Under the pieces are notes generated by a model, which did no database searches, was not told where the DNA came from, and saw only the letters and a list, made by a program, of their open reading frames with translations. From Dehalococcoidia bacterium (GTDB lineage: Bacteria > Chloroflexota > Dehalococcoidia > Lucifugimonadales > JAGWBF01), in assembly GCA_965219565.1 (NCBI GenBank), contig OZ244780.1, positions 174,287 through 238,286 of the forward strand: DNA of 64,000 bases, given 5' to 3'. Below are positions 1 to 64,000 of this stretch, piece after piece. Position 1 is the first letter of the stretch; the number at the start of each line of letters is the position of its first letter. Position numbers and translations under genes: made by a program.

Positions 1-147
1 ACAGACTCATACCTATCAAAAACATCATTTGAAAGCCGCCAGAAGCTGCGTTATTATTAGTCAAGACCCTCTGCGCCCAGGATATCCCTGCGACGTATGG
101 GATGGGAAGGCGCAGCTTAATTGCCGGAGCCGGAAAGAGAGTGGGCC

Positions 148-1005
148 ATGACCCAGCAGCCCGTTACACTGACGCCTGACCAGATACAACGATACAGCAG
201 GCACATTATTATGGCACCGGTGGGAAGCGCTGGACAGCGAAAGCTGCTGGCGTCCAAGGTGTTGATCGTAGGCGCCGGAGGCCTCGGCTCTCCCGTGGCA
301 GTCTATCTTTCCCTGGCGGGCGTGGGGACGTTGGGCATCGTGGACTTCGACACGGTGGACGTGTCGAACCTCCAACGCCAGATACTCCACCAGAACAACG
401 ACGTGGGACGCCCCAAGACCCTCTCTGCGAAAGAGACCATCAACGCCTACAACCCGGACACCAACGTAGCCATTCACGACGCTTGGCTTACCTCCGAGAA
501 CGCCATGGAAATCATCTCCCAGTACGACATGGTCGTTAGCGGCGCCGACAACTTCCCGGCCCGGTATCTTATCAACGACGCCTGCTACCTCGCCGAAAAA
601 CCCTTAATCGACGGGAGCATCCTTATATTCGACGGCCAGGCTACCGTGTACCAACCCGGCGCTGGCTGTTACCGTTGCTTGTTCCCCTCTCCTCCGCCCC
701 CGGGCATGGTGCCCAACTGTGCTGAGGCCGGCGTTCTCGGCGCTCTGACCGGTCTGGTTGGGAGCATTCAGGCGGTGGAAACCCTCAAGCTGATAATGGG
801 AATCGGTGAGAGCCTCACTTCCAGGCTGCTGCTGATCGACGCCCTGAGCATGGACTTCAGGGAAGTTAAAATCAAACGGAACGCCAACTGCCCGTTGTGC
901 GGCGACAATCCTACAGTGACGGAGCTCATCGACTACGAGGTGTTCTGCGGCGTGGCCCCCCACCCCGAAGTAAACGGGACGGGCGGCGACGCTAGCCCAG
1001 ACTAG
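148..1005 (+). CDS. moeB: MoeB/ThiF/MoeZ-type E1-like adenylyltransferase (sulfur-carrier protein activating enzyme), no rhodanese domain
   Basis: ORF 121..1005; ATG at 148 follows GAAAGAGAG. Motifs: RYSRHI, Rossmann IVGAGGLGSP, NLQRQ, two CxxC pairs (CYRC, CPLC). Confidence 0.85.
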   Translation: MTQQPVTLTPDQIQRYSRHIIMAPVGSAGQRKLLASKVLIVGAGGLGSPVAVYLSLAGVGTLGIVDFDTVDVSNLQRQILHQNNDVGRPKTLSAKETINAYNPDTNVAIHDAWLTSENAMEIISQYDMVVSGADNFPARYLINDACYLAEKPLIDGSILIFDGQATVYQPGAGCYRCLFPSPPPPGMVPNCAEAGVLGALTGLVGSIQAVETLKLIMGIGESLTSRLLLIDALSMDFREVKIKRNANCPLCGDNPTVTELIDYEVFCGVAPHPEVNGTGGDASPD

Positions 1006-1011
1006 CTGCCA

Positions 1012-1971
1012 ATGGCTGCAACGCATAAAGTCGTCAACGCAAGTACGGTCCTCGACCTCATCGGCAACACACCCCTGGTGGAGCTCAACAACATGGAGCT
1101 CAAACCCGGAGTGAGGGTCTTTGCCAAACTGGAGGGACAGAACCCCACCGGCAGCCTGAAGGACCGGATCGCCAAATACATGATCGACAGGGCCGAGCGA
1201 GAGGGCCTCCTCACTCCTGAGAAGAGGATACTTGAGCCCACCAGCGGCAACACCGGGATCTCCCTGGCCTTCGTGGCCAGCCTCAAGGGATACAAGGTCA
1301 CCGTAGTCATGCCAGAGAACGTGAGCCATGAACGCTCCGAACTGCTCTGGGCCTTCGGCGCCGATATCATATACTCCGACGGAACGCGAGGCACCAACGG
1401 CTCCATAGAGGTGGCCAAGGAGATAATCGAGAAGCAGGGCGACGAGTACGTCATGCTGTACCAATACGGCAACGAGGCCAATCCGGGCGCCCACTACGAG
1501 ACCACGGGTGCGGAGATAGCCCGCGACCTCCCGGACGTGGACATGTTCGTGGCAGGTCTTGGCACAGGGGGCACCCTGATGGGGACTGGCCGCCGCCTGC
1601 GGGAGCATAACCCCGACGTCAAGATTGTCGCAGTGGCGCCGGAGCCGGGGGACTACATTCAGGCCCTGAGGGACCTGGACGAGGGTTTCATACCGCCGAT
1701 ACTCGACATATCCATGCTGGACTCCAGGATCATGGTGTCCAGCGCCGACTCGTTCCGCATGGCCAAGGAACTCCTGAGCCGCGAGGGGATATTCGCAGGA
1801 ATATCCTCAGGAGCCGTGGTATTCGGTGCAATGAAGGCCGCTCAAAGGTTGGAGCAGGGGAACATAGTGTGCCTGCTGGCCGACGGCGGCTGGAAGTACC
1901 TTAGCTCCCAGCTATGGACTACGGACTACGGCGACATGGACGAGGACACCACCGGCAAAATCTGGTGGTGA
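1012..1971 (+). CDS. cysM: Cysteine synthase, CysM type (PLP-dependent; likely uses a thiocarboxylated carrier protein)
   Basis: 319-aa ORF. Motifs: PLP-lysine NPTGSLKDR, TSGNTGISLA, GLGTGGTLMG, LYQYGNEANP, ADGGWKYLS. Reads like mycobacterial CysM rather than CysK, and sits directly after the moeB-like gene. Confidence 0.85.
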   Translation: MAATHKVVNASTVLDLIGNTPLVELNNMELKPGVRVFAKLEGQNPTGSLKDRIAKYMIDRAEREGLLTPEKRILEPTSGNTGISLAFVASLKGYKVTVVMPENVSHERSELLWAFGADIIYSDGTRGTNGSIEVAKEIIEKQGDEYVMLYQYGNEANPGAHYETTGAEIARDLPDVDMFVAGLGTGGTLMGTGRRLREHNPDVKIVAVAPEPGDYIQALRDLDEGFIPPILDISMLDSRIMVSSADSFRMAKELLSREGIFAGISSGAVVFGAMKAAQRLEQGNIVCLLADGGWKYLSSQLWTTDYGDMDEDTTGKIWW

Positions 1972-2014
1972 ACCCCCCAATCCGGCAGCCCAACAAATAG
2001 ACCCTACGCCCCCG

Positions 2015-3667
2015 CTAGCGGCTGAAGATGGGGATGGGCAGCTTCCTTATAAAAAACGAAACCACGAACAATGCCAGGCCCACTCCCATCGCCGTTGCAG
2101 CTATCGGAATAGTTCCCGATACCATGTCTGAAGACATGGACGAGAACACGTCCGAGACGATGTCAACGATGCTTGTGGGTATATCCGGTTCATCGATGAT
2201 GATGTTGTTCAACAAACTCTCAATCGCCCTCTTCACCACTATGGCGATTATCAGCGCTATGGCGCCGCTGATGAACAGGACGATGCCTGGGATACGGAAC
2301 AGAGACGCCATGCGAGGATATTGCAAGGCGCCCAGCAGCAGGGTCCCCACCACGACAGCGACTATGGTCAGCGTCAATCCCAGGCGGGTGGTCGCATTAT
2401 AGTCCCTGGCCGGTTCCAGATCGTCCAGAAATTCCTCACGCGTCTTGTCATCGGCCTCGGCGGCGATCTCCACGAGGTCCAGGCGGCGGTCTTCGTCAAG
2501 TTCCTCGTCCACGAACTCTTGGATCGCTTCATCAATGACCGGGCCTGCAATGGTGGCCGCCGTCGTTTTCAGCGCCCCCTTTATGTCTCCCTCGCTAAGC
2601 GGGACCTTGATGGCGGCTTCCTGATCCCGTAGAGCGTTGACGGCTGAGCGCGGGAACGCAGGTTCGGCCTCCAACTCCTCGATAGCACGGTCGAAAATCA
2701 GGTCGGAGACGCTGTCGCTCAGGGACCTAGGGTCACGCAACTCTGGGATGGTCTCAGGAATTCGCCCCTCTTCCAACTCCTTCCACAGAAAGGCCAACTC
2801 CTCCGCCATCTCGACGGCGCCGTCGACCTCCTTGGTTGGAATCTCGTCGACGGTTTCCGAAAGCGCTCTGTTGATGACCGGGGTGGCGATTGTAGATGCC
2901 GCCGTTTTGAGCACACCCTTCGTGTCGACAGCGACAAGGGACTTCTTAATCGCGTCTTCCTGCTTTAGCAGGCCGTCGATGCCTGATTGGAGGAACGTAG
3001 GGTCGGACTCCAGTTCCTCGATTGCTCGATCAAAGATAAAGTCAGCGATGCTGTTGTTAAGGGATGACGGGTCCCGAAGCGCGGGGATAGTTTGAGGAGG
3101 CTCGCCCTCTTCAAGCCCTTTCCAGAGGGCGGCCAGCTCGTCCGCCATCTCTTCGACGTCCTCTACCTCCTGGGTCGGAATCTCGTCGATGCGCCGGTCA
3201 ATGTAGGCGAGGACCGTGGGCTTGATGTTGTCGATGGGCGTAGCCAGTTCAATGAATACCTGAGCCTCTTCCGAGTCCCGCTTCAGGTAGTCTAGTGCGC
3301 CCGTGAGAGCATTCTCGATCTGGCCCTGGAGATAAACGGGTGGAAGGATGCTTCGCGTGACCTCCACGACGTCTTCATGGGGGACTTCAACTCCGGCCAC
3401 CAGATATTCCGTCTGTTTCTCAAACTCCGGGTCTAAGAGGACCTCGTCGTAAATCCGGTCGTAGACCGAATTCTTAGAGATGTTCTCGGCGTAGAAATCG
3501 GCGGACAGGAAATTGCTGCGGAAGCCGCTGACAACCACAAAGCACAGGAACCCGACGATAACGACTACAGCAAGGACTAATCCCAGTATCGGGCGCAAGA
3601 CCGCCAACACGAAAATCAAGCCGCACCTCCCCTTTCCGTCGACGTCTCTCCGCCAGCTTTTCCGCAA
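2015..3667 (-). CDS. Membrane protein of unknown family with an internal 2 x 112-aa tandem duplication
   Basis: 550-aa ORF. N-terminal TM segment (LIFVLAVLRPILGLVLAVVVIVGFLCFVVV), acidic helical middle with repeats at aa 160-271 and 273-384, and 3-4 C-terminal TM helices. Confidence 0.6.
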   Translation of the reverse strand: MRKSWRRDVDGKGRCGLIFVLAVLRPILGLVLAVVVIVGFLCFVVVSGFRSNFLSADFYAENISKNSVYDRIYDEVLLDPEFEKQTEYLVAGVEVPHEDVVEVTRSILPPVYLQGQIENALTGALDYLKRDSEEAQVFIELATPIDNIKPTVLAYIDRRIDEIPTQEVEDVEEMADELAALWKGLEEGEPPQTIPALRDPSSLNNSIADFIFDRAIEELESDPTFLQSGIDGLLKQEDAIKKSLVAVDTKGVLKTAASTIATPVINRALSETVDEIPTKEVDGAVEMAEELAFLWKELEEGRIPETIPELRDPRSLSDSVSDLIFDRAIEELEAEPAFPRSAVNALRDQEAAIKVPLSEGDIKGALKTTAATIAGPVIDEAIQEFVDEELDEDRRLDLVEIAAEADDKTREEFLDDLEPARDYNATTRLGLTLTIVAVVVGTLLLGALQYPRMASLFRIPGIVLFISGAIALIIAIVVKRAIESLLNNIIIDEPDIPTSIVDIVSDVFSSMSSDMVSGTIPIAATAMGVGLALFVVSFFIRKLPIPIFSR

Positions 3668-3740
3668 CGAGGTGTGAATCTCCGGCGTACTATATCAGAC
3701 TTGGTCCGGCAGTTTACGCTTCAAGGGGCGGGTTGGAGGA

Positions 3741-4175
3741 TCAATAGACCAGGGACTGTACCCAGAAAGAGCAGCCCCACAGCTCGGCGCCGCCGATTTT
3801 ATGCTTGCGTCTCGGCTCGGCCTTGACGCACTCGGCCGCAGGCAATCCCTCCAGGATGACCCTACGCATCAGGCTTTTCACGGAAGAGGGACTGTTGGCT
3901 GACACATACTTTTCCAGCTCTGCGTAGGCTTCGGCATCGTCGGACAAGTCAACCAGGACCAGCACCTCCAGGTTATAAACCGACTGGGGGTCCGTTGCCC
4001 GGTATTCCGCCGCCGCCGAGTGGTTGGAGGCCTGGAGGTCCCGTATCACCGCCGCCGGAAACTCCTGGATGCAATCTGGCGGGTGATTGTACACTCGAAG
4101 GCCTTCCACCGTCCCCAATTGGGCCGCCATCTCGTCGACGATGGCTTTGAGTTCCCCCGATGTTGGAGCTACCAT
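3741..4175 (-). CDS. Phage-like neck / tail-completion-like protein (DUF3168-like pattern), hypothetical
   Basis: The ATG at 4175 overlaps the upstream stop (ATGGTAG); product is 144 aa. The pattern L..VEGLRVYNHPP....EFPAAVI resembles tail-completion/neck proteins. The 189-aa extension of ORF 3741..4310 overlaps the upstream gene and was rejected. Confidence 0.5.
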   Translation of the reverse strand: MVAPTSGELKAIVDEMAAQLGTVEGLRVYNHPPDCIQEFPAAVIRDLQASNHSAAAEYRATDPQSVYNLEVLVLVDLSDDAEAYAELEKYVSANSPSSVKSLMRRVILEGLPAAECVKAEPRRKHKIGGAELWGCSFWVQSLVY

Positions 4176-5017
4176 CCCTGACCCCCTACCGGGTTCTTGC
4201 GGTAGGCCGCCAGGAGCAGCGCCACGTCCGGATCCAAGGCTTTGGACACGCCGCCCAGCCCGGTCCGACGCTGTTCCGCTGCTTGGAAGCCTCCGTCCCG
4301 CCGCTTCCACAGGCGCGACGCCTGTATGAGGCAGGCCTCGGCGACCCCGTTGGGGTACACCAGCCTGGCGATAGGTGAGCCGTCAAAGTGAGCCGCTGCC
4401 GCCGTTCCGTTCACACCCCGGACGATAGTCAGTTCGCTGACTGATACTGCAGTGACGTACAATTGCTCATTGTCTATCAAGAGGGTCTGGCCTGCTGATA
4501 GATTCGCGGCGGTGGTGACCGTAATGGCGGTTGCGCCCGCCGACAGTTCCTCTCCTTGGTTCACAGCGGCGCCGGTGTCTTCCGTCACCTCCCTGTATCC
4601 CCACTTGCCGTTCACCTCCACCGTTCGGAGTCCCGTGGGGAAGAGAGTCTTGCTGCCCGCGTCCACATCCACCAGCGCCCTGGTATAGGGGCGGCCCCAG
4701 GGCTTGTCTGGTCGAGCGTTTGGCGGATAGAGCAGATAGTCAGTAACAGCCCATATTGCCTCGAAGGTTCGGTCTCGGTCATCGTCCGTCCTGAGCGAGG
4801 TTACGTTTATCAGGTCGGGGACTCCTAGCTCCTTCCCTCCGTCGCCGTCGAAGAACCGGGACTCCTCCACAACATAGAACCTCCGGTTGCAGTAGTGGTC
4901 GATGAGCCTGGACACTGCCTCCAGAAGGTCCAGCAGCCTGGAATCGTAGGCGGCGCCTGATATGTTCAGGACACCCGCCGATTTCAGAGTCGTCAGGTCA
5001 GCGTAAGCGTTGGTCAT
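4169..5017 (-). CDS. Phage head-tail connector (gp6 / SPP1 gp15-like N-terminus) with unassigned C-terminal half
   Basis: 282-aa ORF. The N-terminus YADLTTLKS...YDSRLLDLLEAVSRLIDHYCNRRFY matches the connector family pattern. Position is downstream of the capsid gene. Confidence 0.6.
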   Translation of the reverse strand: MTNAYADLTTLKSAGVLNISGAAYDSRLLDLLEAVSRLIDHYCNRRFYVVEESRFFDGDGGKELGVPDLINVTSLRTDDDRDRTFEAIWAVTDYLLYPPNARPDKPWGRPYTRALVDVDAGSKTLFPTGLRTVEVNGKWGYREVTEDTGAAVNQGEELSAGATAITVTTAANLSAGQTLLIDNEQLYVTAVSVSELTIVRGVNGTAAAAHFDGSPIARLVYPNGVAEACLIQASRLWKRRDGGFQAAEQRRTGLGGVSKALDPDVALLLAAYRKNPVGGQGW

Positions 5018-5030
5018 AGCAGCCTCCGCG

Positions 5031-5060
5031 CGGCTCCTTCCCGTTTCAGGGAAGGAGCCG
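5031..5060 (-). other. 12-bp GC-rich intercistronic stem-loop without a T-tract
   Basis: CGGCTCCTTCCC-GTTTCA-GGGAAGGAGCCG, between the 150-aa gene and the connector gene. Confidence 0.4.
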
Positions 5061-5104
5061 GTAAATCGGTCTCAAGGTCCTGGAGATGGCGGCGGCGGCC
5101 CGCG

Positions 5105-5557
5105 CTACACTTCTACGTAGAAGATATAGGCGTGGCCGGCAAGTCCGGCGGCTGAGCCTGTGGCCTTGCTGCCGGTGAGGTAGTCGGTCCTCCCCCCTTT
5201 GGCGTCCAGCCGTTGCATGGACTTGCCGTTAACGCCCTTGTGGTCGATGTTGCCTTCCACGCCTTTAGCGGCGTTCACGTCCAGCCCGTCGATCAGATTG
5301 TCCGATGACCGGTTCCCTCGGGAAGCGGAGCCGAAATCTACGGTGCACGCGGCGCTGGAACTGGCAGTTCGGTCTATGACCAACCGGACCACGATGATTG
5401 GACCGGCCTCCGGGTTTCGCCAGGCCAACACCCCTCCTCTGGCATCGGAGCTTCCCAGGGAAGCCTTGGCGCACTTCAGGGCCGCAGGAGCGACGTCCGA
5501 GGTGAGCATGTCCTTCACCTGCTCGGCGAGGGGGCTGTCTTTCGACGGGTTGGCCAC
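5105..5557 (-). CDS. Hypothetical phage structural protein (position of a decoration/accessory head protein)
   Basis: 150-aa ORF lying 42 nt downstream of the capsid gene on the same strand, with host-like codon bias. No family recognised. Confidence 0.45.
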   Translation of the reverse strand: MANPSKDSPLAEQVKDMLTSDVAPAALKCAKASLGSSDARGGVLAWRNPEAGPIIVVRLVIDRTASSSAACTVDFGSASRGNRSSDNLIDGLDVNAAKGVEGNIDHKGVNGKSMQRLDAKGGRTDYLTGSKATGSAAGLAGHAYIFYVEV

Positions 5558-5599
5558 GCGTTTCTCCTTGGGTAGCAGAGTCCCGGTGGGCGCGGCGGT

Positions 5600-6934
5600 C
5601 TACGCCACGCCCGTGATGTTGTACTGCAAAGCTGTGTGGGTTGCGGTGGACCTGCTTCCCGTTCTCTCGGCGAAGGCAATTCGCAGGCTCACCACCATGA
5701 TGTTCTGTCGCTTCTGGATGTCTCGATCAGTTTCGATGGCAAGCTCCCGGCGGAAACCGACCCTCCATTGGGACCGGTTCACGATGAGCAGCCGTCCGGT
5801 GTTTGTCACGTTTCCTGCGTCGGTCACCTGTCCGTCGGTGTCCGCCAGCTTCATCTGCTCCGACACGATGACAGGGATCCCTTCAACGGCACCAAGCTGC
5901 CCCCTTAGCACGGTGGCGTTGGGCCCCAGCTTGTCCAGGGTGCGGAAGGTGTCCACGCTCAAGGCCCGGATGTACGTGTTCACGTCCATGAGGTAGGCCA
6001 GTTCGGACGGCCGCACGCCGTACTTGCCGAGCTTGCCCCGCACTTCGTTGAACATGCCGTCGGACACGGCGGCGCTATGGTCGTTGGCCTGGGCGGTGTT
6101 GTCCACCAGCGGCAGATGAAGCAGCCCGTCGAATCCCAGCAGCCAGTGTCCCTTGCCCACGTCAGACTTTGATATGGTGGCTTCGTCAGCGTTGATGTTG
6201 TTCACCGTCGTCGCATCGCCGTTGAGGACCACGTCGTCGATTACCTCCGCGGCGTTGCGCACCAGCCCGCTGCGGACCTCCTGGGCCATGGCAATCACCG
6301 CGTCCTCGTCCAACGTCAGGGACCAGGGCACCTGGCCCACCAGCTCGTAGGAAGTCAGCGTCTGCTTGGCGGTGTTCAACGCCGTCGCGGTCACGGCCAG
6401 GTTCTCGGTGCCGGGATACCAGTTCACGTCGCCCAGCTGAAGCGGTATCTCGAAGGGGTCCGAGGGCATATCCACCCTGGAGAACAGCGGAGCCACCATG
6501 GTCTCCAGGTTCACGTCCATCCAGAGGGTCGAGGCTTCCTGGGTGGGGACCAGTTCGTCGCCGGAGCCGGCTGTGGTGGAGTCCATGGCCGCTTTCAGGT
6601 TCGACTGCCACTCCTCCAGCATCCGAGGGTTCAGGCCCAGGGGTTGGCGTATCTGGGCGTTGAGCAGACTCCGCATGTAGGCCAGGTCCAGCAAGTCCAG
6701 GCCCTGGTACTTCCCGTAGGGCACCCTGGGCCGGTCCTGCCCGCCGTACTTGCCCAGGAGCGCTTGCTTCTCTCCGTTCTTCCACATCTCCCGGATGCGG
6801 GCAATCTGGGCCGAAACTCGGCTCACCTCTTCCTTGAGCGGAGGAAGCTCACTGTCGATGCGGGCGTTGTAGAACTCCCGCACACCGGCCACTTCCTTCT
6901 TGATTAGGTCCAAGTCTTGAGCGCTGATGGTCAT
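5600..6934 (-). CDS. Major capsid protein, HK97 fold, with N-terminal coiled-coil (delta/scaffold-like) region
   Basis: 444-aa ORF. Coiled-coil N-terminus (KEEVSRVSAQIARIREMWKNGEK), then a typical HK97 core (DELVPTQEASTLWMDVNLETMVAPLFSRVDMPSDPFEIP). Sits directly after the prohead protease. Confidence 0.85.
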   Translation of the reverse strand: MTISAQDLDLIKKEVAGVREFYNARIDSELPPLKEEVSRVSAQIARIREMWKNGEKQALLGKYGGQDRPRVPYGKYQGLDLLDLAYMRSLLNAQIRQPLGLNPRMLEEWQSNLKAAMDSTTAGSGDELVPTQEASTLWMDVNLETMVAPLFSRVDMPSDPFEIPLQLGDVNWYPGTENLAVTATALNTAKQTLTSYELVGQVPWSLTLDEDAVIAMAQEVRSGLVRNAAEVIDDVVLNGDATTVNNINADEATISKSDVGKGHWLLGFDGLLHLPLVDNTAQANDHSAAVSDGMFNEVRGKLGKYGVRPSELAYLMDVNTYIRALSVDTFRTLDKLGPNATVLRGQLGAVEGIPVIVSEQMKLADTDGQVTDAGNVTNTGRLLIVNRSQWRVGFRRELAIETDRDIQKRQNIMVVSLRIAFAERTGSRSTATHTALQYNITGVA

Positions 6935-7003
6935 CTCTCCTCCTTGAGTTTGTGAGTTTTGTCCTTCCGTTTCCCAATGTCTCTCGTTGCTCTTCCGGGA
7001 CGC

Positions 7004-7708
7004 CTAAGCAGCGGGGTGGGCGACAAACCGTAGGCTCTCCACTACTTGCCGCAAGGCGTCGTCCCAGGGGACCCGTTCCATCTCCTCCAGTCCCAGGCTG
7101 GCGTAATAGGCCTCCATCCTTGGCGAGCGGCTCAAGGCCTTCCTCAGGGCGCCCTGGTTGGCCGGAACGGGAGCCGCGCTTATCTCCAGCAGTTCCTGTT
7201 CCAAGAACCGCACACCCAACGCCTTGCCCGTGTCCGCGTCCCTCCGCAGCTCGTACCTGATGGGCCTGAAACCCACCGACACTCCCCGCTGGTAGCCGTC
7301 CCGGTAGAGGTCGGCCACCTCCCGAGCAAAGTCTGTTGGCGCGAACTGCACCCGCGCTACGAGGTTGTTCCCCTCGGCCCACAGCTCCCTCGTGCGGCCT
7401 ATGGCAGGCCTGGTGTAGTCGTGGGCCCACAGGAACACCGGGTTCTTGAGATAGGACTGGAGACGCCATCCCTGCAGCGAAATCACGTCGCCGTGGCGGT
7501 CTACGTCGTCGTTGGAAACGACGAACGCCATTTGCTGCTCTCCGGCTTCCGTTGCTGACGCTTGCGGGAAGGCCGGAGCTGAGACGGATTCACCGGCGGC
7601 CGCGACCGAGGTCCACTTCCGCAAATAGGGCGCGTCGCTGAGTCCCTGCCGGTATGAGTCCAGCGACTCCAACAGCCGCTCCCGTTCCCATTGCTCTATG
7701 TCGTTCAT
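7004..7708 (-). CDS. Prohead maturation protease, HK97 (S78/U35) family
   Basis: 234-aa ORF. FVVSNDDVDRHGDVISLQGWRLQSYLKNPVFLWAHD is typical of the family. GGAAGGGAGG lies upstream of the ATG. Confidence 0.85.
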   Translation of the reverse strand: MNDIEQWERERLLESLDSYRQGLSDAPYLRKWTSVAAAGESVSAPAFPQASATEAGEQQMAFVVSNDDVDRHGDVISLQGWRLQSYLKNPVFLWAHDYTRPAIGRTRELWAEGNNLVARVQFAPTDFAREVADLYRDGYQRGVSVGFRPIRYELRRDADTGKALGVRFLEQELLEISAAPVPANQGALRKALSRSPRMEAYYASLGLEEMERVPWDDALRQVVESLRFVAHPAA

Positions 7709-7757
7709 GCAGGGCGCCTCCCTTCCGATTTAGTTTTCGCTCTTCTGGGGCCAGGGC

Positions 7758-7794
7758 AAAAAAAGAGGGACAGACCCGATTCAGGGTCTGTCCC
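7758..7794 (-). terminator. Intrinsic-terminator-like hairpin in the leader of the protease-capsid module
   Basis: Minus strand reads GGGACAGACCC-TGAATC-GGGTCTGTCCC then TC TTTTTTT G, about 50 nt upstream of the protease ATG. It is a paralogue of the hairpin at 13041..13078. Confidence 0.6.
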
Positions 7795-8028
7795 ATCGGC
7801 GCTGAAGCGGCCGGGCTGGCAATCCGGCCTTTTGTGACGCTCCAAATTCAGGCTACCGCCCGCCGCCCCAAGCGGTCAACGGGCCGATGTCACCTCCGCT
7901 CATGTTCCTGTCCCATCTGGTTTCAGAAAGCCGTCGGGTAGGGTAGAATGCATGCGTTCCGTTATCCGTAGGTTGCCCCTTCTCCCTTCCCTGCCCGTAA
8001 TCCCCCATGAAAGGATTCAACGGCGACA

Positions 8029-9450
8029 ATGACCCGCTTAGTCGTGATTCCTCTGGCATCCATACTGGCCGTGGTCCTTTTGGCCCTGGCCGGGCTGGCC
8101 GTGGCTACAGCCCAAGCCTCCGACCCGGATGTCAGCCCGTTCTACGACTCAAACGGCAACGGGGTGATTGACAGGGACGAGGTTATAACAGCCGTCGCAG
8201 ACTATTTCGCGGGTGTCATCACTAGAGACCAGGTCCTCGTCATCGTCCAGTACTACTTCAGCGGTGAGGCAGTCCCAGATATAGAGGACATCCTGCCGGA
8301 TGAGCCGCCCACCCGGTCCCTGAGTGAGGTCATCGAGGATGTGCGCCCGGCGGTGGTGTACGTCCGAAATCTCAAGGTGGGCAGCGGGAGCGGCGTCATA
8401 TTCAAGACCGAAGGCGAGACGGGGTACGTGATGACCAACTCCCACGTCGTGGACGACATGGAGGAGGGCCTATGGGTCAGGACCGATGACGAAGAGTGGT
8501 ACACTGCCACTTTGCTGCGAGCTGACCCCATCCGCGACCTGGCCGTGGTCACTATTTGCTGCGGTGAGTTCACGGCTTTGGACTTCGCTCAACCAGAGGA
8601 CGTCGAGGTCGGGGATGACGTGGTGGTAATGGGCTACCCGGACCCATTGTCGTATGACACAGCTACGGTGACTAAAGGCATCGTGTCAGCGTTACGATAT
8701 CGCTGGAGCCGAGCTAGCATAATTCTGCAAACTGATGCTGCCAGCAATCCTGGCAACAGCGGCGGCCCCATACTGTCCACTGACGGCCTTATAGCAGGCA
8801 TCGTTCACTCGCGCTCCGAGGAGGGACGTGACGACCGTCCCCGTTTTGGGCTGAGTTATGGAGCGGCTGTGGCGACCATACAGGAGCACATGACTTCGCT
8901 GATTACGCCCGGAGGTGAGTTTATCTTCGAGGATATCTCAGGCGAGCTTCGCCACCAACCCGACGATGACAATATCGTGCAACGCGTATTCAATATGAAC
9001 TATATCGATGGCCGAGCCGATGTAGAGCTAGAGACAACCTTCACGAACCCGTATTCTGCCAGCACACAGCTTTGGTCCTACGGATTAACGGTCCGCTATG
9101 ACCCCGACAGACAAGATGATGAAGACCTGCCCGATCTCAGGATTCTTATTGACAGTGAACGCAGATGGCGGGTACAGATGGCCGTGACTGGGCCTGATGA
9201 GGTTATCGCTAGTGGACAAGCCACCAACATTATGGTCGACGAAGGGGAACGGAACCATATCAAGGTAAGGGCCGTTGGCGATACAGCTCAGTTGTACATA
9301 AACGGCCAGCAGGTTGGGGGCAACATAGACATTAGCTCCGTGCCCCATCCTGGCGACATCGGAGTGTTCACCGGCTATTGGACCGGCAGTGAACGTGACG
9401 GGGCCGTAACTGAGTTTGAGAACTTGCGCGGCAAGCTGCTTGACCAGTGA
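8029..9450 (+). CDS. Secreted trypsin-fold (S1) serine protease with Ca-binding loop and C-terminal beta-rich domain
   Basis: Signal peptide ending ATAQA|SD; DSNGNGVIDRDE loop; catalytic triad contexts TNSHVV, RDLAVV, GNSGGP. An unassigned C-terminal domain of about 190 aa follows. Confidence 0.8.
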   Translation: MTRLVVIPLASILAVVLLALAGLAVATAQASDPDVSPFYDSNGNGVIDRDEVITAVADYFAGVITRDQVLVIVQYYFSGEAVPDIEDILPDEPPTRSLSEVIEDVRPAVVYVRNLKVGSGSGVIFKTEGETGYVMTNSHVVDDMEEGLWVRTDDEEWYTATLLRADPIRDLAVVTICCGEFTALDFAQPEDVEVGDDVVVMGYPDPLSYDTATVTKGIVSALRYRWSRASIILQTDAASNPGNSGGPILSTDGLIAGIVHSRSEEGRDDRPRFGLSYGAAVATIQEHMTSLITPGGEFIFEDISGELRHQPDDDNIVQRVFNMNYIDGRADVELETTFTNPYSASTQLWSYGLTVRYDPDRQDDEDLPDLRILIDSERRWRVQMAVTGPDEVIASGQATNIMVDEGERNHIKVRAVGDTAQLYINGQQVGGNIDISSVPHPGDIGVFTGYWTGSERDGAVTEFENLRGKLLDQ

Positions 9451-9516
9451 AGGGACCACATGCCGCTCTGTGTGCCATCACCACGCCCGCCGCTAGTTGT
9501 TTAATGCCCTTAGCGA

Positions 9517-9987
9517 CTAATAGCACCCCGTCCATTCCACGTCCGACGGCCAGGGTATGAACTCGATCGTGCGGCCGCTTACGGATTTGAATACGGCCAG
9601 GTCATCTCTAACCAGCTCAATCGTGCCCCGACTGTCATCGGAAGTCCAACCCGGCGGCGGATTGTAGTTGCCCAGCATTGGATCGGCCATCCAGACCCGT
9701 CCATCGAAGTGAGCGTCGCGGACACCGCAGTGGACGTATAAAGTGTATGGATACGTGTCTCCGATTTCCGCGCCCGGTCCTTGAGGCGGTCTCTCTAGGA
9801 GTTCTGGGTCCACTGTGGGCATCGGCGCCGGTGTCGCCGTTGGAGATGTTGGTTGAGCGGTCGGGATGGAGGAGCCGTCGCATCCTGCTGTGGCCACTAT
9901 CAAGAAAACCAACAGTCCGCCGACAATGCTAAGCCTCGAAACTCCATGCCGCCTTCTCCCCTTTGATTCTTTCATGGCAGCCCTCAT
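9517..9987 (-). CDS. Lipoprotein, unknown function
   Basis: 156-aa ORF. GGAGGG lies 9 nt upstream of the ATG. Lipobox LIVATAGC is followed by a Pro/Thr-rich linker. Confidence 0.6.
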   Translation of the reverse strand: MRAAMKESKGRRRHGVSRLSIVGGLLVFLIVATAGCDGSSIPTAQPTSPTATPAPMPTVDPELLERPPQGPGAEIGDTYPYTLYVHCGVRDAHFDGRVWMADPMLGNYNPPPGWTSDDSRGTIELVRDDLAVFKSVSGRTIEFIPWPSDVEWTGCY

Positions 9988-10127
9988 CGAATAACCCTCC
10001 AGCTGAGGCGCCCCCCTTGTGGGTCAGGGACACCACCATGAATAAGACGTAGCGGCTCAGGAAAAGGTTCCCGGTGGAGGAGAACTTTTCACCCGCGGGC
10101 GGTTCCTTCTCCACATTCTCATTGTAG

Positions 10128-11375
10128 CTAAACGGCCCTCGGCCCGTCGCCCCAGGGCACGTCGGGCATGTTTCTGCTCCGGCGCACCTCGTTTATCGTG
10201 AGGACTCCCCGGTCCAGCAGCAGCGCTTCGCGGTTTGCCCGGTCGTTCTCGTCCTCCTTTAGCGCCTCGATGTCGGCCAGGTCGAACTCCACCCTTACGC
10301 CAGAGTGGCCCAGCATGGGAAGCAGCTTCTCGTTGATATGCTCCTCCAGGAACTTCATCTCCGGAATCATGGTGTTGCGCCAGAAGATGCGTTCCGCTGT
10401 GTTGATGTTCGTGAAGGTGGCGTTCTGGTAGTCGGACAGAAGTGGCATAGGGACTCCAAAGGTGCGGCTCACGTCCTCCAGGCTCCAGCGCAGGCCCTGG
10501 ACGAACTCCATCTCCCTGTGGGTGAATCCCAGCGTCTTAATGTCCTTAATAAAGCTGGCTATGGCGGGCCGGTGGGCGTTTCCTGGGCCTCTGAACCGCC
10601 GCTCCCAACGCTGGTAGAAGTCCTCCACCTCGTCGTCGGTCATCCCCTCCTCGGTGGTGAAGATGACATCGGGTTGAGCCGAGTTCCGGAAGAAGTTCCG
10701 GTTGAAGCGCATGGCGTCCGCCCCCATGTCGGCGGATAAACGCAGGGGCGCCATTGGCGACAGCCCGGCGTACTCGTCCATGGGGTTGAAGTAGCGGAAC
10801 CAAATCACCTCGTCTCTCGTATACGGCACAGGCCCTGTCGTTCCCATGTAGACGTATCCTTTGACGTACCGATGTCTGTCTGGCAGCACGCGCATCCGGT
10901 CGGGACGCAGAGGCCAGATTTCCCACCGGCCCTCGTCGTCCGGATCCAGCGCCCAGAAGGCCGAACCCCACAGGCTCAGGTAGGTCTCTGTAGCCCTCCA
11001 TAGGTCGCCCCTGGTGTGCCAGGGGTTCACCCGGTCTATAAGCTGCTGCACCGGGTGGTCAGGACTTACCGGAATCCACCCCGAGGAGCCGTCTCTGGCC
11101 AGCGCGGTAACCCCGGGCCGAGCCAGGGCTTCGCTCCGCACCCGAATTGCCGAGTATACGGGCACGGAGGAAGCGTAGTAGCTCCCGTACACCGTTTTGG
11201 CCCAGTCCTGTCCGACGCCCGAGGTCTCGCTATAGCGGTCCACGTCCACCCGGGAGGTGCGGTTGGCTTTGGCAACGTGCGAGGGACCTAGTCCGTTATC
11301 GCTCTTACCCTGCCTCCGGCCAAGCGCTCCCAGCGCGTGCTGCAACAGATTGGCGGACTTGATTGTGGTTGTCAT
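10128..11375 (-). CDS. Phage portal protein, HK97 family
   Basis: 415-aa ORF downstream of TerL. VPVYSAIRVRSEALARP...LIDRVNPWHTRGDLWRATETYLSLWGSAFWAL is typical of HK97-type portals. Confidence 0.85.
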   Translation of the reverse strand: MTTTIKSANLLQHALGALGRRQGKSDNGLGPSHVAKANRTSRVDVDRYSETSGVGQDWAKTVYGSYYASSVPVYSAIRVRSEALARPGVTALARDGSSGWIPVSPDHPVQQLIDRVNPWHTRGDLWRATETYLSLWGSAFWALDPDDEGRWEIWPLRPDRMRVLPDRHRYVKGYVYMGTTGPVPYTRDEVIWFRYFNPMDEYAGLSPMAPLRLSADMGADAMRFNRNFFRNSAQPDVIFTTEEGMTDDEVEDFYQRWERRFRGPGNAHRPAIASFIKDIKTLGFTHREMEFVQGLRWSLEDVSRTFGVPMPLLSDYQNATFTNINTAERIFWRNTMIPEMKFLEEHINEKLLPMLGHSGVRVEFDLADIEALKEDENDRANREALLLDRGVLTINEVRRSRNMPDVPWGDGPRAV

Positions 11376-11405
11376 GCTTTCCTCCGTTTGATTCTTCTAC
11401 TGCGC

Positions 11406-11504
11406 TTCGCCCAAGGCTAACTGGGGGGTTCGGATACCGTTCGTGCTGAGCTTGTCGAAGCACACCACCCCGAGATATCCCTTTGATATGTTTCGCCCAA
11501 GCCT
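11406..11504. repeat. MITE-like ~73-nt insert flanked by 13-nt direct repeats
   Basis: TTCGCCCAAGGCT (11406-11418) and TTCGCCCAAGCCT (11492-11504) flank a segment containing the hairpin GTGCT-GAGCTTGTCGA-AGCAC. It sits exactly at the TerL stop. Confidence 0.45.
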
Positions 11505-12862
11505 CACCCCCACAGCTTCACCCTCCGTCTATATGGCAGGAAGGCCAGCATCAGTGCGTCGGCTCTGTCCGGCGAACGAACTCCCCTCTTGCGCATGTCG
11601 TCCTTGCTCTCCACCAATAGCTGCCCGACGCTGTTGAAGCTGTACTTCAGGGAGGCCAATTCGCCCATCAATTCCTTGTCCGACGGCAGGAACACTTCGC
11701 CGTTGGTGATCATCTGGCGCAGGTTCCAGTATCCCTCCGCTCTAAGATTGGCAAAGCGGCTTGGGTCATGGGCGGCTCGTCCCACGTTCACGCCGTCCAC
11801 CCTGTATCCCAGTTCCTTCAGCCGGTCCACCACACCGGCCCCTATGCCCACCTCGTCCACCACCACGTCCTCCGGGTCCGCCTCTTTGATGGCGGCCACC
11901 ACGAGGCCCGTCAGCTTCATGGTGTCCAGGCCCCGGAATGTCCGCACTGGCTTGACCTGACCGCCCCGGCGCACGAGGATTACGCTTCTGTCGCTGCCGA
12001 ACCGGGCCACGTCTACGGCTACCACCGTCGGCTGGGGTGCGTCGTCCTGCTCCACTGCCCCGCCCGAGACCTTGGCCGCGCCTTCTATTGCGGAGAGAGG
12101 AATCAGCGTGTCCTCCGACTGCTCCGGGAACTCGCCCAACACCCTGGCCTGAAATATGGGGTTGTCCTCCCCCCATATCTTCCGCCGCTGCTCCACCCAT
12201 CTCGCGGTCACCAGGCCGGGCACCGTCTGTGCGCCCCCCGCCACGTTGGGGCTGTCGTAGGCCGATATAGTTATGGTGTGGTACAGCTCCCTGTCCTCGT
12301 GGAACGCCCGGCGGAAGGAGCCGGTGACGGTCGTGGGGTTGCCAATAAGCAGCAACCGGCAGTTCTCCGAGGTCATCAGAGCCTCTATGGCTTCGTAGAT
12401 GGGCTCGGCGACTCCCTCTGCCTCATCCACCACTATGAGCATGTTGGCGCTGTGAAAACCCTGGAACTCATCGGGGCTGTCAGCGGATAGCCCCATGGCG
12501 AAGCTGTCTCTTTCGGGCATCTCCAGGCGGGTGTCCAGCAACTTCCCGCCCAGGTCGAATTTTGCGTTGCGGTAGCGGCGGTGCACCTCTTTCCAGAGGA
12601 TGTGGCGGACCTGCCTGAAGGTCGGAGCCGTGCTCAACGCCACGGCGTGCTCGTGGCAACTCATGAACCAGAGGATTGCCACCGCCGCCGAGAACCCCTT
12701 TCCCAGCCCGTTGCCCGACTTCACCGCCACCCGTTCGTTAGCCGCGACGGCGGTTAGAGCCTCCACCTGCTTTGACCAAGGCTCCACTCCCAGGACTTTC
12801 CGAGCGAAGTAGACGGGGTCTTCCCGGTGCCGCTTGGTGCATTTATATGGCTTCTTGTTCAA
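11504..12862 (-). CDS. Terminase large subunit
   Basis: 452-aa ORF. Walker A SGNGLGKG, Walker B LIVVDEAEG, and a C-terminal nuclease-like VVAVDVARFGSDRS. The start is a TTG with no SD; the first ATG lies after Walker A. Confidence 0.85.
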   Translation of the reverse strand: MNKKPYKCTKRHREDPVYFARKVLGVEPWSKQVEALTAVAANERVAVKSGNGLGKGFSAAVAILWFMSCHEHAVALSTAPTFRQVRHILWKEVHRRYRNAKFDLGGKLLDTRLEMPERDSFAMGLSADSPDEFQGFHSANMLIVVDEAEGVAEPIYEAIEALMTSENCRLLLIGNPTTVTGSFRRAFHEDRELYHTITISAYDSPNVAGGAQTVPGLVTARWVEQRRKIWGEDNPIFQARVLGEFPEQSEDTLIPLSAIEGAAKVSGGAVEQDDAPQPTVVAVDVARFGSDRSVILVRRGGQVKPVRTFRGLDTMKLTGLVVAAIKEADPEDVVVDEVGIGAGVVDRLKELGYRVDGVNVGRAAHDPSRFANLRAEGYWNLRQMITNGEVFLPSDKELMGELASLKYSFNSVGQLLVESKDDMRKRGVRSPDRADALMLAFLPYRRRVKLWG

Positions 12863-12871
12863 CAGGCCGTC

Positions 12872-13027
12872 CTAGGCGCCCAGCGCCGGAGCATGGGTCG
12901 GACTGCTGTCAGAAGGACTGAAGATGAAGCCGCATCCCCGGCATCTATAGACCTCGTTGTCTTTGTCCAGCCGTTTAGCCAGCCTGATCAGGCGGACATC
13001 TCCGCAGCGTCGGCAATGCAATTCCAT
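12872..13027 (-). CDS. 51-aa zinc-ribbon protein (CxxC-x20-CxxC), in frame with TerL
   Basis: Found by hand (too short for the ORF track): MELHCRRCGDVRLIRLAKRLDKDNEVYRCRGCGFIFSPSDSSPTHAPALGA. GGAGGG lies 5 nt upstream of the ATG. Confidence 0.5.
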   Translation of the reverse strand: MELHCRRCGDVRLIRLAKRLDKDNEVYRCRGCGFIFSPSDSSPTHAPALGA

Positions 13028-13040
13028 GTATGCCCTCCAC

Positions 13041-13078
13041 AAAAAAAGGGGGACGGACCCGGAGCCCGGGTCCGTCCC
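13041..13078 (-). terminator. Strong intrinsic-terminator-like hairpin immediately upstream of the Zn-ribbon/TerL RBS
   Basis: Minus strand reads GGGACGGACCCGG-GCT-CCGGGTCCGTCCC then CC TTTTTTT G, followed by GGAGGG and the ATG. Confidence 0.6.
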
Positions 13079-13090
13079 GTTGAATATCAG

Positions 13091-13118
13091 TTTATGGAGC
13101 GGCTTTTTGCGGCGTCAA
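13091..13118 (-). promoter_or_regulatory. Possible sigma70-like promoter (TTGACG-16-CATAAA) feeding the leader terminator
   Basis: Motif match only. The -10 lies about 12 nt upstream of the hairpin. Confidence 0.3.
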
Positions 13119-13160
13119 CAGACAGGTGGCATGGGGTCAAGCATGAGACGTCTGTAGGAT

Positions 13161-13276
13161 TCCCTTCCCCCTTCAAGGGGCAAGGTCAGGATGGAGGTGG
13201 GGAGTCCGCACAAGGTCCGATGGCACATCTGCGCCATACTCCCTCTCCCTCAGGGAGAGGGTTGGGGTGAAGGGAG
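13161..13276. repeat. Two REP-like GC-rich palindromic units (C-arm/G-arm hairpin plus GGGGTGA-type tail)
   Basis: CCCTTCCCCCTTCAAGGGGCAAGG..GGAGGTGGGGAG and CCCTCTCCCTCAGGGAGAGGGTTGGGGTGAAGGG. Related copies lie at 34011, 36391 and 51351. Confidence 0.6.
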
Positions 13277-13314
13277 ACAATAAGAAGGGGCGGCGCATTT
13301 AAGTACGCCGCCCC
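13275..13314 (-). terminator. Probable terminator of the RdhA-like gene
   Basis: Minus strand reads GGGGCGGCG-TACTTAAATG-CGCCGCCCC then TTCTTATTGTCT, about 30 nt after the stop at 13345. Confidence 0.5.
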
Positions 13315-13344
13315 TCTGCGTTGGGCGTTATTCAAGGACGTGGG

Positions 13345-14649
13345 CTAGAACTCGTCCATGTCCTCAATGTCCCACTCCAAGTCCATGGCGTTGGCGGGAC
13401 CTTTGACCGCGTCTTCCAACCGTGAGCGGAACTCGGAGAACACTTCGTCTCCGTCCGTTCCTTGAGGCACCTCGCCTGACGACATCTTCTCGGTCAGGTC
13501 CTTGAGGAGGTACTCGCTGGCTGTGCCTTCCGGCACGTGGAAGAAGTCGGCGTCGAACCTGGGAAGTTCGCCGGGGCCGAAGTAGCCCGAGTCGTGCATC
13601 TCGAAGCCTTCCAGCAGGTGCGTGCCCTTGCCCAGCACCTCTCCGGTGGAAGCGTAGTGGTCCAGCACGTTGTGTAGGCCGTACCGCTGCACCGGGCATA
13701 CCTTCATGCAGATTCCGCATGCGGCGTACCGGGCCATCACCGGGCGGCACCTCTTGGCGATGAGCTTGAACTTCTCGACACCCCTCCACCAGACCTTCTC
13801 CCTCATGAGGGCGCGGCCCGGGCAGCGGTTCACGCACACCTGGCACACGGAACAGAAGGCGTGAATTCCGTAGTCCACTGGGCTGTCGTTTTCAAGAGGC
13901 ATGTCCGTTGTGATCATCATCAGGCGGTGCCGGGAGCCGAAGTGGGGAGACAACAGGTAACCCATCGCTCCCTGCTGGCCCATACCCGCCGCTACGAACA
14001 TTGGTATTACGGCCGTGCTGGCGTCGGTGGGGGCGTGAATCTGGGCGTGGAAACCGAGAGAGCGGATGTGCTCGGCGAAGGCCAGCGCAATGCCCGTCTC
14101 CCTCCGGTAGGTGGCGAACACGGCGGCCTCCGCCGGCTCGCTGGGAATGGTCTGGGTCTCTTCGTAGGGCTGCTCCAGCGCCAGGCATATGGCGTTGGGG
14201 AAGGGCTTGATCCAGTTCTTCTTGCTCTTGTAGGCGTACCGCTTGTCATAGGGCGTGATGCCCACCATGGAGAAGCCCAGTTCCATGGCCTTGTCCTTGA
14301 TATCATCCGTGTAGTCTTTAGACCAGTCGGCTTCGCCTTCGGGCTCCAGGGTGCCCGATAGGTTGGCCTCACGGATGAGTGGCTTGTTCAGCCGCTCGTG
14401 CTCGTCCCGGGTCTCTTTGATGTCGCTGACCGCCCGAGACCAAGCCCTGTACACGAAGTTCTCGACCTGGTGACTCTCCAGAGGATAGTGGACGCTGTAC
14501 CAGTCCACCGTCTTCTTGTCCTGGGGGGCTCCAGGGACGGTCTCCAGCTCCTCGGGGACTCCTATAACAGGGTCTTCGCCCGCTCCGGGGATTGGTCCCC
14601 TCAGCGTCTGAGGTACTTTGACACTGTGGCCTATCTTTAGCATGGGCAA
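13345..14649 (-). CDS. Reductive-dehalogenase-like / QueG-superfamily iron-sulfur protein, cytoplasmic type
   Basis: 434-aa ORF with two ferredoxin-type clusters (CSVCQVCVNRCP and CGICMKVCP). No twin-arginine signal, and no adjacent RdhB-like anchor gene. Confidence 0.6.
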   Translation of the reverse strand: MPMLKIGHSVKVPQTLRGPIPGAGEDPVIGVPEELETVPGAPQDKKTVDWYSVHYPLESHQVENFVYRAWSRAVSDIKETRDEHERLNKPLIREANLSGTLEPEGEADWSKDYTDDIKDKAMELGFSMVGITPYDKRYAYKSKKNWIKPFPNAICLALEQPYEETQTIPSEPAEAAVFATYRRETGIALAFAEHIRSLGFHAQIHAPTDASTAVIPMFVAAGMGQQGAMGYLLSPHFGSRHRLMMITTDMPLENDSPVDYGIHAFCSVCQVCVNRCPGRALMREKVWWRGVEKFKLIAKRCRPVMARYAACGICMKVCPVQRYGLHNVLDHYASTGEVLGKGTHLLEGFEMHDSGYFGPGELPRFDADFFHVPEGTASEYLLKDLTEKMSSGEVPQGTDGDEVFSEFRSRLEDAVKGPANAMDLEWDIEDMDEF

Positions 14650-14799
14650 CCTCCCTTACCGTAATTCTCCCACAATAGGCATACTTGGCAATAAGTTTAT
14701 ACGCCGTTTACGTGGCTATGTCAAGCGATTTGCACGCTCATCTTGGCCATGAATGCGGCGTTGGCGGCTAAAGGACCAGAGCTGTTGTCTCCGCCCGGA

Positions 14800-14979
14800 C
14801 TACTTGTGCTTTTCTATGAGTCCCTTGATCCTGCTGTCGATGTCTCCAAGGTCGACGGACGCGTCTGACCTGGCGATACCGAGGTGTGAGTCTCGGACCA
14901 ACTGTTCCCAGTCGGGGTCGTTGGCGTATTGGTCGCGCAGTTCGGTAAAGTACCGGTCCAGCATTTCTCGGTCGAACAT
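14800..14979 (-). CDS. 59-aa hypothetical protein
   Basis: Found by hand: MFDREMLDRYFTELRDQYANDPDWEQLVRDSHLGIARSDASVDLGDIDSRIKGLIEKHK. GGAGGAG lies upstream of the ATG and third codon positions are GC-rich. Confidence 0.4.
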   Translation of the reverse strand: MFDREMLDRYFTELRDQYANDPDWEQLVRDSHLGIARSDASVDLGDIDSRIKGLIEKHK

Positions 14980-15150
14980 AGGCTCCTCCGGGAAGGGTGA
15001 GGGTTGGGCCGCCTTGCGAATTCTACGCTAGCCGGAAACTTCCGTCAACCTGACCGCCCTGGGACGCGCCACTTGCTTTTCCTTCTGCCCTGTCGGGAGA
15101 AGGTTAAGGTGAAGCTGAGTTGTCTGAATCTCCCTCGTCTCTCAGCAGAT

Positions 15151-16545
15151 TCAAGCCGCCACGCCGAGACTCTGCCGCACGGCCGCGGCCAGGGTAGGAG
15201 TGACTGACAACTCGATTCCCTCAGGCGCAGGCATTCTCCCGTTGCCTGCTCCGGCGGGGGGAACGATGGCCTTGCGGAAACCGAGGCGTGCCGCTTCTCC
15301 CAGACGGCGTTCCAATTGAGGCGCCGGCCTCAGCTCTCCGGTTAACCCCACTTCACCGATGGCTGCCATGTCTTCCGGAAGGGGCGAGTTGAGGCAACTG
15401 GACGCTATCGACAACGCCGTGGCCAGGTCCGCCCCCGGCTCTCGTATTCGCAGGCCACCCGCCACGTTCACTATGATGTCCTGGCCTGCCAGGCTCAGTC
15501 CAACCCGGCGGCTCAGGACCGCTGACAACATCAGCAGTCGGTTATAGTCGGTGCCGTTGGTGACTCTGCGGGGGGCTGGCAGGATGGACGGTGAGGTGAG
15601 AGATTGAATCTCCACCAGCAGCGGCCGGCTCCCTTCGATTACCGGCGCTATGGCGGACCCGATGGAGCCGTGCTGTCGGTGTGCCAGCAGCACCCTGGAT
15701 GGGTCGTCGACTTCAACAAGCCCATCTCGGTCCATCTTGAAGATGCCCACCTCGTCGGTGGAGCCGAAACGGTTTTTTGCCCCTCTCAAGATGCGGTAAG
15801 AAGTGGCGTTCTCTCCCTCCATGTGGAGCGACACGTCCACCATGTGCTCCAGAGCGCGTGGGCCCGCCAACGCCCCGTCCTTGGTTACGTGGCCTGACAT
15901 AATCAGAGGGACCGTCATGTCCTTGCACCATCGTATCAGCCGGAGCGCGCACTCCCTGACTTGCGCCACGCTTCCGGGTCCCGACTGGACGTCTCCCGCG
16001 TGCAGCGTCTGGATCGAGTCTACTATGACCAGCGAAGCCTCGGAACGGTCTAGCCGCTCGATGACCTCGTCCACGTCCGTCTCGGACAGCAGGAATACGT
16101 CCGTCCCCTGAATCCCAAGCCGGTCTGAGCGCACTTTGATTTGCTGCGCCGACTCTTCGCCGCTCACATAGACGACCTTGAGTCCCCGGGCCGCGGCTAG
16201 ACCCGCTGTCTGGAGCAGCAGGGTTGACTTGCCGACTCCGGGTTCTCCCGCCATGAGCGCCGCCGAGCCCGGCACGATCCCTCCGCCCAGCACCCGGTCC
16301 AGTTCCCCAATCCCGACGGAAATTCTGGGATGCCGGTTAGGCTCGATTCCCGAAAGCTCTTCCAACTCTGCCGGCTGATGGAAAGCCCGTCGACGAGGGG
16401 TCGCGGTCGGACCGGCGCGCGGGGCCTCCGACAATGGGTTCTTGCTTCCGCACGCTGGGCAGAACCCCATCCATTTGAGGCTTTCGTTGCCGCAGTCCCG
16501 GCAGAAGAAAACCGTCCGGCTTCGTTCTCCACTCATCCTCTTCAC
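15151..16545 (-). CDS. radA: DNA repair protein RadA/Sms
   Basis: N-terminal zinc finger CRDCGNESLKWMGFCPACG, Walker A GEPGVGKST, KNRFG motif, and a Lon-like C-terminal domain. Confidence 0.9.
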   Translation of the reverse strand: MKRMSGERSRTVFFCRDCGNESLKWMGFCPACGSKNPLSEAPRAGPTATPRRRAFHQPAELEELSGIEPNRHPRISVGIGELDRVLGGGIVPGSAALMAGEPGVGKSTLLLQTAGLAAARGLKVVYVSGEESAQQIKVRSDRLGIQGTDVFLLSETDVDEVIERLDRSEASLVIVDSIQTLHAGDVQSGPGSVAQVRECALRLIRWCKDMTVPLIMSGHVTKDGALAGPRALEHMVDVSLHMEGENATSYRILRGAKNRFGSTDEVGIFKMDRDGLVEVDDPSRVLLAHRQHGSIGSAIAPVIEGSRPLLVEIQSLTSPSILPAPRRVTNGTDYNRLLMLSAVLSRRVGLSLAGQDIIVNVAGGLRIREPGADLATALSIASSCLNSPLPEDMAAIGEVGLTGELRPAPQLERRLGEAARLGFRKAIVPPAGAGNGRMPAPEGIELSVTPTLAAAVRQSLGVAA

Positions 16546-16724
16546 TCCCTCCAGATTGGACGGGCCGGATGAAGCTCACGCTCCCCAGGCGCCTTAGTTA
16601 ACCCTGCCAAGGCGACCAACGTCAACTCAGAATTGTCATTGTCATACCAGGCAGACGCACATTTCGCGGAGACTATGAGGAACAAACGGTGTAGGGGCGA
16701 CCGGCCGGTCGCCCAGCCTTATCC

Positions 16725-17481
16725 CTATCTGAGCTCGGGGTCCCAGTACACAATCTCCATCGGCAATCCCTTGGCGTCCCTCGGAGGGCGATCAGGGACT
16801 GTTTGCAACCGCTGGTGGCCTAGGTGGGCCGTCACAACAAGCGCCAGCGCGTCCACAATGTCGTCCCTGGCCACGACCCACGACCTTCCTTAGGAACTGG
16901 GAACAAGCGGCGTCGAATATCTCCCGGGCGCAGGGCTCGATCCCTTTAAGAACTTCTAGTCGCTCCTTCTCTCCCTCCGCCTTCTTCTTCCCGTACTTCA
17001 TGGGCCGCTTATGGTTTAATGCCCAGAGACAAAGCTCCGGATGGACCTCCCTGACTTGGGGTGCGGCATTGGGACCCCGCTCCAATAGGGACCGGTCTAC
17101 TTGTGCAATCTTGGGAGCGATGCGGAAAGCTTGTTGGCTGATATTCTTACCGGTCAATCTGCGCTCAACATCACAGGCGGCACGGTAATCTCTAGGTGAT
17201 TCAGATGCTTGCCTTACGGTCTGGCGGGTCGGAGTAGGGAATACGCTCGACCGGCGGGCTCCTAGCCGCTTCCGGGCCTCACGGTCGCAGTCACGCCCGC
17301 CCTCCCCTTCCGGCAGCCCTATCGGGATGTCTACGAGGACAAGTTCGGCGCCGGCGTAGCGGTCCAGCAATTCTTTAAACGTCTTGAACACGCCGACTTC
17401 ATACCTGCCCCGGCCGTCGAGTCCCACGACGAACCAGCCTTCAGGGCAGCCGTCCACTCCAACGAATCTACTCTGCGTCAT
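16725..17481 (-). pseudogene. DUF429-family gene disrupted by a 7-bp tandem duplication (frameshift)
   Basis: ORF 16792..17481 loses family similarity after ...SQFLRKVV. Removing one copy of GTCGTGG (plus-strand CCACGAC x2 at 16871-16884) restores VARDDIVDALALVVTAHLG...GLPMEIVYWDPELR, ending at the TAG at 16725. Confidence 0.7.
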
Positions 17482-17581
17482 ACCCTGATGGGCCTCCCAT
17501 ACCAGGTGGAGAGGTACGAAACGAAATGCGGGGCGTCATTGACGCCCCGCATTCATGTCTGGGTCTAGTTTCGGGCGGGTA

Positions 17582-20083
17582 TCAAGCGGAGGGCAGGGCC
17601 GCCACCTCTTCTACGTCCTCGACTTCCTCTTTTCCCTTCACCCTTATCACCGTCTCGTCGTCCTCGACATCCACAATCGCCACGTCTCCCGCGACCATTT
17701 TCCCTGACAGCAGCTCCTCGGACAGCTTGTCCTCCACTGTGTCCTGGATAAGCCGGCGCAACGGCCTTGCGCCGAAGTTGGGGTCGTAGCCGTGTTCCGC
17801 CAGCCACTCTTTGGCCGCCTGGGTGGTCTCAAGGCCGATTTCCTTCTCCTTCAACTCGGACCTGACCTGTTCCATCATCAGGTCCACGATGGAGACTATG
17901 TGTTCCTCAGACAGGGAGTGGAAGACGACGGTGGCGTCGATTCGGTTCAGGAACTCAGGCCTGAAGAAACGCTTCACCTCGTCCAGCACCTTGTCCTTCA
18001 TGCGCTCATACTGCTGTTTGTCCGACTGCGCCTGGTCCGACTTAATGGAGAAGCCCAGCGCGGTCTCTCTCTTTATCAGGTCTGACCCCAAGTTGCTGGT
18101 CATCACTATGATGGAGTTGCGGAAGTCCACCTTGCGGCCCTTGGCGTCGCTCAAGTGCCCGTCGTCGAAGATTTGCAGCAGGACGTTGAATACCTCGGGG
18201 TGGGCCTTCTCGATTTCGTCCAGAAGAATGGCGCTGTAGGACTTCCTCCGAACAGCTTCCGTAAGCTGGCCGCCCTCGTCGTAGCCGATGTATCCCGGAG
18301 GGGCGCCGATGAGCCGCGCTACGGTGTGGCGCTCCTGGAACTCGGACATATCCAGACGAATCATTGAATCTTCGCTGCCAAACATGAACTCCGACAGTGC
18401 GCGGACCAACTCGGTCTTCCCCACTCCCGTGGGTCCCAGGAACAGGAACACGCCTATGGGATGCCTCGGGTCCTTTAGCCCGGCGCGGGCCCTGCGCACC
18501 GCTTTGGATACGTTGACGATGGCCTCTTCCTGTCCGATGATTCTCTTGTGGACTTCCTGCTCCATGTGCAGCAATCGTTGGGTTTCTTCCATGGCCAGCC
18601 GGGTGACGGGTATACCGGTCCACATGCTCACCACTTCGGCTATGTCCTCGGCGCCGACCACGGGCTTGTTGCTGCCCAGCTCGTCGTGCCACTCTTTCTT
18701 GTCGTTTTCCAGGCTCTCCAGCAGACGGAGTTCCCTCTCCCGGAGTTCAGCCGCATGTTCGTACTGCTGAGCGGCTATGGCGTCGTCCTTCTCTTTCCGC
18801 ACGTTTTCCAGCACCATCTCGGACTGCTGCACGGAGAGGGGAGTAGAGGCGTTCCTTAGCCGAACCCTGGACGACGCCTCGTCCATCAGGTCTATGGCCT
18901 TGTCGGGCAGAAACCGGTCGGCGATGAAGCGGGAGGCCAGACTGGCCGCAGCGGATATCGCGTCGTCGGATATGGTCAGGTCGTGGTGTATCTCGTACTG
19001 GCCTTTGATGCCATGAAGGATGCTCACGGTTTCGTCTACCGAGGGCTCCGCCACGACTACTGGTTGGAAGCGGCGTTCGAGGGCTGGGTCCCTTTCGACG
19101 TGCTTCCGGTAGTCGTCCATGGTGGTGGCGCCGATGCACTGGAGTTCTCCGCGGGCTAGCGAAGGCTTCAGGATGTTGGCCGCGTCCACGGCCCCCTCGG
19201 CGGCTCCGGCTCCGACGATGGTGTGCATCTCGTCGATGAACAACACGCAGTTGCCAGAGTTTTTGATTTCTTCCACGACTTTCTTGAGGCGCTCTTCGAA
19301 CTCGCCCCGGTACTTGGTGCCCGCAACCAGGGCGCCCATGTCCAGGGTGACCAGGCGCTTGTCCTGGAGAGTGATTGGAATGTCGTTCGTGGAGATTCGC
19401 TGTGCCAGGGCTTCCACTATGGCAGTCTTGCCGACTCCGGGTTCGCCCATCAGCACGGGATTGTTCTTGGTCCTGCGGCTGAGTATCTGGATGACCCGCT
19501 GGATTTCCTGGTCGCGGCCCACCACCGGGTCCAGTTTCTTGTCCCTGGCGGCCTTGGTGAGGTCGATGCCCAGCTGGTCCAGCGTGGGGGTCCGCGTTGA
19601 GCTCTTAGCGCCGTATCCGCCGGAAGACGACTGGGGAGAACTCTGGCTGAGGATTCTGTGGGTCTCTGAGCGCACCTTGTCCAGGGTTACGCTGAGGCTT
19701 TCCAGGACTCCGGCGGCCACACCTTCGCCCTCCCGGAGGAGGCCGATGAGCAGGTGTTCGGTGCCGATGTAGGTGTGGTTCATGCGGCGGGCTTCGTCCA
19801 CCGCCAGTTCTACAACCTTCTTGGCCCTGGGGGTCAGACCTATCTCACCCTGGGCGGGCCGTTCGCCGCGACCGATGATGAACTCCACCGCGGAGCGGAC
19901 CTTGCTCAAGTCCACTCCCAGGTTGGAGAGGACTCGGGCGGCTACACCTTCGGTTTCACGCACCAGTCCCAGCAATATGTGCTCGGTGCCGATGTAGTTG
20001 TGGTTGAACCTTTGGGCCTCTTCCTGGGCCAGGGAGAGGACCCGGCGTGCACGCTCCGAAAATTTTTCGAATCTGCTGCCCAT
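17582..20083 (-). CDS. clpC: ATP-dependent Clp protease ATP-binding subunit ClpC
   Basis: 833 aa. Two N-terminal Clp repeats, two AAA+ modules (GEPGVGKT, GPTGVGKT), and a UVR-like linker. Confidence 0.92.
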   Translation of the reverse strand: MGSRFEKFSERARRVLSLAQEEAQRFNHNYIGTEHILLGLVRETEGVAARVLSNLGVDLSKVRSAVEFIIGRGERPAQGEIGLTPRAKKVVELAVDEARRMNHTYIGTEHLLIGLLREGEGVAAGVLESLSVTLDKVRSETHRILSQSSPQSSSGGYGAKSSTRTPTLDQLGIDLTKAARDKKLDPVVGRDQEIQRVIQILSRRTKNNPVLMGEPGVGKTAIVEALAQRISTNDIPITLQDKRLVTLDMGALVAGTKYRGEFEERLKKVVEEIKNSGNCVLFIDEMHTIVGAGAAEGAVDAANILKPSLARGELQCIGATTMDDYRKHVERDPALERRFQPVVVAEPSVDETVSILHGIKGQYEIHHDLTISDDAISAAASLASRFIADRFLPDKAIDLMDEASSRVRLRNASTPLSVQQSEMVLENVRKEKDDAIAAQQYEHAAELRERELRLLESLENDKKEWHDELGSNKPVVGAEDIAEVVSMWTGIPVTRLAMEETQRLLHMEQEVHKRIIGQEEAIVNVSKAVRRARAGLKDPRHPIGVFLFLGPTGVGKTELVRALSEFMFGSEDSMIRLDMSEFQERHTVARLIGAPPGYIGYDEGGQLTEAVRRKSYSAILLDEIEKAHPEVFNVLLQIFDDGHLSDAKGRKVDFRNSIIVMTSNLGSDLIKRETALGFSIKSDQAQSDKQQYERMKDKVLDEVKRFFRPEFLNRIDATVVFHSLSEEHIVSIVDLMMEQVRSELKEKEIGLETTQAAKEWLAEHGYDPNFGARPLRRLIQDTVEDKLSEELLSGKMVAGDVAIVDVEDDETVIRVKGKEEVEDVEEVAALPSA

Positions 20084-20459
20084 TTTAGGTACCCCCTCAT
20101 TAGGCCGGTTGGCCTTCCGGCAAGGTCATTCCTGAAGCCTGCCCGTGAACCCGTATTGTAAAGGGCGCAAGGCCCTTTATGCACGTCGTGGGAACGTCAA
20201 GAGGAAACCCCGGGAACTCCTTATCAATCGTCGGGGCTTAGATGTTCCCATTATAGGTCGCTTACGCGATTGGTGTAAAGGTTCCCAGGTTCCTTATTCT
20301 GCGGTGTTCAGAGGCAGTGAGTATGTGAATTATTTAACAATCGAATAGAACAGTATCACTCTATCACACCCAAACCCCAAATGGAAGCGTTCGAGGGCGG
20401 GAATTCGGCGCCTGAGCGCCGCCCGGTTTATCCGGTCAGACGCTTAGTAAATGAAAAGC

Positions 20460-20579
20460 CCCCCGGCAGTGGCCTATTTTCCCACTCCGTCGCCGGAGCA
20501 GTATCGTGAGCGCTGGAGCGTTTCACTTCCGTGTTCGGGATGGGAACGGGTGGGTCCGCACCGCTCAAACCGCCAAGGG
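20460..20579 (-). rRNA. rrf: 5S ribosomal RNA (orphan, not linked to 23S/16S)
   Basis: The minus strand is colinear with bacterial 5S: CCCACCCGUUCCCAUCCCGAACACGGAAGUGAAACGCUCCAGCGC...GGGAAAAUAGGCCACUGCCGGG. Helix I closes between the 5' CUUGGCGG and the 3' CUGCCGGG. Confidence 0.9.
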
Positions 20580-20592
20580 ACTGACATCAATA

Positions 20593-20621
20593 ATTATGCA
20601 CCTATGCGAAGAGCTTTTCAA
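20593..20621 (-). promoter_or_regulatory. Sigma70-like promoter for the 5S rRNA (TTGAAA-17-CATAAT)
   Basis: The -10 ends 12 nt upstream of the mature 5S 5' end. Confidence 0.5.
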
Positions 20622-20684
20622 GGGGCTGTTAGGATGCACCTTGCGACATCGTCGTCAGCTATTGCCCAGGAACCTGCGCCGGTC

Positions 20685-21074
20685 CTAGTACATGATGAGG
20701 TGAGTTGGGACCAATCGTTGCTCCACGGGGTCCACTGCCAATGCCAGACCCTCTAGGGTATAGGCCCCCAGCAGAGCTGGGGCGTCGTCTTCTCCAAAGA
20801 CCACTAGAGTCGTCACACTCTCGCCGTCGACGGTTGCCCGGGCCTCCCCATAGTCCATCTCAATCCGCCGCCCGTCGGCCCGCAGGATCCTGCGCTTGCC
20901 CATCGGTGCAACTCCCAGTTCACGCAGCAGGCTCTTTGGCAACGTGGTGTAGGCCGCGCCGGTGTCGACCGTCGCTTCTATTTCCTGGGTCTGCAGGCCG
21001 TCCATGTTGGAAATCCGCAGCGGCCACTTGAATGTTCCCACAGGTAGCGACCTCTCTTTACTGGCCATCGTCAC
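20685..21074 (-). CDS. Retropepsin-like (clan AA) aspartic protease
   Basis: 129-aa ORF with catalytic VDTGAAYT and size and shape typical of stand-alone bacterial/archaeal retropepsin-like proteins. Start is GTG at 21074 or ATG at 21068. Confidence 0.7.
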   Translation of the reverse strand: MTMASKERSLPVGTFKWPLRISNMDGLQTQEIEATVDTGAAYTTLPKSLLRELGVAPMGKRRILRADGRRIEMDYGEARATVDGESVTTLVVFGEDDAPALLGAYTLEGLALAVDPVEQRLVPTHLIMY

Positions 21075-21210
21075 ATGGAGCCGGGAGAAATCGGAGGCGG
21101 AATACTAGGACGGCCTTCTCTGCGATAATTGGGAAGTCGTAGTGCGTGAGCTGGTGTGTGAGCCGGAATCATTCTGACATGGATGGATTCGGCTTCACTG
21201 GAGAAAGATA

Positions 21211-22257
21211 TCAAGACTCTTCACCGTGGGGTTCAGGCTGGCCTTCCGTCAAAGCTTCCGCTAGTTGGGTCATTCTGTCCATAAACCCCGGCTCTGTCTT
21301 AGGTGGGTTGAGCTGCTCCCCTGATTCCGCATCCAAGACACCATCAAGTTTAGGTAGGTGGTCCCTGTAGGCGTTAGCCGCGTCAAGCTGCGTCTGAGTT
21401 ATGCCTTCTGCCGGATAGTCGCCTTCACCGAGAGAGAATCGGGTGCCTGAAAGGTTTGCCTCAAACAACCATGCATCCTTCAAATTCGCGCCTTGAAGAC
21501 GGGCGTTGGACAAGTCTGCAGCCATTAGGATCGCGCCCGACAGATCTGCTTTTATTAGATTCGACGCCGATAAGTTCAAACGAGCCAAATGTGCATCCCG
21601 AAGGTCCGACCCGCTAAGGTTCAACTCGAAAGCCTCGTTGTCTTCAAAACCAACGTCCTCCTCACTTCGGGATCCTATCGCCGCCATGGCGGCCCGGACT
21701 TCCTCGCGTAGCCGGGGTGAATTTGCTGAGCTGCGGACAAACAAGCTCAACCGCTTGATGACCTGGACGTGATACTCTGATGGATGTTCCCTTGCTAGTC
21801 GTTCTAGCATATCTATGCCGTCCACGCGGACGGCGGGGTCATCGCTTCCAAGTCTTGAACTGCCCTGTTCATAGCGTTCGTTGAGAAAGCTCCGCAGGGT
21901 GGTTTTGGATTCACGCTCTGCCGTCTTGGCCTGGAGAAACGCTGCGGATGCTTGACGCAGGGTGGCATCAGCTTGTCGTTCGGCAACTAAACTCCGCCAC
22001 ATGGCGAGCATTACGGCTACGATACCGCCGACTACAAGGCCGACATTACGAATCGTGGTGCTATTCGATTCAACAGTCTCGGTGCGGATTGTCTTGATAC
22101 CTGTTTCGAGCTCCTCTGTACGAATCTCAATTATTGAATTCACTTGGCCCCAAAACAAGAGACATACAACTCCGAGAACGATAGTCACGATTATCGTCGC
22201 GGGCACCCAGAAGAGACCAGAGCTGAAGAATTCCCGGCCAGGAAGAATCCGACGCAT
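21211..22257 (-). CDS. Membrane-anchored pentapeptide-repeat protein
   Basis: The ATG at 22257 lies 14 nt after the upstream stop; product is 348 aa. Two TM helices flank a coiled segment. A helical LGSDDPAVRVDGIDMLERLAREHP region is followed by A(D/N)LxX repeats (NLSGSDLRDAHLARLNLSASNLIKADLSGAILMAADLSNARLQGANLKDAWLFEANLSG). Hand-counted GC is about 42-58%. Confidence 0.8.
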   Translation of the reverse strand: MRRILPGREFFSSGLFWVPATIIVTIVLGVVCLLFWGQVNSIIEIRTEELETGIKTIRTETVESNSTTIRNVGLVVGGIVAVMLAMWRSLVAERQADATLRQASAAFLQAKTAERESKTTLRSFLNERYEQGSSRLGSDDPAVRVDGIDMLERLAREHPSEYHVQVIKRLSLFVRSSANSPRLREEVRAAMAAIGSRSEEDVGFEDNEAFELNLSGSDLRDAHLARLNLSASNLIKADLSGAILMAADLSNARLQGANLKDAWLFEANLSGTRFSLGEGDYPAEGITQTQLDAANAYRDHLPKLDGVLDAESGEQLNPPKTEPGFMDRMTQLAEALTEGQPEPHGEES

Positions 22258-22271
22258 CCCTATCAACCAGT

Positions 22272-25200
22272 TCAAGTCTGACTCACCAGCGTCAGAATCG
22301 TGGCAATCCGCCGCGCCGTGTCTGTGAAGTGCTGCACTTCTTCCGGCAGTAACGCTCTGCCCAGCACGTTGCGCTCCCGATACGACAGCCACTTTTTGAG
22401 GACTTGGTAGCCGCCCAGCTTGTAATTCCAGACTGCGGCGGGGACGTTGCGCCAGTAGGCCCGGTCATTCAAGTAGACGTCGAACGTCGTGGTGCCCAGA
22501 ATCTTCACGGATTCACCCATTGCGGCGGTTTCGTCTGTGGTGTAGGGACGTTCGACGACGCGACCCTGGCCAGGCATGACGGCTTCACCCTGCCCGAAGT
22601 GGCCCCAGCCCGCCGTCATCGCGAAGTCGTCCCCGGCCATGTTGCCGCCATCGGCGGTGGACGGCACAGCGATAGCGGCTATCTCCGGGCGCAGCGTTCC
22701 CTCGGTGACGCCGGGAACGGGTTTGTCGGAGTCAAGCAGCGCGGCCAGCTCACGGCCGCGCGCCGCGGATGCGGCAAGCTCCTCCTCCGCCCCGTCTGTG
22801 TCACCATCGGGCCAGCCAGGGAGGGAGATACGCGGCCACTCCATTCGCAACGCGCTGGCGTTGGCCTCCCGGTAGGCGGGGTCGTGCAGCACGGCCAGGA
22901 CGTGGTGGAACAGGTCCTCCACCCCTGCACCCAGGCGGTTAAGATAGCTTTGGGCAGCTTCCGACAAGTTGGGGCGGTGTCGCTTGTCGTTGTCGGAGAG
23001 ACTCAGTTCGTTGCCCCGAAGCAGTGTAGGAACGCAATAGACTCCGCTGTTCATCTGATTGAGGTCACCCATGTCTGAGATTACTAACGGCGGCGACAAT
23101 TCCGGTCGGGCTTTTCGTTGAAAGACCAACCACAAGTTCCCAGCGAACACGTCCGGCTTGTACTCGGCCCGCTTTTCGTCGAGCAGCTTCGTCTCCGCCT
23201 CCCAATAGAGCCACCGCGTATCAAATGGCCGGTAGGCATAGCGGATAAATCCTGACTCTGTGGGGCCGCCGCGTTTGAGCAGTGTATCCCGCACCGCGCG
23301 AGCTTGGTAACGCGCCGTGGAGTCCATGAAGGACCGATAGCGCCGGGCAAACTCTTCGTGGCTCAGGTGAGAGTTGAAATAGCCCATAACCCGAGTCTTC
23401 AACCGGCCGAGGTCAACGTCTACCAGAAACGAGTCCCGGCTGGTCTTGACTCCCGGAAACGATGTTGGAAACAAGTCGGGCAACGTTGGCCAGTCTTGCC
23501 AACCATCGCCGACCGCCATTCGCCCGAATGGCAGGCCTAGGGGCAGATTCGGCTGAATGCTGTCGTAGAGCGTGTCCGGCTCCCTCTCTGCCGTCTCCGT
23601 CAACTCCTCACGCTTGGACTGGCCCCAGAGGTGGCGGAACCCCACCGTTTCCGCCGGCCCGTGGTCTGCCTTGCGGACCAGAGTGGTGATTGCTGTCCCT
23701 ACCTGGATACCCACCGGGTCCTCCGGCGTCGAGAAGATGCTGGGGTCGGGTGCGCCGTCAGGCGTCGTCTTGCCGGTCTTGTACTTGTCGCCGTTAAGGG
23801 AGTCGATCCGAATGGCGTCGAACGCCTCCAGGTATCGCTCTCGCATTCCAGTGAAGGAAAGGCCATCGAGCCAGGAGTAGTTGGATATGAAGCAGACTAC
23901 GCCCCGGCCTGTCTTTTCCGCGATGCGACGTTCCGCCATCCGGAAGAACCGCACGTACAGGTCGTTCAGCCCCTGACCCTCAGGCCGCCGCACCTGCTTG
24001 GTCGTCCGATAGGCTTCCAACAGCTTCTGTTCCTCATCCACGGCCATGCCCGCGAAGCCGTTGTAGGGTGGATTGCCCAGAATGACCAGGACTGGGGTGT
24101 CCTGCTTCACCCGCTCGGCGCGGTCACGCTCCTCTTCAAGCTCCGGGAACGGCAGAGGCTTCTGCACCGTCGGCTCCCAGCCGGTGAGCGCGTTGGTGAG
24201 GAATATTCCTGCCCGTTCGGCGCCGTCTTCAGACAGCGGCGCATCAAGGTCTTGCATGGTAAGCCCGACCTGTAGGTGGGCCACCACGAACGGAGCGGGC
24301 ATGATTTCGAATCCAAAAACCCGTTTAGTGGCTGCCTGTTTCACCTTGGCTCCGGCGAGCGCTCCAGAGCCCTGCCCCTCCAGGTTAGCTGCGATGCGTC
24401 GCAGGACTTCCGCCAGGTAGGCGCCTGTGCCGCAGCAGGGGTCTAGGACATAGACGTTCTCAGCCGCCAGCCCATCAGCGATTCCGAGATCGTCTTTCAG
24501 GGCCTTGTCTACCCGGGCGACCATGTAGCGCACGACCTCAGGAGGCGTGTACCAGACGCCGAGCTGCTTGCGTAACTCAGGGTCGAACGCTTCCAGGAAG
24601 GGCTCGTAAAAGTACGGGACGGCCTCGCCCTCGTTGAACTTGTCAAAGAAGGCGGCGCGGTCCACACGGTCCAGCGCCGACGCTGTCCAGTCCAACACCT
24701 CGACCAACCCCAACGGCTTCAATTGGCTGGGGGACGATACCTGTTGGAACAACGCCTCTAGTACGGGGACGCGGAGATGCCAAGTAGCGTCGTGCCAGTT
24801 GAAGGAGCTGGTTGGCGGCGGTGTCTGGCGGGCCCAGAGGACCCATGCCGAGAAGACGCCGTAGAAGAGGGTTTGCACCAGCGTCGACCGGAAGAAGGCC
24901 GCACCGCGGTCGCCCTCGAACCGCACACCCAGGGCCTCTTCCAACGCGGACCTTACAGTGTTGAGGGATGGCGCATCACCGGCCGCCTCGACCCGCGCCA
25001 GTCCGTCTCGTGCGTAGGAGGCCAGCAGCCACGCCAGGTCCTTTGGCTCGGCAATGGATGCTTGTTGGGTGAGGGCACGGCACAGGTATTCTCCCAGGCC
25101 GGGGCCCACGGCCTTCGCAAAGGCCCGGGGTTTCTCCAGCCGGGACTCGAACGCTTCCTCGGACTCCGCGAGCCGAAAGGTCTCCAGCTTGACGGGCTGG

Positions 25201-25613
25201 CCGGTCGCATCCTCGCCGAGAAGAACGAAGTCGCGGGTGTTGGTGACCAGCACAAGCCGGTATTTGTTCCAATACTTGCTGACCTGACTGCTCTCGGCGG
25301 TTAACCAAGCGTCGTCACTCGCTGGTTTGACCTCAACGACGCCGCGTTCCGGAAGCTGTCCCTCTCGCGGTTGGCCCTTTTGCACCTGTTTGGCGCCATA
25401 CAGGCCAAAGTCGGGGTGGCCCGCGCCCTGCTGCGCCAGTTGGCTGACGCAGAACACTTTAGGTTTGAGTGTGCCGCCCACGGCATCCAGCAAGTTGGTC
25501 AGTGGGGGGTAGTAGGAAAGTTCATTGGTGCCCCCTCCCGACGCTCGTATTATGCGCAGATAGTTAAGGTAGTCTTCAACGGCTTTCGTCAGTTGAGTGG
25601 TCGTTCTTGGCAT
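22272..25613 (-). CDS. Single-polypeptide Type IIG / Type ISP-like restriction-modification enzyme (PD-(D/E)xK nuclease + gamma-class N6-adenine methyltransferase + C-terminal specificity domain), no helicase
   Basis: 1113 aa. HPDF...x24...VVEVKP nuclease-like motif, SAM motif VLDPCCGTGAYL, catalytic GNPPYNG, and a C-terminal YRPFDTRWLYW signature seen in Type ISP/IIG specificity domains. Confidence 0.75.
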   Translation of the reverse strand: MPRTTTQLTKAVEDYLNYLRIIRASGGGTNELSYYPPLTNLLDAVGGTLKPKVFCVSQLAQQGAGHPDFGLYGAKQVQKGQPREGQLPERGVVEVKPASDDAWLTAESSQVSKYWNKYRLVLVTNTRDFVLLGEDATGQPVKLETFRLAESEEAFESRLEKPRAFAKAVGPGLGEYLCRALTQQASIAEPKDLAWLLASYARDGLARVEAAGDAPSLNTVRSALEEALGVRFEGDRGAAFFRSTLVQTLFYGVFSAWVLWARQTPPPTSSFNWHDATWHLRVPVLEALFQQVSSPSQLKPLGLVEVLDWTASALDRVDRAAFFDKFNEGEAVPYFYEPFLEAFDPELRKQLGVWYTPPEVVRYMVARVDKALKDDLGIADGLAAENVYVLDPCCGTGAYLAEVLRRIAANLEGQGSGALAGAKVKQAATKRVFGFEIMPAPFVVAHLQVGLTMQDLDAPLSEDGAERAGIFLTNALTGWEPTVQKPLPFPELEEERDRAERVKQDTPVLVILGNPPYNGFAGMAVDEEQKLLEAYRTTKQVRRPEGQGLNDLYVRFFRMAERRIAEKTGRGVVCFISNYSWLDGLSFTGMRERYLEAFDAIRIDSLNGDKYKTGKTTPDGAPDPSIFSTPEDPVGIQVGTAITTLVRKADHGPAETVGFRHLWGQSKREELTETAEREPDTLYDSIQPNLPLGLPFGRMAVGDGWQDWPTLPDLFPTSFPGVKTSRDSFLVDVDLGRLKTRVMGYFNSHLSHEEFARRYRSFMDSTARYQARAVRDTLLKRGGPTESGFIRYAYRPFDTRWLYWEAETKLLDEKRAEYKPDVFAGNLWLVFQRKARPELSPPLVISDMGDLNQMNSGVYCVPTLLRGNELSLSDNDKRHRPNLSEAAQSYLNRLGAGVEDLFHHVLAVLHDPAYREANASALRMEWPRISLPGWPDGDTDGAEEELAASAARGRELAALLDSDKPVPGVTEGTLRPEIAAIAVPSTADGGNMAGDDFAMTAGWGHFGQGEAVMPGQGRVVERPYTTDETAAMGESVKILGTTTFDVYLNDRAYWRNVPAAVWNYKLGGYQVLKKWLSYRERNVLGRALLPEEVQHFTDTARRIATILTLVSQT

Positions 25614-25655
25614 GTTTCCAAGGGGGTGCCAAAAGGGGCGGGAAGGTGTTACGCC

Positions 25656-26381
25656 CTAATCCGCTTGGATGGATTCCGGGGCAGGGGCGTGCTCGTGGGA
25701 CTCGCAGGCCACCCAGCGGGCCTCTCCGTCCTCGAAGTGTTCCTTCTTCCAGATGGGGACCCGCTCTTTCAGCAGGTCGACGGCCTCGTGGCAGGCGTGG
25801 AACGCTTCTTTGCGGTGTGGTGAAGCCGTCGCCACGACCAGGCTGATTTGGCCGATGTCCACCGTGCCTATACGGTGGGATATGGCCATGTCCTCTATGC
25901 CGTACTTGGCCAGGACTTCGAGCCGGACCTTTTCCAGCTCACTGACAGCCATCTCTTCGTAGGCCTCGTACTCCAGCCCAAGCACCTGCCTGCCCTCGGC
26001 GTGGTTTCTGGTGACGCCCAGGAAGGTGACCACCCCTCCGTTGGAGTCCTTCCGCACCAGAGCGGTGATTTGTTCGGGGTCCAGCGGTTCGCGAGTCACG
26101 GTTATCATGGGCTGACCTCCGCTGACGGGGGGAATAAGGGCCACTTCATCTCCCGAATGCAACACCGTGCTCCCCTCGACGTACTCGGCGTTCACCGCCG
26201 CGACGATGTCTACGCCGGGCGGGGCTAGCTGGGGGAAGATGTCGCGTACGTGGGCAATCAGATCGCCCACTGTGGAGTTTTCGGGAAGCTCCAGGGGCAT
26301 GGAACTCCGGCCCGCCCTCTCCCTGTAGAGGGCAAAGAATCGGACAGCCACTTTGACGCCTTGCCGGGTTCCCTGGGCCAT
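25656..26381 (-). CDS. moaE: Fused molybdopterin synthase MoaD-MoaE (MoaX-like)
   Basis: The N-terminal ~90 aa is a ThiS/MoaD fold ending in PPVSGG. It is followed directly by the MoaE core (MITVTREPLD...VVTFLGVTRNH...HRKEAFHACHEAVDLLKERVPIWKKE). Confidence 0.85.
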   Translation of the reverse strand: MAQGTRQGVKVAVRFFALYRERAGRSSMPLELPENSTVGDLIAHVRDIFPQLAPPGVDIVAAVNAEYVEGSTVLHSGDEVALIPPVSGGQPMITVTREPLDPEQITALVRKDSNGGVVTFLGVTRNHAEGRQVLGLEYEAYEEMAVSELEKVRLEVLAKYGIEDMAISHRIGTVDIGQISLVVATASPHRKEAFHACHEAVDLLKERVPIWKKEHFEDGEARWVACESHEHAPAPESIQAD

Positions 26382-26500
26382 GTCATGGACATGATAGCAC
26401 AGGAACGGGACAGTGTCTTATGATATACTCCTGCATGCGATAAACGGAGCCGAGAAGGGCTCTGTCATACCTGAATAGTTTGCAGGAAGGAACGTAGAAG

Positions 26501-27718
26501 ATGCCCGCCTCAGTGACCTTCATTGAAGGAGGCGCAATAACCACGCCCCTGGGTTTTCTCGCCGGCGCCACTTACGCGGGCATAAAGACCTACGCGGAGG
26601 ACAAGCTGGACCTGGGCCTGCTCCTGTCAGAGAGGCCCGCGGCGACCGCCGGAGTCTATACCACCAGCGCCATCGTCTCCCCCTCCGTGACCTTGACCCG
26701 TGAACGGGTGTCGAAGCAGGGGGTCCGGGGGCTGGTCGTGAACAGCGGCATCGCCAACGCATGTGTCGGAACGCAAGGCTACACCGATGCCCTGGAGGCT
26801 ACCTCCTTGGCGGCTGCCTGTCTGGGCCTGTCGCCGGATGAGGTGGTGATAGGAAGCACCGGCCTCATTGGTGTCGAGCTTCCCATGGCCCTGATTCGTG
26901 CGAACCTGGGGAACATTAGCCTCACCCGCGACGGGGGCGGCGGTCTGGCCAGCGCCATCACCACAACTGACTCTCATCCCAAGCAGGCGGCGGTGTCCTT
27001 CCGGCAAGGCGAGAAGGAGGTTCACGTCGGAGGCATAGCCAAGGGCGCCGGAATGATTCATCCCGATATGGCCACCATGCTGGCATACCTGACCACCGAC
27101 GCCGACGTGGAGACTTCCTTCCTCCAAAAGGCTCTGAAGATGGCTGCTGACGCTTCCTTCAACAACCTGTCCATCGACGGCGACTCCAGCACCAACGACA
27201 CGACCCTCATCTTCGCCAACGGAGCGGCAGGGGCCTCGACTATAAAGGAAGGGTCTCCCGACGCCGCCAGTTTCCAGGAGGCCCTGGAAGCTCTGTGCAT
27301 CCATCTAACTAAGGAACTGGCCCTGGACGGTGAGGGCGCAACTCGCCTCATCGAGGTTACTGTGGATGGGGCAGTTTCCGATGAGGAAGCACGCAGGGCT
27401 TCGAGGACCGTGGTCTCCTCCACGCTGGTCAAGTCAGCCGTCCACGGCGCGGACCCCAACTGGGGCAGAATAGTTGCCGCCCTGGGCAGAAGCGGAGCCC
27501 AGGTGGTGGAAGAGAAGATAGCGCTCTACGTGAACGACGTGTGCATCATGGAGGACGGACGGCCTATTCCTTTCCATAAGGACTCGGTCATCGTGCTGAT
27601 GCAGGGCGGCCAGGTGTCCTTCAGAATCAGGCTGGGGTTGGGCGACGGCGCAGCCACGGCCTGGGGCTGCGATCTCAGCGAAGACTACGTAACATTCAAC
27701 AGCGCCTATACAACCTAG
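26501..27718 (+). CDS. argJ: Bifunctional ornithine acetyltransferase / N-acetylglutamate synthase ArgJ
   Basis: 405 aa with KGAGMIHPDMATMLAYLTTDA (autocleavage site ATML). Confidence 0.92.
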   Translation: MPASVTFIEGGAITTPLGFLAGATYAGIKTYAEDKLDLGLLLSERPAATAGVYTTSAIVSPSVTLTRERVSKQGVRGLVVNSGIANACVGTQGYTDALEATSLAAACLGLSPDEVVIGSTGLIGVELPMALIRANLGNISLTRDGGGGLASAITTTDSHPKQAAVSFRQGEKEVHVGGIAKGAGMIHPDMATMLAYLTTDADVETSFLQKALKMAADASFNNLSIDGDSSTNDTTLIFANGAAGASTIKEGSPDAASFQEALEALCIHLTKELALDGEGATRLIEVTVDGAVSDEEARRASRTVVSSTLVKSAVHGADPNWGRIVAALGRSGAQVVEEKIALYVNDVCIMEDGRPIPFHKDSVIVLMQGGQVSFRIRLGLGDGAATAWGCDLSEDYVTFNSAYTT

Positions 27719-27752
27719 ACTGTCATGGCCATAAGCTGCCCGAAACGCCCGC

Positions 27753-28616
27753 GTGTCGGTCCGCATTTTCCTACGGAGGCCCCAGTTTCCTGTGGACGCT
27801 AGCCCTTCCAGGCCGCCCAGTCCGATAGTGGTGAAGATCGGAGGTTCGACTCTGGGCGCCCATGACACCACGCTGGAAGACCTGGCCGCATTGCAACAGG
27901 ATGGAGTACCATTGGTGGTGGTCCACGGGGGCGGCAGCATAATCTCCCAGTGGATGGAGAAGCAGGGGACCGTTCCCAGATTTGTAGGAGGGCTGAGAGT
28001 CACCGACGCCGCCAGCCTGGAAATTGCTACCGCAGTCCTGACGGGCCTCGTGAACAAACAGCTGGTGGCATCGCTTATCGGCATGGGAGTCAAGGCGGTC
28101 GGCTTCAGCGGTGTCGACGGAGGGCTTCTTCAGGCCCGCGTCGCCAATGAGGAGTTAGGATACGTAGGCGAGATCACCGACGTGAATCCTGACGCGGTGT
28201 GGACTGCCCTCGAAGCTGGCTATATGCCCATGATAGCCCCGATAGGGATGCACAGGCTCGACGGCTCCGCTATGGCTGGCTCCCTGCTCAATATCAACGG
28301 TGACACCGCGGCGGGCGAGTTGGCCCGGGCGTTGGGTGGAGATAGGCTGATTTTCTTGACCGACGTGGACGGTATACTGGACGGCTCAGGTAGACTTATT
28401 CACAGACTTAACACCAGAAACGGCAGAATATTGCTTTCCTCAGGAGTAGTGAAGGGCGGTATGATACCGAAGCTGCAAGCTTGTCTAAATGCCCTGGACG
28501 GGGTCCAAGTCGCCAACATTGTGGACGGCCGCCGCCCCGGGGCCCTCATCGATTGCATTGAGGGCCGGGTCACGGGCACCCAGATTGTAAGGAGCGGCTC
28601 GTCTGGGCGAGTTTAG
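27753..28616 (+). CDS. argB: Acetylglutamate kinase ArgB (start uncertain)
   Basis: Motifs VVKIGGST, VVVHGGG, NINGDTAAGELA. Non-ATG start; alternative GTGs lie downstream. Confidence 0.88.
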   Translation: MSVRIFLRRPQFPVDASPSRPPSPIVVKIGGSTLGAHDTTLEDLAALQQDGVPLVVVHGGGSIISQWMEKQGTVPRFVGGLRVTDAASLEIATAVLTGLVNKQLVASLIGMGVKAVGFSGVDGGLLQARVANEELGYVGEITDVNPDAVWTALEAGYMPMIAPIGMHRLDGSAMAGSLLNINGDTAAGELARALGGDRLIFLTDVDGILDGSGRLIHRLNTRNGRILLSSGVVKGGMIPKLQACLNALDGVQVANIVDGRRPGALIDCIEGRVTGTQIVRSGSSGRV

Positions 28617-28653
28617 GCGGATTAGTTCGAGACGGCACAGTTAGGAGCATGAT

Positions 28654-31476
28654 TTGACTACCAACGGAGGAGGGGCGCCACCGCCCGATTACAGTAGGTA
28701 CGCAGGACTGCCCAGCACTACCAACTTCAAGGCCATCGGAAAGATTGCCGGCGTCATCGGGGTCATCGTCATCGTCATCATTGCCCTGTCGGTGATCAAG
28801 ACCATCTACACTGACTGGCTTTGGTTCGACAAACTCGGCGTCCTCAGCGTGTACAAGACAATACTCGGAACACGGATATGGCTGTTCTTCGGCGGGGCGG
28901 TCCTGGCCGCTATAGTAATAGCCGCCAACCTCCACTTGGCCCACCGTTTCTCCAGGGGGGAATCAACTCTGCCCGTGCCTCCGGAGGTCATCCGCTTTGG
29001 GCGCATCGCCATTCTCGCAGGAGCGGCGCTCACCGTTTTTATAGCTGCCATCGTGTTCGGAGCGGTGGCCCAGGGCAGGTGGGAGACTATTCTAATCTTC
29101 ATGAACAGGGTTCCCTTCGGCATTGAGGACCCCCAGTTCAGCAAAGACATGTCCTTCCACGTGGCGGTGATGCCTATCCTCCATTTCGTACAAGGGTGGG
29201 TGATGGGACTGGTGATAGCCGCTATTGTAACGTCGGCGGTCCTCTATCTGGTCAACTTCGGCATACGGGGCCTCACGTTCGGCTTGACACCCCGGCTGAG
29301 GACCCACCTGGCTGTGCTGGGCGCCGTTCTGATGTTGACCATATCCGTCGCCCACTATCTGGATATCTACGAATTGGTGTTTTCTGGACGCGGCGCGGCC
29401 CCCGGCGCAGGCTACACTGACGTCAACGCTCGGGTCCCCGTGTTATGGCTGCTGGTGGCCATCTCCCTGGTCTCGGCGGTGGGTTTCGCGGCCTCCATAT
29501 TCTACGGCGGTGGGCGATTGATGGTCGCCGCCTTCACCCTATGGGCGGTCATAGCCATCGTGGCCGGGGTCATCTATCCCTCAGCCTTCCAGCGTCTACG
29601 GGTTGCGCCCAACGAGTTTGTGCGTGAAGAGCAGTACATCGACAGGGCCATCGTCGCCACGCGGGATGCGTACAACCTCAATCTGATTGAAGAGACGGTC
29701 TTCGACTACGAGCCCTCTCTCGATAGCCAGACCATTGTCGACAACGAGGAGACAGTCCGGAACATCCGGCTTTGGGACCACAGGCCCCTTCTGGACACTT
29801 ACAACCAGATTCAGACCTTCCGCCAGTACTACAACTTCGTCGGCGTAGACGTAGACCGTTACCGATTCCAGGACGGCGAGTTGCAGCAGGTGATGCTGGC
29901 TGCCAGGGAGCTGTTCCCCGAACGTTTAGAGGAGGACGCCCAGAACTGGGTCAACCGCACTCTCGCCTACACCCACGGGTTTGGTGTCACCGTAAGCCCG
30001 GTAAGCTCCTACACCGAGGAGGGCAGGCCCGAATTCTTTGTCGAAGGACTGCCCCCTGTGGGCGACCTGACGGTGGACCGGCCCGAAATCTACTTCGGTG
30101 AGAACACAAGCAACTACGTCGTCGTGGACACGGCAACCCGGGAATTCGATTTCCCCGGAAGCCAGGGTGAACCCGTCCTGAAAAACTATGAGGGGGACGG
30201 CGGCGTGGCCCTCGGCTCCTTCTTCCGGCGGGCCGCATTTGCATGGAGGTTCTTGGACTTCAACCTCCTCATCAGCGGCGAGCTCAGCTCTGGCAGCAAG
30301 GTCATGTTCCACAGAGAAATAACCGAGCGAGTCTCCGTGATGGCGCCCTTCCTAAAGCTGGACAGCGACCCCTACATTGTTGTAGGCGATGGCGGCAAGC
30401 TCTGGTGGATAATCGACGCTTACACAACCACGGACCGCTATGCCTACTCCCAACGGTTCGAGGACTATAACTACATTCGCAACAGTGTGAAGGTCGTGGT
30501 TGACGCCTATAACGGGGACGTCCACTTCTTCGTCAGAGAACCCAGCGACCCCATGATTCAAATGTACCGGAACGCGTTCCCGGACCTCTTCCAGGACTTT
30601 GACGCCATCGACCAACTGGACCCCTCCCTCAGAGAGCACATCCGGTACGGGTTCGACCTGTTCCAGGCCCAGTCCGACCTAAACCTCAGGTACCACATGA
30701 AAGAGCCGCAGAAATTCTTCCTCCGGGACGACCTGTGGGCCAGGGCTCGGGAGGTCTTTGAGACTCCCACCAACACCCAGGACATCGAACCTTACTACAT
30801 CATCATGAAGCTGCCCGGCGAGGAAAACGTCGAGTATGTACTTCTGTTGCCCTTCACTCCGGCGGGGGAGGAGCGGAAGAACATGGTCGGGTGGATGGCT
30901 GCCCGCAGCGACGGAGAGAACTACGGCAAGCTGATTACGTTCCTTTTCCCCAAAGGCCAGGTGGACGGCCCCGAGCAGATCGAGGGCCGGATAACCAGCG
31001 ACGAGGACATAGGAAGGGAGCTCAGCCTGCTCTGCCCGGAAGGGAAGGTCTGTGTGCGGGGCAACCTGCTGGCCATTCCCATGCAGGTCGCTAGGGAAGA
31101 CGGCAGTGAAAGCCAGACCCTGCTCTATGTAGAACCTCTCTACATCCGCGCCGAGAACCTGCCCCTCCCCGAGCTGAAAAAGGTGATTGTCGCCGACAAC
31201 CGGCAGGTAGTAATGTCGGACACCCTCGAGGAGAGCTTGTGTATACTGGTCAACGGGGCCGAGGCTTGCGCAGACACCTTGACGCCGCAGATTCCTCGCC
31301 CTACAACTCCGACGGACGGCGTCGACGGCCAGAGACCGACCCTGTCCCAGGAGGCAATCGACGCCATAATCGGCGAAGTCCAAAATCTGGAGGGTTCCGT
31401 CGAGGGACTGCTGGAAAGCCTCGAACGCTTGAGGCAGACCATCGAACGGATGCAGGCGGAAGATTCGGGGCAGTGA
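28654..31476 (+). CDS. UPF0182-family large polytopic membrane protein
   Basis: 940 aa. About 7 N-terminal TM helices beginning TDWLWFDKLGVLSVYKTILGTRIWLFF, then a large soluble C-terminal part. The family is recognised from memory only. Confidence 0.6.
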   Translation: MTTNGGGAPPPDYSRYAGLPSTTNFKAIGKIAGVIGVIVIVIIALSVIKTIYTDWLWFDKLGVLSVYKTILGTRIWLFFGGAVLAAIVIAANLHLAHRFSRGESTLPVPPEVIRFGRIAILAGAALTVFIAAIVFGAVAQGRWETILIFMNRVPFGIEDPQFSKDMSFHVAVMPILHFVQGWVMGLVIAAIVTSAVLYLVNFGIRGLTFGLTPRLRTHLAVLGAVLMLTISVAHYLDIYELVFSGRGAAPGAGYTDVNARVPVLWLLVAISLVSAVGFAASIFYGGGRLMVAAFTLWAVIAIVAGVIYPSAFQRLRVAPNEFVREEQYIDRAIVATRDAYNLNLIEETVFDYEPSLDSQTIVDNEETVRNIRLWDHRPLLDTYNQIQTFRQYYNFVGVDVDRYRFQDGELQQVMLAARELFPERLEEDAQNWVNRTLAYTHGFGVTVSPVSSYTEEGRPEFFVEGLPPVGDLTVDRPEIYFGENTSNYVVVDTATREFDFPGSQGEPVLKNYEGDGGVALGSFFRRAAFAWRFLDFNLLISGELSSGSKVMFHREITERVSVMAPFLKLDSDPYIVVGDGGKLWWIIDAYTTTDRYAYSQRFEDYNYIRNSVKVVVDAYNGDVHFFVREPSDPMIQMYRNAFPDLFQDFDAIDQLDPSLREHIRYGFDLFQAQSDLNLRYHMKEPQKFFLRDDLWARAREVFETPTNTQDIEPYYIIMKLPGEENVEYVLLLPFTPAGEERKNMVGWMAARSDGENYGKLITFLFPKGQVDGPEQIEGRITSDEDIGRELSLLCPEGKVCVRGNLLAIPMQVAREDGSESQTLLYVEPLYIRAENLPLPELKKVIVADNRQVVMSDTLEESLCILVNGAEACADTLTPQIPRPTTPTDGVDGQRPTLSQEAIDAIIGEVQNLEGSVEGLLESLERLRQTIERMQAEDSGQ

Positions 31477-31510
31477 CCATGCTCGACAGAAAAATAGAAG
31501 GAGGCGCCCA

Positions 31511-32716
31511 ATGAGCGACGTCGAACCTCGCTCCTCCAGCGACTGGATGGAGCTTGAAAAGAAGTACTATATGTTCACCGTGCGGCGTCAGCCGGTGGTG
31601 ATAGAAAAGGGTGACGGGAGCTGGGTCTGGGACGTTGAGGGGAACGAGTACCTGGACTTCTGCGCCGGATGGGCCGTGGACAACCTGGGGCACAGCCACC
31701 CGGCCATCACCTCCGCCATCATGGAGCAGGCCTCGACGCTGCTCCAAACGTCCAACCAGTTCTACACTCTGCCACAGTTGCGGCTTGCCCAGCTGTTGGT
31801 GGAGAACAGCGCCTTGGAAAAAGTGTTCTTCAGCAACAGCGGCGCCGAGGCTGTTGAGGGGGCCATCAAGCTGGCCCGCAAGCACGGAAAGAAGACCCGC
31901 GACGGCGCCTACGAGATCATCACCGCGAACCATTCCTTCCACGGCCGCACGTTGACGGCCCTGTCAGCCACTGGCAACCCCCACTACCAGGAGCCTTTCC
32001 AGCCCGTGACTCCCGGCTTCGTCCATGTGGACTACGACAACGTCGAGGCCATAATGGAAGCCACCAACGACCGCACCGCCGCCGTTCTGCTGGAGCCGGT
32101 GCAGGGCGAGGGCGGCGTCAACGTCCCTGCCGACGACTATTTCAAGCGCGTCCGGGAATGGTGCGACAACCAAGGGCTTCTCCTGGTCCTGGACGAGGTC
32201 CAGACCGGGTTCGGCCGCCTGGGCAGCCTTTTTGGATACGAGCAGTTCGGAATCGAGCCTGACGCAATGGCCCTCGGCAAGGGTCTTGGAGGCGGAGTGC
32301 CCATAGGAGCCTTCATGTCCAAGGACGCGTGCATGGCCCTGGAACCGGGCGACCACGGCTCCACCTACGGCGGCAACGCCCTCACCTGCGCCGCCGCCTA
32401 TGCCTCAACCAAGGTCATCATCGACCAGGACCTGTCGGCCAACGCCCGTGTTATGGGACAAAGGCTGATGGAAGGGTTGGAGGCGGTGGGTTCCAGGACC
32501 GGAAAGCTCAAGGACGTGCGGGGCAAGGGGCTGCTGATTGCCGCCGAGTTCCCCGACGAAATCTCGGCCCAGGTTGTGGGCCAGTGCAACAAGGAGGGGC
32601 TGCTTTTGAACCCTGTCCGCCCCAACGCCATCAGGTTCATGCCGCCCCTTAACGTGAATGCCGACGAAATAGACGGGGCCCTCTCCAGGTTCGAGACGGC
32701 CCTGGGCAAAATTTAA
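31511..32716 (+). CDS. argD: Acetylornithine aminotransferase ArgD
   Basis: Class-III aminotransferase with SNSGAEAVEGAIKLAR, LVLDEVQTGFGRLG, and a PLP-lysine region ALGKGLGGG. Confidence 0.9.
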   Translation: MSDVEPRSSSDWMELEKKYYMFTVRRQPVVIEKGDGSWVWDVEGNEYLDFCAGWAVDNLGHSHPAITSAIMEQASTLLQTSNQFYTLPQLRLAQLLVENSALEKVFFSNSGAEAVEGAIKLARKHGKKTRDGAYEIITANHSFHGRTLTALSATGNPHYQEPFQPVTPGFVHVDYDNVEAIMEATNDRTAAVLLEPVQGEGGVNVPADDYFKRVREWCDNQGLLLVLDEVQTGFGRLGSLFGYEQFGIEPDAMALGKGLGGGVPIGAFMSKDACMALEPGDHGSTYGGNALTCAAAYASTKVIIDQDLSANARVMGQRLMEGLEAVGSRTGKLKDVRGKGLLIAAEFPDEISAQVVGQCNKEGLLLNPVRPNAIRFMPPLNVNADEIDGALSRFETALGKI

Positions 32717-32730
32717 CCGAGGCGGCGTGC

Positions 32731-33957
32731 ATGCCCGATAAGTCCGACAAACCCGACAAGATAGTTCTCGCCTATAGCGGCGGCCTGGACACATCTGTGG
32801 CGGTCCGCTGGCTCAAAGAGGAGTACGGCTCCGACATCGTCACCTTTACCGTGGACCTGGGCATGGTGGACCTGGAGCCTGTCAGGAAGAAGGCCCTTCA
32901 GATAGGGGCTGTTGAGGCTCTGGTCGCCGACGCCAAGGACGAGTTCTACAGCGACTACATCTGCCCCGCCCTCCGAGCCGGAGCAATATATGAGGAGCAA
33001 TACCCCCTGGCCACGGCCTTGGGCAGGCCCCTTATAGCGCAACGTCTGGTGCAAGCGGCCCGGCAGGTGGGCGCCGCCGCTGTGGCCCACGGATGCACGG
33101 GCAAAGGCAACGACCAGGTCAGGCTTGACGTGGGCGTGGCAGCGTTGGCTCCCGATCTGAGGGTGATAGCTCCCATTCGCGATTGGGGCATGAGCCGGGA
33201 GGAAGAGATAGAGTACGCCCGCCAGAGGGACATTCCAGTTCCCACCGGAAAGAGTCCCTACTCCACTGACGAAAACCTCTGGGGCCGGAGCATCGAGGCA
33301 GGAGACCTGGAAGACCCCTGGACTGAGCCCCCGGAAGCGGCTTACGAATGGACAAGGCCCGTCTCCGAGACACCCGACGAACCTGCGTACGTGGTGATTG
33401 GCTTCAGGGAAGGCTTGCCCGTGTCGGTGGACGGTGAGGAGATGCAGGGGGTAGATCTGATCTGGCACCTGAACCGGACGGCGGGCGAGCATGGCGTCGG
33501 GCGCATCGACCACGTGGAGAACAGGCTGGTGGGCATTAAGTCCAGGGAGGTCTACGAGTCCCCCGCGGCCGTAGCGCTCCACGCGGCCCACAAGGGGTTG
33601 GAAGCAATCACCCTGGGCAAGGAGCAGCTTCGCCTTAAGGCCCGTATCGCCCAGGAGTATGCCGACGTCGTGTACAACGGCCTATGGTTCACCCAGCACC
33701 GTTGGGACATGGATGCATACGTCGAGTCCACACAGCGAGTGGTGGATGGAACCGTGCGGATGCGCTTCCACAAGGGGACGTGCACCGTCGTTGGCCGCAA
33801 GTCGCCCAACTCCCTCTACAACTACGGCTTGGCCACCTACGACCGGGCTGACGCATTCGACCATAAGTCCGCCGAAGGGTTCATAGCCATATACGGCTTG
33901 CCCGTGCGCAACCAGGCCCAGGTGCGACGGGAGACTAGCGGGCCCGACGGAGTATAA
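32731..33957 (+). CDS. argG: Argininosuccinate synthase ArgG
   Basis: Motifs VLAYSGGLDTSV and GCTGKGNDQVR. Confidence 0.92.
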   Translation: MPDKSDKPDKIVLAYSGGLDTSVAVRWLKEEYGSDIVTFTVDLGMVDLEPVRKKALQIGAVEALVADAKDEFYSDYICPALRAGAIYEEQYPLATALGRPLIAQRLVQAARQVGAAAVAHGCTGKGNDQVRLDVGVAALAPDLRVIAPIRDWGMSREEEIEYARQRDIPVPTGKSPYSTDENLWGRSIEAGDLEDPWTEPPEAAYEWTRPVSETPDEPAYVVIGFREGLPVSVDGEEMQGVDLIWHLNRTAGEHGVGRIDHVENRLVGIKSREVYESPAAVALHAAHKGLEAITLGKEQLRLKARIAQEYADVVYNGLWFTQHRWDMDAYVESTQRVVDGTVRMRFHKGTCTVVGRKSPNSLYNYGLATYDRADAFDHKSAEGFIAIYGLPVRNQAQVRRETSGPDGV

Positions 33958-34010
33958 TCGGCCCCAATCAATCTGCAAGGAAGACTCAGGAGTAGGCGAG
34001 ACTGTTGCAA

Positions 34011-34068
34011 GCCCTCTTCCCCCTCAGGGGGAAGATTGAGATGGGGGTGAACGGGGTGGTGTGGGGAG
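34011..34068. repeat. REP-like palindromic unit
   Basis: CTTCCCCC-TCA-GGGGGAAG hairpin followed by GATGGGGGTGAACGGGGTGG. It lies immediately upstream of argH. Confidence 0.55.
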
Positions 34069-34110
34069 ACCGCCGTAGGGTTGCGTTAAGCTCTTGTCTG
34101 CGGGAGATTC

Positions 34111-35490
34111 ATGGACGATAGAGTCCGCAACTACACTGTTTCCATACACTACGACCGCCGTCTGTACCGGCAGGACATAGCCGGCTCCATAGTCCACGTG
34201 CGCATGTTGGCCAAGCAGGGCATTATCCAGGACGATGAATGCCAAAAGATAGTCTCCGGCTTGGAGACCGTCCGCACCGAAATAGAGAATGGTTCCTTCC
34301 CTTGGGACGAAGGACTTGAGGACATCCACATGAACGTGGAGTCCCGGCTGGCCCAACTAATAGGAGCGGAGACGGCGGGCCGGATGCACACGGGTCGTTC
34401 CCGCAACGACCAGATAGCCTTGGACCTGCGGATGTTCGTAAAGGACGCAATAGGAGACACGCTGGCCGGCCTGGCGCGATTGCAGGGGGCGCTGCTGGTG
34501 TTGGCCGAGTCCCACAAGGACACGCTGATGCCGGGTTACACCCACCTCCAGCGGGCGCAGCCCGTTCTTCTGGCCCACCACCTTTTGGCCTACTTCCAGA
34601 TGCTGGAGCGGGACAAGTCACGCTTTGCCGACTGCCGCAAGCGCACCGACGTTCTGCCCCTGGGCAGCGGGGCGCTGGCCGGGGTGCCGTATCCCACGGA
34701 CAGGGAGTTCCTGGCCCAAGAGTTGGGCTTCTCGGCCATAAGTGAGAACTCTATGGACGCCGTCTCCGACCGGGACTTCATCGTGGAGTACCAGTCGGCG
34801 GCTTCCATCTGCATGATGCACCTCTCAAGGCTGGCCGAGGAGCTGGCTTTGTGGACTTCCCAGGAATTCGGGTACGTCCGCCTGGCCCCGGAGTACGTCA
34901 CTGGAAGCAGCATTATGCCCCAGAAGCGGAACCCCGACTATGCCGAGCTGGCCCGGGGCAAGACGGGCCGGGTGTACGGGCATCTGGTGGGCGTTCTGAC
35001 GACCATGAAGGGCCTGCCCATGACCTACAACCGGGATCTCCAGGAGGACAAGGAAGGCCTCTTCGACACCGTGGACACGCTCCTGGCCACCCTCGACGTG
35101 TTCACCGGCATGGTCTCAACACTGGAGGTGGATGCCGAGAACATGGCTCGTGCTTCTTCCGGTGGCCACATGTTGGCCACCGACTTGGCCGACTACCTCG
35201 TGACTGAACGAGGAACGCCCTTTAGAGAAGCCCACGGCGTGGTGTCGAGCCTCTGCGACTACGCCGCGGACCATGGGAAAGGCCTCGATGAGCTTACAAT
35301 GGAGGAGCTTCACGCTTTCTCGCCCGATTTCGGAGAAGATGTGAAGAACATCACGGCCCAGAGTTCAGCGGCTGCCAGAAACGTCTACGGAGGCACAGCC
35401 CCGGCCCAGGTTCGGGACGCCTTAGACCGGGCCAGAAGCGCTCTGGCCCATGACCCCCATAGCAACCAAAGTCCAGGAGGAGAAAGTTGA
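34111..35490 (+). CDS. argH: Argininosuccinate lyase ArgH (N-terminus shortened)
   Basis: Fumarate-lyase signature GSSIMPQKRNPD. Colinear with ArgH from the SIHYDRRLYRQDIAGS region onward. Confidence 0.9.
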   Translation: MDDRVRNYTVSIHYDRRLYRQDIAGSIVHVRMLAKQGIIQDDECQKIVSGLETVRTEIENGSFPWDEGLEDIHMNVESRLAQLIGAETAGRMHTGRSRNDQIALDLRMFVKDAIGDTLAGLARLQGALLVLAESHKDTLMPGYTHLQRAQPVLLAHHLLAYFQMLERDKSRFADCRKRTDVLPLGSGALAGVPYPTDREFLAQELGFSAISENSMDAVSDRDFIVEYQSAASICMMHLSRLAEELALWTSQEFGYVRLAPEYVTGSSIMPQKRNPDYAELARGKTGRVYGHLVGVLTTMKGLPMTYNRDLQEDKEGLFDTVDTLLATLDVFTGMVSTLEVDAENMARASSGGHMLATDLADYLVTERGTPFREAHGVVSSLCDYAADHGKGLDELTMEELHAFSPDFGEDVKNITAQSSAAARNVYGGTAPAQVRDALDRARSALAHDPHSNQSPGGES

Positions 35491-36179
35491 CCGAATCCAG
35501 CAGTGCAGTAAAGTTGGCCCCGTCCATCCTCACGGCTGATTTCGCCCGCTTAGGAGAGCAGGTGGCCGAGGTGACGGCGGCAGGCGCCGACTATATCCAC
35601 GTAGACGTCATGGACGGCCATTTCGTCCCCAACATCACGATGGGCCCTATCGTCGTGGAGGGCATCAGGGCCGCGACCCACCTGCCCCTCAACGTCCATC
35701 TACAGATAGAGAAACCGGAGGAGTTCATCTCAGATTTCGTCAAGGCAGGGTCGGACCAGATTATCGTCCACAGCGAGTCGACCTATCACCTCCACCGGCT
35801 GGTGCACCAGATCAAAGACCAGGGCGCCCAGGTCGGGGTGGCCATCAACCCCGCCACCCCCTTGTCGGCTCTGGAGGAGATGCTGGTCTACGTGGACATA
35901 GCCCTCATAGGCTCGGTGAACCCTGGGTTCGGAGGGCAGAAGCTGATACCGGAAACCCTGGCAAAGACGGCGCGGTTAAAGCGGGTGCTGGCGGAGCGGG
36001 GCTATACCCCGGAGATACAAATGGACGGCGGAATCAACGCGGATACGGCGGCGGACTGTGTGCGTGCAGGGGCCACTATCCTGGTGGCGGGGTCAGCTAT
36101 ATTCAACGACCGGGAATCGGTCCAGGAAGCGATGGACAGGCTGCGCGCCAGCATTCAGGGGGTAGAGGCGAACCCCTAG
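35487..36179 (+). CDS. rpe: Ribulose-phosphate 3-epimerase
   Basis: Motifs APSILTADFARLGE and HVDVMDGHFVPNIT. TTG start with GGAGGAG upstream, overlapping the argH stop. Confidence 0.9.
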   Translation: MTESSSAVKLAPSILTADFARLGEQVAEVTAAGADYIHVDVMDGHFVPNITMGPIVVEGIRAATHLPLNVHLQIEKPEEFISDFVKAGSDQIIVHSESTYHLHRLVHQIKDQGAQVGVAINPATPLSALEEMLVYVDIALIGSVNPGFGGQKLIPETLAKTARLKRVLAERGYTPEIQMDGGINADTAADCVRAGATILVAGSAIFNDRESVQEAMDRLRASIQGVEANP

Positions 36180-36361
36180 GCCCTGGCGGGCTTGTGGAGC
36201 GTTCGCAGGCAGCGGGTGCATATCTTGACCCGCTTGTTGGTCCCGTCGATGGTCAGCGTCTGCTTGTGGACGTTGGCTAGAAACCGGGTCTTGGTCCGCC
36301 GCTTGGAGTGGCTGACGTTGTTGCCGGACATCCCGGCTTTCCCGCAGAGTTCGCACTTCAT
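36176..36361 (-). CDS. rpmB: 50S ribosomal protein L28
   Basis: MKCELCGKAGMSGNNVSHSKRRTKTRFLANV... (61 aa). The N-terminal extension of ORF 36176..36484 is a translated REP element (LRQAQGRL) and was rejected. Confidence 0.9.
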   Translation of the reverse strand: MKCELCGKAGMSGNNVSHSKRRTKTRFLANVHKQTLTIDGTNKRVKICTRCLRTLHKPARA

Positions 36362-36390
36362 GATGTTTCCTTGTTGGGGCGACCCGTACT

Positions 36391-36449
36391 CCCTCTCCCT
36401 AGCCGGGAGAGGGTGGAGCCTGCCCTGAGCTTGCCGAAGGGATGAGGGC
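36391..36449. repeat. REP-like palindromic unit
   Basis: CCCTCTCCCTAGCCGGGAGAGGGTGGAGCC followed by CTGAGCTTGCCGAAGGGATGAGGGC. Confidence 0.55.
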
Positions 36450-36516
36450 AGCAAATTGAAAACCAGCAACGTATAGGATACCATAGCCCGAAAGCTGGCA
36501 GCAAGGAAATGGGATT

Positions 36517-38184
<1,668 letters not shown>

Positions 38185-38309
38185 CGGCTGGGAGTGTTGG
38201 GTGGCGGAGGATAGAGTAACGAATCGTGCATGCGGCCCGCTGACGGGTGCGCATCCAGGTGCGGAGGCAGTGGGCGTAGGGTTGGTCTTCCCTTCCAACG
38301 CCCGGTGAA

Positions 38310-40766
38310 ATGGCTGGGCTGGATGCTGAAACTTTCCGGAAGGTCCTCCAACTGGAGGCAAGCCGGAAGTTTGACGACAAAGCCGTCGGCGGAGGCATGG
38401 ACCGCTTCCTCCAACACTGGGCAGACGACCTCCCCGCCCTGTGGGGAGGCAAGCCGCCCAATGGTTCCTATGCCCGTCTGTCCAAAGCCAAGCGCAAGGC
38501 TTGGGTTGAGGGTTGGCTGGCCAAGCTGAACGGCGCCGCCCCGGAGCCTAAAGCTCCTAGAACTCCCACGACTCCGCAGCCCCCTTATAGGGAACCCGGC
38601 GCCGAGCCGGACCCGATGCGCTCGGATGTTATAGGGGTGGTCGGCTTAGGACTGGACTCCCCCGCAAGCCGACTGCGGGGTGTCGACGTAAAGCTCTCGG
38701 CCAAGCTGAAGCGCATCGGCGTCTCTACCATCAGGGACCTGCTGTTCCTCATGCCCCGGAGGCATAACGACTTCGCCACGACAGCCAAAATCAGCGAGCT
38801 GGTCCCGGGTGTGGAGCAGACCGTAATTGCGACGGTCTGGGAGGCCAGGGAGACCTCGCTAGGCCGTAAGCTGAAAGCCGCTGAGGCCGTGTTGTCCGAC
38901 GAAACGGGCAACATCCGCGCCGTGTGGTTCGGGCAGCCATACCTGGCCCGCACCTTGAAGCCCAATACCAGGGTGGCAGTCAGCGGCAAGGTGGACATCT
39001 TCAAGGGCCAACTCCAGTTCAACTCCCCCGAGTTCGAGATACTCGACCGAGGTGACGTGTCAATTCACACCGGGAGGCTCGTCCCCGTCTATCCCTCCAC
39101 GGACGGGCTGACTCCCCGGCGAATCCGGACCATAGTATGGCAGGCCTTGGAGGAGTGGTCCGATCTGCTGGAAGACCCTTTGCCCGAGGAGATCAAGAAG
39201 CGACTAAAGCTACAGCCGCTCCATGCGGCCTTGCGCCAAGCCCACTACCCGCCGGATATGGCCGCTTTCGAATCGGCCCGAAAGCGGCTAGCCTTCGACG
39301 AGCTTTTCATGATGCAACTGGTATTGCTCACCCGCCGGAAGTCCTGGCAGGAACAAGCCGCTGGCGTATCGGTCGCCCCGCCGCCGGGGATGCTTGGCGG
39401 GTTCTTTGGCTCCCTGCCCTTCCCGCTGACCAAGGCTCAGGAACGGTGTGTGACTGAAGTAATGAATGACATGCGCAACGCCGCTCCACCCATGAACAGG
39501 CTCCTGCAGGGGGACGTGGGCAGCGGCAAGACGGTGGTGGCTCTAGCTGCTCTTCTCGCCGCCGCTGCCAGCGGCTTCCAAGGCTCCATTATGGCCCCAA
39601 CCGAAGTGTTGGCCGAGCAGCATTTCGCCACAGTGACCAAGCTGCTGGGCGGCCTCGCCTTGTCGGAGGAGAGCGAAAACCTGATTGGCGTAGAGTTGGA
39701 CGGATTCCCTAGGCCCGTGACCGTGGGGCTTATGACTGGAAGCGTCAAGGCTTCCACCAAGCGGACCCTCAGGAAGAAGGCGGCGGAGGGCAGCCTGGAC
39801 ATCCTGGTGGGCACCCACGCCATTATCCAGCAGGGTGTGGACCTTCCCAAACTGGCCTTAGCGGTGGTGGACGAGCAGCACAGGTTCGGGGTCATGCAGC
39901 GGGCGGCGTTGAGGCAAAAGGGCGAGACAAGCCCCCACCTGATCGCATTGTCGGCGACTCCCATACCCCGCACTCTGGCCCTGACCCTCTACGGCGACCT
40001 GGACGTATCAACCCTGGACGAGCTTCCCCCTGGCCGCCAGGAAGTCATGACCCGCCGCGTGCCGGAGGAACGGAGAGACGGCGCTTACGGCTTCGTCCGT
40101 AAAGAGGTCAAGAGCGGGCGTCAGGCCTTTGTGGTGTGCCCGTTGATAGAGGAGTCGGAAGCCGTGGAGGCACGGGCGGCCACGGCGGAATACGAGCGAT
40201 TGGCCACGGAGGTCTTTCCGGACCTTCGGGTGGACCTGCTCCACGGGAAGATGAGCTCGCGTCAGAAGGAACAGGTCATGTCCCGGTTCCGCGACGGGGA
40301 GACAGACGTCCTGGTTTCCACTGCCGTGGTGGAGGTGGGCATCGACGTTCCCAACGCAACGGTCATGCTGGTGGAGGCGGCCCATAGGTTCGGCGTGGCC
40401 CAGCTGCACCAGTTCCGGGGACGTGTAGGCCGGGGTGAGCACAAGAGCTACTGCCTTCTGCTGGCCGATGTCTCCACCGCCGATGCAAACCAGCGTCTAG
40501 CAGCCGTAGAACGCATTCACGACGGGTTCCGGCTGGCCGAAGTTGACCTGGAAATTAGAGGGCCTGGCGACGCATTTGGCACCCGCCAGAGCGGCCTTCC
40601 AGACCTGCGTGTGGCCCGCCCTTCAGACAGGGATCTTCTCCAGGCCGCCCGCACCGAGGCCGCCAGGCTCCTGGACGAAGACCCGGACCTCCAAGCCCCC
40701 GACCACGCCCTCCTAGCCGCGGCCGCCGCCAAGTTCATGGCCGACGTCGGCACCGACGCCAGCTAG
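38310..40766 (+). CDS. recG: ATP-dependent DNA helicase RecG (with N-terminal extension)
   Basis: Motifs GDVGSGKT, VVDEQHRFGV and QLHQFRGRVGRG, plus a wedge/OB region. Confidence 0.9.
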   Translation: MAGLDAETFRKVLQLEASRKFDDKAVGGGMDRFLQHWADDLPALWGGKPPNGSYARLSKAKRKAWVEGWLAKLNGAAPEPKAPRTPTTPQPPYREPGAEPDPMRSDVIGVVGLGLDSPASRLRGVDVKLSAKLKRIGVSTIRDLLFLMPRRHNDFATTAKISELVPGVEQTVIATVWEARETSLGRKLKAAEAVLSDETGNIRAVWFGQPYLARTLKPNTRVAVSGKVDIFKGQLQFNSPEFEILDRGDVSIHTGRLVPVYPSTDGLTPRRIRTIVWQALEEWSDLLEDPLPEEIKKRLKLQPLHAALRQAHYPPDMAAFESARKRLAFDELFMMQLVLLTRRKSWQEQAAGVSVAPPPGMLGGFFGSLPFPLTKAQERCVTEVMNDMRNAAPPMNRLLQGDVGSGKTVVALAALLAAAASGFQGSIMAPTEVLAEQHFATVTKLLGGLALSEESENLIGVELDGFPRPVTVGLMTGSVKASTKRTLRKKAAEGSLDILVGTHAIIQQGVDLPKLALAVVDEQHRFGVMQRAALRQKGETSPHLIALSATPIPRTLALTLYGDLDVSTLDELPPGRQEVMTRRVPEERRDGAYGFVRKEVKSGRQAFVVCPLIEESEAVEARAATAEYERLATEVFPDLRVDLLHGKMSSRQKEQVMSRFRDGETDVLVSTAVVEVGIDVPNATVMLVEAAHRFGVAQLHQFRGRVGRGEHKSYCLLLADVSTADANQRLAAVERIHDGFRLAEVDLEIRGPGDAFGTRQSGLPDLRVARPSDRDLLQAARTEAARLLDEDPDLQAPDHALLAAAAAKFMADVGTDAS

Positions 40767-40854
40767 CCCATGGTGCCTGGAAGTTGTTCGGCTATGCCAA
40801 GCGTGAAGGGGATCCCTCTGGCGTTTCCGTATCGTTTAGGGTGATGAAGGTCAT

Positions 40855-41745
40855 ATGATGGCCAAAGAACCAAGAAGACGATCGTACCCCACTGCGTATA
40901 GCGTGTTCCGCACCAAAGAAGTTGAGGGTGATATTGAACTATGGCGCGTTGAGGTGCGTAAGGTTCCTTTGCAACCCGGCACGTCTGTTTTAGTCAGCAT
41001 CATGCCGATTTCGTCTCCAAAACCCAGGGGGCCCATCAATACAGAACCTGGAAGGCGAAAGCCCCCTAGCAAGTCGCCTAAGTGGACAAAAGAACGGAAC
41101 TACCTTATCCGAAGTCTTTATGGGCCACGACGTTTGCCTAATAAGGGTGATGGTACGTCTGAGCGGGAATTGAGGCGCAACTGTTTGCCAGTGTGCATCC
41201 CTGCTAATTTGGACTACGGGTTGTTTGAATATTGCTTAGTTTGGTGCGGAGCCTTGGACGGAGGGGGTTACGGCGTTGTAAAAGGCGAAAAGGTTCATCG
41301 GCTGGCCTATGCATACGCTAACGGTGTGGACCTCGAAAAGAGCCATACCGTCAATCATTTGTGCCATCGGCCTTATTGTATCCAACCGGGGCATCTGTAC
41401 ATTGGAACACCCGGTGATAACGCACTGGATAGGGATGTGAAGTTGAAGGGGAAACTCCGGCCGGACTGGCTAACTGTTGTTGAGGGGCCATCTGAAAACC
41501 TTGTATCGAGCTTAGCGGACACTGTAAGACACCAAGGCAGACCGCTTTTGGAGTATGCAGGGCAGATGAAACGGTTGTCTCTTGACGCTGCCTCAACTGC
41601 GTGGGAACACAATGAACCCGCACAGGGCCCACTGCTCCTGTCAGTTATGCCGGAGCAGTGCCCTGAACACTCATTTCGAATACAAAGCGGCAACGACTGG
41701 ATTTGCTCGCTTTGCAATATTATTCGTGGTGATGCTGTAGAATAG
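40855..41745 (+). CDS. Free-standing HNH endonuclease (phage/homing type) with basic N-terminal region
   Basis: CLVWCGALDGGGYGVV...HRLAY...HTVNHLCHRPYCIQPGHLYIGTPGDNALD. Hand-counted GC is about 47-50% against about 62% in the flanks. Confidence 0.75.
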   Translation: MMAKEPRRRSYPTAYSVFRTKEVEGDIELWRVEVRKVPLQPGTSVLVSIMPISSPKPRGPINTEPGRRKPPSKSPKWTKERNYLIRSLYGPRRLPNKGDGTSERELRRNCLPVCIPANLDYGLFEYCLVWCGALDGGGYGVVKGEKVHRLAYAYANGVDLEKSHTVNHLCHRPYCIQPGHLYIGTPGDNALDRDVKLKGKLRPDWLTVVEGPSENLVSSLADTVRHQGRPLLEYAGQMKRLSLDAASTAWEHNEPAQGPLLLSVMPEQCPEHSFRIQSGNDWICSLCNIIRGDAVE

Positions 41746-41912
41746 GCGAGTTCTACGAAGGCTGAGCTAAGAGAAAAGGCTGCCTAAACTGGCATCACCC
41801 GGAACGAAACGCCCCTGTACAACCGTTTGACGCCTCTGGGGGCGTGAAGTAGAATTATGCCCCTTATCGCAGCGGATGCAGGCGGCGCTCTAGTCAGTAA
41901 GGAGGCCCTGGA

Positions 41913-42311
41913 ATGTTCAAGAACGTTCACCACGTCCACTACGCTGTCCACAATCGGGACGACATGGTGGCCTATATCGAAGAGAACTTCGGCCTCAAGC
42001 CTGAAAAGCTGGAAGACCTGGGAGACATGGGGAAAGACGCCCTCTACAAAGTCGGCCCCACAATGATTGAAATAACCGAGCCCGGCGACCCCAATAGCGG
42101 GCTGGCCCAGTTCCTGCAGAAGAATGGGCCGGGCGTGTACCATGTGTCCTGGGCCGTTGACAACATCCGGGAAGTGTCCGCAGGCCTGGCCGCAAAGGGC
42201 AACAAGATGAGGGGTGAGGGCGGAGTCACCAACAGCCCGCGGGGCTACCTGGCCGCCAACATCGAACCTGAGTCGTCCCTGGGCCTCTGGTTCCAGATGT
42301 CCGAGGGATAG
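41913..42311 (+). CDS. VOC/glyoxalase-fold protein (methylmalonyl-CoA epimerase-like)
   Basis: 132 aa with VHHVHYAV...IEITEP...GPGVYHVSWAV. Confidence 0.7.
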   Translation: MFKNVHHVHYAVHNRDDMVAYIEENFGLKPEKLEDLGDMGKDALYKVGPTMIEITEPGDPNSGLAQFLQKNGPGVYHVSWAVDNIREVSAGLAAKGNKMRGEGGVTNSPRGYLAANIEPESSLGLWFQMSEG

Positions 42312-42339
42312 GCCAACCTCTGTCAGGTTGCATACAGAC

Positions 42340-44022
42340 ATGCCTGCCGCGCCAGTCCACCGAGACCTCATCGTCGAGAAAGTCCGCACCGCCCTGGCGG
42401 AAGCCCGCGATGCGGGTGTCCTCAACTTGGAGACGCTGCCCGACATCGCCGTCGAGCGTCCCGCAAACCCTGAAAATGGAGATTTCGCCACCAGCCTGCC
42501 TCTGCGGCTGGCCAAGTCCCATCGCGTAAACCCGCTGAAAATCGCCGAGGAGATCGCATCTCGTATAGATACAGGCCGAGAGGTGAAGGAAGTGTGGGCC
42601 GCGCCTCCCGGCTTCGTCAACTTCCGCCTTGACGATGCGTGGTTAATCTCCCAGATCGAGTCCATCCTTCAGGACGGGAACGACTACGGTAAGTGCACCG
42701 TTGGCCAAGGCCGGAAGGTCCTCATAGAGTTTGTCAGCGTGAACCCCACGGGTCCCGTCCACGTTGGCCACACCCGAGGCGCCGTCCTAGGCTCCAGCCT
42801 TGCCTCCGTGATGGAAGCGGCGGGGTACGACTTGACCACGGAGTATTACGTCAACGACGCGGGAAGCCAGATGGAGAATTTCTACGCGTCCGTCCTGTCC
42901 AGGTACGAGGAAGTCCTAGGCAAGGTTTCGGAGTTTCCGGCCAACGGCTACCGGGGAGATTATGTGAGGGACCTGGCCCAGGAGATAGTGGACGAGCACG
43001 GCGACAGCTTCCTCTCGATGCCGAGGGACGAGGCCATCCACCAAATTGGAGCTATAAGCCGCGAAAAGATGATCGCCCTCATCAAAGACGACCTGGAACA
43101 AATCGGTGTGCGTTTCGACAACTGGTTTTCCGAAGGGACCCTGTTCGACGGCGGGGAATACGACGCTGTGATGGAGCTTCTCAAAGACGGTGGCCACGTC
43201 GTCGAACGGGAAGGCGCCCAGTGGTTCAACTCCACTGCCCTGGGCGAGGACAAGGACAACGTGCTGGTCAGGTCAACCGGAGCGCCGACCTACTTCGCAT
43301 CCGACATCGCCTACCACCACAACAAGTTCCAGGGACGAGGGTTCGACCAGTGCATCAACATCTGGGGCGCCGACCACCAGGGGCACGTGCCCAGGGTTAA
43401 AGCCGCCGTGTCAGCCCTTGGAGTGGAGCCGGAACGACTGACTGTGATGATTTCCCAGATGGTGACGCTGAAGCGGGGCAGCGAGGTGGTACGGGCCTCA
43501 AAGCGCACGGGGGATTTCGTCACCTTGCGGGAACTGGTGGACGAGGTGGGGGCAGATGCCTGCCGCTACTTCTTCCTGGCGCGCACTCCGTCCACTCAGA
43601 TGGAGTTCGACTTGGAGCTTGCCAAGAAGGAGTCCGTGGACAACCCTGTGTATTACGTCCAGTACGGGTATGCACGGATAGCCGGAATCCTGCGCAACGC
43701 TGTGGAGCAGGGAATCGATTGGAGCGGTGGAGACGTGTCGCTGCTCACCCATGAGAGCGAACTGGCCCTGGTGCGGAAGATGACCCATCTGCCAGAGCTG
43801 GTGGAGACGATGGCCCGCAACCTGGAACCCCACCACCTGACCTATTACGCGACGGAGCTTGCCACGGCCTTTCACTGGTTCTATGACAATTGTCGTGTGC
43901 TGTCCAGTGACCCCGCCGATCGGGAGCTAACGCTGGCTCGGCTGAAGCTGGTGGATGCGGCCAGGACTGTCCTCTCCCGAACCCTGGCCCTCATGGGAAT
44001 GCAGACCCCCGACCGTATGTAG
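42340..44022 (+). CDS. argS: Arginine--tRNA ligase
   Basis: ATG at 42340. The 42214 start overlaps the VOC gene and was rejected. HIGH-type NPTGPVHVGHTRG and the C-terminal DALR anticodon-binding region are present. Confidence 0.9.
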   Translation: MPAAPVHRDLIVEKVRTALAEARDAGVLNLETLPDIAVERPANPENGDFATSLPLRLAKSHRVNPLKIAEEIASRIDTGREVKEVWAAPPGFVNFRLDDAWLISQIESILQDGNDYGKCTVGQGRKVLIEFVSVNPTGPVHVGHTRGAVLGSSLASVMEAAGYDLTTEYYVNDAGSQMENFYASVLSRYEEVLGKVSEFPANGYRGDYVRDLAQEIVDEHGDSFLSMPRDEAIHQIGAISREKMIALIKDDLEQIGVRFDNWFSEGTLFDGGEYDAVMELLKDGGHVVEREGAQWFNSTALGEDKDNVLVRSTGAPTYFASDIAYHHNKFQGRGFDQCINIWGADHQGHVPRVKAAVSALGVEPERLTVMISQMVTLKRGSEVVRASKRTGDFVTLRELVDEVGADACRYFFLARTPSTQMEFDLELAKKESVDNPVYYVQYGYARIAGILRNAVEQGIDWSGGDVSLLTHESELALVRKMTHLPELVETMARNLEPHHLTYYATELATAFHWFYDNCRVLSSDPADRELTLARLKLVDAARTVLSRTLALMGMQTPDRM

Positions 44023-44024
44023 AC

Positions 44025-44804
44025 CTATACCGCCATGATGTGGTATCCGGCGTCCACGGGGATTATGGAGCCGGTTATCCCCGACGCCAACTCGCTGCAT
44101 AGGAACAGCGCCGTCGCCGCCACCTCTTCCCTGGTTATGTTGCGCTTGAGGGGGGCCTTTTCCTGGTGCATCTTCTTCATATCGAGAAATCCGTGAATTC
44201 CCCTGGCCGCCAGGGTGTCCAGTGGCCCCGCGGAGATGGCGTTTACACGGACGTTCCGGTCCCCGTACTCCGCCGCCAGTTGCTTCACCTCGTTCTCCAG
44301 GGCGGCTTTGGCCGTGCCCATGATGTTGTAACCGGGGAACACCCTGTCCGATGCCTGGAAAGTGAGCGTAACTACGCTGCCGCCGCTGGACTGTTCCATC
44401 AGCGGCCCCGCATAGCGCACCAGGGGTATCAGCGAATAGGCTGAGATGTCCAACGCGAGGCGGAAGCCCTCCCGCCCCGTTTCGGAAAACTCCCCTCCCA
44501 GGTCTTCCCTGTTGGCGAAGGCGATGCTGTGGACCAGGAAGTCCAGCCCGCCGAAGCCGTCTCCCACCTGCTGCACAGCCGACTCTATGTTGGAGTCTTC
44601 GCTCACGTCGCACTCCAGGAGAAGGGGGTCTTCCAGCGAGGCTGCCAGCTTTTCCACCCGGTCTTTCAGACGCTCGTTTTGGTAGGTCAGGGCCAATCTC
44701 GCTCCGGCCTGTCCCAGCATTTCTGCTATGGCCCAGGCGATGCTCCGGTTGTTGGCCACGCCGAGGACCAGGCCCTTCTTCCCCGATAGATCAATGGCGT
44801 ACAT
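44025..44804 (-). CDS. fabI: Enoyl-ACP reductase [NADH] FabI
   Basis: MYAIDLSGKKGLVLGVANNRSIAWAIA..., with Tyr/Lys active-site spacing. ATG at 44804. Confidence 0.88.
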   Translation of the reverse strand: MYAIDLSGKKGLVLGVANNRSIAWAIAEMLGQAGARLALTYQNERLKDRVEKLAASLEDPLLLECDVSEDSNIESAVQQVGDGFGGLDFLVHSIAFANREDLGGEFSETGREGFRLALDISAYSLIPLVRYAGPLMEQSSGGSVVTLTFQASDRVFPGYNIMGTAKAALENEVKQLAAEYGDRNVRVNAISAGPLDTLAARGIHGFLDMKKMHQEKAPLKRNITREEVAATALFLCSELASGITGSIIPVDAGYHIMAV

Positions 44805-44890
44805 CCCGACATCTCCCTTGGTTTCGATGCGCAGCGCCCGTGCGGGCGGCGCCCAACAGTATACCACCGTGGGAACGGTGTCTTTTCGAT

Positions 44891-45017
44891 GTCATTCTGA
44901 GGAGCGCAGCGACGAAGAATCTAAAGTGCTCCGTTGCAACCATTGTGACAGCGCATGTACGAGGTTCTCAATGGAGGATTTCAGATTCTCCACTCCTGTT
45001 CGCTGCGTTCAGAATGG
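44891..45017. repeat. MITE-like imperfect inverted-repeat element
   Basis: GTCATTCTGAGGAGCGCAGCGACGAAGAATCT pairs with AGATTCTCCACTCCTGTTCGCTGCGTTCAGAATGGA around a ~60-nt loop. Confidence 0.5.
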
Positions 45018-45067
45018 AGCGATAGTGACGGGGTTGGACTTGGGAAAGGGGAATCGAGGAGGGAATG

Positions 45068-45982
45068 CTATGTGAACTGGGCGGCCACTTGGCCCAGAAA
45101 GCGGTCCAGTTGTTCTTCAGGATGGAAGGAGGCGAAACGCATCACCAGTGTGCCCGCCCCGGCGTCCACGTAGCGCGACATCCGTTCCGAAATCTGTTCG
45201 GCGGGCCCGAAGGGACCCCACCTAGTACCCCATATATTGGAGCCGTAGTACATGGTCAGGTACTCTTCCGCCTCCCGAGTTGCCTGCTCAGGATCGTCGT
45301 TGATGTTGACGGTCATGTAGAAGACGGGCTCCATCCGGTGATAGTCGCGTCCCATCTCCTCTGTGTATGTGCGGATTTTGGCGCAGAGCAGGGCGTACTC
45401 ATCAGGAGTGTCGGAAATGGAGATGAAGCCGTCGCCCAGCCTGGCCACGCGCTTATACTGGGCCTCGCGCTGTGCCCTGTAGTGGGCGGCGATCAGAATG
45501 GGGACTCCGCCACTCTGAACGGGCAGAGGTTCCATGCTGACGGACCGCAGCTGAAAGTGGCGGCCGTCGTGGTCCAGGGGTTCCCCAGAGCCCAGTCCCT
45601 TCAGGATGGTCACCGTCTCTTCGAGCCTGGAGGCGCGGCGTTTCGGGTCAACTCCGGCAGCTTCCCACTCCCGTTGTTGGGCTTCGTTGAAAGCCCCGCC
45701 GACGGCCACGCCCAACAAGGCCCTTCCCCGGGAAATCACGTCGAGGGTTGCAGCCGCCTGCGCCAGTTGCACCGGGTGTCGCAGCGACGCCAGGAGAGCC
45801 GCCGTTCCCAGCCGGACTCGTTGGGTCACCGCCGCCGCCGCTCCAAGGGTCGTGATGGGGTCGAGGCGAGGCTTGGCGGTAAGACTGTCTCCCACCCATA
45901 CGGAGTCGAAACCGGCCTCGTCGGCGGCCTTGGCTAGGGACAACGTCAATTCCGCGTCGGGAGGGCGGCCGTTGGCGGCCAT
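45068..45982 (-). CDS. LLM-class (luciferase-like) F420-dependent oxidoreductase; true start probably upstream
   Basis: Contains EAGFDSVWVGDSL and sits next to cof genes. The conserved N-terminal strand LGLLLPTRG lies in frame upstream of the first ATG. Confidence 0.8.
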   Translation of the reverse strand: MAANGRPPDAELTLSLAKAADEAGFDSVWVGDSLTAKPRLDPITTLGAAAAVTQRVRLGTAALLASLRHPVQLAQAAATLDVISRGRALLGVAVGGAFNEAQQREWEAAGVDPKRRASRLEETVTILKGLGSGEPLDHDGRHFQLRSVSMEPLPVQSGGVPILIAAHYRAQREAQYKRVARLGDGFISISDTPDEYALLCAKIRTYTEEMGRDYHRMEPVFYMTVNINDDPEQATREAEEYLTMYYGSNIWGTRWGPFGPAEQISERMSRYVDAGAGTLVMRFASFHPEEQLDRFLGQVAAQFT

Positions 45983-46090
45983 GACTAGCCCGCGAGTTGG
46001 AAGCAGCAGGCCCAGCCTCGGCTTGAGGCGGCCCGGTTCAGGCAGAGACGAGATGGTGGCTCCTCCCCTTTGGGGTGCAGGCCGTAAGGA

Positions 46091-46273
46091 CTACTGCTTC
46101 CAGGAAACGGCCCAGTCGGCGGTGAGCCCGTGTTCGGTGTGGTTGATCGTCTGCTGCTCGAAGATCCTTATGGCCGCAGTCCTCAAGTTAGCGTCCGCGG
46201 GGTCGGCTGTCGCGGACAGCATGTGTCCACACAGTCGGCAGGTAATTTCTATCTTGGCCATGTCGGTGCCCAC
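46091..46273 (-). CDS. 60-aa hypothetical protein
   Basis: ORF starts 3 nt after the cofC stop, with host-like codon bias. No family recognised. Confidence 0.4.
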   Translation of the reverse strand: MGTDMAKIEITCRLCGHMLSATADPADANLRTAAIRIFEQQTINHTEHGLTADWAVSWKQ

Positions 46274-46276
46274 CTC

Positions 46277-46951
46277 TCAGTTGGTCTTTGGACAGCGTTG
46301 GTCTAATTGGCCGGGAATAAACCCGGGCTTTTTGGTCTCGCAGGCCTCCAAGTCGGCGGGCGTGTCCAAATCGAAGGCGAGTCCGATGCTGTAGTATATC
46401 GCAACGGGGATTCGTAGAAAACCCGCTTGCTCCAGGTGGAGCTTGAAGCTGTCAGGACCCATCTTGAAGCTGAACGTGTCGGCCAGTTGCGGAGGCAGAA
46501 GAATCCCGTTGGTGCCGCCGTCATTGCCGGCTGGCGCCAGCGTCAGGTTCTTGAGATTCCCCGATGCCTCCAGCATCCCGTGAACGTCCTCGGCGGTGAG
46601 CAGAGGCAGGTCGGCGGGCAGGAACAGCCCCGCCCTTCCCGATTCCGCCGCCCGGCGGAATCCCAGGGTCAGGGCGTCGTTGAGGCCCTGACCACCGTCG
46701 TTCAGCCATACGGCGTCTTCCGACTCCGTGGCTTCCTTGACCTCCTGGTCTCCTCCCACAACCCAGGTCTCGTCTATGGAGGGGCCGCGGACGGAACTGA
46801 TCCTGGCTTGGGTGACTGTCTTGAGAACGTGTACAAGCAAGTCCAGCGTAAGGGACTTTCGCTGAGGCGCTGATAGGCGGCTTTCCAGGCGCGTCTTAGC
46901 CTGGTCCAGGGGTTTCATGGGAATTATGACTTCAACAGTCGATGCGCTCAC
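46277..46951 (-). CDS. cofC: 2-phospho-L-lactate / PEP guanylyltransferase CofC (FbiD)
   Basis: VIIPMKPLDQAKTRL...LFLPADLPLL, adjacent to cofD. Confidence 0.8.
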   Translation of the reverse strand: MSASTVEVIIPMKPLDQAKTRLESRLSAPQRKSLTLDLLVHVLKTVTQARISSVRGPSIDETWVVGGDQEVKEATESEDAVWLNDGGQGLNDALTLGFRRAAESGRAGLFLPADLPLLTAEDVHGMLEASGNLKNLTLAPAGNDGGTNGILLPPQLADTFSFKMGPDSFKLHLEQAGFLRIPVAIYYSIGLAFDLDTPADLEACETKKPGFIPGQLDQRCPKTN

Positions 46952-46961
46952 TCCCCCGCTC

Positions 46962-47924
46962 CTACCCCTGACGCCGGTCCAACGGACTTACGGACTCGGC
47001 GATGTCTAGGATGCGCATGGCCAACCGTGTCTTGTCCCAGTCCGTCTCCATAACCGTAGGCGCTGTCTCGGCCCGCATTCCCAGCCGCTCGATCGCCGGA
47101 CCGTGGGCTTCATCCACTTCGTCTATCACGAACACGTCGCAGATGTCCGCGTATTGCCGTGCAACTCCGACGCACGAGACATCGTGGCCCAGTTCCTCCA
47201 GCAACTTAGCCGCCGGACCCCGCAACGCCTCGCCGCCGACGATGGGACTGATTGCAATCCGGGGGCCTGTGAATCCGCTGACGGCCTCCCGAACTCCTTG
47301 CACCGCGAGGATGGGGGCCACGCTGAGGAATGGGTTGGAGGGCGCGAACACCAGGACATCCGCCGTTTCAAGGGCGGTCTGGAATCCAGGACTGGGAACA
47401 GCTCCGGCGCTGTCGTCGAACCGTATCCGGTGTGCCTTAGGCTCACATCTCCGCTGCACGAAATACACCTGGAAGGGCAGCTCTCCCTCGTCTGTGTCCA
47501 CCACCGTCCGCAGGGGGGCGTTGGTCATGGGCACGATGGGATGGCGGATGCCCAACAGGCTGCACAACTCCCTGGTCACGTCCGATAGACTGTAACCCTC
47601 GTTTAATAATTGGGTGCGTTTTATGTGGGTCGCCAGGTCCTTGTCCCCCAGGTTAAACCAGGTGGGATTGCCGAAGCGGCCCAGCATACCGAGGGTTTGG
47701 AAGGTGTCTCCCGCCACCCCCCATCCTGTCACGGTGTTGGTCAAGCCTGCCAGGGCGTACATGACGGTGTCCAGATCAGGGGATACGTGGAGGCCGTGGA
47801 AAGTCTCGTCGTCGCCGGTGTTGACTACAATGGTGAGCCTTTCCGGCGGAAGCGCGTGGGACAGGCCCAGCGCCAGCTTGGCTCCGCCGACTCCGCCTGC
47901 CAGAGCCAGGACTGAGCGGGTCAT
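46962..47924 (-). CDS. cofD: 2-phospho-L-lactate transferase CofD (FbiA)
   Basis: Motifs LAGGVGGAKLALGL and NTGDDETFHGLHVSPDLDT. Confidence 0.88.
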   Translation of the reverse strand: MTRSVLALAGGVGGAKLALGLSHALPPERLTIVVNTGDDETFHGLHVSPDLDTVMYALAGLTNTVTGWGVAGDTFQTLGMLGRFGNPTWFNLGDKDLATHIKRTQLLNEGYSLSDVTRELCSLLGIRHPIVPMTNAPLRTVVDTDEGELPFQVYFVQRRCEPKAHRIRFDDSAGAVPSPGFQTALETADVLVFAPSNPFLSVAPILAVQGVREAVSGFTGPRIAISPIVGGEALRGPAAKLLEELGHDVSCVGVARQYADICDVFVIDEVDEAHGPAIERLGMRAETAPTVMETDWDKTRLAMRILDIAESVSPLDRRQG

Positions 47925-47982
47925 GTCCCTGCGTTGAGGCGGTCCCGGTAACCTCTTCCTTGGTGAGCCGAGACCCTCAGGC

Positions 47983-49284
47983 TTACTCTCCCGGACCCGA
48001 CGCTCCCCCGGAGTGGCGTGGGTGTTGGAAGCGGAAGTTGTCCATCTTTATCAGATTGAAATAGGAACCGAACCTCGAAGGGTCTTCCACCAGGTCCAGC
48101 GGGTCCAGCGGCTCGTCCTCACTGTCGAACACTTTTATCAGGTCGTAGACGGTGCTCCGTTCGGCGGGCGCCTTGCCGGCGTTGCGGATTAGTTCCCGGA
48201 ACTGGCTGGGCTTCACCAGCTGTCCGTACTGCGCCCCCGCCGACGTTGAGATGCTCTCATTGATGAGGGTGCCTCCCAGGTCGTTGACACCGGCGTTGAG
48301 CATCACTTGGGAGAAGCGGAGGCTCTCCTTGACCCAAGACACCTGCAGGTTGGGGATGCAGTTGTCCAGCATCAGCCGGGATATTGCGTGCACCTTGAGT
48401 ACGTCGTTGCCGGAGGGTCCTGTGCGCACGTTGTCCACAAGGCTCTTGCTGTACATGGGAGCCTCGGAGTAGACGAAGCTTAGCGGTACAAACTCGGTGA
48501 ACCCGCCCGTGCCCTTCTGAATGTCCCGTATCTTGGCGATGTGCCGGGCGACGTGCTCCGGGGTCTCCACGTGGCCGTACATGATGGTGGAGGTGGTGGG
48601 AATGCCCAGCTCATGGGCCGTGGTGATAACCTCTACCCACTGGTCTACGGTGATGCGGCCAGGGGATATGCGGTCCCGCATCTCCTGGTCCAGTATCTCC
48701 GCAGAGGTCCCGGGTAGGCTGCCTACGCCTGCGTCCCTCAGCCCTATTAGGTAGTCCTTGATGGTGCATTTAGAGCGTACCGAACCATACAAGACCTCCT
48801 CCGGAGAGAAGCCGTGGACGTGGATTTCGGGAAGCTCCGACTTTATGGCCTCGCACAGCTTGATGTATAGGTCTCCTTCCATCTGGGGAGGGAGTCCGGC
48901 CTGGACGCACACCTCGGTGGCGCCCAGGTCCCAAGCCTCTTTGGCCCGGCGGATAACCTCGCTGACAGGCAGGAAGTACCCTTCTTCCTCACGATGGTCG
49001 CGGCTGAAGGCGCAGAAGCCGCACCGCTTGATGCACACGTTGGTGAAGTTGATGTTCCGGTTGACGACGTAGGTGACGATGTCGCCGACCCGTCGTCTCC
49101 GCAACTCGTCCGCCGCCATCACCAGTGCGTTTAGCTCCAGCCCGGAGGCGTCGAATAGAAAGACCGCATCATCCACCGAGATGTCGTGACCGTCCAGGGC
49201 CGAGCCAAGGATTCGGGCCACCCCGGTGTCGATGCCCTTCAGCATGTGCTCAAGGGCGTGTCCGTTGCCGTTGTTAGATGTCAT
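47983..49284 (-). CDS. cofH: FO synthase subunit 2 CofH (radical SAM)
   Basis: NINFTNVCIKRCGFCAFSR (CxxxCxxC). Confidence 0.85.
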   Translation of the reverse strand: MTSNNGNGHALEHMLKGIDTGVARILGSALDGHDISVDDAVFLFDASGLELNALVMAADELRRRRVGDIVTYVVNRNINFTNVCIKRCGFCAFSRDHREEEGYFLPVSEVIRRAKEAWDLGATEVCVQAGLPPQMEGDLYIKLCEAIKSELPEIHVHGFSPEEVLYGSVRSKCTIKDYLIGLRDAGVGSLPGTSAEILDQEMRDRISPGRITVDQWVEVITTAHELGIPTTSTIMYGHVETPEHVARHIAKIRDIQKGTGGFTEFVPLSFVYSEAPMYSKSLVDNVRTGPSGNDVLKVHAISRLMLDNCIPNLQVSWVKESLRFSQVMLNAGVNDLGGTLINESISTSAGAQYGQLVKPSQFRELIRNAGKAPAERSTVYDLIKVFDSEDEPLDPLDLVEDPSRFGSYFNLIKMDNFRFQHPRHSGGASGPGE

Positions 49285-50608
49285 AGCGGTCTATGCCCCC
49301 TTTCACGTACCCCTCGTCGTCGGAAAGGGAGAAGACCCGTTCTCGGAGGGACTCAGGGATGAATTCGTCGCCGCCAGTGATGTATTCAGGATAGACGGGC
49401 AGGCGCGGCCTCAGGTTGAAACCCAGCGCCTCGGTGTTCTGACGGAGGTCAGCTATCTGGGGCCACGGGGCTTCGGGGTTCACGAAGTCGATGGTTAGGG
49501 GAGAGACGCCTCCCCAGTCGTTTATTCCGGCCATAAGGTATATGGGATAGTCGTCGTAGCTCAGGTTGGGGGGCACCTGCAGGTTCACGGTGGGCCCGAG
49601 AATGAGGCGGGCCGCAGCGGTCGTCCACAGCAGGTCCTCCGTGGAGGCGTCCATCTGGTCGGCCATAGGAGTCTGCGGCTTGGCTCGGAAGTTCTGGATG
49701 ATGACTTCCTGTATGTGGCCGTAACGCCGGTGAAGTTCCCGGAGCTCCAGCAGGGACTCCACCCGCTCCCGGCGGGTCTCTCCTATGCCTATCAGAATTC
49801 CGGTTGTGAAGGCCACCTTTTGCTCTCCGGCTATCTCCAGCGTCTTGACCCGTACCGTGGGCCTCTTGCTGGGAGCGTGTTCATGGGGGCCGCCCGCCTC
49901 TGAAAGCCGAGGGCTGAGGCTCTCCACCATGATTCCCATGGATGCGTTCACGTCGCGCAGGTGCGCCATTTCCCGGCGGCTCATGGTTCCAGGATTGGCG
50001 TGGGGCAGCAAGGAGGTCTCATCCAGCACCAGCTTGCTCACGTGGGCCAGGTAGTCCAGGGTGGTCTTGAAGCCGTGGGACTTCAGCCACTCGCCAGCTT
50101 CGGGATACCGTTGCTCCGGGCGTTCTCCCAGCGTGAACAGGGCTTCCGTGCATCCTAACTCGGCCCCCTTCCGGGCCACGTCCAGGACCTCCGACGGGGT
50201 CATGTAGAGCCTGGAGGCTTGGTCGGGGGACTGCCGGAAGGTGCAATAGCCGCAGAAGTCGCGGCACAAGTGGGTTAGTGGAATGAACACCTTGGGCGAG
50301 AAAGTGACGTCCCGCCCTCGGCCCTGGTCTCGGATGATGGACGCGACTCGGCAAAGATGGGCCAGGTCCGGGGCGTCAGAGTCTACGAATGTGAAACACT
50401 GCTCCGGAGACAGGTCTTCTCCATGAAGGGCGGCGTCCAGCGCCTTCTGCACAGGGCCGGAGGCCCCGGTCGCAGGCGCGTCCTCAAATGCCAGGAGGTC
50501 GGCCGCCCGCCGGGGACCCGGACGGTCCGCAGTGGGCGCCAGGGGCGTTGTCGGTCTAGATCCGGAGTGTGACATATCTCTCGCAGAGCAGAATGTGTGG
50601 TCAGGCAT
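49274..50608 (-). CDS. cofG: FO synthase subunit 1 CofG (radical SAM); start uncertain
   Basis: IPLTHLCRDFCGYCTFR. Overlaps cofH by 11 nt. Confidence 0.85.
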   Translation of the reverse strand: MPDHTFCSARDMSHSGSRPTTPLAPTADRPGPRRAADLLAFEDAPATGASGPVQKALDAALHGEDLSPEQCFTFVDSDAPDLAHLCRVASIIRDQGRGRDVTFSPKVFIPLTHLCRDFCGYCTFRQSPDQASRLYMTPSEVLDVARKGAELGCTEALFTLGERPEQRYPEAGEWLKSHGFKTTLDYLAHVSKLVLDETSLLPHANPGTMSRREMAHLRDVNASMGIMVESLSPRLSEAGGPHEHAPSKRPTVRVKTLEIAGEQKVAFTTGILIGIGETRRERVESLLELRELHRRYGHIQEVIIQNFRAKPQTPMADQMDASTEDLLWTTAAARLILGPTVNLQVPPNLSYDDYPIYLMAGINDWGGVSPLTIDFVNPEAPWPQIADLRQNTEALGFNLRPRLPVYPEYITGGDEFIPESLRERVFSLSDDEGYVKGGIDRYDI

Positions 50609-50649
50609 ACAATTCTACATGCAACGGTTGACGCCGTGAATACAGGACT

Positions 50650-51333
50650 CTACGGCCTCGGCGTGTAATCGGTGGGCCTCATCAGGTAGGCTTGGTAGTC
50701 CACCAGTATGGGGCCGTCCTTCTCCGAGTCGTCCCGGGCTTTGTGCCATTCCGGGTCGGTTACCATCCCGATCCAGTTCTCCTCCCGTTTCGCGATGCTC
50801 TCGAAGCTCAGCATCCACACAATGCGGTTGTTTGTGCCCACGTCGTCCGTCCAGAACCCGACGGTCTCCATGCCGTGTTTCTGGAGCAGGCCGATGGCGT
50901 GATTGGCGAAACGGGCGTGGAGGTTGGGCAGCTTTCCGGGGACCGCGTTGTAGTAGCGCAGCTCAACTACGTTGGACTTGTCGCTCCAATGGGGCGACGG
51001 AAAGTAGTCGGTGCAACGCATCAGGGTGTTGTGCACCCTGGAAGTCAGGGGGCCATCGACTTCAGAGGCGGCCCGCGCCTCCAGCCATTCCGGGTCCCGC
51101 TGGAAAGAGCCCCAGATTCGCTCCCGCTCGGCCATGTTCTCAAAAGTGGTCACGTAGATGAGGCGCATGTTGGCGTTGTTGGCCATGGCAGACATGTTGA
51201 CCTCTTCCGTCCAGAAGCCGAATATGCCCACCCCATGCTTCTGGAACAGGCCGATGGTGTGGTCAGAGAAACGCCGGTGCAAGGCGTCAAATTTGCCGGG
51301 AGCGGGTTCGTATATCCGAAGCTCGTAAATCAT
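50650..51333 (-). CDS. Double-NIPSNAP-domain protein (paralogue 1)
   Basis: MIYELRIYEPAPGK...FWTEE and a second VVELRYYNAVPGK...FWTDD. Confidence 0.8.
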   Translation of the reverse strand: MIYELRIYEPAPGKFDALHRRFSDHTIGLFQKHGVGIFGFWTEEVNMSAMANNANMRLIYVTTFENMAERERIWGSFQRDPEWLEARAASEVDGPLTSRVHNTLMRCTDYFPSPHWSDKSNVVELRYYNAVPGKLPNLHARFANHAIGLLQKHGMETVGFWTDDVGTNNRIVWMLSFESIAKREENWIGMVTDPEWHKARDDSEKDGPILVDYQAYLMRPTDYTPRP

Positions 51334-51350
51334 AGCTGCCTCCCTGATGT

Positions 51351-51385
51351 CCCCTCTCCCTCTGGGAGAGGGCTGGGGTGAGGGC
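51351..51385. repeat. REP-like palindromic unit
   Basis: CCCCTCTCCCTCTGGGAGAGGGCTGGGGTGAGGGC. Confidence 0.6.
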
Positions 51386-51394
51386 CGTCGCTCT

Positions 51395-52057
51395 CTATCT
51401 GCCTATCCCCGTCGGACTCATTATGCGGGTTTCCCAGGACCCTACAATCTCACCGTCTTTGATGGACTCAGCAAGCACGCTGGGCCACTCATCGTCGGTC
51501 CTGAAGGAGTTCCAACACTGTTCTCTGTGGGCCAGGCTGTCGTAGCCCACTATCCAGACCAACCGGGTGGAATCGCCTACCAGCTCTGTCCAGTAGCCCA
51601 CTACGTTCATACCGTGCTTACGGAGCAGCCGGTCCGAGTGGTCTGCGAACCTCCTGTTCAGGGCGGGCAGGTTGCCAGGCGTGGCATAGTAGAATCTCAG
51701 TTCGTGTATAGGATTCACGCTGAAGTCCGGTGTCGGAGAATAGTAAGTGGGCTCCAGGACCACGTTGTCGACCCGCTGTGTGACCCCTTGGAGTTCAACT
51801 CCGTGTTGGGCCGACCTGGGTTGCCATTCAGGGTCGCTGCGAAAGCCTGCCAGCGCCTTGTTTCTTTCCTCAAAGGTCTCGTAGATCCAGAAGTAGGTTA
51901 TCTTGCTGCCGCGGCCTATCACGTCGGTCCAGAAACCGTCGCTCCTTAGGCCGTGCTTCTCGAACAGGCGGTGGGCAAGCCTCAGCCTGTCCACCTCCTT
52001 GGCCTGGTTCCCGGGTGTCGTGTAGTACTCACGAAGCTCGTACAGCATTGGCTCCAC
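51395..52057 (-). CDS. Double-NIPSNAP-domain protein (paralogue 2)
   Basis: MLYELREYYTTPGN...FWTDV and IHELRFYYATPGN...YWTEL. Confidence 0.8.
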   Translation of the reverse strand: MEPMLYELREYYTTPGNQAKEVDRLRLAHRLFEKHGLRSDGFWTDVIGRGSKITYFWIYETFEERNKALAGFRSDPEWQPRSAQHGVELQGVTQRVDNVVLEPTYYSPTPDFSVNPIHELRFYYATPGNLPALNRRFADHSDRLLRKHGMNVVGYWTELVGDSTRLVWIVGYDSLAHREQCWNSFRTDDEWPSVLAESIKDGEIVGSWETRIMSPTGIGR

Positions 52058-52179
52058 CTGTTAAGACTGAATGTTGAATCCGTCCCCACTACGTCTGCGT
52101 TTCGAAGTCAGAGGACCGGGTCTGTGGCTGTCGAAGGGGTAGTGTGACGGGAGCCCTCCAGTTCGGGATTATCTAACCG

Positions 52180-52827
52180 TTAGGAGCGAAGAGGAGCGAG
52201 CATCCGGCTTTCGGGGTACGCCACAAGCTCCCCGTTCTTGGTCGACTCTGCGGACACCCCCGGCCACTCCTCGTCGGTCCTGAAGGAGTTCCAGCACTCC
52301 TCCCGGTGGGCCAGGCTGTCGAACTCGATGACCCACACCAGCTGGTTGGACGTGCCGAAAGCCTCCGTCCAATACCCCAGCACGTTCATTCCGTGCCTGC
52401 GCAAAATCCGGTCGGAGTTGTCCTGGAAGCGGCGGTTCAGGTCTGCCAGCTTCCCCGGCACCGCGTGGTAGATACGGAGTTCGTGGACTTTGCTGAAGTC
52501 GAAGACGGGTTCAGGGGAATATGCCGTAGGCGTCAGCATCTTATTGTGTATCCGGGCCGTGATTTCCCCGTGTTCTGCGCGTTCCCTGTCTGTCAGGTCT
52601 TTCCACTCCTGGTCTGAAACGAAGGAACCCAGTTTGGTGTTCCTCTCGGTCATGTCCTCGTATTTCCACATGTAGGTGACCTGCGGCCCCCGGCCGATTA
52701 TGTCCGTCCAGAAGACGGGAGCATTCAGATCGTGCTTCTTGAAGAGCCGGCCAGCCTCCTTGATATGGCTCTCCAAAGCTGGGCCCTTCCCTGGATTGGC
52801 TTCGTATGTACGCAATTCATAGAGCAT
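52180..52827 (-). CDS. Double-NIPSNAP-domain protein (paralogue 3)
   Basis: MLYELRTYEANPGK...FWTDI and VHELRIYHAVPGK...YWTEA. Confidence 0.8.
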   Translation of the reverse strand: MLYELRTYEANPGKGPALESHIKEAGRLFKKHDLNAPVFWTDIIGRGPQVTYMWKYEDMTERNTKLGSFVSDQEWKDLTDRERAEHGEITARIHNKMLTPTAYSPEPVFDFSKVHELRIYHAVPGKLADLNRRFQDNSDRILRRHGMNVLGYWTEAFGTSNQLVWVIEFDSLAHREECWNSFRTDEEWPGVSAESTKNGELVAYPESRMLAPLRS

Positions 52828-52838
52828 TTTCAGCGTCC

Positions 52839-53867
52839 TTACAGGAGTCTGACCTGAGGCGACGGGGCCTTCTCGGGAAAGTCCCGCCCCAGGTGCGAGT
52901 ATGCCTGCCGTGTGGCCATCCTGCCTCTGGGAGTGCGGTCCAGGAATCCCAACTGAAGAAGGTAAGGCTCGTAGATGTCCATTATCGTGTCGGCGTCCTC
53001 ACCGATGGAAGCTGCCAGGGTGTCCAGCCCCACCGGCCCGCCCGAGAACTTGTCTACGATGCTCTCCAGCAGCCTTTGGTCGATTTGGTCCAGCCCAAGG
53101 GAATCGACCTCCAGCTTGGCAAGCCCTTCGCTGGCGATTTCCCCGGTTATTCTACCATCGGCCATTACCTGTGCATAGTCCCGCGTACGTTTGAGCAGCC
53201 GGTTGGCCACACGCGGCGTGCTGCGGGCCCTTCCCGCTATGGTCGTCACCCCATCCTGGTCGATGTCCACGCCCAGGATGCGGGCCGAACGGTCCACTAT
53301 GGACTCCATGGCGGGCCGGTCGTAGAAGTCCAGCCGGAAGACCGAGCCGAACCGGTCTCTGAGAGGCGGGCTGACCATGCCGTAGCGGGTGGTGGCGCCT
53401 ATCAACGTGAAAGAGTTGATGCGTAGGTTTATGTTCCGGGCGCCCAGCCCTTTCCCGACCACCCAGGAGAGGAAGAAGTCTTCCATGGCCGGGTAGAGCA
53501 CCTCTTCCACGACCCGGGAGAGGCGGTGAATCTCGTCTATGAAGAGGACGTCGCCGGTGTTCAGGCTGGTAAGGATCGCCGCCATGTCCCCGGCCCGCTC
53601 TATGGCCGGGCCGGACGTCACCTTGATGGCGACGGCCATCTCCTGGGCGATGATATGGGCCAGCGTGGTCTTTCCCAGGCCCGGAGGTCCGTAGATGATG
53701 ACGTGGTCCAGCGGATCGCCCCTCATACGGGCGGCCTGCATTGCGATGTTCAGGTTGTCCTTGACGGATTCCTGGCCTACGAAGTCCCTCAGCTGCCTTG
53801 GCCTGAGGGAGGAGTCGAGGGCGTCGTCCTCACCCTGCGACGCCCCGGAGACCAGCCGCTCGGTCAT
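52839..53867 (-). CDS. ruvB: Holliday junction branch-migration helicase RuvB
   Basis: Motifs [20 protein letters not shown], and [18 protein letters not shown]. Confidence 0.92.
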
Positions 53868-53943
53868 CGGACCGGCGCCTTTGCTTGGACATGGGTCAAC
53901 AGGGTGTCTTTCATCTCATCCGTTGCATCTACGGGTATCGGCG

Positions 53944-54891
53944 TCAAATGATACGGAGCGTATGGTGGAATATCTCGGTTATGAAATCCTCCCAAGCATC
54001 TGCGTCGTTCAGAATGTCGTAGAGCAGGAAGTCCCTGGTGACATGCAGTTCGTTCAGCCGACTTCTCATTGCGGGGGTCACGATGCCAAGAACGGCAAGG
54101 TTCCGGGATCTGATGGGGGTTTGGTCAAAGCTCTTTTGAATGGCACCCAGACGCTCAAGAGCCGCAGCCGGGTCGGTGCCACTCTTTATCTCAACGGTGG
54201 ACACGATTTCCCATTCCCCATCGTTAAGGCTCTCAAACTTGATGTCCGGTTCGGACCCGTAGACCATCCTCACGTTGCCGTCGTGACCGAGCAACGTGGT
54301 TGGCCCTTCGACCACCGAAGGGATTGACTCGTTACGGGCCAACCACTCGGAAATACCGTCTTTCACCGTGGTCTCACCCTCCTGCCCAACGAGGTTCCGC
54401 AACGCTCCGTCTTCAGTGAGGCCGATGGTGACCAGAATATTCCTGTACCCGTTTTCCAGGGTCCACCCGTCCGTCCCGGTGATGATTACCGAGATAACGG
54501 CGTTGTAAATGCGGGCCACATGGAGACACCTTGTAGACGCTGGCGGTCGGCGCAGAGTGCCGTCCTCCCACTTGTTCACCGGGCCAACCAGCAACTGCAC
54601 GCGCTTCAGGGAAAGGGTGGCGATTCCCCGGTAGTGCAGGGAGGTTTGCGGATGGGATTGCAGGAGGTCCGGGTGGGCAAAGACTAACTTGGGGTCAACC
54701 TGCGCCTGGACAATATGCTCCCAAGCCTCCGGCGCAATTGCCAAGTCCTCTAACCGACCCTCAAAGTCAAGCGGGGCGGTGAATTCGCGGATTGTCGCCC
54801 TGACTCCCTTATCGGGGCGCCGCCGGATACTCTCCGAGAGTATCAGTGCCCGTCGTCTGGCCTCTTCTAGGCGGGCGTCCCGGTCAACCAT
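53944..54891 (-). CDS. Type II restriction endonuclease (PD-(D/E)xK)
   Basis: 315 aa with GSEPD-x18-EIK. It overlaps the upstream methyltransferase gene by 8 nt. Hand-counted lines show lower GC. Confidence 0.6.
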   Translation of the reverse strand: MVDRDARLEEARRRALILSESIRRRPDKGVRATIREFTAPLDFEGRLEDLAIAPEAWEHIVQAQVDPKLVFAHPDLLQSHPQTSLHYRGIATLSLKRVQLLVGPVNKWEDGTLRRPPASTRCLHVARIYNAVISVIITGTDGWTLENGYRNILVTIGLTEDGALRNLVGQEGETTVKDGISEWLARNESIPSVVEGPTTLLGHDGNVRMVYGSEPDIKFESLNDGEWEIVSTVEIKSGTDPAAALERLGAIQKSFDQTPIRSRNLAVLGIVTPAMRSRLNELHVTRDFLLYDILNDADAWEDFITEIFHHTLRII

Positions 54892-56266
54892 CGGTCTTTC
54901 TCCAGTGATAGACGCATTTCCTCAGTTCTTTCCGCCCGAACCGCCCCATCTGCTGACTGGAGTTTCCCTTGCCCCGGTTGAGAGTCCAAATGGCCTCGCA
55001 GCGGAATCCCGATTGCTCGGCAAAGTCTGACAGAATAAGGTCAACGGGAATCTCCTGGCCGTGATAGCGGACATTATCGTTGACCATGAAGACGTTGGCG
55101 CCAGGTGTGACCAGCCGACCGAGTTCGCTGACCACCAGGGCCATTTCAGTGAAGTAGTTTTCAACAAGACTGATCACATTACGGTTGCTCAGGTTGTCGG
55201 CGTCGTGCTTGAGGATTTGCAACGCTTCCTGCAAAGCGGCTTGGTTGTCGGTCATGCCGAACGCCTTGGAGAGTCGCGGAGAATCCCCGTATTCTTGGGG
55301 TAGCGACTCCCGCTTAGACCTGTTTTCCACAGTTGCCGACAGCAGAGTCTGGCGCAGTTCCTTCAACCGGGCCGCATCGTATCCCAAGTATGCCAACTCA
55401 AGGGCATAGATGCGGGTGTAGTCGTACCGATTGGCGTAGGGAGGAGAAGTCACCACGACGTCGAAACTGGCGTCCGGCAACTTGCGGAGTTCCGTCAGAC
55501 TGGACCCGTCCACAAACTTAGGATCCGCGCCGCCGTACCTCTCCTTGAGTACCGGGATATCGTTGGCTATCTCATCTAACCGCCGACGGAGTGCTTGGGC
55601 TAGGGTAGGAAGAAACGGCTTGTGTAGCTTCGGTTTAACATCCCGCCCGGATTGCGGGTCCCAGCGCAAAAACTGTCCATCCTTGCGGGTGTAGCTGACT
55701 TCCTCCAAGACGCTGACACACGCCAAGGTTAAAAGGGTATGGAGAGATGGGTCGGTAATTCCGGCGATAAACTCTCGTGCCTTGGCCAGGTCCCTTTCGG
55801 CCCGCTCGGGGAAGGCTTGTTCGGTGATAGGGACATGACGGAAAAGCAGGGCGGCGTCGTATTGTTCTCCCGATAGAGCATTAATCAGGTCGTTCGATGC
55901 TCGAATGAATTGTTCAGATTGCAGGCCGTTGGAGGCGGCTACGATCGCTTTGGCTGATAGGTTCCCGATGGGCATAATCTCAATGCCCGTTCCTCTTATA
56001 CCTAAACTACCAGCTGTGAGGGGGGCGGTCCCGGAGCCGGAAAACGGGTCCAGGAGTGTCTTGGCGTTGGTACGAGCAAGAAGTCCTCGGACCAGTTCGG
56101 TGGAAAACCCTTCTTTGTACTTCAGCCAGCGAAGACCCGGTACTTCTTTGTTTCCCTGGTAAGAAACCAGCTTGCGGCTTAGACTACTCTCGGCAGATAT
56201 TCGGGCCGCAAAGCGGTCATACAAGCTCCGTCGGGCCATGGTAAGCCCAGGAACGGGAATTGGCAT
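54884..56266 (-). CDS. DNA methyltransferase (N4-C or N6-A; motif I before motif IV, alpha-type order)
   Basis: 460 aa with LLDPFSGSGTAPL (SAM binding) and VVTSPPYANRYDY (catalytic SPPY). Confidence 0.8.
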   Translation of the reverse strand: MPIPVPGLTMARRSLYDRFAARISAESSLSRKLVSYQGNKEVPGLRWLKYKEGFSTELVRGLLARTNAKTLLDPFSGSGTAPLTAGSLGIRGTGIEIMPIGNLSAKAIVAASNGLQSEQFIRASNDLINALSGEQYDAALLFRHVPITEQAFPERAERDLAKAREFIAGITDPSLHTLLTLACVSVLEEVSYTRKDGQFLRWDPQSGRDVKPKLHKPFLPTLAQALRRRLDEIANDIPVLKERYGGADPKFVDGSSLTELRKLPDASFDVVVTSPPYANRYDYTRIYALELAYLGYDAARLKELRQTLLSATVENRSKRESLPQEYGDSPRLSKAFGMTDNQAALQEALQILKHDADNLSNRNVISLVENYFTEMALVVSELGRLVTPGANVFMVNDNVRYHGQEIPVDLILSDFAEQSGFRCEAIWTLNRGKGNSSQQMGRFGRKELRKCVYHWRKTDG

Positions 56267-56650
56267 GGCAGTAATGTTAGCTCCCTGATCAGTCTCCGTC
56301 GCCTAGAGTATCAGACTCCGGCGGGTGTCGTCCAAATCCGAGTGTGTGATATGCGGGGATACTCACTTATGATTATGATGACCATTGGGAGTTGACAGTA
56401 GCAACGTCTTACTGCCTATGTCAACATGCCAATGGCACGGCAAGAGAAAACCCAGGATAGGTTTTCAAGTAGACAGGTATATAAGCTCCATTCCCGTCGG
56501 TTCGCGCTGAGCAAAGTTACGCCCCCAAGGTTTGGGCATGGCTTCCGAGAATTGGAACCCTTTGGCCTGTCCCGCGCCATTGGAAATCCGCGAGAACATT
56601 GTGTATTCTGGGTTTATCACCGCCTAGAGGCGGACTGCAAGAGGAAGTTG

Positions 56651-57868
56651 ATGGCAGACCCAATACCTACGCTTACAAAGACCGAGCGCAACCTATGGAA
56701 CGCTATAGTTGCCGAGGCTATCGCCCATCTTAAGTACAGCGCCTTTGCCCACCAGGCGCTGCGGGAGGGCCATCCTGAAGTGGCCCAGGTGTTCCAGGAA
56801 GTAGCTGGCGCCGAGACCATCCACGGCATCAACCACATGAGCGTGGCGGGCGAGTTGAAAAGCTCACTGGAGAACCTGAAAGGTGTGGTGGAAGGCGAGG
56901 CGAAAGAAATCAGCACTATGTATCCCAACTACATACGGGATGCGCTGGACGACGGCCGGAACGACGCAGCCGACACCTTTATGATGGCCATGGACAGGGA
57001 GCAGCACCACCTGGAGGTGTTCAACCGGGCCGTCGAGGGTTTGGAAGCCAAGCTTGCCGTTGCCGGACCTACGGAAGCTGCCACCCAGACGCCCTGGCCG
57101 GAAACCCAGCGCACCGCCTCTCCGGTTACTGAACCCCAGACGGCGTCCATCTACGACGTAGCCCGCACCGAAGTGGAGACGCGGCGGTGGGACGTAGCCT
57201 CGAAGGGGCGCATTAGGGAAGTGGTGTTCGGCGGCCAGGACGGGCTCCTGAGCACCATGCTCCTGGTCACGGCCCTCGCCGTTGGGGACATTGGCAATAC
57301 TGCGGTGCTGATCGGCGGCTTGGCGGGAGCATTGGCAGGCATGGTTTCAATGGCCACCGGAGCGTTCCTGGGGTCGAGGGCCGAGCAGGACTTGCAAAGG
57401 TCGGAGATAGAGAAGGAAGCGCAGGAGCTTCAGGAGCATCCTGCGGAAGAGCTGGCTGAGTTGGTCGTCCTCTACCAGAGGGAGGGCCTTTCTTTCAAGG
57501 AAGCTCAGGGCGTGGCGGACCACATCGCCGCGGACAAAGACCTGTGGCTCCGGACCATGATCGAGAAGGAGCTGGGTCTAAGCGCCGAGATCACCACCAA
57601 CCCGGTCAAAGACGCCCTGGTCATGGGCGTGGCTTTCATCGCCGGAGCCATAATTCCCGTCCTGCCCTACTTCTTCGATGACGGCGGAATCGCCATAACG
57701 TCTTCCGTGTCGGCCACCCTTGTCGCTCTTTTCGCCCTAGGGATGTTGAAAGGCCGCATCGTCCGTAAGTCCACACTGCTCCAAGGTCTGGAGATACTGG
57801 CTATAGGCGGAGTTGCAGTCGGAGTTGGCTGGGTCCTGGGCGAGGTTATCCCGCGCCTGGTCACGTGA
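56651..57868 (+). CDS. Rubrerythrin/ferritin-like domain fused to a VIT1/CCC1-family iron transporter
   Basis: ATG at 56651 follows GAGGAAG. N-terminal four-helix diiron-like region (EAIAHLKYSAFA...ETIHGINH...EGEAKE...EQHHLEVF), then VFGGQDGLLSTMLLV and 5 TM helices. Confidence 0.75.
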   Translation: MADPIPTLTKTERNLWNAIVAEAIAHLKYSAFAHQALREGHPEVAQVFQEVAGAETIHGINHMSVAGELKSSLENLKGVVEGEAKEISTMYPNYIRDALDDGRNDAADTFMMAMDREQHHLEVFNRAVEGLEAKLAVAGPTEAATQTPWPETQRTASPVTEPQTASIYDVARTEVETRRWDVASKGRIREVVFGGQDGLLSTMLLVTALAVGDIGNTAVLIGGLAGALAGMVSMATGAFLGSRAEQDLQRSEIEKEAQELQEHPAEELAELVVLYQREGLSFKEAQGVADHIAADKDLWLRTMIEKELGLSAEITTNPVKDALVMGVAFIAGAIIPVLPYFFDDGGIAITSSVSATLVALFALGMLKGRIVRKSTLLQGLEILAIGGVAVGVGWVLGEVIPRLVT

Positions 57869-57882
57869 ACAGGGCCTCGGGT

Positions 57883-58959
57883 CTAGGCGACGGTGACCGG
57901 AACGGCGTCGCCTCCGTCCGAGAAGCATACTAGCGTTTGGCCTGACTCCAGATATGGCTCGACGGAGTCCCCGATTTCATATCGAACCGTATGGTTCTGG
58001 AAGCTGTGTACCGTTTCGCCCGATGGCAGGGTCACCCCATAGAGATAGTGGGTCCCCTGGAACACCCGGCTGCTGACAGTCCCCCCGGAGCCGGCAGAGC
58101 GTAGCATCACGTCGTCGGGCCGGACCATCACCCGGCAGCCGTCTCCCACGGCCTCTTCCGTGGCCATTTTGCCCAGCGCCGTGTCCAGTCCTTCCCCGGC
58201 GGAAACGGCCGACAAGTAGTCCGCCATTCCCAGGAAGCTTGCCACGAAAGGGCTGCGAGGCCGGTGATAGACGTCCTCAGGAGCGCCTGACTGTCGTATG
58301 GAGCCGCCGTCTATCACCGCCACCGTGTCCCCCATGAACAGGGCTTCTTCCTGGTCGTGGGTGACGTAGACCACAGTGACGCCGCCTGATGAGAAGATTT
58401 CCTTCACGTCCTGCCTGAGGCCTTCCCGCAACTGTAAGTCCAGGTTGCTGAAAGGCTCGTCCAGCAAAAGCGCTATGGGCTGCGGGGCCAGGGAGCGGGC
58501 CACCGCCACCCTCTGCTGCTCGCCGCCTGAAAGCTGGTGGGGATACCGGTCTGACATCCCGGAGAGGCGCACTAACCCCAGCGCCTCAGTGACCCGGCGG
58601 GCCTTGTTGGAACGGTCCAGGCCGGTCAACCCGAAAGCTACGTTTTCGGCGACCGTCAAGTGGGGAAACAGGGCGTAGTCCTGGAATACCATGCCAAGCC
58701 GCCGCTCTTCCGCCGGAGTCCAAACACCGGGTCCGGCTGCCGACTTGCCGCCAAGGGTTATGGTTCCCCTGTCGGGAGTTTCGAATCCGGCGATTATGCG
58801 CAGCAGTGTGGTCTTGCCGCTGCCGCTGGGACCTACCAATGCCAGGACTTCTCCTGCACGGACGTCCAAGTCGACGCTGTCCACCACCGGGTCACTGCCG
58901 AAAGACTTGGACAGCCCTCGGCATTGGATTACCGGCGTCGCATCGTCGGAGCTAGGCAT
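57883..58959 (-). CDS. ABC transporter ATP-binding protein (Fe3+/FbpC-PotA type)
   Basis: Walker A GPSGSGKTT, signature LSGGEQQR, Walker B LLLDEP, and a C-terminal TOBE-like domain. Confidence 0.88.
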   Translation of the reverse strand: MPSSDDATPVIQCRGLSKSFGSDPVVDSVDLDVRAGEVLALVGPSGSGKTTLLRIIAGFETPDRGTITLGGKSAAGPGVWTPAEERRLGMVFQDYALFPHLTVAENVAFGLTGLDRSNKARRVTEALGLVRLSGMSDRYPHQLSGGEQQRVAVARSLAPQPIALLLDEPFSNLDLQLREGLRQDVKEIFSSGGVTVVYVTHDQEEALFMGDTVAVIDGGSIRQSGAPEDVYHRPRSPFVASFLGMADYLSAVSAGEGLDTALGKMATEEAVGDGCRVMVRPDDVMLRSAGSGGTVSSRVFQGTHYLYGVTLPSGETVHSFQNHTVRYEIGDSVEPYLESGQTLVCFSDGGDAVPVTVA

Positions 58960-59278
58960 GGGCTTTTGTCCCGTCCGGGCTGGAGGCCAGCTTCACGTCG
59001 TAGCTGTTGAACTCCCCGGGCCCCAGCAGGAAGTCCGCGCGGGATCCGGAGTGGGCCTGCTTGAATGCTTCGCTGCGGGTCCACTGGTCGTGGGCGTCCT
59101 TCGACTCCCAGTGCGTCACTATCAAGTATTCTTCACATTCGGAGTCCTTCTCCGAGCGCCACATCTCGAACCCCAGAAACCCGGGCTGGCCTTCGACCCC
59201 TCCCCTCAGGTTGAAGCGGTCTTCCAGATCATGGCCATGGCCCTTCTCGACCTGTATCTTGTTGGTGGCGACAAACAT
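58952..59278 (-). CDS. ABM-domain monooxygenase (IsdG/HmoB-like, possible heme-degrading)
   Basis: 108 aa: MFVATNKIQVEKGHGHDLEDRF...PGFLGFEMWRS...YLIVTHWESKDAHDQW. Embedded in the iron ABC operon. Confidence 0.65.
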   Translation of the reverse strand: MFVATNKIQVEKGHGHDLEDRFNLRGGVEGQPGFLGFEMWRSEKDSECEEYLIVTHWESKDAHDQWTRSEAFKQAHSGSRADFLLGPGEFNSYDVKLASSPDGTKAHA

Positions 59279-59329
59279 GGTGGGACCTCCTGCATGCTCC
59301 CTTCAGTCTAGCAGGCGGGGGCTGTCGTG

Positions 59330-60985
59330 TCAGGCCTTCGTGTGGTGTCCGCCTTCTCTTAGGACAATGAAGGCCATGGGGACTGAGGACGCCAGTACCA
59401 ACAGCAGCGCCGGGCCCGCCGCTCTAGCGAAGAAAGCCGACTCAGTGGCCGACCATATCGAAGTGGCGAGGGTCTGGAATCCTATAGGTCCCAGAATGAG
59501 CGTGGCCGGAAGCTCCTTCATGGTAATCAAGAAGACTAACGCCATTCCTGACAACACTCCGGGAAACGCCAAAGGGAGAGTGACCCTAAGAAATGTGCGC
59601 AGTCCGTTTCTTCCCAGACCACGGGATGCGTCCTCCAACCGGGGGCTGACTTGAAGAAGCGATGTCCGTACAGCCCCAACCGCCGCGGGAAGGAACAGGA
59701 CGACGTAGGCGAATATTAGGACGACAATGTGCTGGTACACGGGCTGGAGGTAGTTCGCTGTAAAGAAGACCAGGGACAGGGCCACCACGATCCCGGGGAG
59801 GGCAAATCCCACGTAGGCGAGCCGTTCCAAGAGAGCGCTGAGTCGTCCGGCATATCTGACCATCAACACCGCCAGCGGCAGAGCGGCGGCTACGGAGGCT
59901 ACGGCAGCCAGGAGCGACACGTAGATGGAGTTGAAGGTGGTTCCCCACTCCAGACCCAAAGACTCTCCCGCCTGCAGTCCTTGGGCCACCCAATACCCTA
60001 AGACGCTGAGGGGCATTCCCAAGGAAACGGCGCATATGAATGTGCAGAAGCCAAACGCGGGCCATCGCCACCGGCCAAGACGCACAGGTCTAGGGGACCG
60101 CTGGGCTCCTACTCCGGCGCGGTGATATCTGGCCCGCCCCCTCGACGCTGACTCGATGGTGAGGACGGCTAGAGCCATAACTATGAGCGCCAGGGAGCTG
60201 GCCGCGGCCAACTCTCTAGCCCCAGCCTCGTATTGCAGGTAGATGACGTAGCTGAAAGCCTCGAAGCTCAACAACGATACCGCTCCGAAGTCGCTCAGGG
60301 TGTAGAGAGCCACCAACAGGCTGCCCGAAGCAAGAGCCGGTTTGAGCTGTGGAGCAGTGACCTGGAAGAAGCGGGCCCACTTGTTCTTCCCGAACCCCTG
60401 GGCCGCCTCCTCCAACGCAGGGTCCAGTCCCCTGAGGGCGCCCCTGACCGTCAACAGCACGTATGGGTAGCTCAGCATGATAAGGGTTAGAGAAGCTCCG
60501 GCAAGCCCCGATATGTCGGGCATCCGGTCGACTCCGAAGAGAGGTCCGGCCACCGTTTCCTGGAGCATTCCTTTGGGTCCCAGAAGAGTCACGACTGCGA
60601 ACCCTCCAACGTAGGAGGGAATTACCAGGGGAAGGGCGGTGGCCACCGACCAGAACCTACTTAAGGGGAGGTCAGTCCTTACGGTAAGCCAGGCCAGTGG
60701 CAGGGCAAGCGCTGCCGACGCTGCTGTGACGATGACCGTCAGCAGGGCAGTGCTCCCGATGGTCTCCAACATGCGCAGCCGCAGCAGCAGGTCCCAAAAC
60801 TCTCCGCCCGTGCCCAAGCTGCGTATGACCAGATATGCCAGAGGCATCGAAAGAGCGGCCCCCACCGTTACGGCGGGGGCCAGTACAAATCCCGGCGTCC
60901 GGGGCCGCCCAAACCCCGGCAACCGGGCAAGGGGGGAGGTTGTAGTCGTAGGAGAATCCATAAGTGGCGTCTTTGTTCGCTCCAT
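59330..60985 (-). CDS. ABC transporter permease, duplicated (FbpB-type, about 12 TM)
   Basis: 551-aa hydrophobic ORF with two tandem permease halves, lying between the SBP and ATPase genes. Confidence 0.85.
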   Translation of the reverse strand: MERTKTPLMDSPTTTTSPLARLPGFGRPRTPGFVLAPAVTVGAALSMPLAYLVIRSLGTGGEFWDLLLRLRMLETIGSTALLTVIVTAASAALALPLAWLTVRTDLPLSRFWSVATALPLVIPSYVGGFAVVTLLGPKGMLQETVAGPLFGVDRMPDISGLAGASLTLIMLSYPYVLLTVRGALRGLDPALEEAAQGFGKNKWARFFQVTAPQLKPALASGSLLVALYTLSDFGAVSLLSFEAFSYVIYLQYEAGARELAAASSLALIVMALAVLTIESASRGRARYHRAGVGAQRSPRPVRLGRWRWPAFGFCTFICAVSLGMPLSVLGYWVAQGLQAGESLGLEWGTTFNSIYVSLLAAVASVAAALPLAVLMVRYAGRLSALLERLAYVGFALPGIVVALSLVFFTANYLQPVYQHIVVLIFAYVVLFLPAAVGAVRTSLLQVSPRLEDASRGLGRNGLRTFLRVTLPLAFPGVLSGMALVFLITMKELPATLILGPIGFQTLATSIWSATESAFFARAAGPALLLVLASSVPMAFIVLREGGHHTKA

Positions 60986-61072
60986 GCCTGATCTGGGCGC
61001 ATGCTTGAGGAGGTCCCGAGGGGAGGGCAGGGTCCCTCCTCTGCATGCGCCCGGTCGAGTGCGGTGTGTCAG

Positions 61073-62464
61073 TTATGGAATGATGCCCACGCTCCGCAGT
61101 AGGTCTTGGGTTCCCTGCACGTCGTCCAACTGGGACAGGTCTACGTTGGGAACGGCTATTTCGCTCAAGGGCGTGAGAAGCCGATGGGTCCTGACTCCCT
61201 CTATCAGCGGGTACTCGAAGGTCTGGCTGGCAAAGTACTGTTGGGCGGATAGCGACAGCATGAAGCCCAGGAATCGTTCGGCCTCCTTGGTGTTCTCGGC
61301 CGTGGACAGAATGGCGGCCCCGTTCACCAACATCATTGCTCCTATGTCGCCGTTCTTGGGATGGTAGTTTCGCGCTTGGAACTCCTCTCCATGCTCCGCG
61401 AGAAAACGGTACAGATAGTAGTGGTTTACGAACCCCACGTCCACCTCTCCGCGGGAGACGGCGTCGACTATGGGAGTGTTCTTGGGATAGACCCTGGGGT
61501 TGTTGGCATGGATTCCCTCCAGCCAGTCCCGCGCCGCGTCTTCCCCTAACGTGGTACGCATGGCTGTCACAAAGGCCTGGAACGAGCCGTTGGTGGGCGG
61601 CCATCCTATGCGTCCATTCCATTCGGGGTCGGTGAAGTCAAGGATGGAGTCGGGCAGCTCGTCGGCGCTGATGACATCAGGGTTGTACACCACCACGCGG
61701 GCCCGTCCTGATATGCCAACCCACTTGTCCTCACGTGATCGGAACTCCGCGTCCACCCGGTCCAATATCCCGCTTGGCAACGCAGTGAACAGATCGGACA
61801 TGCTCCCCAGCAGACCCGGGTCCGTGGCGAAGAAGACGTCGGCGGGACTGTTTGATCCCTCTTCCTGTATGGTTGCGGCTAACCCCGAGTTGGAGCCATA
61901 TTTCACTCCGACCTCGATGCCGGTCGCGTCCTCGAACTGCTGGATGATGGGGCCTACGAGAGTTTCCTCCCGCGCCGAGTAGATGGTCAACGACCCCCCC
62001 GTCGCCTCTGCCACGGCCCTTTGCACTCCTTCATCGACAGCGGTCCGAATCGCCTGTTCCATCTGTTTCGTCGTCACACCCTCGGGTATGTCGATGCCGG
62101 AAATGGCCGTGTTTATCAGACCTTTGACTTCATCGGCGGTCAGTCCTTCGGGGAAGTCGATGTCAGAGACGGCGGTGTTTATCATCTCTCGGATATCATC
62201 CGGTGTGAGACCTTCAGGGATTTCCAGGTCTCCCATTGCTTGCTCTATTACGCCTTGCAGGGAGGCTGTCAGTGCATCGAAGTCGACCGGGGTTGACGTT
62301 GGCTGGGGAGTGGGTGTGGGAGCCGGAGTCGCCGCTTGGCCGCAGGAGACGACAAACAGCGTAAGAAGAAGAATCGGAGCGACTAAGAGCTCGGCAATCC
62401 CTGTCCAAGTGCGCTCATGTCTGTTTTTAATGTCTCCCTTTAGCGTTGGCCTAGGTGATGACAT
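61073..62464 (-). CDS. Fe3+-type ABC substrate-binding lipoprotein with an N-terminal 3 x ~21-aa repeat extension
   Basis: Lipobox LFVVSCG and a Pro/Thr linker. Repeats (E/D)(I/F)PEG(L/V)T...IN/RTAV, then an FbpA/AfuA-like core (LTIYSAREETLVGPIIQQFEDATGIEV...FFATDPG). Confidence 0.8.
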   Translation of the reverse strand: MSSPRPTLKGDIKNRHERTWTGIAELLVAPILLLTLFVVSCGQAATPAPTPTPQPTSTPVDFDALTASLQGVIEQAMGDLEIPEGLTPDDIREMINTAVSDIDFPEGLTADEVKGLINTAISGIDIPEGVTTKQMEQAIRTAVDEGVQRAVAEATGGSLTIYSAREETLVGPIIQQFEDATGIEVGVKYGSNSGLAATIQEEGSNSPADVFFATDPGLLGSMSDLFTALPSGILDRVDAEFRSREDKWVGISGRARVVVYNPDVISADELPDSILDFTDPEWNGRIGWPPTNGSFQAFVTAMRTTLGEDAARDWLEGIHANNPRVYPKNTPIVDAVSRGEVDVGFVNHYYLYRFLAEHGEEFQARNYHPKNGDIGAMMLVNGAAILSTAENTKEAERFLGFMLSLSAQQYFASQTFEYPLIEGVRTHRLLTPLSEIAVPNVDLSQLDDVQGTQDLLRSVGIIP

Positions 62465-62499
62465 AATATGCTCCTTGCCATGCCCTGATGTTTTGAAGA

Positions 62500-62528
62500 T
62501 ATATACACTAATAATTTTAGTATGTCAA
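62500..62528 (-). promoter_or_regulatory. Sigma70-like promoter of the iron ABC operon (TTGACA-17-TATATA)
   Basis: Minus strand: TTGACA tactaaaattattagtg TATATA, followed by a ~28-nt leader with AAGGAG 7 nt before the ATG at 62464. Confidence 0.6.
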
Positions 62529-62536
62529 TACTATAA
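62515..62536. promoter_or_regulatory. 22-bp palindromic operator-like site centred on the -35 box
   Basis: TTTTAGTAT-GTCA-ATACTATAA (9-bp arms, one mismatch), lying in an AT-rich divergent intergenic region. Confidence 0.5.
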
Positions 62537-62738
62537 TACCTAAATAGTGTGGCCAATTCGCAGCCGATATCTTAGTTGTTACCCTATTGCACGTACGTAG
62601 GGACCCGGTCACAGAGCGGCGCCGTGCGTTGACAATCTGTCTCAGGGCAACGTAGACTCGCCTTGAATCAGTCCGCCAGGAGCAAGAAACCGTACCCGAA
62701 CTTATCTGCCATACGTGGTTAAAGTGAGGGTTAGCCAT

Positions 62739-64000
62739 ATGCCAGATCAAGACATCGCTCAGATGGCCCATCTCATGCGCAGGGCCGGTTTTGGAGCCGC
62801 CCGCGACGAGCTGGACGAGCGAGCGGCTAAAGGGTATGCGCAGACGGTGGAAGAGCTGCTGGACCCCGACGTATACGGGGCGCCGCGCATCGACCCGGGA
62901 ATCCTCTTCCGCACCTTCCCATACATAGAAAGCGGCGTCGCCGACCGGGGCAGCACACGCCACATCTGGTATCTCATCAACAACCCACGGCCCTTGGAGG
63001 AAAAGGTCGCCCTCTTTTGGCACTCGGTGTTTGCCACGGGAACGGTCAAGATAGACAACCCCCTCGAAACGGCGCGCCAGCTGGACATGTTCCGCGCGTT
63101 CGGCCTAGGCAGCTACCGAGACCTGTTGATCGAGTTGGCCAGAGACCCGGCGATGATCTACTGGCTGGACAACTACGCCAACCTTAAGGACAAACCCAAC
63201 GAGAACTGGGGCAGGGAACTTTTAGAGCTCTTCTCCATGGGACAGGGCAACTATACCGAGATGGATGTCTTCGAGTGCGCCCGGGCTTTCACAGGTTGGG
63301 GCATAGCCCCTAAGCCCCCCGACAACGTCGGCCTTGGCCGCTATACTTGGGACTTCCAATACGTTCCTGATGACCATGACGACACCGAGAAGACTTTCCT
63401 AGGGCATGTAGGAAGGTTCAACGGCGAGGACGTCATCGACATCATCGTACGTCAACCGGCCACCGCTCGCTTCATCGCCAGACACATATACAACTTCTTC
63501 GTGGCTGACGAGGTGCAGGTGCCGGCCTGGCTCCACACGCCGCCCAGGGACCCGGTCGCCGTAAATCTCATCGCCGACGCCTTCACATCCTCGGGCTACG
63601 ACATACGATCAACCCTAAGAATGGTGTTCAACTCCGACTTTTTCAAAGAAGCCCGGTTCCAGAGGGTGAAGAGCCCCGCGGAGTTGGTGGCGGGCATCTG
63701 CCGTTTGGTGGGCGACTTCAAGTACCCGAGGCCCGACCTAGAGCAGTTGGGAGTCGAATGTGGGTTTATGGGGCAGGCTCTGAGTGACCCGCCCAGCGTG
63801 GAGGGTTGGCACTATGGCGCCGAGTGGATAGACGCTGGGTCGCTCGTTAAGCGCATCAGCTACGCCAGCGAAGTCGTGTCCAGCCTGGAGTACCCGGGAG
63901 TCCAGGACATGGTCAACAGCATCAAGCGAAAAGGGGACCTCAGTCCCTATGAGTTCGTAGACGCTTGCCTGGACTTGCTGGGCGCTGTGGAGGTCCGCCC
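62739..64000 (+). CDS. DUF1800-family protein (partial, continues beyond the window)
   Basis: Not in the ORF track because no stop falls inside the window. Hand translation from the ATG at 62739 gives MPDQDIAQMAHLMRRAGFGAARDELD...EKVALFWHSVFATG...PAMIYWLDNYAN... Confidence 0.75.
   Translation, partial: MPDQDIAQMAHLMRRAGFGAARDELDERAAKGYAQTVEELLDPDVYGAPRIDPGILFRTFPYIESGVADRGSTRHIWYLINNPRPLEEKVALFWHSVFATGTVKIDNPLETARQLDMFRAFGLGSYRDLLIELARDPAMIYWLDNYANLKDKPNENWGRELLELFSMGQGNYTEMDVFECARAFTGWGIAPKPPDNVGLGRYTWDFQYVPDDHDDTEKTFLGHVGRFNGEDVIDIIVRQPATARFIARHIYNFFVADEVQVPAWLHTPPRDPVAVNLIADAFTSSGYDIRSTLRMVFNSDFFKEARFQRVKSPAELVAGICRLVGDFKYPRPDLEQLGVECGFMGQALSDPPSVEGWHYGAEWIDAGSLVKRISYASEVVSSLEYPGVQDMVNSIKRKGDLSPYEFVDACLDLLGAVEVR

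Follow-up and report, generated by a model that had tools for sequence, protein, structure and literature searches.

The minus strand of positions 3741-13118 in the 64-kb window (the whole stretch of Dehalococcoidia DNA analysed) carries nine uninterrupted ORFs, the phage-like genes among them being arranged as two operons, Zn-ribbon-TerL-portal and protease-capsid-cement-adaptor-terminator. The translated ORF set bore out an earlier sequence-only reading, in which the genes had been read on this strand and the head ORFs noted as intact. In minus-strand order, with the 2.4-kb insert that separates the operons and the gene that follows the cluster, the features are:

12872-13027, minus strand: Zn-ribbon protein of 51 aa with two CxxC pairs
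11504-12862, minus strand: TerL, the large terminase, with ATPase and nuclease (PHROG 2, 9.5e-40)
10128-11375, minus strand: HK97-family portal (PF04860, 4e-66; TIGR01537, 2e-37)
7709-10127, no strand assigned: host insert between the operons (GC 57.7%)
9517-9987, minus strand: lipoprotein-like gene in the insert
8029-9450, plus strand: secreted trypsin-like protease in the insert (PF13365, 8.6e-27)
7004-7708, minus strand: S78 prohead maturation protease (PF04586, 9.6e-9; phrog_80, 5.6e-19)
5600-6934, minus strand: HK97-type major capsid protein (PF05065, 9.4e-8; TIGR01554, 3.4e-14; phrog_10)
5105-5557, minus strand: 150-aa jelly-roll protein (AlphaFold2 pLDDT 90)
4169-5017, minus strand: gp6-like head-tail adaptor with an extra C-terminal domain (phrog_442, 2.2e-12)
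3741-4175, minus strand: neck/tail-terminator-like protein of 144 aa (phrog_17840 'tail terminator', 1.9e-8)
2015-3667, minus strand: 550-aa acidic membrane protein with an internal repeat, a possible accessory component

The insert, whose content varies among relatives, is also where the head operon has its promoter and leader. Core genes flank the cluster as previously described (ThiF/MoeB, PALP/CysM, an RDH-like Fe-S protein, RadA, DUF429 and ClpC); in this survey ten flanking ORFs were searched against Pfam and the remaining ones read by eye. The reported absence of tail, lysis, integrase and replication genes from the 64 kb was upheld in the translated ORFs, and no homologue of the tail-tube gene or of f7, a 680-aa gene, both of which directly follow the terminator-like gene in sister lineages, was found anywhere in the window. 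Two other claims did not hold: the element at 11406-11504, taken for a 'host-type intergenic repeat', is single-copy in the window, and the GC content of the capsid gene, given as about 65%, is 62.5% when computed, against 60.4% for the window. The 550-aa membrane protein, for which no family match was obtained, lies directly 3′ of the last phage-like gene and on the same strand in 22 loci, beyond which the genes vary; it may be an accessory component of the system, its membership being uncertain.

Packaging and head proteins

The Zn-ribbon gene, with its ATG at 13027 as first proposed, heads the TerL-portal trio in every case, being kept 5′ of TerL in 11 loci and in L081, L082 and L163, and its dN is 0 relative to L001 and L002. 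Its product is a candidate small-terminase substitute or DNA-recognition partner of TerL. The Walker A (GNGLGKG) and Walker B (VVDEAEG) motifs and the nuclease aspartates of TerL are invariant across 13 orthologues (dN/dS 0.054-0.069), and the portal, with 1022 homologues (dN/dS 0.055-0.092), has the portal of the gene transfer agent (GTA) RcGTA as its best solved relative (6TBA, 2.2e-21).

In the head operon, tblastn places the protease gene (dN/dS 0.09-0.23) beside the capsid gene in 78 of 80 loci. The capsid protein (dN/dS 0.017-0.043) has a delta-domain-like N-terminal extension of about 115 aa, with Pfam coverage starting at residue 128; its model has a pLDDT of 35, and the N-terminal helices appear in it only at low confidence, which does not confirm the coiled-coil N-terminus noted earlier. 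The 150-aa ORF, formerly labelled unknown, yielded a confident jelly-roll model that matches phage capsid cement proteins, the best Foldseek hits being a capsid asymmetric-unit chain of cyanophage Pam1 and the cement proteins of KHP30/KHP40 (probability 1.0, TM 0.44-0.55, E about 3e-3). From this model, the protein, which has 82 homologues (dN/dS 0.16-0.19), is probably a capsid cement or decoration protein. The adaptor gene was found in 57-62 of the 80 loci (dN/dS 0.23-0.29). As to the last gene (dN/dS 0.018-0.106), orthologues place its start at 4175 rather than at 4310, and the DUF3168-like label found no Pfam DUF3168 match; its L029 orthologue matches phrog_17840 at 3.6e-22.

A promoter-hairpin cassette precedes both operons

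Each operon begins with a sigma-70-type promoter of the form TTGAC-N17-18-TAnnCTGA and, about 10-55 nt farther on, a hairpin of conserved sequence with a T-run, a shared cassette that the earlier reading had overlooked. Its elements are:

13087-13118, minus strand: promoter-like element of the packaging operon (TTGACG, 18 nt, TAAACT(GA))
13041-13078, minus strand: packaging leader hairpin, GGGACGGACCCGG-GCU-CCGGGUCCGUCCC plus T-run (-29.5 kcal/mol, z -4.9)
7848-7879, minus strand: promoter-like element of the head operon (TTGACC, 18 nt, TAGCCT(GA))
7758-7794, minus strand: head leader hairpin, GGGACAGACCC-UGAAUC-GGGUCUGUCCC plus T-run (-24.7 kcal/mol, z -6.4)

The promoter motif TTGAC-N17-20-TAnnCTGA occurs exactly twice in the window, where 0.03 occurrences are expected, once at the front of each operon. 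It recurs 5′ of the Zn-ribbon gene in L001, L002, L004, L008, L011, L012, L015 and L163, and at the same position 5′ of the protease gene in many loci. The hairpin, GGGACNGACC...GGTCNGTCCC plus T-run, has the form of an intrinsic terminator and likewise occurs exactly twice in the 64 kb, before the two operons. The packaging copy stops a few nucleotides short of the Zn-ribbon RBS, leaving no room for a promoter in between, and the stem of the head copy ends 59 nt 5′ of the protease start. Among relatives, the hairpin lies no more than 450 nt 5′ of the protease gene in 62 of 73 loci and 5′ of the Zn-ribbon gene in seven of 11, besides expanded forms (Zn-ribbon/TerL copies being present in L001, L002, L004, L015, L017, L018 and L021), and 76 distinct hairpins display compensatory changes at stem pairs 6 and 7. 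A distant relative, L287, has a third cassette 5′ of its tail-tube/f7 operon. The hairpin sequence alone is non-unique: in global metagenomes, one of 120 matches to it adjoined this system.

This layout suggests that the two operons may form a regulon gated by antitermination. Late control in lambdoid phages relies on a constitutive late promoter, a nearby terminator and the Q antiterminator, and here, too, a strong intrinsic terminator comes almost immediately after a promoter, with the terminase, portal, protease and capsid genes behind it. The two differ in that no Q-like gene was identified in the 64-kb window, the cassette is doubled or tripled, with one copy before each of the separate operons and no single long late operon for it to head, and the hairpin stem is conserved in sequence across deep lineages. 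Terminators that have to be bypassed also recall the Caulobacter GTA (CcGTA) cluster, which is controlled by GafZ antitermination (PMC11150451).

Distribution, synteny and selection

A total of 420 species genomes contain capsid relatives, and the 80 best are all Dehalococcoidia/Chloroflexota/SAR202 with one locus each; the capsid gene is intact in 78 of these 80, and the nearest true phage capsids reach at most 47% identity. The module is syntenic in many species, with clpC-radA kept upstream and the membrane protein followed by cysM-moeB downstream, and the same layout occurs in independent complete chromosomes. Pairwise identities of the capsid protein correlate with those of MoeB and CysM (r = 0.95-0.97), the capsid protein being 72-75% identical where RadA is 58-64% identical. 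Across the cluster dN/dS is 0.017-0.29, compared with 0.012-0.082 for MoeB and CysM, and the dS of the phage-like genes equals that of the flanking core genes. The two operons have diverged together with the chromosome and are subject to strong purifying selection.

They have also been pulled apart by host genes: the separation is 2.4 kb in this window, against 17-32 kb in other lineages, where in three genomes the TerL-portal trio lies among metabolic genes, about 32, 17 and 25 kb from protease-capsid. L163 has an uninterrupted 11-gene version, and gene order is shuffled in deeper relatives. Protease and capsid genes are present in nearly every locus, whereas near the capsid gene the adaptor, terminator-like, tail-tube and f7 genes occur patchily and just five head/packaging genes were seen in some lineages, so that a tailed, DNA-delivering particle is not assured.

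Origin and possible function

Because the genes are intact in hundreds of species, evolve as slowly as housekeeping genes and share one putative on/off switch, they argue for a host-owned particle machine and not a dying prophage. On balance, we think it likely that the cluster represents, at this locus, a phage head/DNA-packaging system of Dehalococcoidia that is ancient, owned by the host and passed on vertically, and that is GTA-like in function, although we infer the functional label itself, GTA-like or tail-borrowing. The RcGTA-type agents of Alphaproteobacteria, RcGTA of Rhodobacter capsulatus and CcGTA, offer a close parallel, with phage-derived, host-owned HK97-type TerL, portal, protease, capsid, adaptor and terminator genes, no integrase or replication genes, vertical inheritance across a whole class, purifying selection and a fixed chromosomal site. 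Relative to these agents, the origin is independent, in a different phylum and with similarity at the HK97-family level only; stopper, tape measure, distal tail, hub and megatron genes are absent; the cluster is split into operons interleaved with host genes, each with its own copy of the cassette; and the 51-aa Zn-ribbon protein occupies the place of the small terminase.

The sequence-only reading had preferred a long-resident, selected module to a recent or decaying prophage, and three tests (presence in relatives, dN/dS and frameshifts) support that preference. A decaying remnant, or a complete prophage clipped by the window or by mis-assembly, would account for phage-derived genes and, as in many remnants, for absent tail, lysis and integrase modules, but we regard it as highly improbable given dN/dS of 0.02-0.29 rather than the value near 1 expected of decay, dS equal to that of core genes, the 78 of 80 intact capsid genes, a constant chromosomal position across species whose RadA is only ~60% identical, core genes on both sides within the window and the same layout in independent complete chromosomes; no att-flanked complete prophage version was seen among relatives. 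The capsid might instead be kept for a use other than gene transfer, for example to titrate or cut invading DNA in defence against phages, to act as a decoy, or to form a nanocompartment for protein or nucleic acid. This we judge unlikely, even though only the protease-capsid pair is found in nearly every locus, capsid conservation is stronger than expected even for a GTA, and in several lineages neither operon has neck or tail genes nearby. Selection on the portal and on TerL, whose ATPase and nuclease motifs are intact, is as strong as on the capsid protein, which speaks for DNA packaging; a protein of the cement type fits a shell under pressure; and neither a cargo-type gene nor a known defence family turned up in the family searches or in the ORFs read by eye. 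Encapsulins, HK97-fold nanocompartments of bacteria, similarly have a shell protein long kept by the host, but without the portal, terminase, prohead protease and neck proteins that are all present and selected here. Protease and capsid form the nearly universal core of the present system.

Capsid-forming PICIs (cf-PICIs) are phage satellites, mobile and patchily distributed, that assemble heads of their own and use the tails of a helper, and they carry an integrase, att sites and regulatory and replication modules. Their structural genes, for a packaging partner, TerL, portal, protease, capsid and head-tail connectors but none for a tail, are nearly the same as those described here. The cluster could be a fixed, helper-dependent, satellite-like element working in the same way: the late-gene antiterminator of an infecting phage alone would permit readthrough of the leader terminators, and host-encoded heads would take phage tails and package host or phage DNA, so that host genes would be spread or the phage sabotaged. 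The gene set ends at the head-tail interface (adaptor and terminator-like protein) with no tail gene in 64 kb, the neck genes are under purifying selection without a tail encoded nearby, and the promoter-plus-terminator layout of a late operon is a target for a phage antiterminator. Nevertheless, we hold this to be rather unlikely, since no integrase, att site, replication or helper-sensing gene was found in the window, and the element is syntenic, with a fixed position and co-divergence with the chromosome across many species, unlike mobile satellites. Moreover, sister lineages have tail-tube and f7 genes of their own, under the same cassette in L287, which argues for a self-contained particle, at least ancestrally.

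Under the favoured host-owned system, both promoters would fire and transcripts would halt at the leader terminator until a dedicated factor encoded elsewhere, such as a Q-like or GafZ-like antiterminator or a hairpin-binding protein, allowed simultaneous readthrough of both operons. Protease and capsid proteins would then assemble proheads around the portal, the protease cutting off the N-terminal scaffold domain, and TerL with its Zn-ribbon partner would pump DNA in by headful. The jelly-roll protein may cement the expanded shell, its modelled fold pointing to one that is pressurised and DNA-filled, and the adaptor and terminator-like proteins would close the portal. With no function for replication, integration or self-recognition, the packaged DNA would be that of the host and the particle therefore GTA-like. 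The host-owned virus-like particle machine of these Dehalococcoidia is thus probably a gene-transfer agent.

Gene content of the phage-like locus

On the minus strand between 13118 and 3741, the phage-like genes form two groups, a packaging operon (Zn-ribbon protein, TerL and portal) and a head operon (prohead protease to tail-terminator-like protein), with a 2.4-kb insert between them that carries a secreted protease gene and also contains a lipoprotein-like gene:

13027–12872 (−), 51-aa Zn-ribbon protein, with an RBS ahead of the ATG at 13027
12862–11504 (−), TerL (PHROG 2, 9.5e-40)
11375–10128 (−), HK97-family portal (PF04860, 4e-66; TIGR01537, 2e-37)
8029–9450 (+), secreted trypsin-like protease of the insert (PF13365, 8.6e-27)
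7708–7004 (−), S78 prohead protease (PF04586, 9.6e-9)
6934–5600 (−), HK97-type major capsid protein (PF05065, 9.4e-8; TIGR01554, 3.4e-14)
5557–5105 (−), 150-aa protein
5017–4169 (−), head-tail adaptor (phrog_442, 2.2e-12)
4175–3741 (−), 144-aa tail-terminator-like protein (phrog_17840, 1.9e-8), its start set by orthologues

Both flanks consist of core genes (ThiF/MoeB, PLP cysteine-synthase-like, RDH-like Fe-S protein, RadA, DUF429 and ClpC), and the GC content of the phage-like genes (60–64%) is close to that of the window (60.4%). No integrase, lysis or replication genes were seen in the 64-kb window, which also has neither tRNA genes nor an att-type site, and nowhere in it are there homologues of the tail-tube protein or of the 680-aa protein (family f7) encoded in sister lineages. 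Given these gene calls, core flanks, missing functions and matching GC, the inventory of the sequence-only reading, a head module lacking tail, integrase, lysis and replication genes, was borne out with small corrections. Its proposal that a host repeat at 11406–11504 had entered the cluster did not hold, as no second copy of that element exists in the window. The sole short host repeat found near the cluster is a REP-like palindrome (CCCTCTCCCTCAGGGAGAGGG...) at 13241–13270, with another intergenic copy at 51352–51381.

The HK97 fold of the capsid protein is assigned from HMM matches only, a structure model from a 12-sequence alignment having reached a pLDDT of 35. The 150-aa protein was confidently modelled as a jelly-roll (AlphaFold2, 34-sequence alignment, pLDDT 90), for which the best Foldseek matches were a chain of the cyanophage Pam1 capsid asymmetric unit and the trimeric cement proteins of the Helicobacter phages KHP30 and KHP40 (probability 1.0, TM 0.44–0.55, with weak E-values near 3e-3). 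Because of these jelly-roll matches and its position beside the capsid gene, we read it as a putative capsid cement or decoration protein, which would suit a shell holding out against packaged DNA.

Judged by eye from translations, the remaining window is housekeeping-like (arginine and F420 biosynthesis, recG, ruvB, argS and ABC transport) and also contains two restriction-modification systems. Other features observed there were:

20461–20577 (−), a lone 5S rRNA gene, 16S and 23S being absent from the 64 kb
22272–25613 (−), a 1113-aa Type ISP/IIG restriction-modification enzyme
40855–41745 (+), an HNH/His-Me endonuclease ORF between recG and argS, with GC (51%) and GC3 (0.51) clearly below the surroundings, possibly a small mobile or homing element
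51395–52827 (−), two tandem paralogues of ~215–220 aa with a 284-nt direct repeat (71% identity), each internally duplicated and NIPSNAP-like by eye
53944–56266 (−), an XcyI-like endonuclease with an adjacent methyltransferase

The locus is ancient, vertically inherited and under purifying selection

The capsid protein has more than 1500 relatives in databases; identity to it is 73% or higher in every one of the best 120 clusters, many of them on megabase contigs. With each species represented by one genome, 420 genomes were found to encode a relative. The best 80 loci, one per genome, all belong to records of Dehalococcoidia, Chloroflexota or SAR202; among these 80, the capsid gene is intact in 78 and the protease gene adjoins it in 78. 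Gene neighbours also recur among related loci, ClpC and RadA upstream in L061, L068, L074 and L076, and a 550-aa membrane protein, CysM and MoeB downstream in L001–L015.

Between the window and its three closest relatives, dN/dS was 0.017–0.043 for the capsid, 0.054–0.069 for TerL, 0.055–0.092 for the portal, 0.018–0.106 for the terminator-like gene, 0.087–0.229 for the protease, 0.16–0.19 for the 150-aa protein and 0.23–0.29 for the adaptor, the values for the core genes MoeB and CysM being 0.012–0.082. Phage-like and core genes had equal dS (0.43–0.86 for every gene between the window and locus L004). Moreover, pairwise capsid identity tracked that of MoeB and CysM (r = 0.95–0.97), and the capsid was 72–75% identical where RadA was 58–64% and ClpC 82% identical. 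In IMG/VR, every capsid match of at least 58% identity was on a 4–15-kb fragment with this same cluster, the next tier being real phages with capsid identity of at most 47%. The locus has been inherited vertically since ancient times, as a single copy per genome, and strong purifying selection acts on its capsid, protease, portal, TerL and neck genes.

A prophage remnant had been retained as the null explanation when a long-resident, selected head module was preferred from the sequence. Conserved synteny, presence in relatives, intactness, low dN/dS and co-divergence with core genes uphold that preference and reject decay, whose probability we put close to nil; we found neither the contiguous head, tail, lysis and lysogeny modules of a prophage nor the neutral decay expected of an inactive one.

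Two local departures were observed. In locus L082 (8626–9971) the TerL call is split into ORFs of 350 and 93 aa, through a frameshift or an error of long-read assembly; in the neighbouring genome (L081) the gene is intact. The trypsin-like protease of the insert (8029–9450, +) differs from its orthologue in locus L001 with dS of 0.76 and 78% amino acid identity, as against 0.04–0.31 and 93–99% for every one of its neighbours, which suggests recombinational allelic replacement or diversifying turnover of a secreted protein.

Relatives differ in tail genes, gene order and linkage

When all ORFs of the 80 loci were clustered into families, the protease–capsid pair was found in nearly every locus and the other genes fell into types:

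Type A (window-like): capsid, 150-aa protein, optional families f3 and f49, adaptor, terminator-like protein and membrane protein, with TerL and portal upstream
Type B: capsid, adaptor, terminator-like protein, f9 and f7
Type C (many marine lineages): capsid, 150-aa protein, several f3/f16 genes and adaptor
Type D: protease and capsid alone

Family f9 is a major tail (tube) protein (phrog_10528, 3.1e-10), and f7 had no family match. Some lineages show five head and packaging genes only. Profile comparisons relating the 150-aa protein to f3, f29 or f16, or f7 to the membrane protein, were unconvincing (best probability 10.7%).

Only 11 loci have the TerL and portal genes no more than 10 kb from the capsid gene, and in at least some other genomes the two are kept farther away from it (positive cases only): in three, the Zn-ribbon–TerL–portal trio is ~32, 17 and 25 kb from protease–capsid, amid metabolic and toxin genes. 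The JGI contig L163 carries, uninterrupted, Zn-ribbon, TerL, portal, protease, capsid, 150-aa protein, f3, f49, adaptor, terminator-like and membrane protein genes, an order from which the window differs by the absence of f3 and f49 and the presence of the 2.4-kb insert. Among deeper relatives the order is shuffled, for example with the portal directly after the adaptor. This mixing with host genes, together with the lost canonical order, agrees with very long residence and implies that the genes need not move as a unit any more.

The 550-aa acidic membrane protein (2015–3667, −) is internally duplicated and has a single hydrophobic segment near its N-terminus and about three near its C-terminus. 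In 22 loci it invariably comes immediately after the last phage-like gene, although the genes farther on vary. Its topology is reminiscent of YhgE/Pip-type phage-receptor proteins, with no supporting family hit.

A promoter–hairpin cassette precedes each operon

Just upstream of each operon, on the coding strand, lies a strong intrinsic-terminator-like hairpin (stems at 13078–13050 and 7794–7767) followed by a T-run. Common to both is GGGAC-N-GACC...GGTC-N-GTCCC, present at two places only in the 64 kb where none is expected, and the predicted folds are stable (−29.5 kcal/mol, z −4.9, for the packaging operon; −24.7 kcal/mol, z −6.4, for the head operon). Some 10–55 nt upstream of each hairpin is a promoter-like motif, TTGAC-N17–18-TAnnCTGA, which occurs exactly twice in the window (13118–13087 and 7879–7848, −; 0.03 expected) and at equivalent places in relatives. 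As a search pattern, the cassette can be written as this motif followed within 80 nt by GGGACNGACC-N3–12-GGTCNGTCCC and a T-run.

Among relatives, the hairpin is found within 450 nt upstream of the protease gene in 62 of 73 loci (median 66 nt) and upstream of the Zn-ribbon gene in 7 of 11. Across 76 distinct hairpins the outer GGGAC/GTCCC stem is nearly invariant, departures being mostly G-U wobbles, and the alternative pairs at stem positions 6 (A-T 43, T-G 9, C-G 9, G-C 8, T-A 3) and 7 (G-C 65, C-G 4, G-T 3, and A-T, T-A and T-G 1 each) indicate that pairing is preserved by compensatory change. Both arms are kept around a longer insert in L008 and perhaps L011, and the 5' arm and T-run with a partial 3' arm in L012 and L163. 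In these four packaging-operon leaders, which keep the 5' arm AGGGACGGACCCGG and the T-run (L008, 4180–4315; L011, 2361–2526; L012, 5387–5515; L163, 188–342), ~85–100 nt is inserted before the 3' arm, clear only in L008, and the expanded leaders may fold into a larger RNA structure.

Only a few bases separate the T-run from the RBS in the packaging operon, which leaves no room for a second promoter, and in the head operon the terminator cannot serve another gene because the upstream neighbour is divergent. Transcripts from both promoters would therefore have to traverse a terminator before reaching the genes. The conserved promoter–terminator layout is that expected of an antitermination-controlled late operon of the lambda Q or GafZ type; no gene for an antiterminator was found in the 64-kb window. 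In its layout the cassette resembles the control of late genes in lambdoid phages. An analogous resemblance may be drawn to the Caulobacter GTA (CcGTA), whose cluster is under GafZ antitermination (PMC11150451).

In the distant relative L287 (capsid 56% identical), a third promoter and hairpin copy precedes tube–x175–f7, which argues that the cassette marks a regulon comprising the head and packaging operons and, in lineages that have one, the tail operon. Unrelated metagenomes often contain the bare palindrome, which is not specific at that scale, since 1 of the 120 matches listed belongs to the system; when the T-run was required, four of seven IMG/VR matches preceded the protease gene and a fifth, L287, preceded the tail operon. 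The leader element is absent from Rfam. L009 and L013 each have one further match to the promoter motif, dismissed as the ordinary promoter of a gene that reads by eye as ribosomal protein L25-like.

Related palindromes were observed elsewhere. Between the terminator-like and tail-tube genes of L029 (12811–13193) are two copies of a ~40-nt element with a hairpin (GGGGCAGACC...GTCTGCCC) and no T-run, which represents an altered form of the cassette hairpin or else a repeat peculiar to this locus. Metagenome contigs from soil, gut and freshwater that have no relation to the system (among L165–L284) often carry GGGACAGACC...GGTCTGTCCC palindromes, and L216, L228 and L275 have palindrome arrays with ~48-nt spacing, as though from an unrelated repeat family.

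Relation to known systems and possible function

We tentatively propose, giving it somewhat less than an even chance, that a capsid and DNA-packaging regulon, domesticated long ago and dispersed over several operons under one cassette, is carried by much of Dehalococcoidia, marine SAR202-type lineages among them. It would be an independently evolved GTA, possibly tail-less or modular, or a capsid-based device, in a phylum without a known one. GTAs package essentially random host DNA in pieces too small for their encoding genes and have tail and lysis functions. Here, the structural genes reside in the chromosome between core genes, with no integrase, replication or self-propagation genes in the 64 kb, and have long been inherited vertically under purifying selection; no tail or lysis functions lie within the window. 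In their working, alphaproteobacterial GTAs would be the most similar, but they belong to a different phylum and the present system is outside their homologous family, its similarity to the RcGTA-like cluster (g1–g15) being at HK97-family level only (portal against the RcGTA structure 6TBA, 2.2e-21), and the RcGTA tail half (tape measure, hub and megatron, in the conserved order of g1–g15) is absent.

Under the proposed GTA-like reading, a trans-acting factor would turn both operons on together, proheads would build on the portal and mature by proteolysis, and TerL with the Zn-ribbon protein as partner, replacing a classical small terminase, would fill them with DNA, the cement, adaptor and terminator-like proteins completing the head. 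The cargo would be host DNA, expected because no feature singles out the DNA of the element itself as a packaging substrate, and self-transfer is unlikely because the genes are split over at least 9 kb (up to 32 kb or more in relatives).

That the window lineage has neck proteins and no tail gene within 64 kb also bears on a rival reading, in which the element depends on a helper phage for its tails and is activated by a phage-encoded antiterminator. Capsid-forming phage satellites (cf-PICIs) are mobile, of variable presence, and have an integrase, att sites and regulatory and replication modules. Their gene list is matched in this lineage, which has its own head and packaging genes without tail genes, but their defining mobility features are not, the locus lacking an integrase and att-type site and being syntenic and co-diverging; we consider such an element rather unlikely. 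A capsid kept for a use other than transfer, such as defence or a compartment, is a shade less probable again. Encapsulins have an HK97-fold shell with targeted cargo and lack portal, terminase and maturation protease, and the conserved portal, TerL and protease rule out that identity here. Full-text literature searches found no published description of the system; the IME1 elements of a Dehalococcoides preprint are filamentous-virus-like and unrelated. We rate the locus as a domesticated phage particle system, unusual in its separately gated, dispersed operons, variable neck and tail loss and exceptionally conserved capsid. Its phylogenetic scale, its splitting by host genes, the cement protein and the common control cassette go beyond the sequence-only reading.

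Implications

To our knowledge, experiments have established domesticated phage particles that transfer host DNA in only a handful of lineages, and we know of no GTA or capsid-based device in Chloroflexota. Short contigs with this cluster are filed as viral in IMG/VR, so virus counts for the group may be inflated by a host locus. If the proposed GTA-like reading is true, the cassette would provide a simple sequence tag for finding tail, lysis and regulator genes in complete genomes, and the relatives would form a natural reduction series, from head plus tail tube and f7 to five head and packaging genes, revealing which parts selection keeps. It would also represent an independent origin in Chloroflexota, among uncultured bacteria of ocean, sponges and sediments (sources according to genome records), and, in deep-ocean, sponge and sediment habitats, could influence both gene flow and the numbers of virus-like particles counted.

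Follow-up and report, generated by a model that had tools for sequence, protein, structure and literature searches.

Adjacent zinc-ribbon and TTG-initiated large terminase genes, probably translationally coupled, in a Dehalococcoidia head-gene module

Coupled pairs of a small and a large terminase gene (terS-terL) are described from tailed phages and GTAs, and the small/large terminase genes of HK97-like phages and g1-g2 of RcGTA are examples of such pairs. A small gene directly precedes terL on the same strand, its stop codon near or overlapping the terL start codon; genes for portal, prohead protease and capsid follow, and the two genes co-occur across genomes. Stop-start overlaps of the ATGA or TAATG type are typical of translationally coupled pairs. 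A different relation between two neighbouring ORFs is programmed stop-codon read-through, of which the A1 protein of Q-beta is an example, and stop-codon reassignment is also known in phages. Here we analyse a small zinc-ribbon gene (ZnR) and the large terminase gene (TerL) behind it in a 64,000-nt stretch of a Dehalococcoidia genome (the window), which is part of a 3.18-Mb single-contig MAG. The locus resembles the coupled terS-terL pairs in all of the features named above, and in one relative the ZnR domain is even joined to a recognisable TerS domain. It differs from them in that ZnR consists only of a four-cysteine ribbon and a disordered tail, has no HTH and matches no TerS family. On comparative grounds, ZnR and TerL are two conserved cistrons that meet at a junction of an ordinary and known kind. 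This result is a corrective one, as it points neither to recoding nor to a broken packaging motor nor to an unusual way of starting translation at this place, and it leaves TerL as a TTG-initiated gene packed tightly behind its upstream partner ZnR.

On the minus strand of the window, a strong Shine-Dalgarno (SD) sequence GGAGGG (13038-13033) is followed after 5 nt by the ATG (13027) of an ORF of 51 codons (13027-12875), MELHCRRCGD...CRGCGFIFSPSDSSPTHAPALGA, which ends at TAG (12874-12872). Its product is a 51-aa zinc-ribbon protein with the CxxC knuckles C5/C8 and C29/C32 and a disordered tail of ~13 aa. A spacer of 9 nt, GACGGCCTG (12871-12863), lies between this stop codon and a TTG (12862-12860), from which the TerL ORF of 452 codons runs to the end of its stop codon at 11504, sharing its frame with the ZnR ORF. 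The first ATG in the TerL frame is codon 67, and the Walker A motif (SGNGLGKG) occupies codons 49-56, so that it lies upstream of that ATG. Re-reading the minus strand confirmed these facts, namely the ATG, the CxxC-containing ORF, the one TAG, the shared frame and the ATG at codon 67, as they had been set out in the first-pass annotation. The same annotation had described TerL as a gene with neither an ATG nor an SD of its own; the first half of this holds for the region before codon 67, but the SD is weak rather than absent. It is an SD-like AGGA (12873-12870) that overlaps the TAG and stands 7 nt before the TTG. Paired with the genome's own anti-SD in the 16S tail (GGATCACCTCCTTTCT), AGGA scores -6.4 kcal/mol, versus -9.8 kcal/mol for the SD of ZnR, and 20% of random sites in this genome (59.7% GC) equal the AGGA score (about -6 kcal/mol).

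The assignment of TerL rests on several matches. The protein matches phrog_2 with an E-value of 9.5e-40 and is 36-41% identical to annotated phage TerL proteins over 95% of its length. G50-K55 (Walker A), D146 and E147, D284, D336 and E337, and D432 and D435 are invariant in the alignment of the TerL family; Walker A, Walker B and the acidic residues of the nuclease are all kept in the window, as expected of an ATPase joined to an RNase-H-like nuclease. Judged by these residues, TerL is a genuine and intact large terminase. The genes after TerL encode a portal protein (PF04860, 4e-66), an S78 prohead protease, an HK97-type capsid protein, a head-tail adaptor and a tail-terminator-like protein. 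A plus-strand trypsin-like insert is located between the portal and S78 prohead protease genes. The cluster is flanked by host genes, upstream for a 4Fe-4S/dehalogenase-like protein, RadA and ClpC, and downstream for a PLP-dependent enzyme.

To see this junction in its wider context, we compared 84 Dehalococcoidia loci, 80 of them chosen as one per species and the other four being closer relatives. A ZnR homologue is present directly upstream of TerL in 77 of the 84, recognisable by the signature C-R-R-C-x-S-x-R-L-x-x-L-x-K-K-x3-D-N-x-V-[YF]-R-C-x-x-C-G-[FY]-[LI]-F-S-P. Hence the small ORF is strongly conserved, and the possibility that it lacked conservation, which the first-pass annotation had kept in mind, does not apply. 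At the 77 junctions ZnR stands in frame 0, 1 or 2 relative to TerL in 25, 3 and 49 cases, so 52 are out of frame, and homologous clusters have an independent TerL start in a frame other than that of the small ORF. Because 25 of 77 is close to one third, the shared frame in the window is no more than chance would give, and by this count the common reading frame of ZnR and TerL is a coincidence. When homologues were aligned, a fused zinc-ribbon N-terminus was found in none, and ZnR and TerL are split across the relatives of TerL; judging from this distribution, the separate arrangement of the two genes is ancestral. Database entries in which TerL has 480-548 aa turned out to be extended too far at the N-terminus, where they cross the ZnR gene in another frame; the recurrent ‘RRLSLPRLRVSVQPAP’ of these over-long entries is what the ZnR motif ‘DVYRCRDCGYLFSPP’ gives when its frame is shifted. 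In the contigs that we examined, gene calling had missed ZnR. The comparison is thus of practical use for annotation, as many entries of this TerL family are over-extended and the ZnR gene is missed.

Close relatives allow the start codon of TerL to be placed more exactly. Six sequences with 93-97% TerL identity were aligned (the window together with L001, L084 and L081-L083), and their spacers were compared. TTG is invariant in all six, and it is the only ATG, GTG or TTG codon from the TAG to the conserved N-terminal peptide. Variable sites at codon positions one, two and three number 6, 2 and 34 in TerL codons 1-60 and 12, 8 and 32 in ZnR; as substitutions concentrate at third positions, both stretches are coding, and TerL is so from the TTG onward. 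The spacer behaves differently. It is 9 nt long in the window, L001 and L084 and 21-24 nt long in L081-L083, and the close relatives differ in it by indels of 12-15 nt, by changes at first and second positions and by one in-frame TGA, and for these reasons we read it as non-coding. GAGGA, GAGGGG or AGGGG stands at the place of AGGA in the close relatives, and in the longer spacers this motif is ~8 nt before the TTG. More than 3,500 TerL homologues were found; the best 120 of them are 58-100% identical to the window's protein and nearly all 445-465 aa long, and their N-terminus, M[RK]KPPYEPxxEHCxSPVxFAxxVLGVxLWSKQ, matches residue for residue the TTG-initiated MNKKPYKCTKRHREDPVYFARKVLGVEPWSKQ of the window. 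Homologues of 60-68% identity have the equivalent first residue to that of the window's N-terminus (MNKKPYK...PVYFA). Two other codons were considered as TerL starts and set aside, as the CTG at 12865-12863 is CAG or TTT in close relatives and the GTG at TerL codon 26 is GTC or GTT. TTG is not a rare initiator in this setting: 50 of the 77 ZnR genes appear to be TTG-initiated behind a strong GGAGGTG SD, and a crude SD-based call on 973 long ORFs of the genome gave ATG in 60%, GTG in 24% and TTG in 16% (the value for TTG being an upper bound). From this agreement of alignment and codon pattern, the TTG at 12862 is most probably the TerL start, and it is a normal type of start here.

We then considered whether translation of TerL depends on that of ZnR. 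In 48 of the 77 loci the TerL frame has an ATG, GTG or TTG at a distance of -14 to +11 nt from the ZnR stop codon (ATG in 31, GTG in 9 and TTG in 8), and in the remaining 29 there is no TerL-frame start near that stop. By a rough estimate, which was not computed, such a 26-nt window would hold a start codon by chance at about one locus in three, so the support for coupling comes from the sharp peaks of the stop-start distance and not from the total of 48. These peaks are at +5/+6 (19 loci), 0 (9 loci), -1 (6 loci, TAATG or TGATG) and -4 (5 loci, ATGA or GTGA). A distribution of this form is the normal mark of translational coupling, and the TAG, 9-nt spacer and TTG of the window would be its version at this locus. 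RNA around the TTG showed no structure that would mask the SD, and its fold is no more stable than those of shuffled sequences (z = 0.02). Coupling would therefore proceed by proximity or re-initiation and not by unmasking of the SD. An Rfam scan of 12700-13400 gave only a sub-threshold chance match. With a conserved adjacent pair and a start near the ZnR stop in these loci, the comparative data fit the termination-reinitiation option that the first-pass annotation had listed beside read-through and a broken gene; it is the only one of those three mechanisms to survive, and TerL is probably translationally coupled to ZnR.

Taken as a whole, our main reading, to which we assign a probability of about 0.88, is that ZnR (13027-12875) and TerL (12862-11507) are separate genes of one operon, that TerL starts at TTG and is coupled to ZnR, and that ZnR is linked to TerL. 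ZnR would be translated from its strong SD and ATG, with translation ending at the TAG. Nine nt downstream, the initiator tRNA would read TTG 12862 as fMet and so begin TerL, and both the weak SD AGGA and ribosomes arriving from termination at the ZnR stop may aid this step. Such coupling would tie the output of TerL to that of ZnR and would hold TerL at the lower level of the two. As to function, ZnR would most likely be a partner of TerL in packaging or in its control.

Other explanations account for parts of these observations. TerL could be translated from its weak SD and TTG with no dependence on ZnR translation, and the two genes would then be close only because the operon is compact. 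The position of AGGA and the stronger GAGGA or GAGGGG in relatives with 21-24-nt spacers suit this idea, as do the 29 loci in which TerL has no start close to the ZnR stop and the lack of RNA structure masking the SD, but the sharp peaks of the stop-start distance with their ATGA and TAATG overlaps, and an SD score that so many random sites reach, make us regard it as possible though somewhat doubtful. Programmed read-through of the TAG, giving a regulated ZnR-TerL fusion beside free ZnR, is far less probable, and we consider it very unlikely. It has in its favour that, as in known cases of programmed read-through, a single in-frame stop stands between two ORFs, here with only a 9-nt spacer, that 25 of the 77 loci are in frame, and that the frame is kept in the six close relatives despite their indels; spacer lengths in the window's own genus differ by multiples of three throughout (9, 21 and 24 nt), although only two or so events underlie this. 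Against it, the in-frame fraction is the third expected by chance, and frame and stop identity are unconserved: ZnR stops at TAA in the close relative L083, a second in-frame stop, TGA, follows TAG within the spacer in L082, and in-frame loci have TAG in 15 and TAA in 10 cases. The spacer that a fusion would have to translate evolves as non-coding sequence. Moreover, TAG is the commonest stop codon of the genome, closing 46% of long ORFs (at least 300 codons), and the suppressor tRNA for which the first-pass annotation had suggested looking was not found, as ARAGORN detected no tRNA-CUA among the 47 tRNAs of the whole genome, where tmRNA and tRNA-Sec are present.

A fusion protein of the kind that read-through would produce was likewise sought in databases. 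A ZnR profile search of 1.84 billion representative proteins gave 162 matches, none of them an intact ZnR-TerL fusion; full-length single-stretch matches have ~40-330 aa, those longer ones that were inspected resemble over-extended ORFs, and the long matches are unrelated multi-knuckle repeat proteins. A word-based search with the hypothetical read-through product (ZnR words in proteins of TerL length) in a database of 5.8 billion proteins also yielded no fusion, and the longer database entries of TerL are explained by gene callers extending across ZnR in another frame. In the sole ZnR/TerL chimera, P0267, residue 26 of ZnR is followed directly by residue 138 of TerL; since the protein has thereby lost the second CxxC and Walker A, it is a deletion remnant and was rejected as a functional fusion. 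Three loci (L059, L067 and L071) have an IS1595-like ORF with a zinc ribbon and HTH that is open in frame into TerL, with transposase-type matches and no TerS matches; because its domain differs from that of ZnR, it lends no support to a ZnR fusion. There remains the suggestion that an originally fused gene has acquired the TAG by recent nonsense mutation, or by sequencing error, so that TerL would no longer be made and the packaging motor would be lost. The missing ATG before codon 67 and the weak SD speak for it, yet we give this reading next to no credence. The string ZnR-TAG-GACGGCCTG-TTG is identical in nine further independent assemblies, both short-read and long-read, as well as in L001 and L084, and because the same junction recurs in these 11 independent assemblies the TAG is not an assembly error. 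In addition, ZnR and TerL are split throughout the family and no fused form resembling an ancestor turned up, the family-invariant residues of TerL are all kept, purifying selection is seen from the TTG onward, and most of the 28 genomes in the window's family have one TerL gene, which is intact. Taking the stop codons of relatives, the genomic tRNA set and the recurrence of the junction together, the TAG is a true terminator of ZnR and not a recoding site, in line with our reading of two separate cistrons.

What the ZnR protein does can be approached from its conservation and distribution. ZnR proteins have 40-100 aa and are composed of a conserved ribbon of ~35 residues and a variable tail rich in Pro, Gly and Ala, with C5, R7, C8, L16, R28, C29 and C32 invariant. 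An AF2 model shows two beta-hairpins (pLDDT 77) and a disordered tail. Searches against Pfam and PHROGs gave either nothing or sub-threshold generic zinc-ribbon matches, with no TerS family among them, and there was no match in 50,697 phage genomes. The best match of the ZnR profile among PDB sequences was rubredoxin (E 0.003), which covers one knuckle only, and a Foldseek search of the AF2 model against PDB and BFVD returned nothing below E 0.01 and no TerS fold. ZnR shares its two CxxC beta-hairpins with generic zinc ribbons such as the C-terminal ribbon of Rpb9/TFIIS, archaeal RpoM, RNase P Rpp21, ShdD and rubredoxin, but its matches to them are non-significant (Foldseek E at least 0.04), and the likeness is thus one of fold class and not of homologous family or function.

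The distribution of ZnR follows TerL closely. All 28 genomes of the family to which the window belongs have TerL and 27 of them have ZnR, in most cases as one copy next to TerL. Outside this family ZnR was found in 4 of 6 genomes with TerL versus 1 of 27 without it, and ZnR almost never occurs apart from this TerL family. Hence ZnR has the position of a TerS, being directly upstream of TerL and co-inherited with it, but by homology it does not qualify, as no HTH or oligomerisation domain was found in it. One contig bears on this relationship: at L097, the 229-aa protein P0185 consists of a ZnR domain fused to a TerS domain (phrog_4044, E 4.6e-14), and its gene overlaps the start of a TerL that is 56% identical to that of the window. 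This fusion comes from a single contig with 2x coverage, and a search for further ones like it found only two frameshifted fragments. From position, co-occurrence and this one fusion we tentatively suggest that ZnR may be a reduced small-terminase-type partner or regulator of TerL, an idea that we hold at well below even odds. In a more specific and similarly speculative form, ZnR could be a new minimal terminase accessory subunit that has taken the place of the HTH-type TerS in a GTA-like head-packaging module inherited vertically in Dehalococcoidia, and translation would link its level to that of TerL. ZnR might in addition act on the hairpin in the leader of the operon, and the ZnR-TerS fusion of L097 would be an intermediate form. 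Among published titles and abstracts we found no zinc-ribbon small terminase and none that clearly concerned a GTA in Dehalococcoidia or Chloroflexota. If ZnR serves TerL by recognising DNA or as a regulator, this would help to explain how the conserved chromosomal head module of Dehalococcoidia selects what it packages.

Besides the uncharacterised ZnR family, the part of this locus most worth study is the leader hairpin, which is module-specific. It is a terminator-like element on the minus strand (13078-13041), formed by GGGACGGACCCGG-GCT-CCGGGTCCGTCCC (13078-13050) and then CC and seven T (13049-13041), and it ends 2 nt upstream of the SD of ZnR. The hairpin is kept in all close relatives and in about 30 distant loci, and one pair of its stem shows compensatory changes, being GC in 20, CG in 8 and AU in 3. 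Only two copies occur in the 3.18-Mb genome, and the other one is located at 7767-7794, before the prohead protease gene, so that the hairpin precedes both head operons.

Just before the unit formed by ZnR (the zinc-ribbon gene) and TerL (the large terminase subunit), the minus strand carries a terminator-like hairpin at 13041–13078, and a second copy (7767–7794, minus strand) is located just before the protease–capsid unit. The hairpin has the form GGGAC-N-GACCC...GGGTC-N-GTCCC followed by a T-run. These two copies are the only ones in the genome (3.18 Mb), and one G:C pair of one copy is replaced by A:T in the other, a compensatory change. At ∼30 distant loci, too, this hairpin was found upstream of ZnR, across which one stem pair varies between GC (20), CG (8) and AU (3). 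Because sequence and structure are both conserved, this comparison suggests that the hairpin has a specific regulatory target, which could be, for example, antitermination or the binding of a protein.

The whole module covers about 3741–13078 of the window. Among the sampled genomes (G000–G259), the TerL of the window was present in 28/28 members of its GTDB family, mostly with a single intact copy per genome, and in 6 of the 33 other families of the order; in the class-wide sample it was found in 12/201 genomes, with much lower scores except for the window's own genome. Several family members (G205, G206, G211, G217, G224, G226 and G227) have fragmented or stop-containing TerL copies, and the 4Fe-4S gene upstream is syntenic at four of the homologous loci (L001, L004, L008 and L009). 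The picture as a whole fits a domesticated GTA-like head module that has been passed on vertically for a long time and has occasionally decayed.

With start sites chosen by guidance from the SD, ZnR begins with TTG in 50 of the 77 TerL loci that have it, with ATG in 15 and with GTG in 12. The TTG starts lie two codons ahead of the first Cys, and their SD is a strong GGAGGTG (−10 to −16 kcal/mol); ZnR was absent from the called genes of the contigs that were looked up. In many ZnR proteins (for example at L010, L011, L017, L018, L024, L025, L047 and L076) the motif SRT[VA]A[VM][QE]SGY is conserved ∼5–10 residues ahead of the stop codon. It keeps to the frame of ZnR whatever the frame of TerL, so it is a protein motif, possibly a tail that binds TerL; the ZnR proteins of the window's clade, which end in ...SPSDSSPTHAPALGA, do not have it.

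In the relative L097, ZnR is part of a 229-aa fusion protein (P0185, gene at 3527–4216 of that locus), in which the ZnR domain (residues 34–82) is followed by a terminase small-subunit domain (residues 118–185; phrog_4044, 4.6e-14). The last 10 nt of this gene are also the first of a TerL gene (4207–5550) that belongs to the window's TerL family. P0185 comes from a single contig of 2x coverage, and a search for its relatives returned only frameshifted fragments. In three other species an extra ORF occupies the interval between ZnR and TerL (L059, 3575–4000; also L067 and L071), and it encodes an IS1595-type zinc ribbon plus HTH_23, with matches that are transposase-like and not TerS-like. Because no stop codon separates this ORF from TerL, the TerL of these three loci may carry a natural DNA-binding N-terminal extension.

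Among database entries of the TerL family, those of 480–548 aa are over-extended at the N-terminus (the entries concerned are P0020, P0025, P0044, P0059, P0080, P0088, P0097, P0104 and P0113), and the segment 'RRLSLPRLRVSVQPAP' that recurs in them results from translating the ZnR motif in a different frame. One entry, P0097, begins in the ZnR frame and then changes to the TerL frame, and is thus a frameshift or assembly error. The metagenomic protein P0267 (220 aa), in which ZnR residue 26 is joined directly to TerL residue 138 (…DNDVFR/SPNMLIVVDEAEG…), has neither the second CxxC pair nor Walker A; it is a deletion chimera, and apparently a decayed copy.

In the window's TerL family, Walker A (residues 48–57, about 12692–12721 in the window) has the deviant form K-S-G-N-G-L-G-K-G-[FY], with G56 in place of the usual S/T after the lysine; this glycine is invariant across 16 aligned members. 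Genome-wide, at a GC content of 59.7%, long ORFs end most commonly in TAG (46%), followed by TGA (31%) and TAA (22%), and the genome has a tRNA-Sec gene.

Follow-up and report, generated by a model that had tools for sequence, protein, structure and literature searches.

BBQ67, encoded on plasmid lp56 of Borreliella burgdorferi, restricts foreign DNA experimentally and is responsible for m6A methylation at CGRKA. The authors of that work considered that accessory proteins are unlikely to be needed. According to a published note, a Hailong-like defence protein from a P4 hotspot combines pentapeptide repeats with an IRK channel domain. The locus studied here lies in a 64,000-nucleotide stretch of Dehalococcoidia DNA (the window) and associates a Type IIG restriction-modification enzyme with a pentapeptide-repeat protein (PRP) of the membrane. 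This pair was not found described in the literature searched. No PADLOC 2.0 model matched the window PRP or five of its relatives, nor did any Pfam or NCBIfam defence model match the PRP.

The island comprises three minus-strand ORFs, encoding the enzyme, the PRP and a retropepsin-like protease (Table 1), and all three carry the domains assigned to them in a previous reading of the DNA made without database searches (the sequence-only reading). Of the flanks proposed in that reading, the 5S rRNA gene was recovered as the sole Rfam match across the 64 kb window, whereas the moaD-moaE pair on the opposite side is in fact one fused ThiS/MoaD-MoaE ORF. In the reading favoured here, the unit consists of two genes, enzyme and PRP, and not of three. 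Our tentative preference is to regard the PRP as a second, membrane-linked defence layer that would act beside the enzyme and independently of its catalysis.

Table 1. Features of the enzyme-PRP locus, in window positions.
Feature	Position	Strand	Basis or remark
Enzyme ORF, 1113 aa	22272-25613	(-)	Type IIG restriction-modification enzyme
Nuclease motif P67-D68...E94-V-K96 (putative)	25326-25415	(-)	Invariant in alignments A3, A5; inside PDLC03610
Methyltransferase core, motif I D391-PCCGTG-397 to motif IV N514-PPY-517	24063-24443	(-)	Invariant A5 columns
Type_ISP_C target-recognition domain, residues 713-1087	22353-23477	(-)	Pfam PF18135, 1.4e-38
TTGA junction	22272-22275	(-)	PRP TTG overlaps enzyme TGA stop
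PRP ORF	21211-22392	(-)	Pfam Pentapeptide, 6.8e-13
PRP gene (most likely extent)	21211-22275	(-)	354 aa from TTG; 348 aa from ATG 22257
PRP membrane module, residues 14-87	21997-22218	(-)	AF2 and conserved A1/A2 columns
PRP cytoplasmic stalk and four-helix HEAT-like module (predicted)	21637-21996	(-)	AF2, family alignment
PRP acidic pentapeptide beta-helix, residues 208-315	21313-21636	(-)	AF2 five-residue periodicity, Pfam, PDB
Protease ORF	20685-21074	(-)	Pfam aspartic protease families
5S rRNA	20461-20577	(-)	Rfam, 83.5 bits

The enzyme belongs, with nothing to set it apart, to a very large and mostly solitary family of helicase-less Type IIG enzymes, for which more than 8000 homologues were found. 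Nuclease, methyltransferase and target-recognition domains are united in the single ORF; the motif of the nuclease is intact, and so are motifs I and IV (NPPY) of the methyltransferase. Besides Type_ISP_C, Pfam recognized N6_Mtase (3.8e-9), Eco57I (6e-6) and MmeI_Mtase, and the PADLOC model REase_MTase_IIG (PDLC03610) matched residues 17-521 at 1.8e-90, a second REase_MTase_IIG value being 2.5e-72. The PD-(D/E)xK motif, the methyltransferase core and the NPPY motif noticed in the sequence-only reading proved to be invariant across homologues, and they mark a gamma-class N6-adenine methyltransferase and a putative N-terminal PD-(D/E)xK nuclease, the latter assigned from its motif, since the AF2 model reached only pLDDT 42. 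The N-terminal 330 residues had no detectable PDB sequence match. In a profile of 14 homologues, the most variable part of the family falls at about residues 660-900 and overlaps the N-terminal half of Type_ISP_C. Neither a helicase or ATPase domain (by Pfam or PADLOC) nor a separate S or R gene close to the enzyme was present, again in agreement with the earlier description. PGAP names the family, a subset of Type IIG/IIC, "type ISP restriction/modification enzyme".

The possibility that the large protein belongs to an ordinary solitary family, which had been raised as an argument against a multigene system, was borne out in part: a PRP accompanied the enzyme at only 2/13 enzyme-centred loci, and 10 of the 13 had no coupled gene at all. 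Plasmid homologues with 45-55% identity also lacked a PRP. Since most enzymes of the family do without it, the PRP appears dispensable for restriction.

The PRP most likely starts at a TTG and not at the ATG located 14 nt past the enzyme stop codon, because the database copy P0001 has 354 aa and P0003 and P0006 begin MNWL at the former position; the latter two have the overlapping TTG start and lack the internal ATG. With the TTG start, the 14-nt gap described previously becomes a 4-nt overlap (TTGA) between the enzyme and PRP genes, and the protein more likely has 354 than 348 aa. The two transmembrane (TM) helices proposed for it were recovered in the AF2 model. The PRP matches Pfam Pentapeptide (6.8e-13) and has 863 homologues. 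Its AF2 model (pLDDT 90) contains two TM helices, a 72-residue helix, a four-helix module, a beta-helix and a C-terminal helix, and the beta-helix has about 13 regular pentapeptide turns in addition to irregular ones, close to the roughly 12 repeats counted by eye from the sequence. The membrane module is formed by TM1 (residues 14-34), a beta-hairpin loop (43-60) and TM2 (65-87), in which small residues occupy positions 73, 78, 81 and 85, and the module includes a conserved motif, S-x-S-T-T-I-R-N-x-G, in invariant or near-invariant columns of alignments A1 and A2. The charge distribution predicts an outward-facing hairpin loop and an N-in/C-in topology.

The long helix runs on to residue 136 and the HEAT-like module, with the signature LLNERY...VR.GGI.AL.RLA.EHP..YH, occupies residues 141-207. 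No Pfam family matched this module or the stalk, and the module gave a weak PDB match to a designed HEAT-like alphaRep (E = 0.005). Residues 1-210, which span the membrane module, the stalk and the HEAT-like module, retrieved 1629 representative clusters at E <= 1e-3. The beta-helix has a net charge of -9 and a pI of 4.4 (family median charge -8), and it differs widely in length among family members, between 69 and 272 residues. The dN/dS of the PRP was 0.19-0.33.

Comparison across genomes indicated that the pairing of enzyme and PRP is real. Among 14 informative loci that hold a PRP relative with at least 37% identity, 12 have a member or remnant of the enzyme family directly upstream of it, in differing genomic contexts. 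Full-length enzymes occur in the window and at L001, L004, L005, L048 and L060, degraded enzymes beside an intact PRP at L002/L003, L019, L021, L031 and L049, and at L026 an enzyme C-terminus lies next to the PRP at a contig edge. The flanking genes all differ among the enzyme-PRP loci, and gene order and orientation are always the same. NTGA start/stop overlaps were observed at seven loci, including the window, in the form TTGA (also L001 and L002), GTGA (L019) or ATGA (L004, L005 and L031), and a 4-nt overlap is present at L060 as well. These overlaps suggest translational coupling of enzyme and PRP. The coupling proposed from the single locus thus recurs in other genomes, and the two genes appear to be linked rather than chance neighbours.

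It is nevertheless conceivable, though in our judgement rather improbable, that there is no functional link and that the PRP is an independent defence or membrane-housekeeping gene sharing a variable hotspot with the enzyme. The slot behind the enzyme is indeed variable. At L009, the orthologue of this locus in a sister genome (ClpC 99%, ArgJ 96% and MoaE 94% identical), the enzyme is 86% identical to that of the window, but the place of the PRP is taken by another gene, which encodes 284 aa and overlaps the enzyme gene at ATGA. The PRP-bearing enzymes do not form one clade, and the PRP is an optional cassette in this slot. The many contexts of remoter PRP relatives, which include serS and secDF (L038, L040), and the enzyme loci with nothing coupled also fit an absent link. 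However, adjacency at most informative loci with constant order and orientation amid unrelated flanks, down to 37% PRP identity, and conserved 4-nt overlaps would be hard to obtain by chance, and the evidence leans toward real enrichment.

The loci with degraded enzymes bear on how the PRP may work. The nuclease and methyltransferase core has been lost at L002, L019, L031 and L049 with the PRP intact, in a PRP-centred sample that was drawn from called proteins and is biased toward intact PRP genes. Three of these loci (L002, L019 and L031) carry independent in-frame internal deletions that keep the start codon and the native stop, an outcome with a chance of about 1 in 27 for n = 3. Some apparent enzyme breaks, such as that at L021, are possibly assembly frameshifts. 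All five degraded-enzyme loci retain the C-terminal 55-90 residues of the enzyme, a fragment that could be needed by the PRP, which would point to physical interaction and not to autonomy.

Such an interaction would suit a PRP that serves as a DNA-mimic regulator, as proposed in the sequence-only reading, or as a membrane tether of the enzyme, with its beta-helix in the DNA-binding cleft, either damping self-restriction or holding the enzyme close to the entry site of phage DNA at the membrane. Translational coupling, which would fix stoichiometry, an acidic beta-helix like those of MfpA and Qnr, the C-terminal fragment next to the PRP at every degraded locus and the RM genes adjoining other relatives (L020, L029) are all compatible with this role. 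We consider it unlikely, because a brake or tether would be purposeless at the loci without a functional enzyme core. Moreover, the wide range of beta-helix lengths fits poorly with a DNA mimic of fixed length, most family enzymes do without a PRP, BBQ67 is active in restriction and methylation and was considered by its authors unlikely to need accessory proteins, and the NCBIfam models for MfpA and Qnr score well under their cut-offs.

Remoter PRP relatives adjoin XcyI-type RM genes, an Eco57I-like enzyme, AbiE, an AAA_15/21 ATPase, helicases and a cNMP-TIR effector, a defence context that points to defence through guilt by association. Together with the intact PRP beside degraded enzymes, these other defence islands make a simple brake less likely and favour an accessory that is membrane-linked but autonomous and that would provide the defence layer proposed above.

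Defence systems in which a latent toxic effector is guarded by a restriction enzyme are exemplified by PrrC-EcoprrI. By analogy with this model or with Hailong HalA, the PRP might be a toxic membrane effector held by the enzyme, so that phage inhibition of the enzyme would free the PRP, depolarise the membrane and abort the infection. The two TM helices, the GxxxG-like small residues and the long stalk suggest a membrane oligomer, the retained enzyme C-terminus could hold the PRP in check, and the Hailong-like protein, as described in the published note, sets a precedent for pentapeptide repeats joined to a channel domain. We nonetheless judge a guarded effector quite unlikely: Pfam detected no IRK or other channel domain, no channel was among the top 50 PDB matches of Foldseek, the nucleotidyltransferase partner is absent, and PRP relatives without any enzyme exist (L020, L050), which a toxic protein would make intolerable in the absence of its guard.

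The protease is a Clan AA retropepsin-like aspartic protease. The VDTGA motif reported earlier is present, and the scores lie just over the cut-offs of the Pfam families gag-asp_proteas and Asp_protease_2 (PF13975, 28.3 against 28.2; PF13650, 25.7 against 24.3), while TIGR03698 gave 47.2 bits, under its cut-off of 57.35. Annotation and conservation both place its start at GTG 21041 and give 118 aa, which replaces the 129 aa given before and widens the gap to the PRP gene from 136 to 169 nt. Its suggested role as a third component, processing or activating enzyme or PRP, is largely refuted and in our estimation highly improbable. The window, L009 and L016 do have the protease downstream of the enzyme, but L009 is merely the orthologous locus and the L016 copy, in a different context, is frameshifted. 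It is absent at L001, L004, L005, L048 and L060, and no other locus with all three genes was found, contrary to what a three-gene system would predict. It is multi-copy and highly conserved, with over 3700 homologues that are 80-99% identical, neither enzyme nor PRP was near two other protease variants (16 places, three distinct flanking contexts), and its DNA similarity ends at the borders of the coding sequence. The protease is an unrelated conserved chromosomal neighbour at the edge of the variable region, as in L009.

Beyond gene linkage, coupling and architecture, a possible mechanism can be proposed for the PRP. By analogy with characterised relatives, the enzyme would protect its own recognition sites by adenine methylation and cut unmodified incoming DNA, and ribosomes just finishing the enzyme gene would translate the PRP through the TTGA overlap. 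Both ends of the PRP are predicted to lie in the cytoplasm, where the long stalk probably oligomerises; the acidic beta-helix may bind a DNA-handling protein, possibly phage-encoded, and the resulting signal or effect would be delivered at the membrane.

Compared with known restriction enzymes, the window enzyme has the same single-chain arrangement as the helicase-less type ISP family, namely PD-(D/E)xK nuclease, gamma-class m6A methyltransferase and Type_ISP_C. Plasmid genes of Rhizobium, Sphingomonas and Azospirillum are similar to it over their full length (45-55%), and a gene of Borreliella burgdorferi lp56, most likely BBQ67 judging from plasmid location and size, shows 22.8% identity over 94% of the query; unlike the window enzyme, none of these relatives has a coupled PRP gene downstream. 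The best match of solved structure is the Type IIL enzyme DrdV (PDB 7lo5, 3.3e-33), covering the methyltransferase and recognition domains (residues 327-935), and DrdV and the MmeI-family enzymes share the domain order of the window enzyme. We know of no accessory membrane protein for these enzymes. LlaGI and LlaBIII (Type ISP) have methyltransferase and Type_ISP_C in common with it, but in them an SF2 helicase-like ATPase motor separates nuclease from methyltransferase; membership in this type was rejected, since the PDB matches to them are confined to the methyltransferase and recognition regions and there is no SF2 translocase. BREX was also rejected, as the PglX model scored weakly (4.2e-5) and the neighbours of the enzyme in the window (MoaD-MoaE, ArgJ, 5S rRNA and ClpC) include no PglZ, BrxC or BrxL.

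For the PRP, Hailong (HalA/HalB) was rejected because no IRK match was obtained with Pfam and no nucleotidyltransferase gene occurs in the window or related loci, and the resemblance extended neither to a sequence match nor to the top 50 folds. HalA and the Hailong-like protein are described as likewise being pentapeptide-repeat membrane proteins from defence operons, from which the PRP differs by the absence of both the IRK domain and the nucleotidyltransferase partner. Each of the top 50 PDB matches of Foldseek either is or contains a pentapeptide beta-helix, with MfpA, Qnr and Np275 among them, and equivalog membership was rejected by NCBIfam scores of 25.9 bits for MfpA (cut-off 360) and 16.7 for QnrC (cut-off 500). 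MfpA, Qnr and AlbG have the right-handed quadrilateral beta-helix and acidic surface of the PRP model, but they are soluble, gyrase-directed proteins of about 180-220 aa, whereas the beta-helix of the modelled PRP is preceded by two TM helices, a 72-residue helix of which TM2 forms part, and a HEAT-like module.

The three co-oriented minus-strand open reading frames (ORFs) that the sequence-only reading had proposed as a candidate defence system, encoding a helicase-less Type IIG enzyme, a membrane-anchored pentapeptide-repeat protein (PRP) and a retropepsin-like protease, are present exactly where it had placed them, with Pfam Pentapeptide matches in the second product and a retropepsin-like third product carrying VDTGA. 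The motifs it had recognised in the enzyme (P67-D68...E94-x-K96, DPCCGTG at residues 391-397 and NPPY at 514-517) are invariant among the enzyme homologues. The position of the PRP gene also held, but not the 14-nt gap thought to separate it from the enzyme gene: the homologues P0003 and P0006 start with MNWL at a TTG that overlaps the TGA stop of the gene before them, and they lack an internal ATG at the start chosen earlier; since the window has the same TTGA as the genes of these homologues, the two genes share 4 nt, and P0001, the PRP entry in the database, is 354 aa long. Likewise, the protease gene was retained but not its length of 129 aa, as 118 aa is the annotated and conserved length of the family, and the moaD-moaE flank was found as one fused ThiS/MoaD-MoaE ORF rather than two genes. 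Within the enzyme-PRP unit, a scan for promoters and terminators counted about as many matches as shuffled sequence gives. A sigma-70-like promoter match (TTGAAA, 17-nt spacer, CATAAT; 20621-20593, minus strand) lies just upstream of the 5S rRNA gene, which is isolated and adjoins ClpC in the sister genome (orthologous locus L009) too.

Features of the window, segments of the PRP model and homologous loci (L numbers) compared with the window
Feature	Position or locus	Strand	Description
Enzyme	22272-25613	-	1113 aa
PRP	21211-22275	-	
PRP/enzyme junction TTGA	22272-22275	-	PRP start TTG on enzyme TGA stop
Protease	20685-21041	-	118 aa, GTG start at 21041
5S rRNA gene	20461-20577	-	sole Rfam match in 64 kb; only rRNA gene of the window
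Fused MoaD (ThiS fold)-MoaE	25656-26381	-	single 241-aa ORF
TM1	PRP residues 14-34		AF2 model
Beta-hairpin	PRP residues 43-60		AF2 model
72-residue helix (TM2 + stalk)	PRP residues 65-136		AF2 model
Four-helix module	PRP residues 141-207		AF2 model
Pentapeptide turns (~13 regular, few irregular)	PRP residues 208-315		AF2 model; followed by C-terminal helix
Full-length enzyme upstream of PRP	window, L001, L004, L005, L048, L060		
Degraded enzyme upstream of PRP	L002/L003, L019, L021, L031, L049		
Enzyme C-terminus at contig edge, upstream of PRP	L026		
PRP without enzyme of this family upstream	L020, L050		
XcyI-type RM pair	L020		by PRP relative
Eco57I-like 1363-aa enzyme	L029		by PRP relative
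MrfA-type + UvrD helicases	L030		by PRP relative
AAA_15/21 ATPase	L036		by PRP relative
AbiEii/AbiEi + Panacea-domain antitoxin	L027		by PRP relative

The link between the enzyme and the PRP is real. When loci were sampled from the PRP side (PRP relatives of at least 37% identity with sufficient flanking sequence, n = 14), the enzyme family or its remnant was found upstream in 12, in constant order and orientation and amid unrelated flanks, and the PRP subclade defined by this identity to the window PRP occurs almost exclusively behind this enzyme family. The overlap is formed by TTGA in the window, L001 and L002, GTGA in L019 and ATGA in L004, L005 and L031; the genes also share 4 nt in L060 and are 8 nt apart in L048. 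Sampling from the enzyme side recovered a PRP in only 2 of 13 complete loci, the enzymes with a PRP form no clade, and the PRPs comprise at least two subtypes that are mutually only 44-47% identical. Because the pairing is common from the PRP side but rare and without a clade from the enzyme side, the PRP is an optional accessory. Mere co-location of the two genes, a reading to be set beside the scarcity of PRPs among enzyme loci on the one hand and the overlaps recurring amid unrelated flanks on the other, is quite improbable. A PIN-domain gene lies just downstream of the PRP on the opposite strand in L002 (11183-11515) and L048 (6101-6496), two loci that otherwise differ.

Several loci carry a decayed enzyme, which is reduced to a 109-aa ORF (N-terminal 33 and C-terminal 76 residues) in L002 (9675-10004), to 106 aa (43 and 63 residues, with a junction unlike that of L002) in L019 (5684-6004) and to 687 aa (residues 1-148 fused to 575-1107) in L031 (539-2602). 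These deletions are independent and in frame, and they keep the start codon, at least the last 63 residues and the native stop overlapping the PRP start. Only the last 55 enzyme residues are left in L049, and the enzyme of L021 is split into three ORFs by breaks that may be assembly errors. The PRP is intact at every one of these loci, in a sample biased towards intact copies because called PRP proteins were its starting point, and pairwise dN/dS among PRPs is 0.19-0.33, two remnant-associated copies included. The pattern, in which three in-frame deletions could still be chance, suggests that the PRP is expressed only when the ORF before it is translated and that it is of use even where the catalytic core of the enzyme is gone. 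We tentatively favour, at somewhat short of an even chance, an autonomous membrane-linked second defence layer that is translationally coupled to the enzyme. A guarded toxic effector seems rather improbable.

The AF2 model of the PRP is confident (pLDDT 90). Gene order, overlaps, protein architecture, acidic beta-helix and conservation pattern are direct observations; from the charge distribution we infer that both termini face inward (N-in and C-in), and the long stalk together with small TM2 residues at positions 73, 78, 81 and 85 suggests oligomerisation. In a Foldseek search with the PRP model, each of the top 50 PDB matches was a pentapeptide beta-helix or a protein that includes one, with nothing among them matching the membrane or stalk part. 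The beta-helix is acidic, with a net charge of -9, a property relevant to a DNA-mimic regulator or tether; this alternative, to be judged also by the PRPs retained where the enzyme core is lost, is unlikely.

The N-terminal module corresponds to no Pfam family and gave a weak HEAT-like match to alphaRep in the PDB (E = 0.005), the remainder being non-significant. Alone, it retrieved 1629 representative clusters at E <= 1e-3 and 827 at E <= 1e-10, which places the family combining two TM helices, stalk, HEAT-like module and pentapeptide beta-helix at about 800-1600 clusters at 50% identity. No PADLOC model matched the PRPs tested, and the search of plasmids with the module returned a single weak match, in Anabaena. 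There is no sign of phage origin, because the viral contigs scanned held no relatives of either the enzyme or the PRP. Remoter family members (25-44% identity) lack this enzyme and often adjoin defence genes, while the most distant matches, L038 and L040, lie by serS and secDF and may belong to a different family. The possibility that these proteins form an undescribed anti-phage family at the membrane, repeatedly recruited as a translationally coupled second layer behind restriction enzymes, is rather doubtful; if it holds, the DNA-like beta-helix might, for example, detect DNA-binding or anti-restriction proteins of a phage and set off a response at the membrane. Two PRP-enzyme pairs lie in defence islands, one adjoining a cNMP-binding CAP12/Pycsar-type TIR effector (L021, 7228-8277) and the other an AAA_15/21-DUF3696 ATPase and a GmrSD_N gene (L060, 7192-9418).

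Comparison with the sister genome revealed a variable slot behind the enzyme. Identity between the window and L009 is 99% for ClpC, 96% for ArgJ and 94% for MoaE, falling to 86% for the enzyme; DNA similarity breaks off close to the 3' end of the enzyme gene and picks up again immediately upstream of the protease gene. The PRP slot of L009 (9324-10178) is filled by a different 284-aa gene that starts in an ATGA overlap and shows a weak DUF5677 match below the cut-off (E = 0.0012), a domain listed in a preprint among those enriched near defence genes. A DUF5677-like gene is also found in L001 (5558-6466), divergently upstream of the enzyme. The GC content of the PRP gene, about 0.54-0.55 compared with 0.60-0.64 in its surroundings, is consistent with a swapped cassette and not decisive as evidence of recent transfer. 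The slot, occupied by a PRP or a weak-DUF5677 gene in sister genomes, illustrates the exchange of defence cassettes in uncultured Dehalococcoidia.

The protease, proposed earlier as a third component, is ruled out in that role. Its family is very abundant in Dehalococcoidia (more than 3700 homologues at 80-99% identity), tblastn found neither enzyme nor PRP near two other protease variants (16 places in three distinct flanking contexts), and DNA similarity between the window gene and those copies does not extend beyond the coding sequence. Apart from the window, the loci where the protease accompanies the enzyme are just two, the orthologous L009 and, with a frameshifted copy, L016. A three-gene system, for which these two adjacencies would have to outweigh the neighbourhoods free of enzyme and PRP, is extremely improbable; of the earlier interpretation, the coupled enzyme-PRP pair stood and the protease was dropped. 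Protease copies (L041-L047, L051-L059) tend to border regions whose other, upstream side varies, for example between L051 and L053, and holds transposases and toxin-antitoxin-like genes; in front of the copies lie 0.5-1.2 kb of DNA that seems to be non-coding. The gene could be a marker of a hotspot for recombination or integration.

The enzyme is an ordinary member of a known family with more than 8000 homologues, the best 120 clusters being all 78-86% identical. Pfam matches comprise Type_ISP_C (1.4e-38), N6_Mtase and Eco57I, and PADLOC Type IIG models match as well (best PDLC03610, 1.8e-90, residues 17-521), with no helicase family among the Pfam and PADLOC matches. The window enzyme is not itself among the homologues listed, since a 356-aa fragment (P0499) stands for its 90% cluster; the full 1113-aa sequence is entered as P0498. 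Among species-representative genomes, 15 loci were found, mostly in Dehalococcoidia metagenome-assembled genomes, some with two copies, and relatives of 54-57% identity in cyanobacteria, Planctomycetota and Fimbriiglobus and of 42% in an archaeon. The homologues differ most at residues 660-900, a stretch that overlaps the recognition domain in its N-terminal half, and this pattern would be expected for specificity diversification. Pairwise identities in the family are star-like (67-86%), and outside the recognition domain such conservation is unusual among restriction enzymes; one Dehalococcoidia genome (OZ253584.1) holds two paralogues, L013 and L016, with a mutual identity of 80%. For the full enzyme, an AF2 model based on 39 homologues of 78-86% identity reached a pLDDT of only 42, and a PDB profile search with the N-terminal 330 residues returned nothing at E <= 1.

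Single-chain Type IIG enzymes are thought to act alone. If they had a membrane partner that recurs and is translationally coupled, one of the best-known defence classes would gain an accessory layer, and a large uncharacterised family of membrane PRPs in defence islands would have its first functional handle; if the PRP is inert, the locus amounts to no more than a restriction enzyme of the ordinary kind plus a passenger gene. With the solved relatives DrdV, LlaBIII and LlaGI, the match is limited to the methyltransferase and recognition domains. Plasmid homologues from Rhizobium, Sphingomonas and Azospirillum (45-55% identity), named "type ISP restriction/modification enzyme", are solitary or lie within defence islands, always without a PRP. 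The match on Borreliella burgdorferi lp56 (22.8% over 94% of the length) is, judging by its location, most likely BBQ67. BBQ67 helps to restrict foreign DNA and is responsible for m6A methylation at CGRKA, and the authors who described it thought a need for accessory proteins unlikely. Membership in BREX, Type ISP proper, Hailong and MfpA/Qnr was considered and ruled out by membership tests. In the literature searched, pentapeptide repeats are mentioned for conflict systems, a Hailong-like channel protein and a phage anti-defence protein, and no described system pairs a membrane PRP with a Type IIG enzyme. Overall, the enzyme itself is of a known kind, and its accessory, the membrane PRP coupled to it, is previously undescribed.
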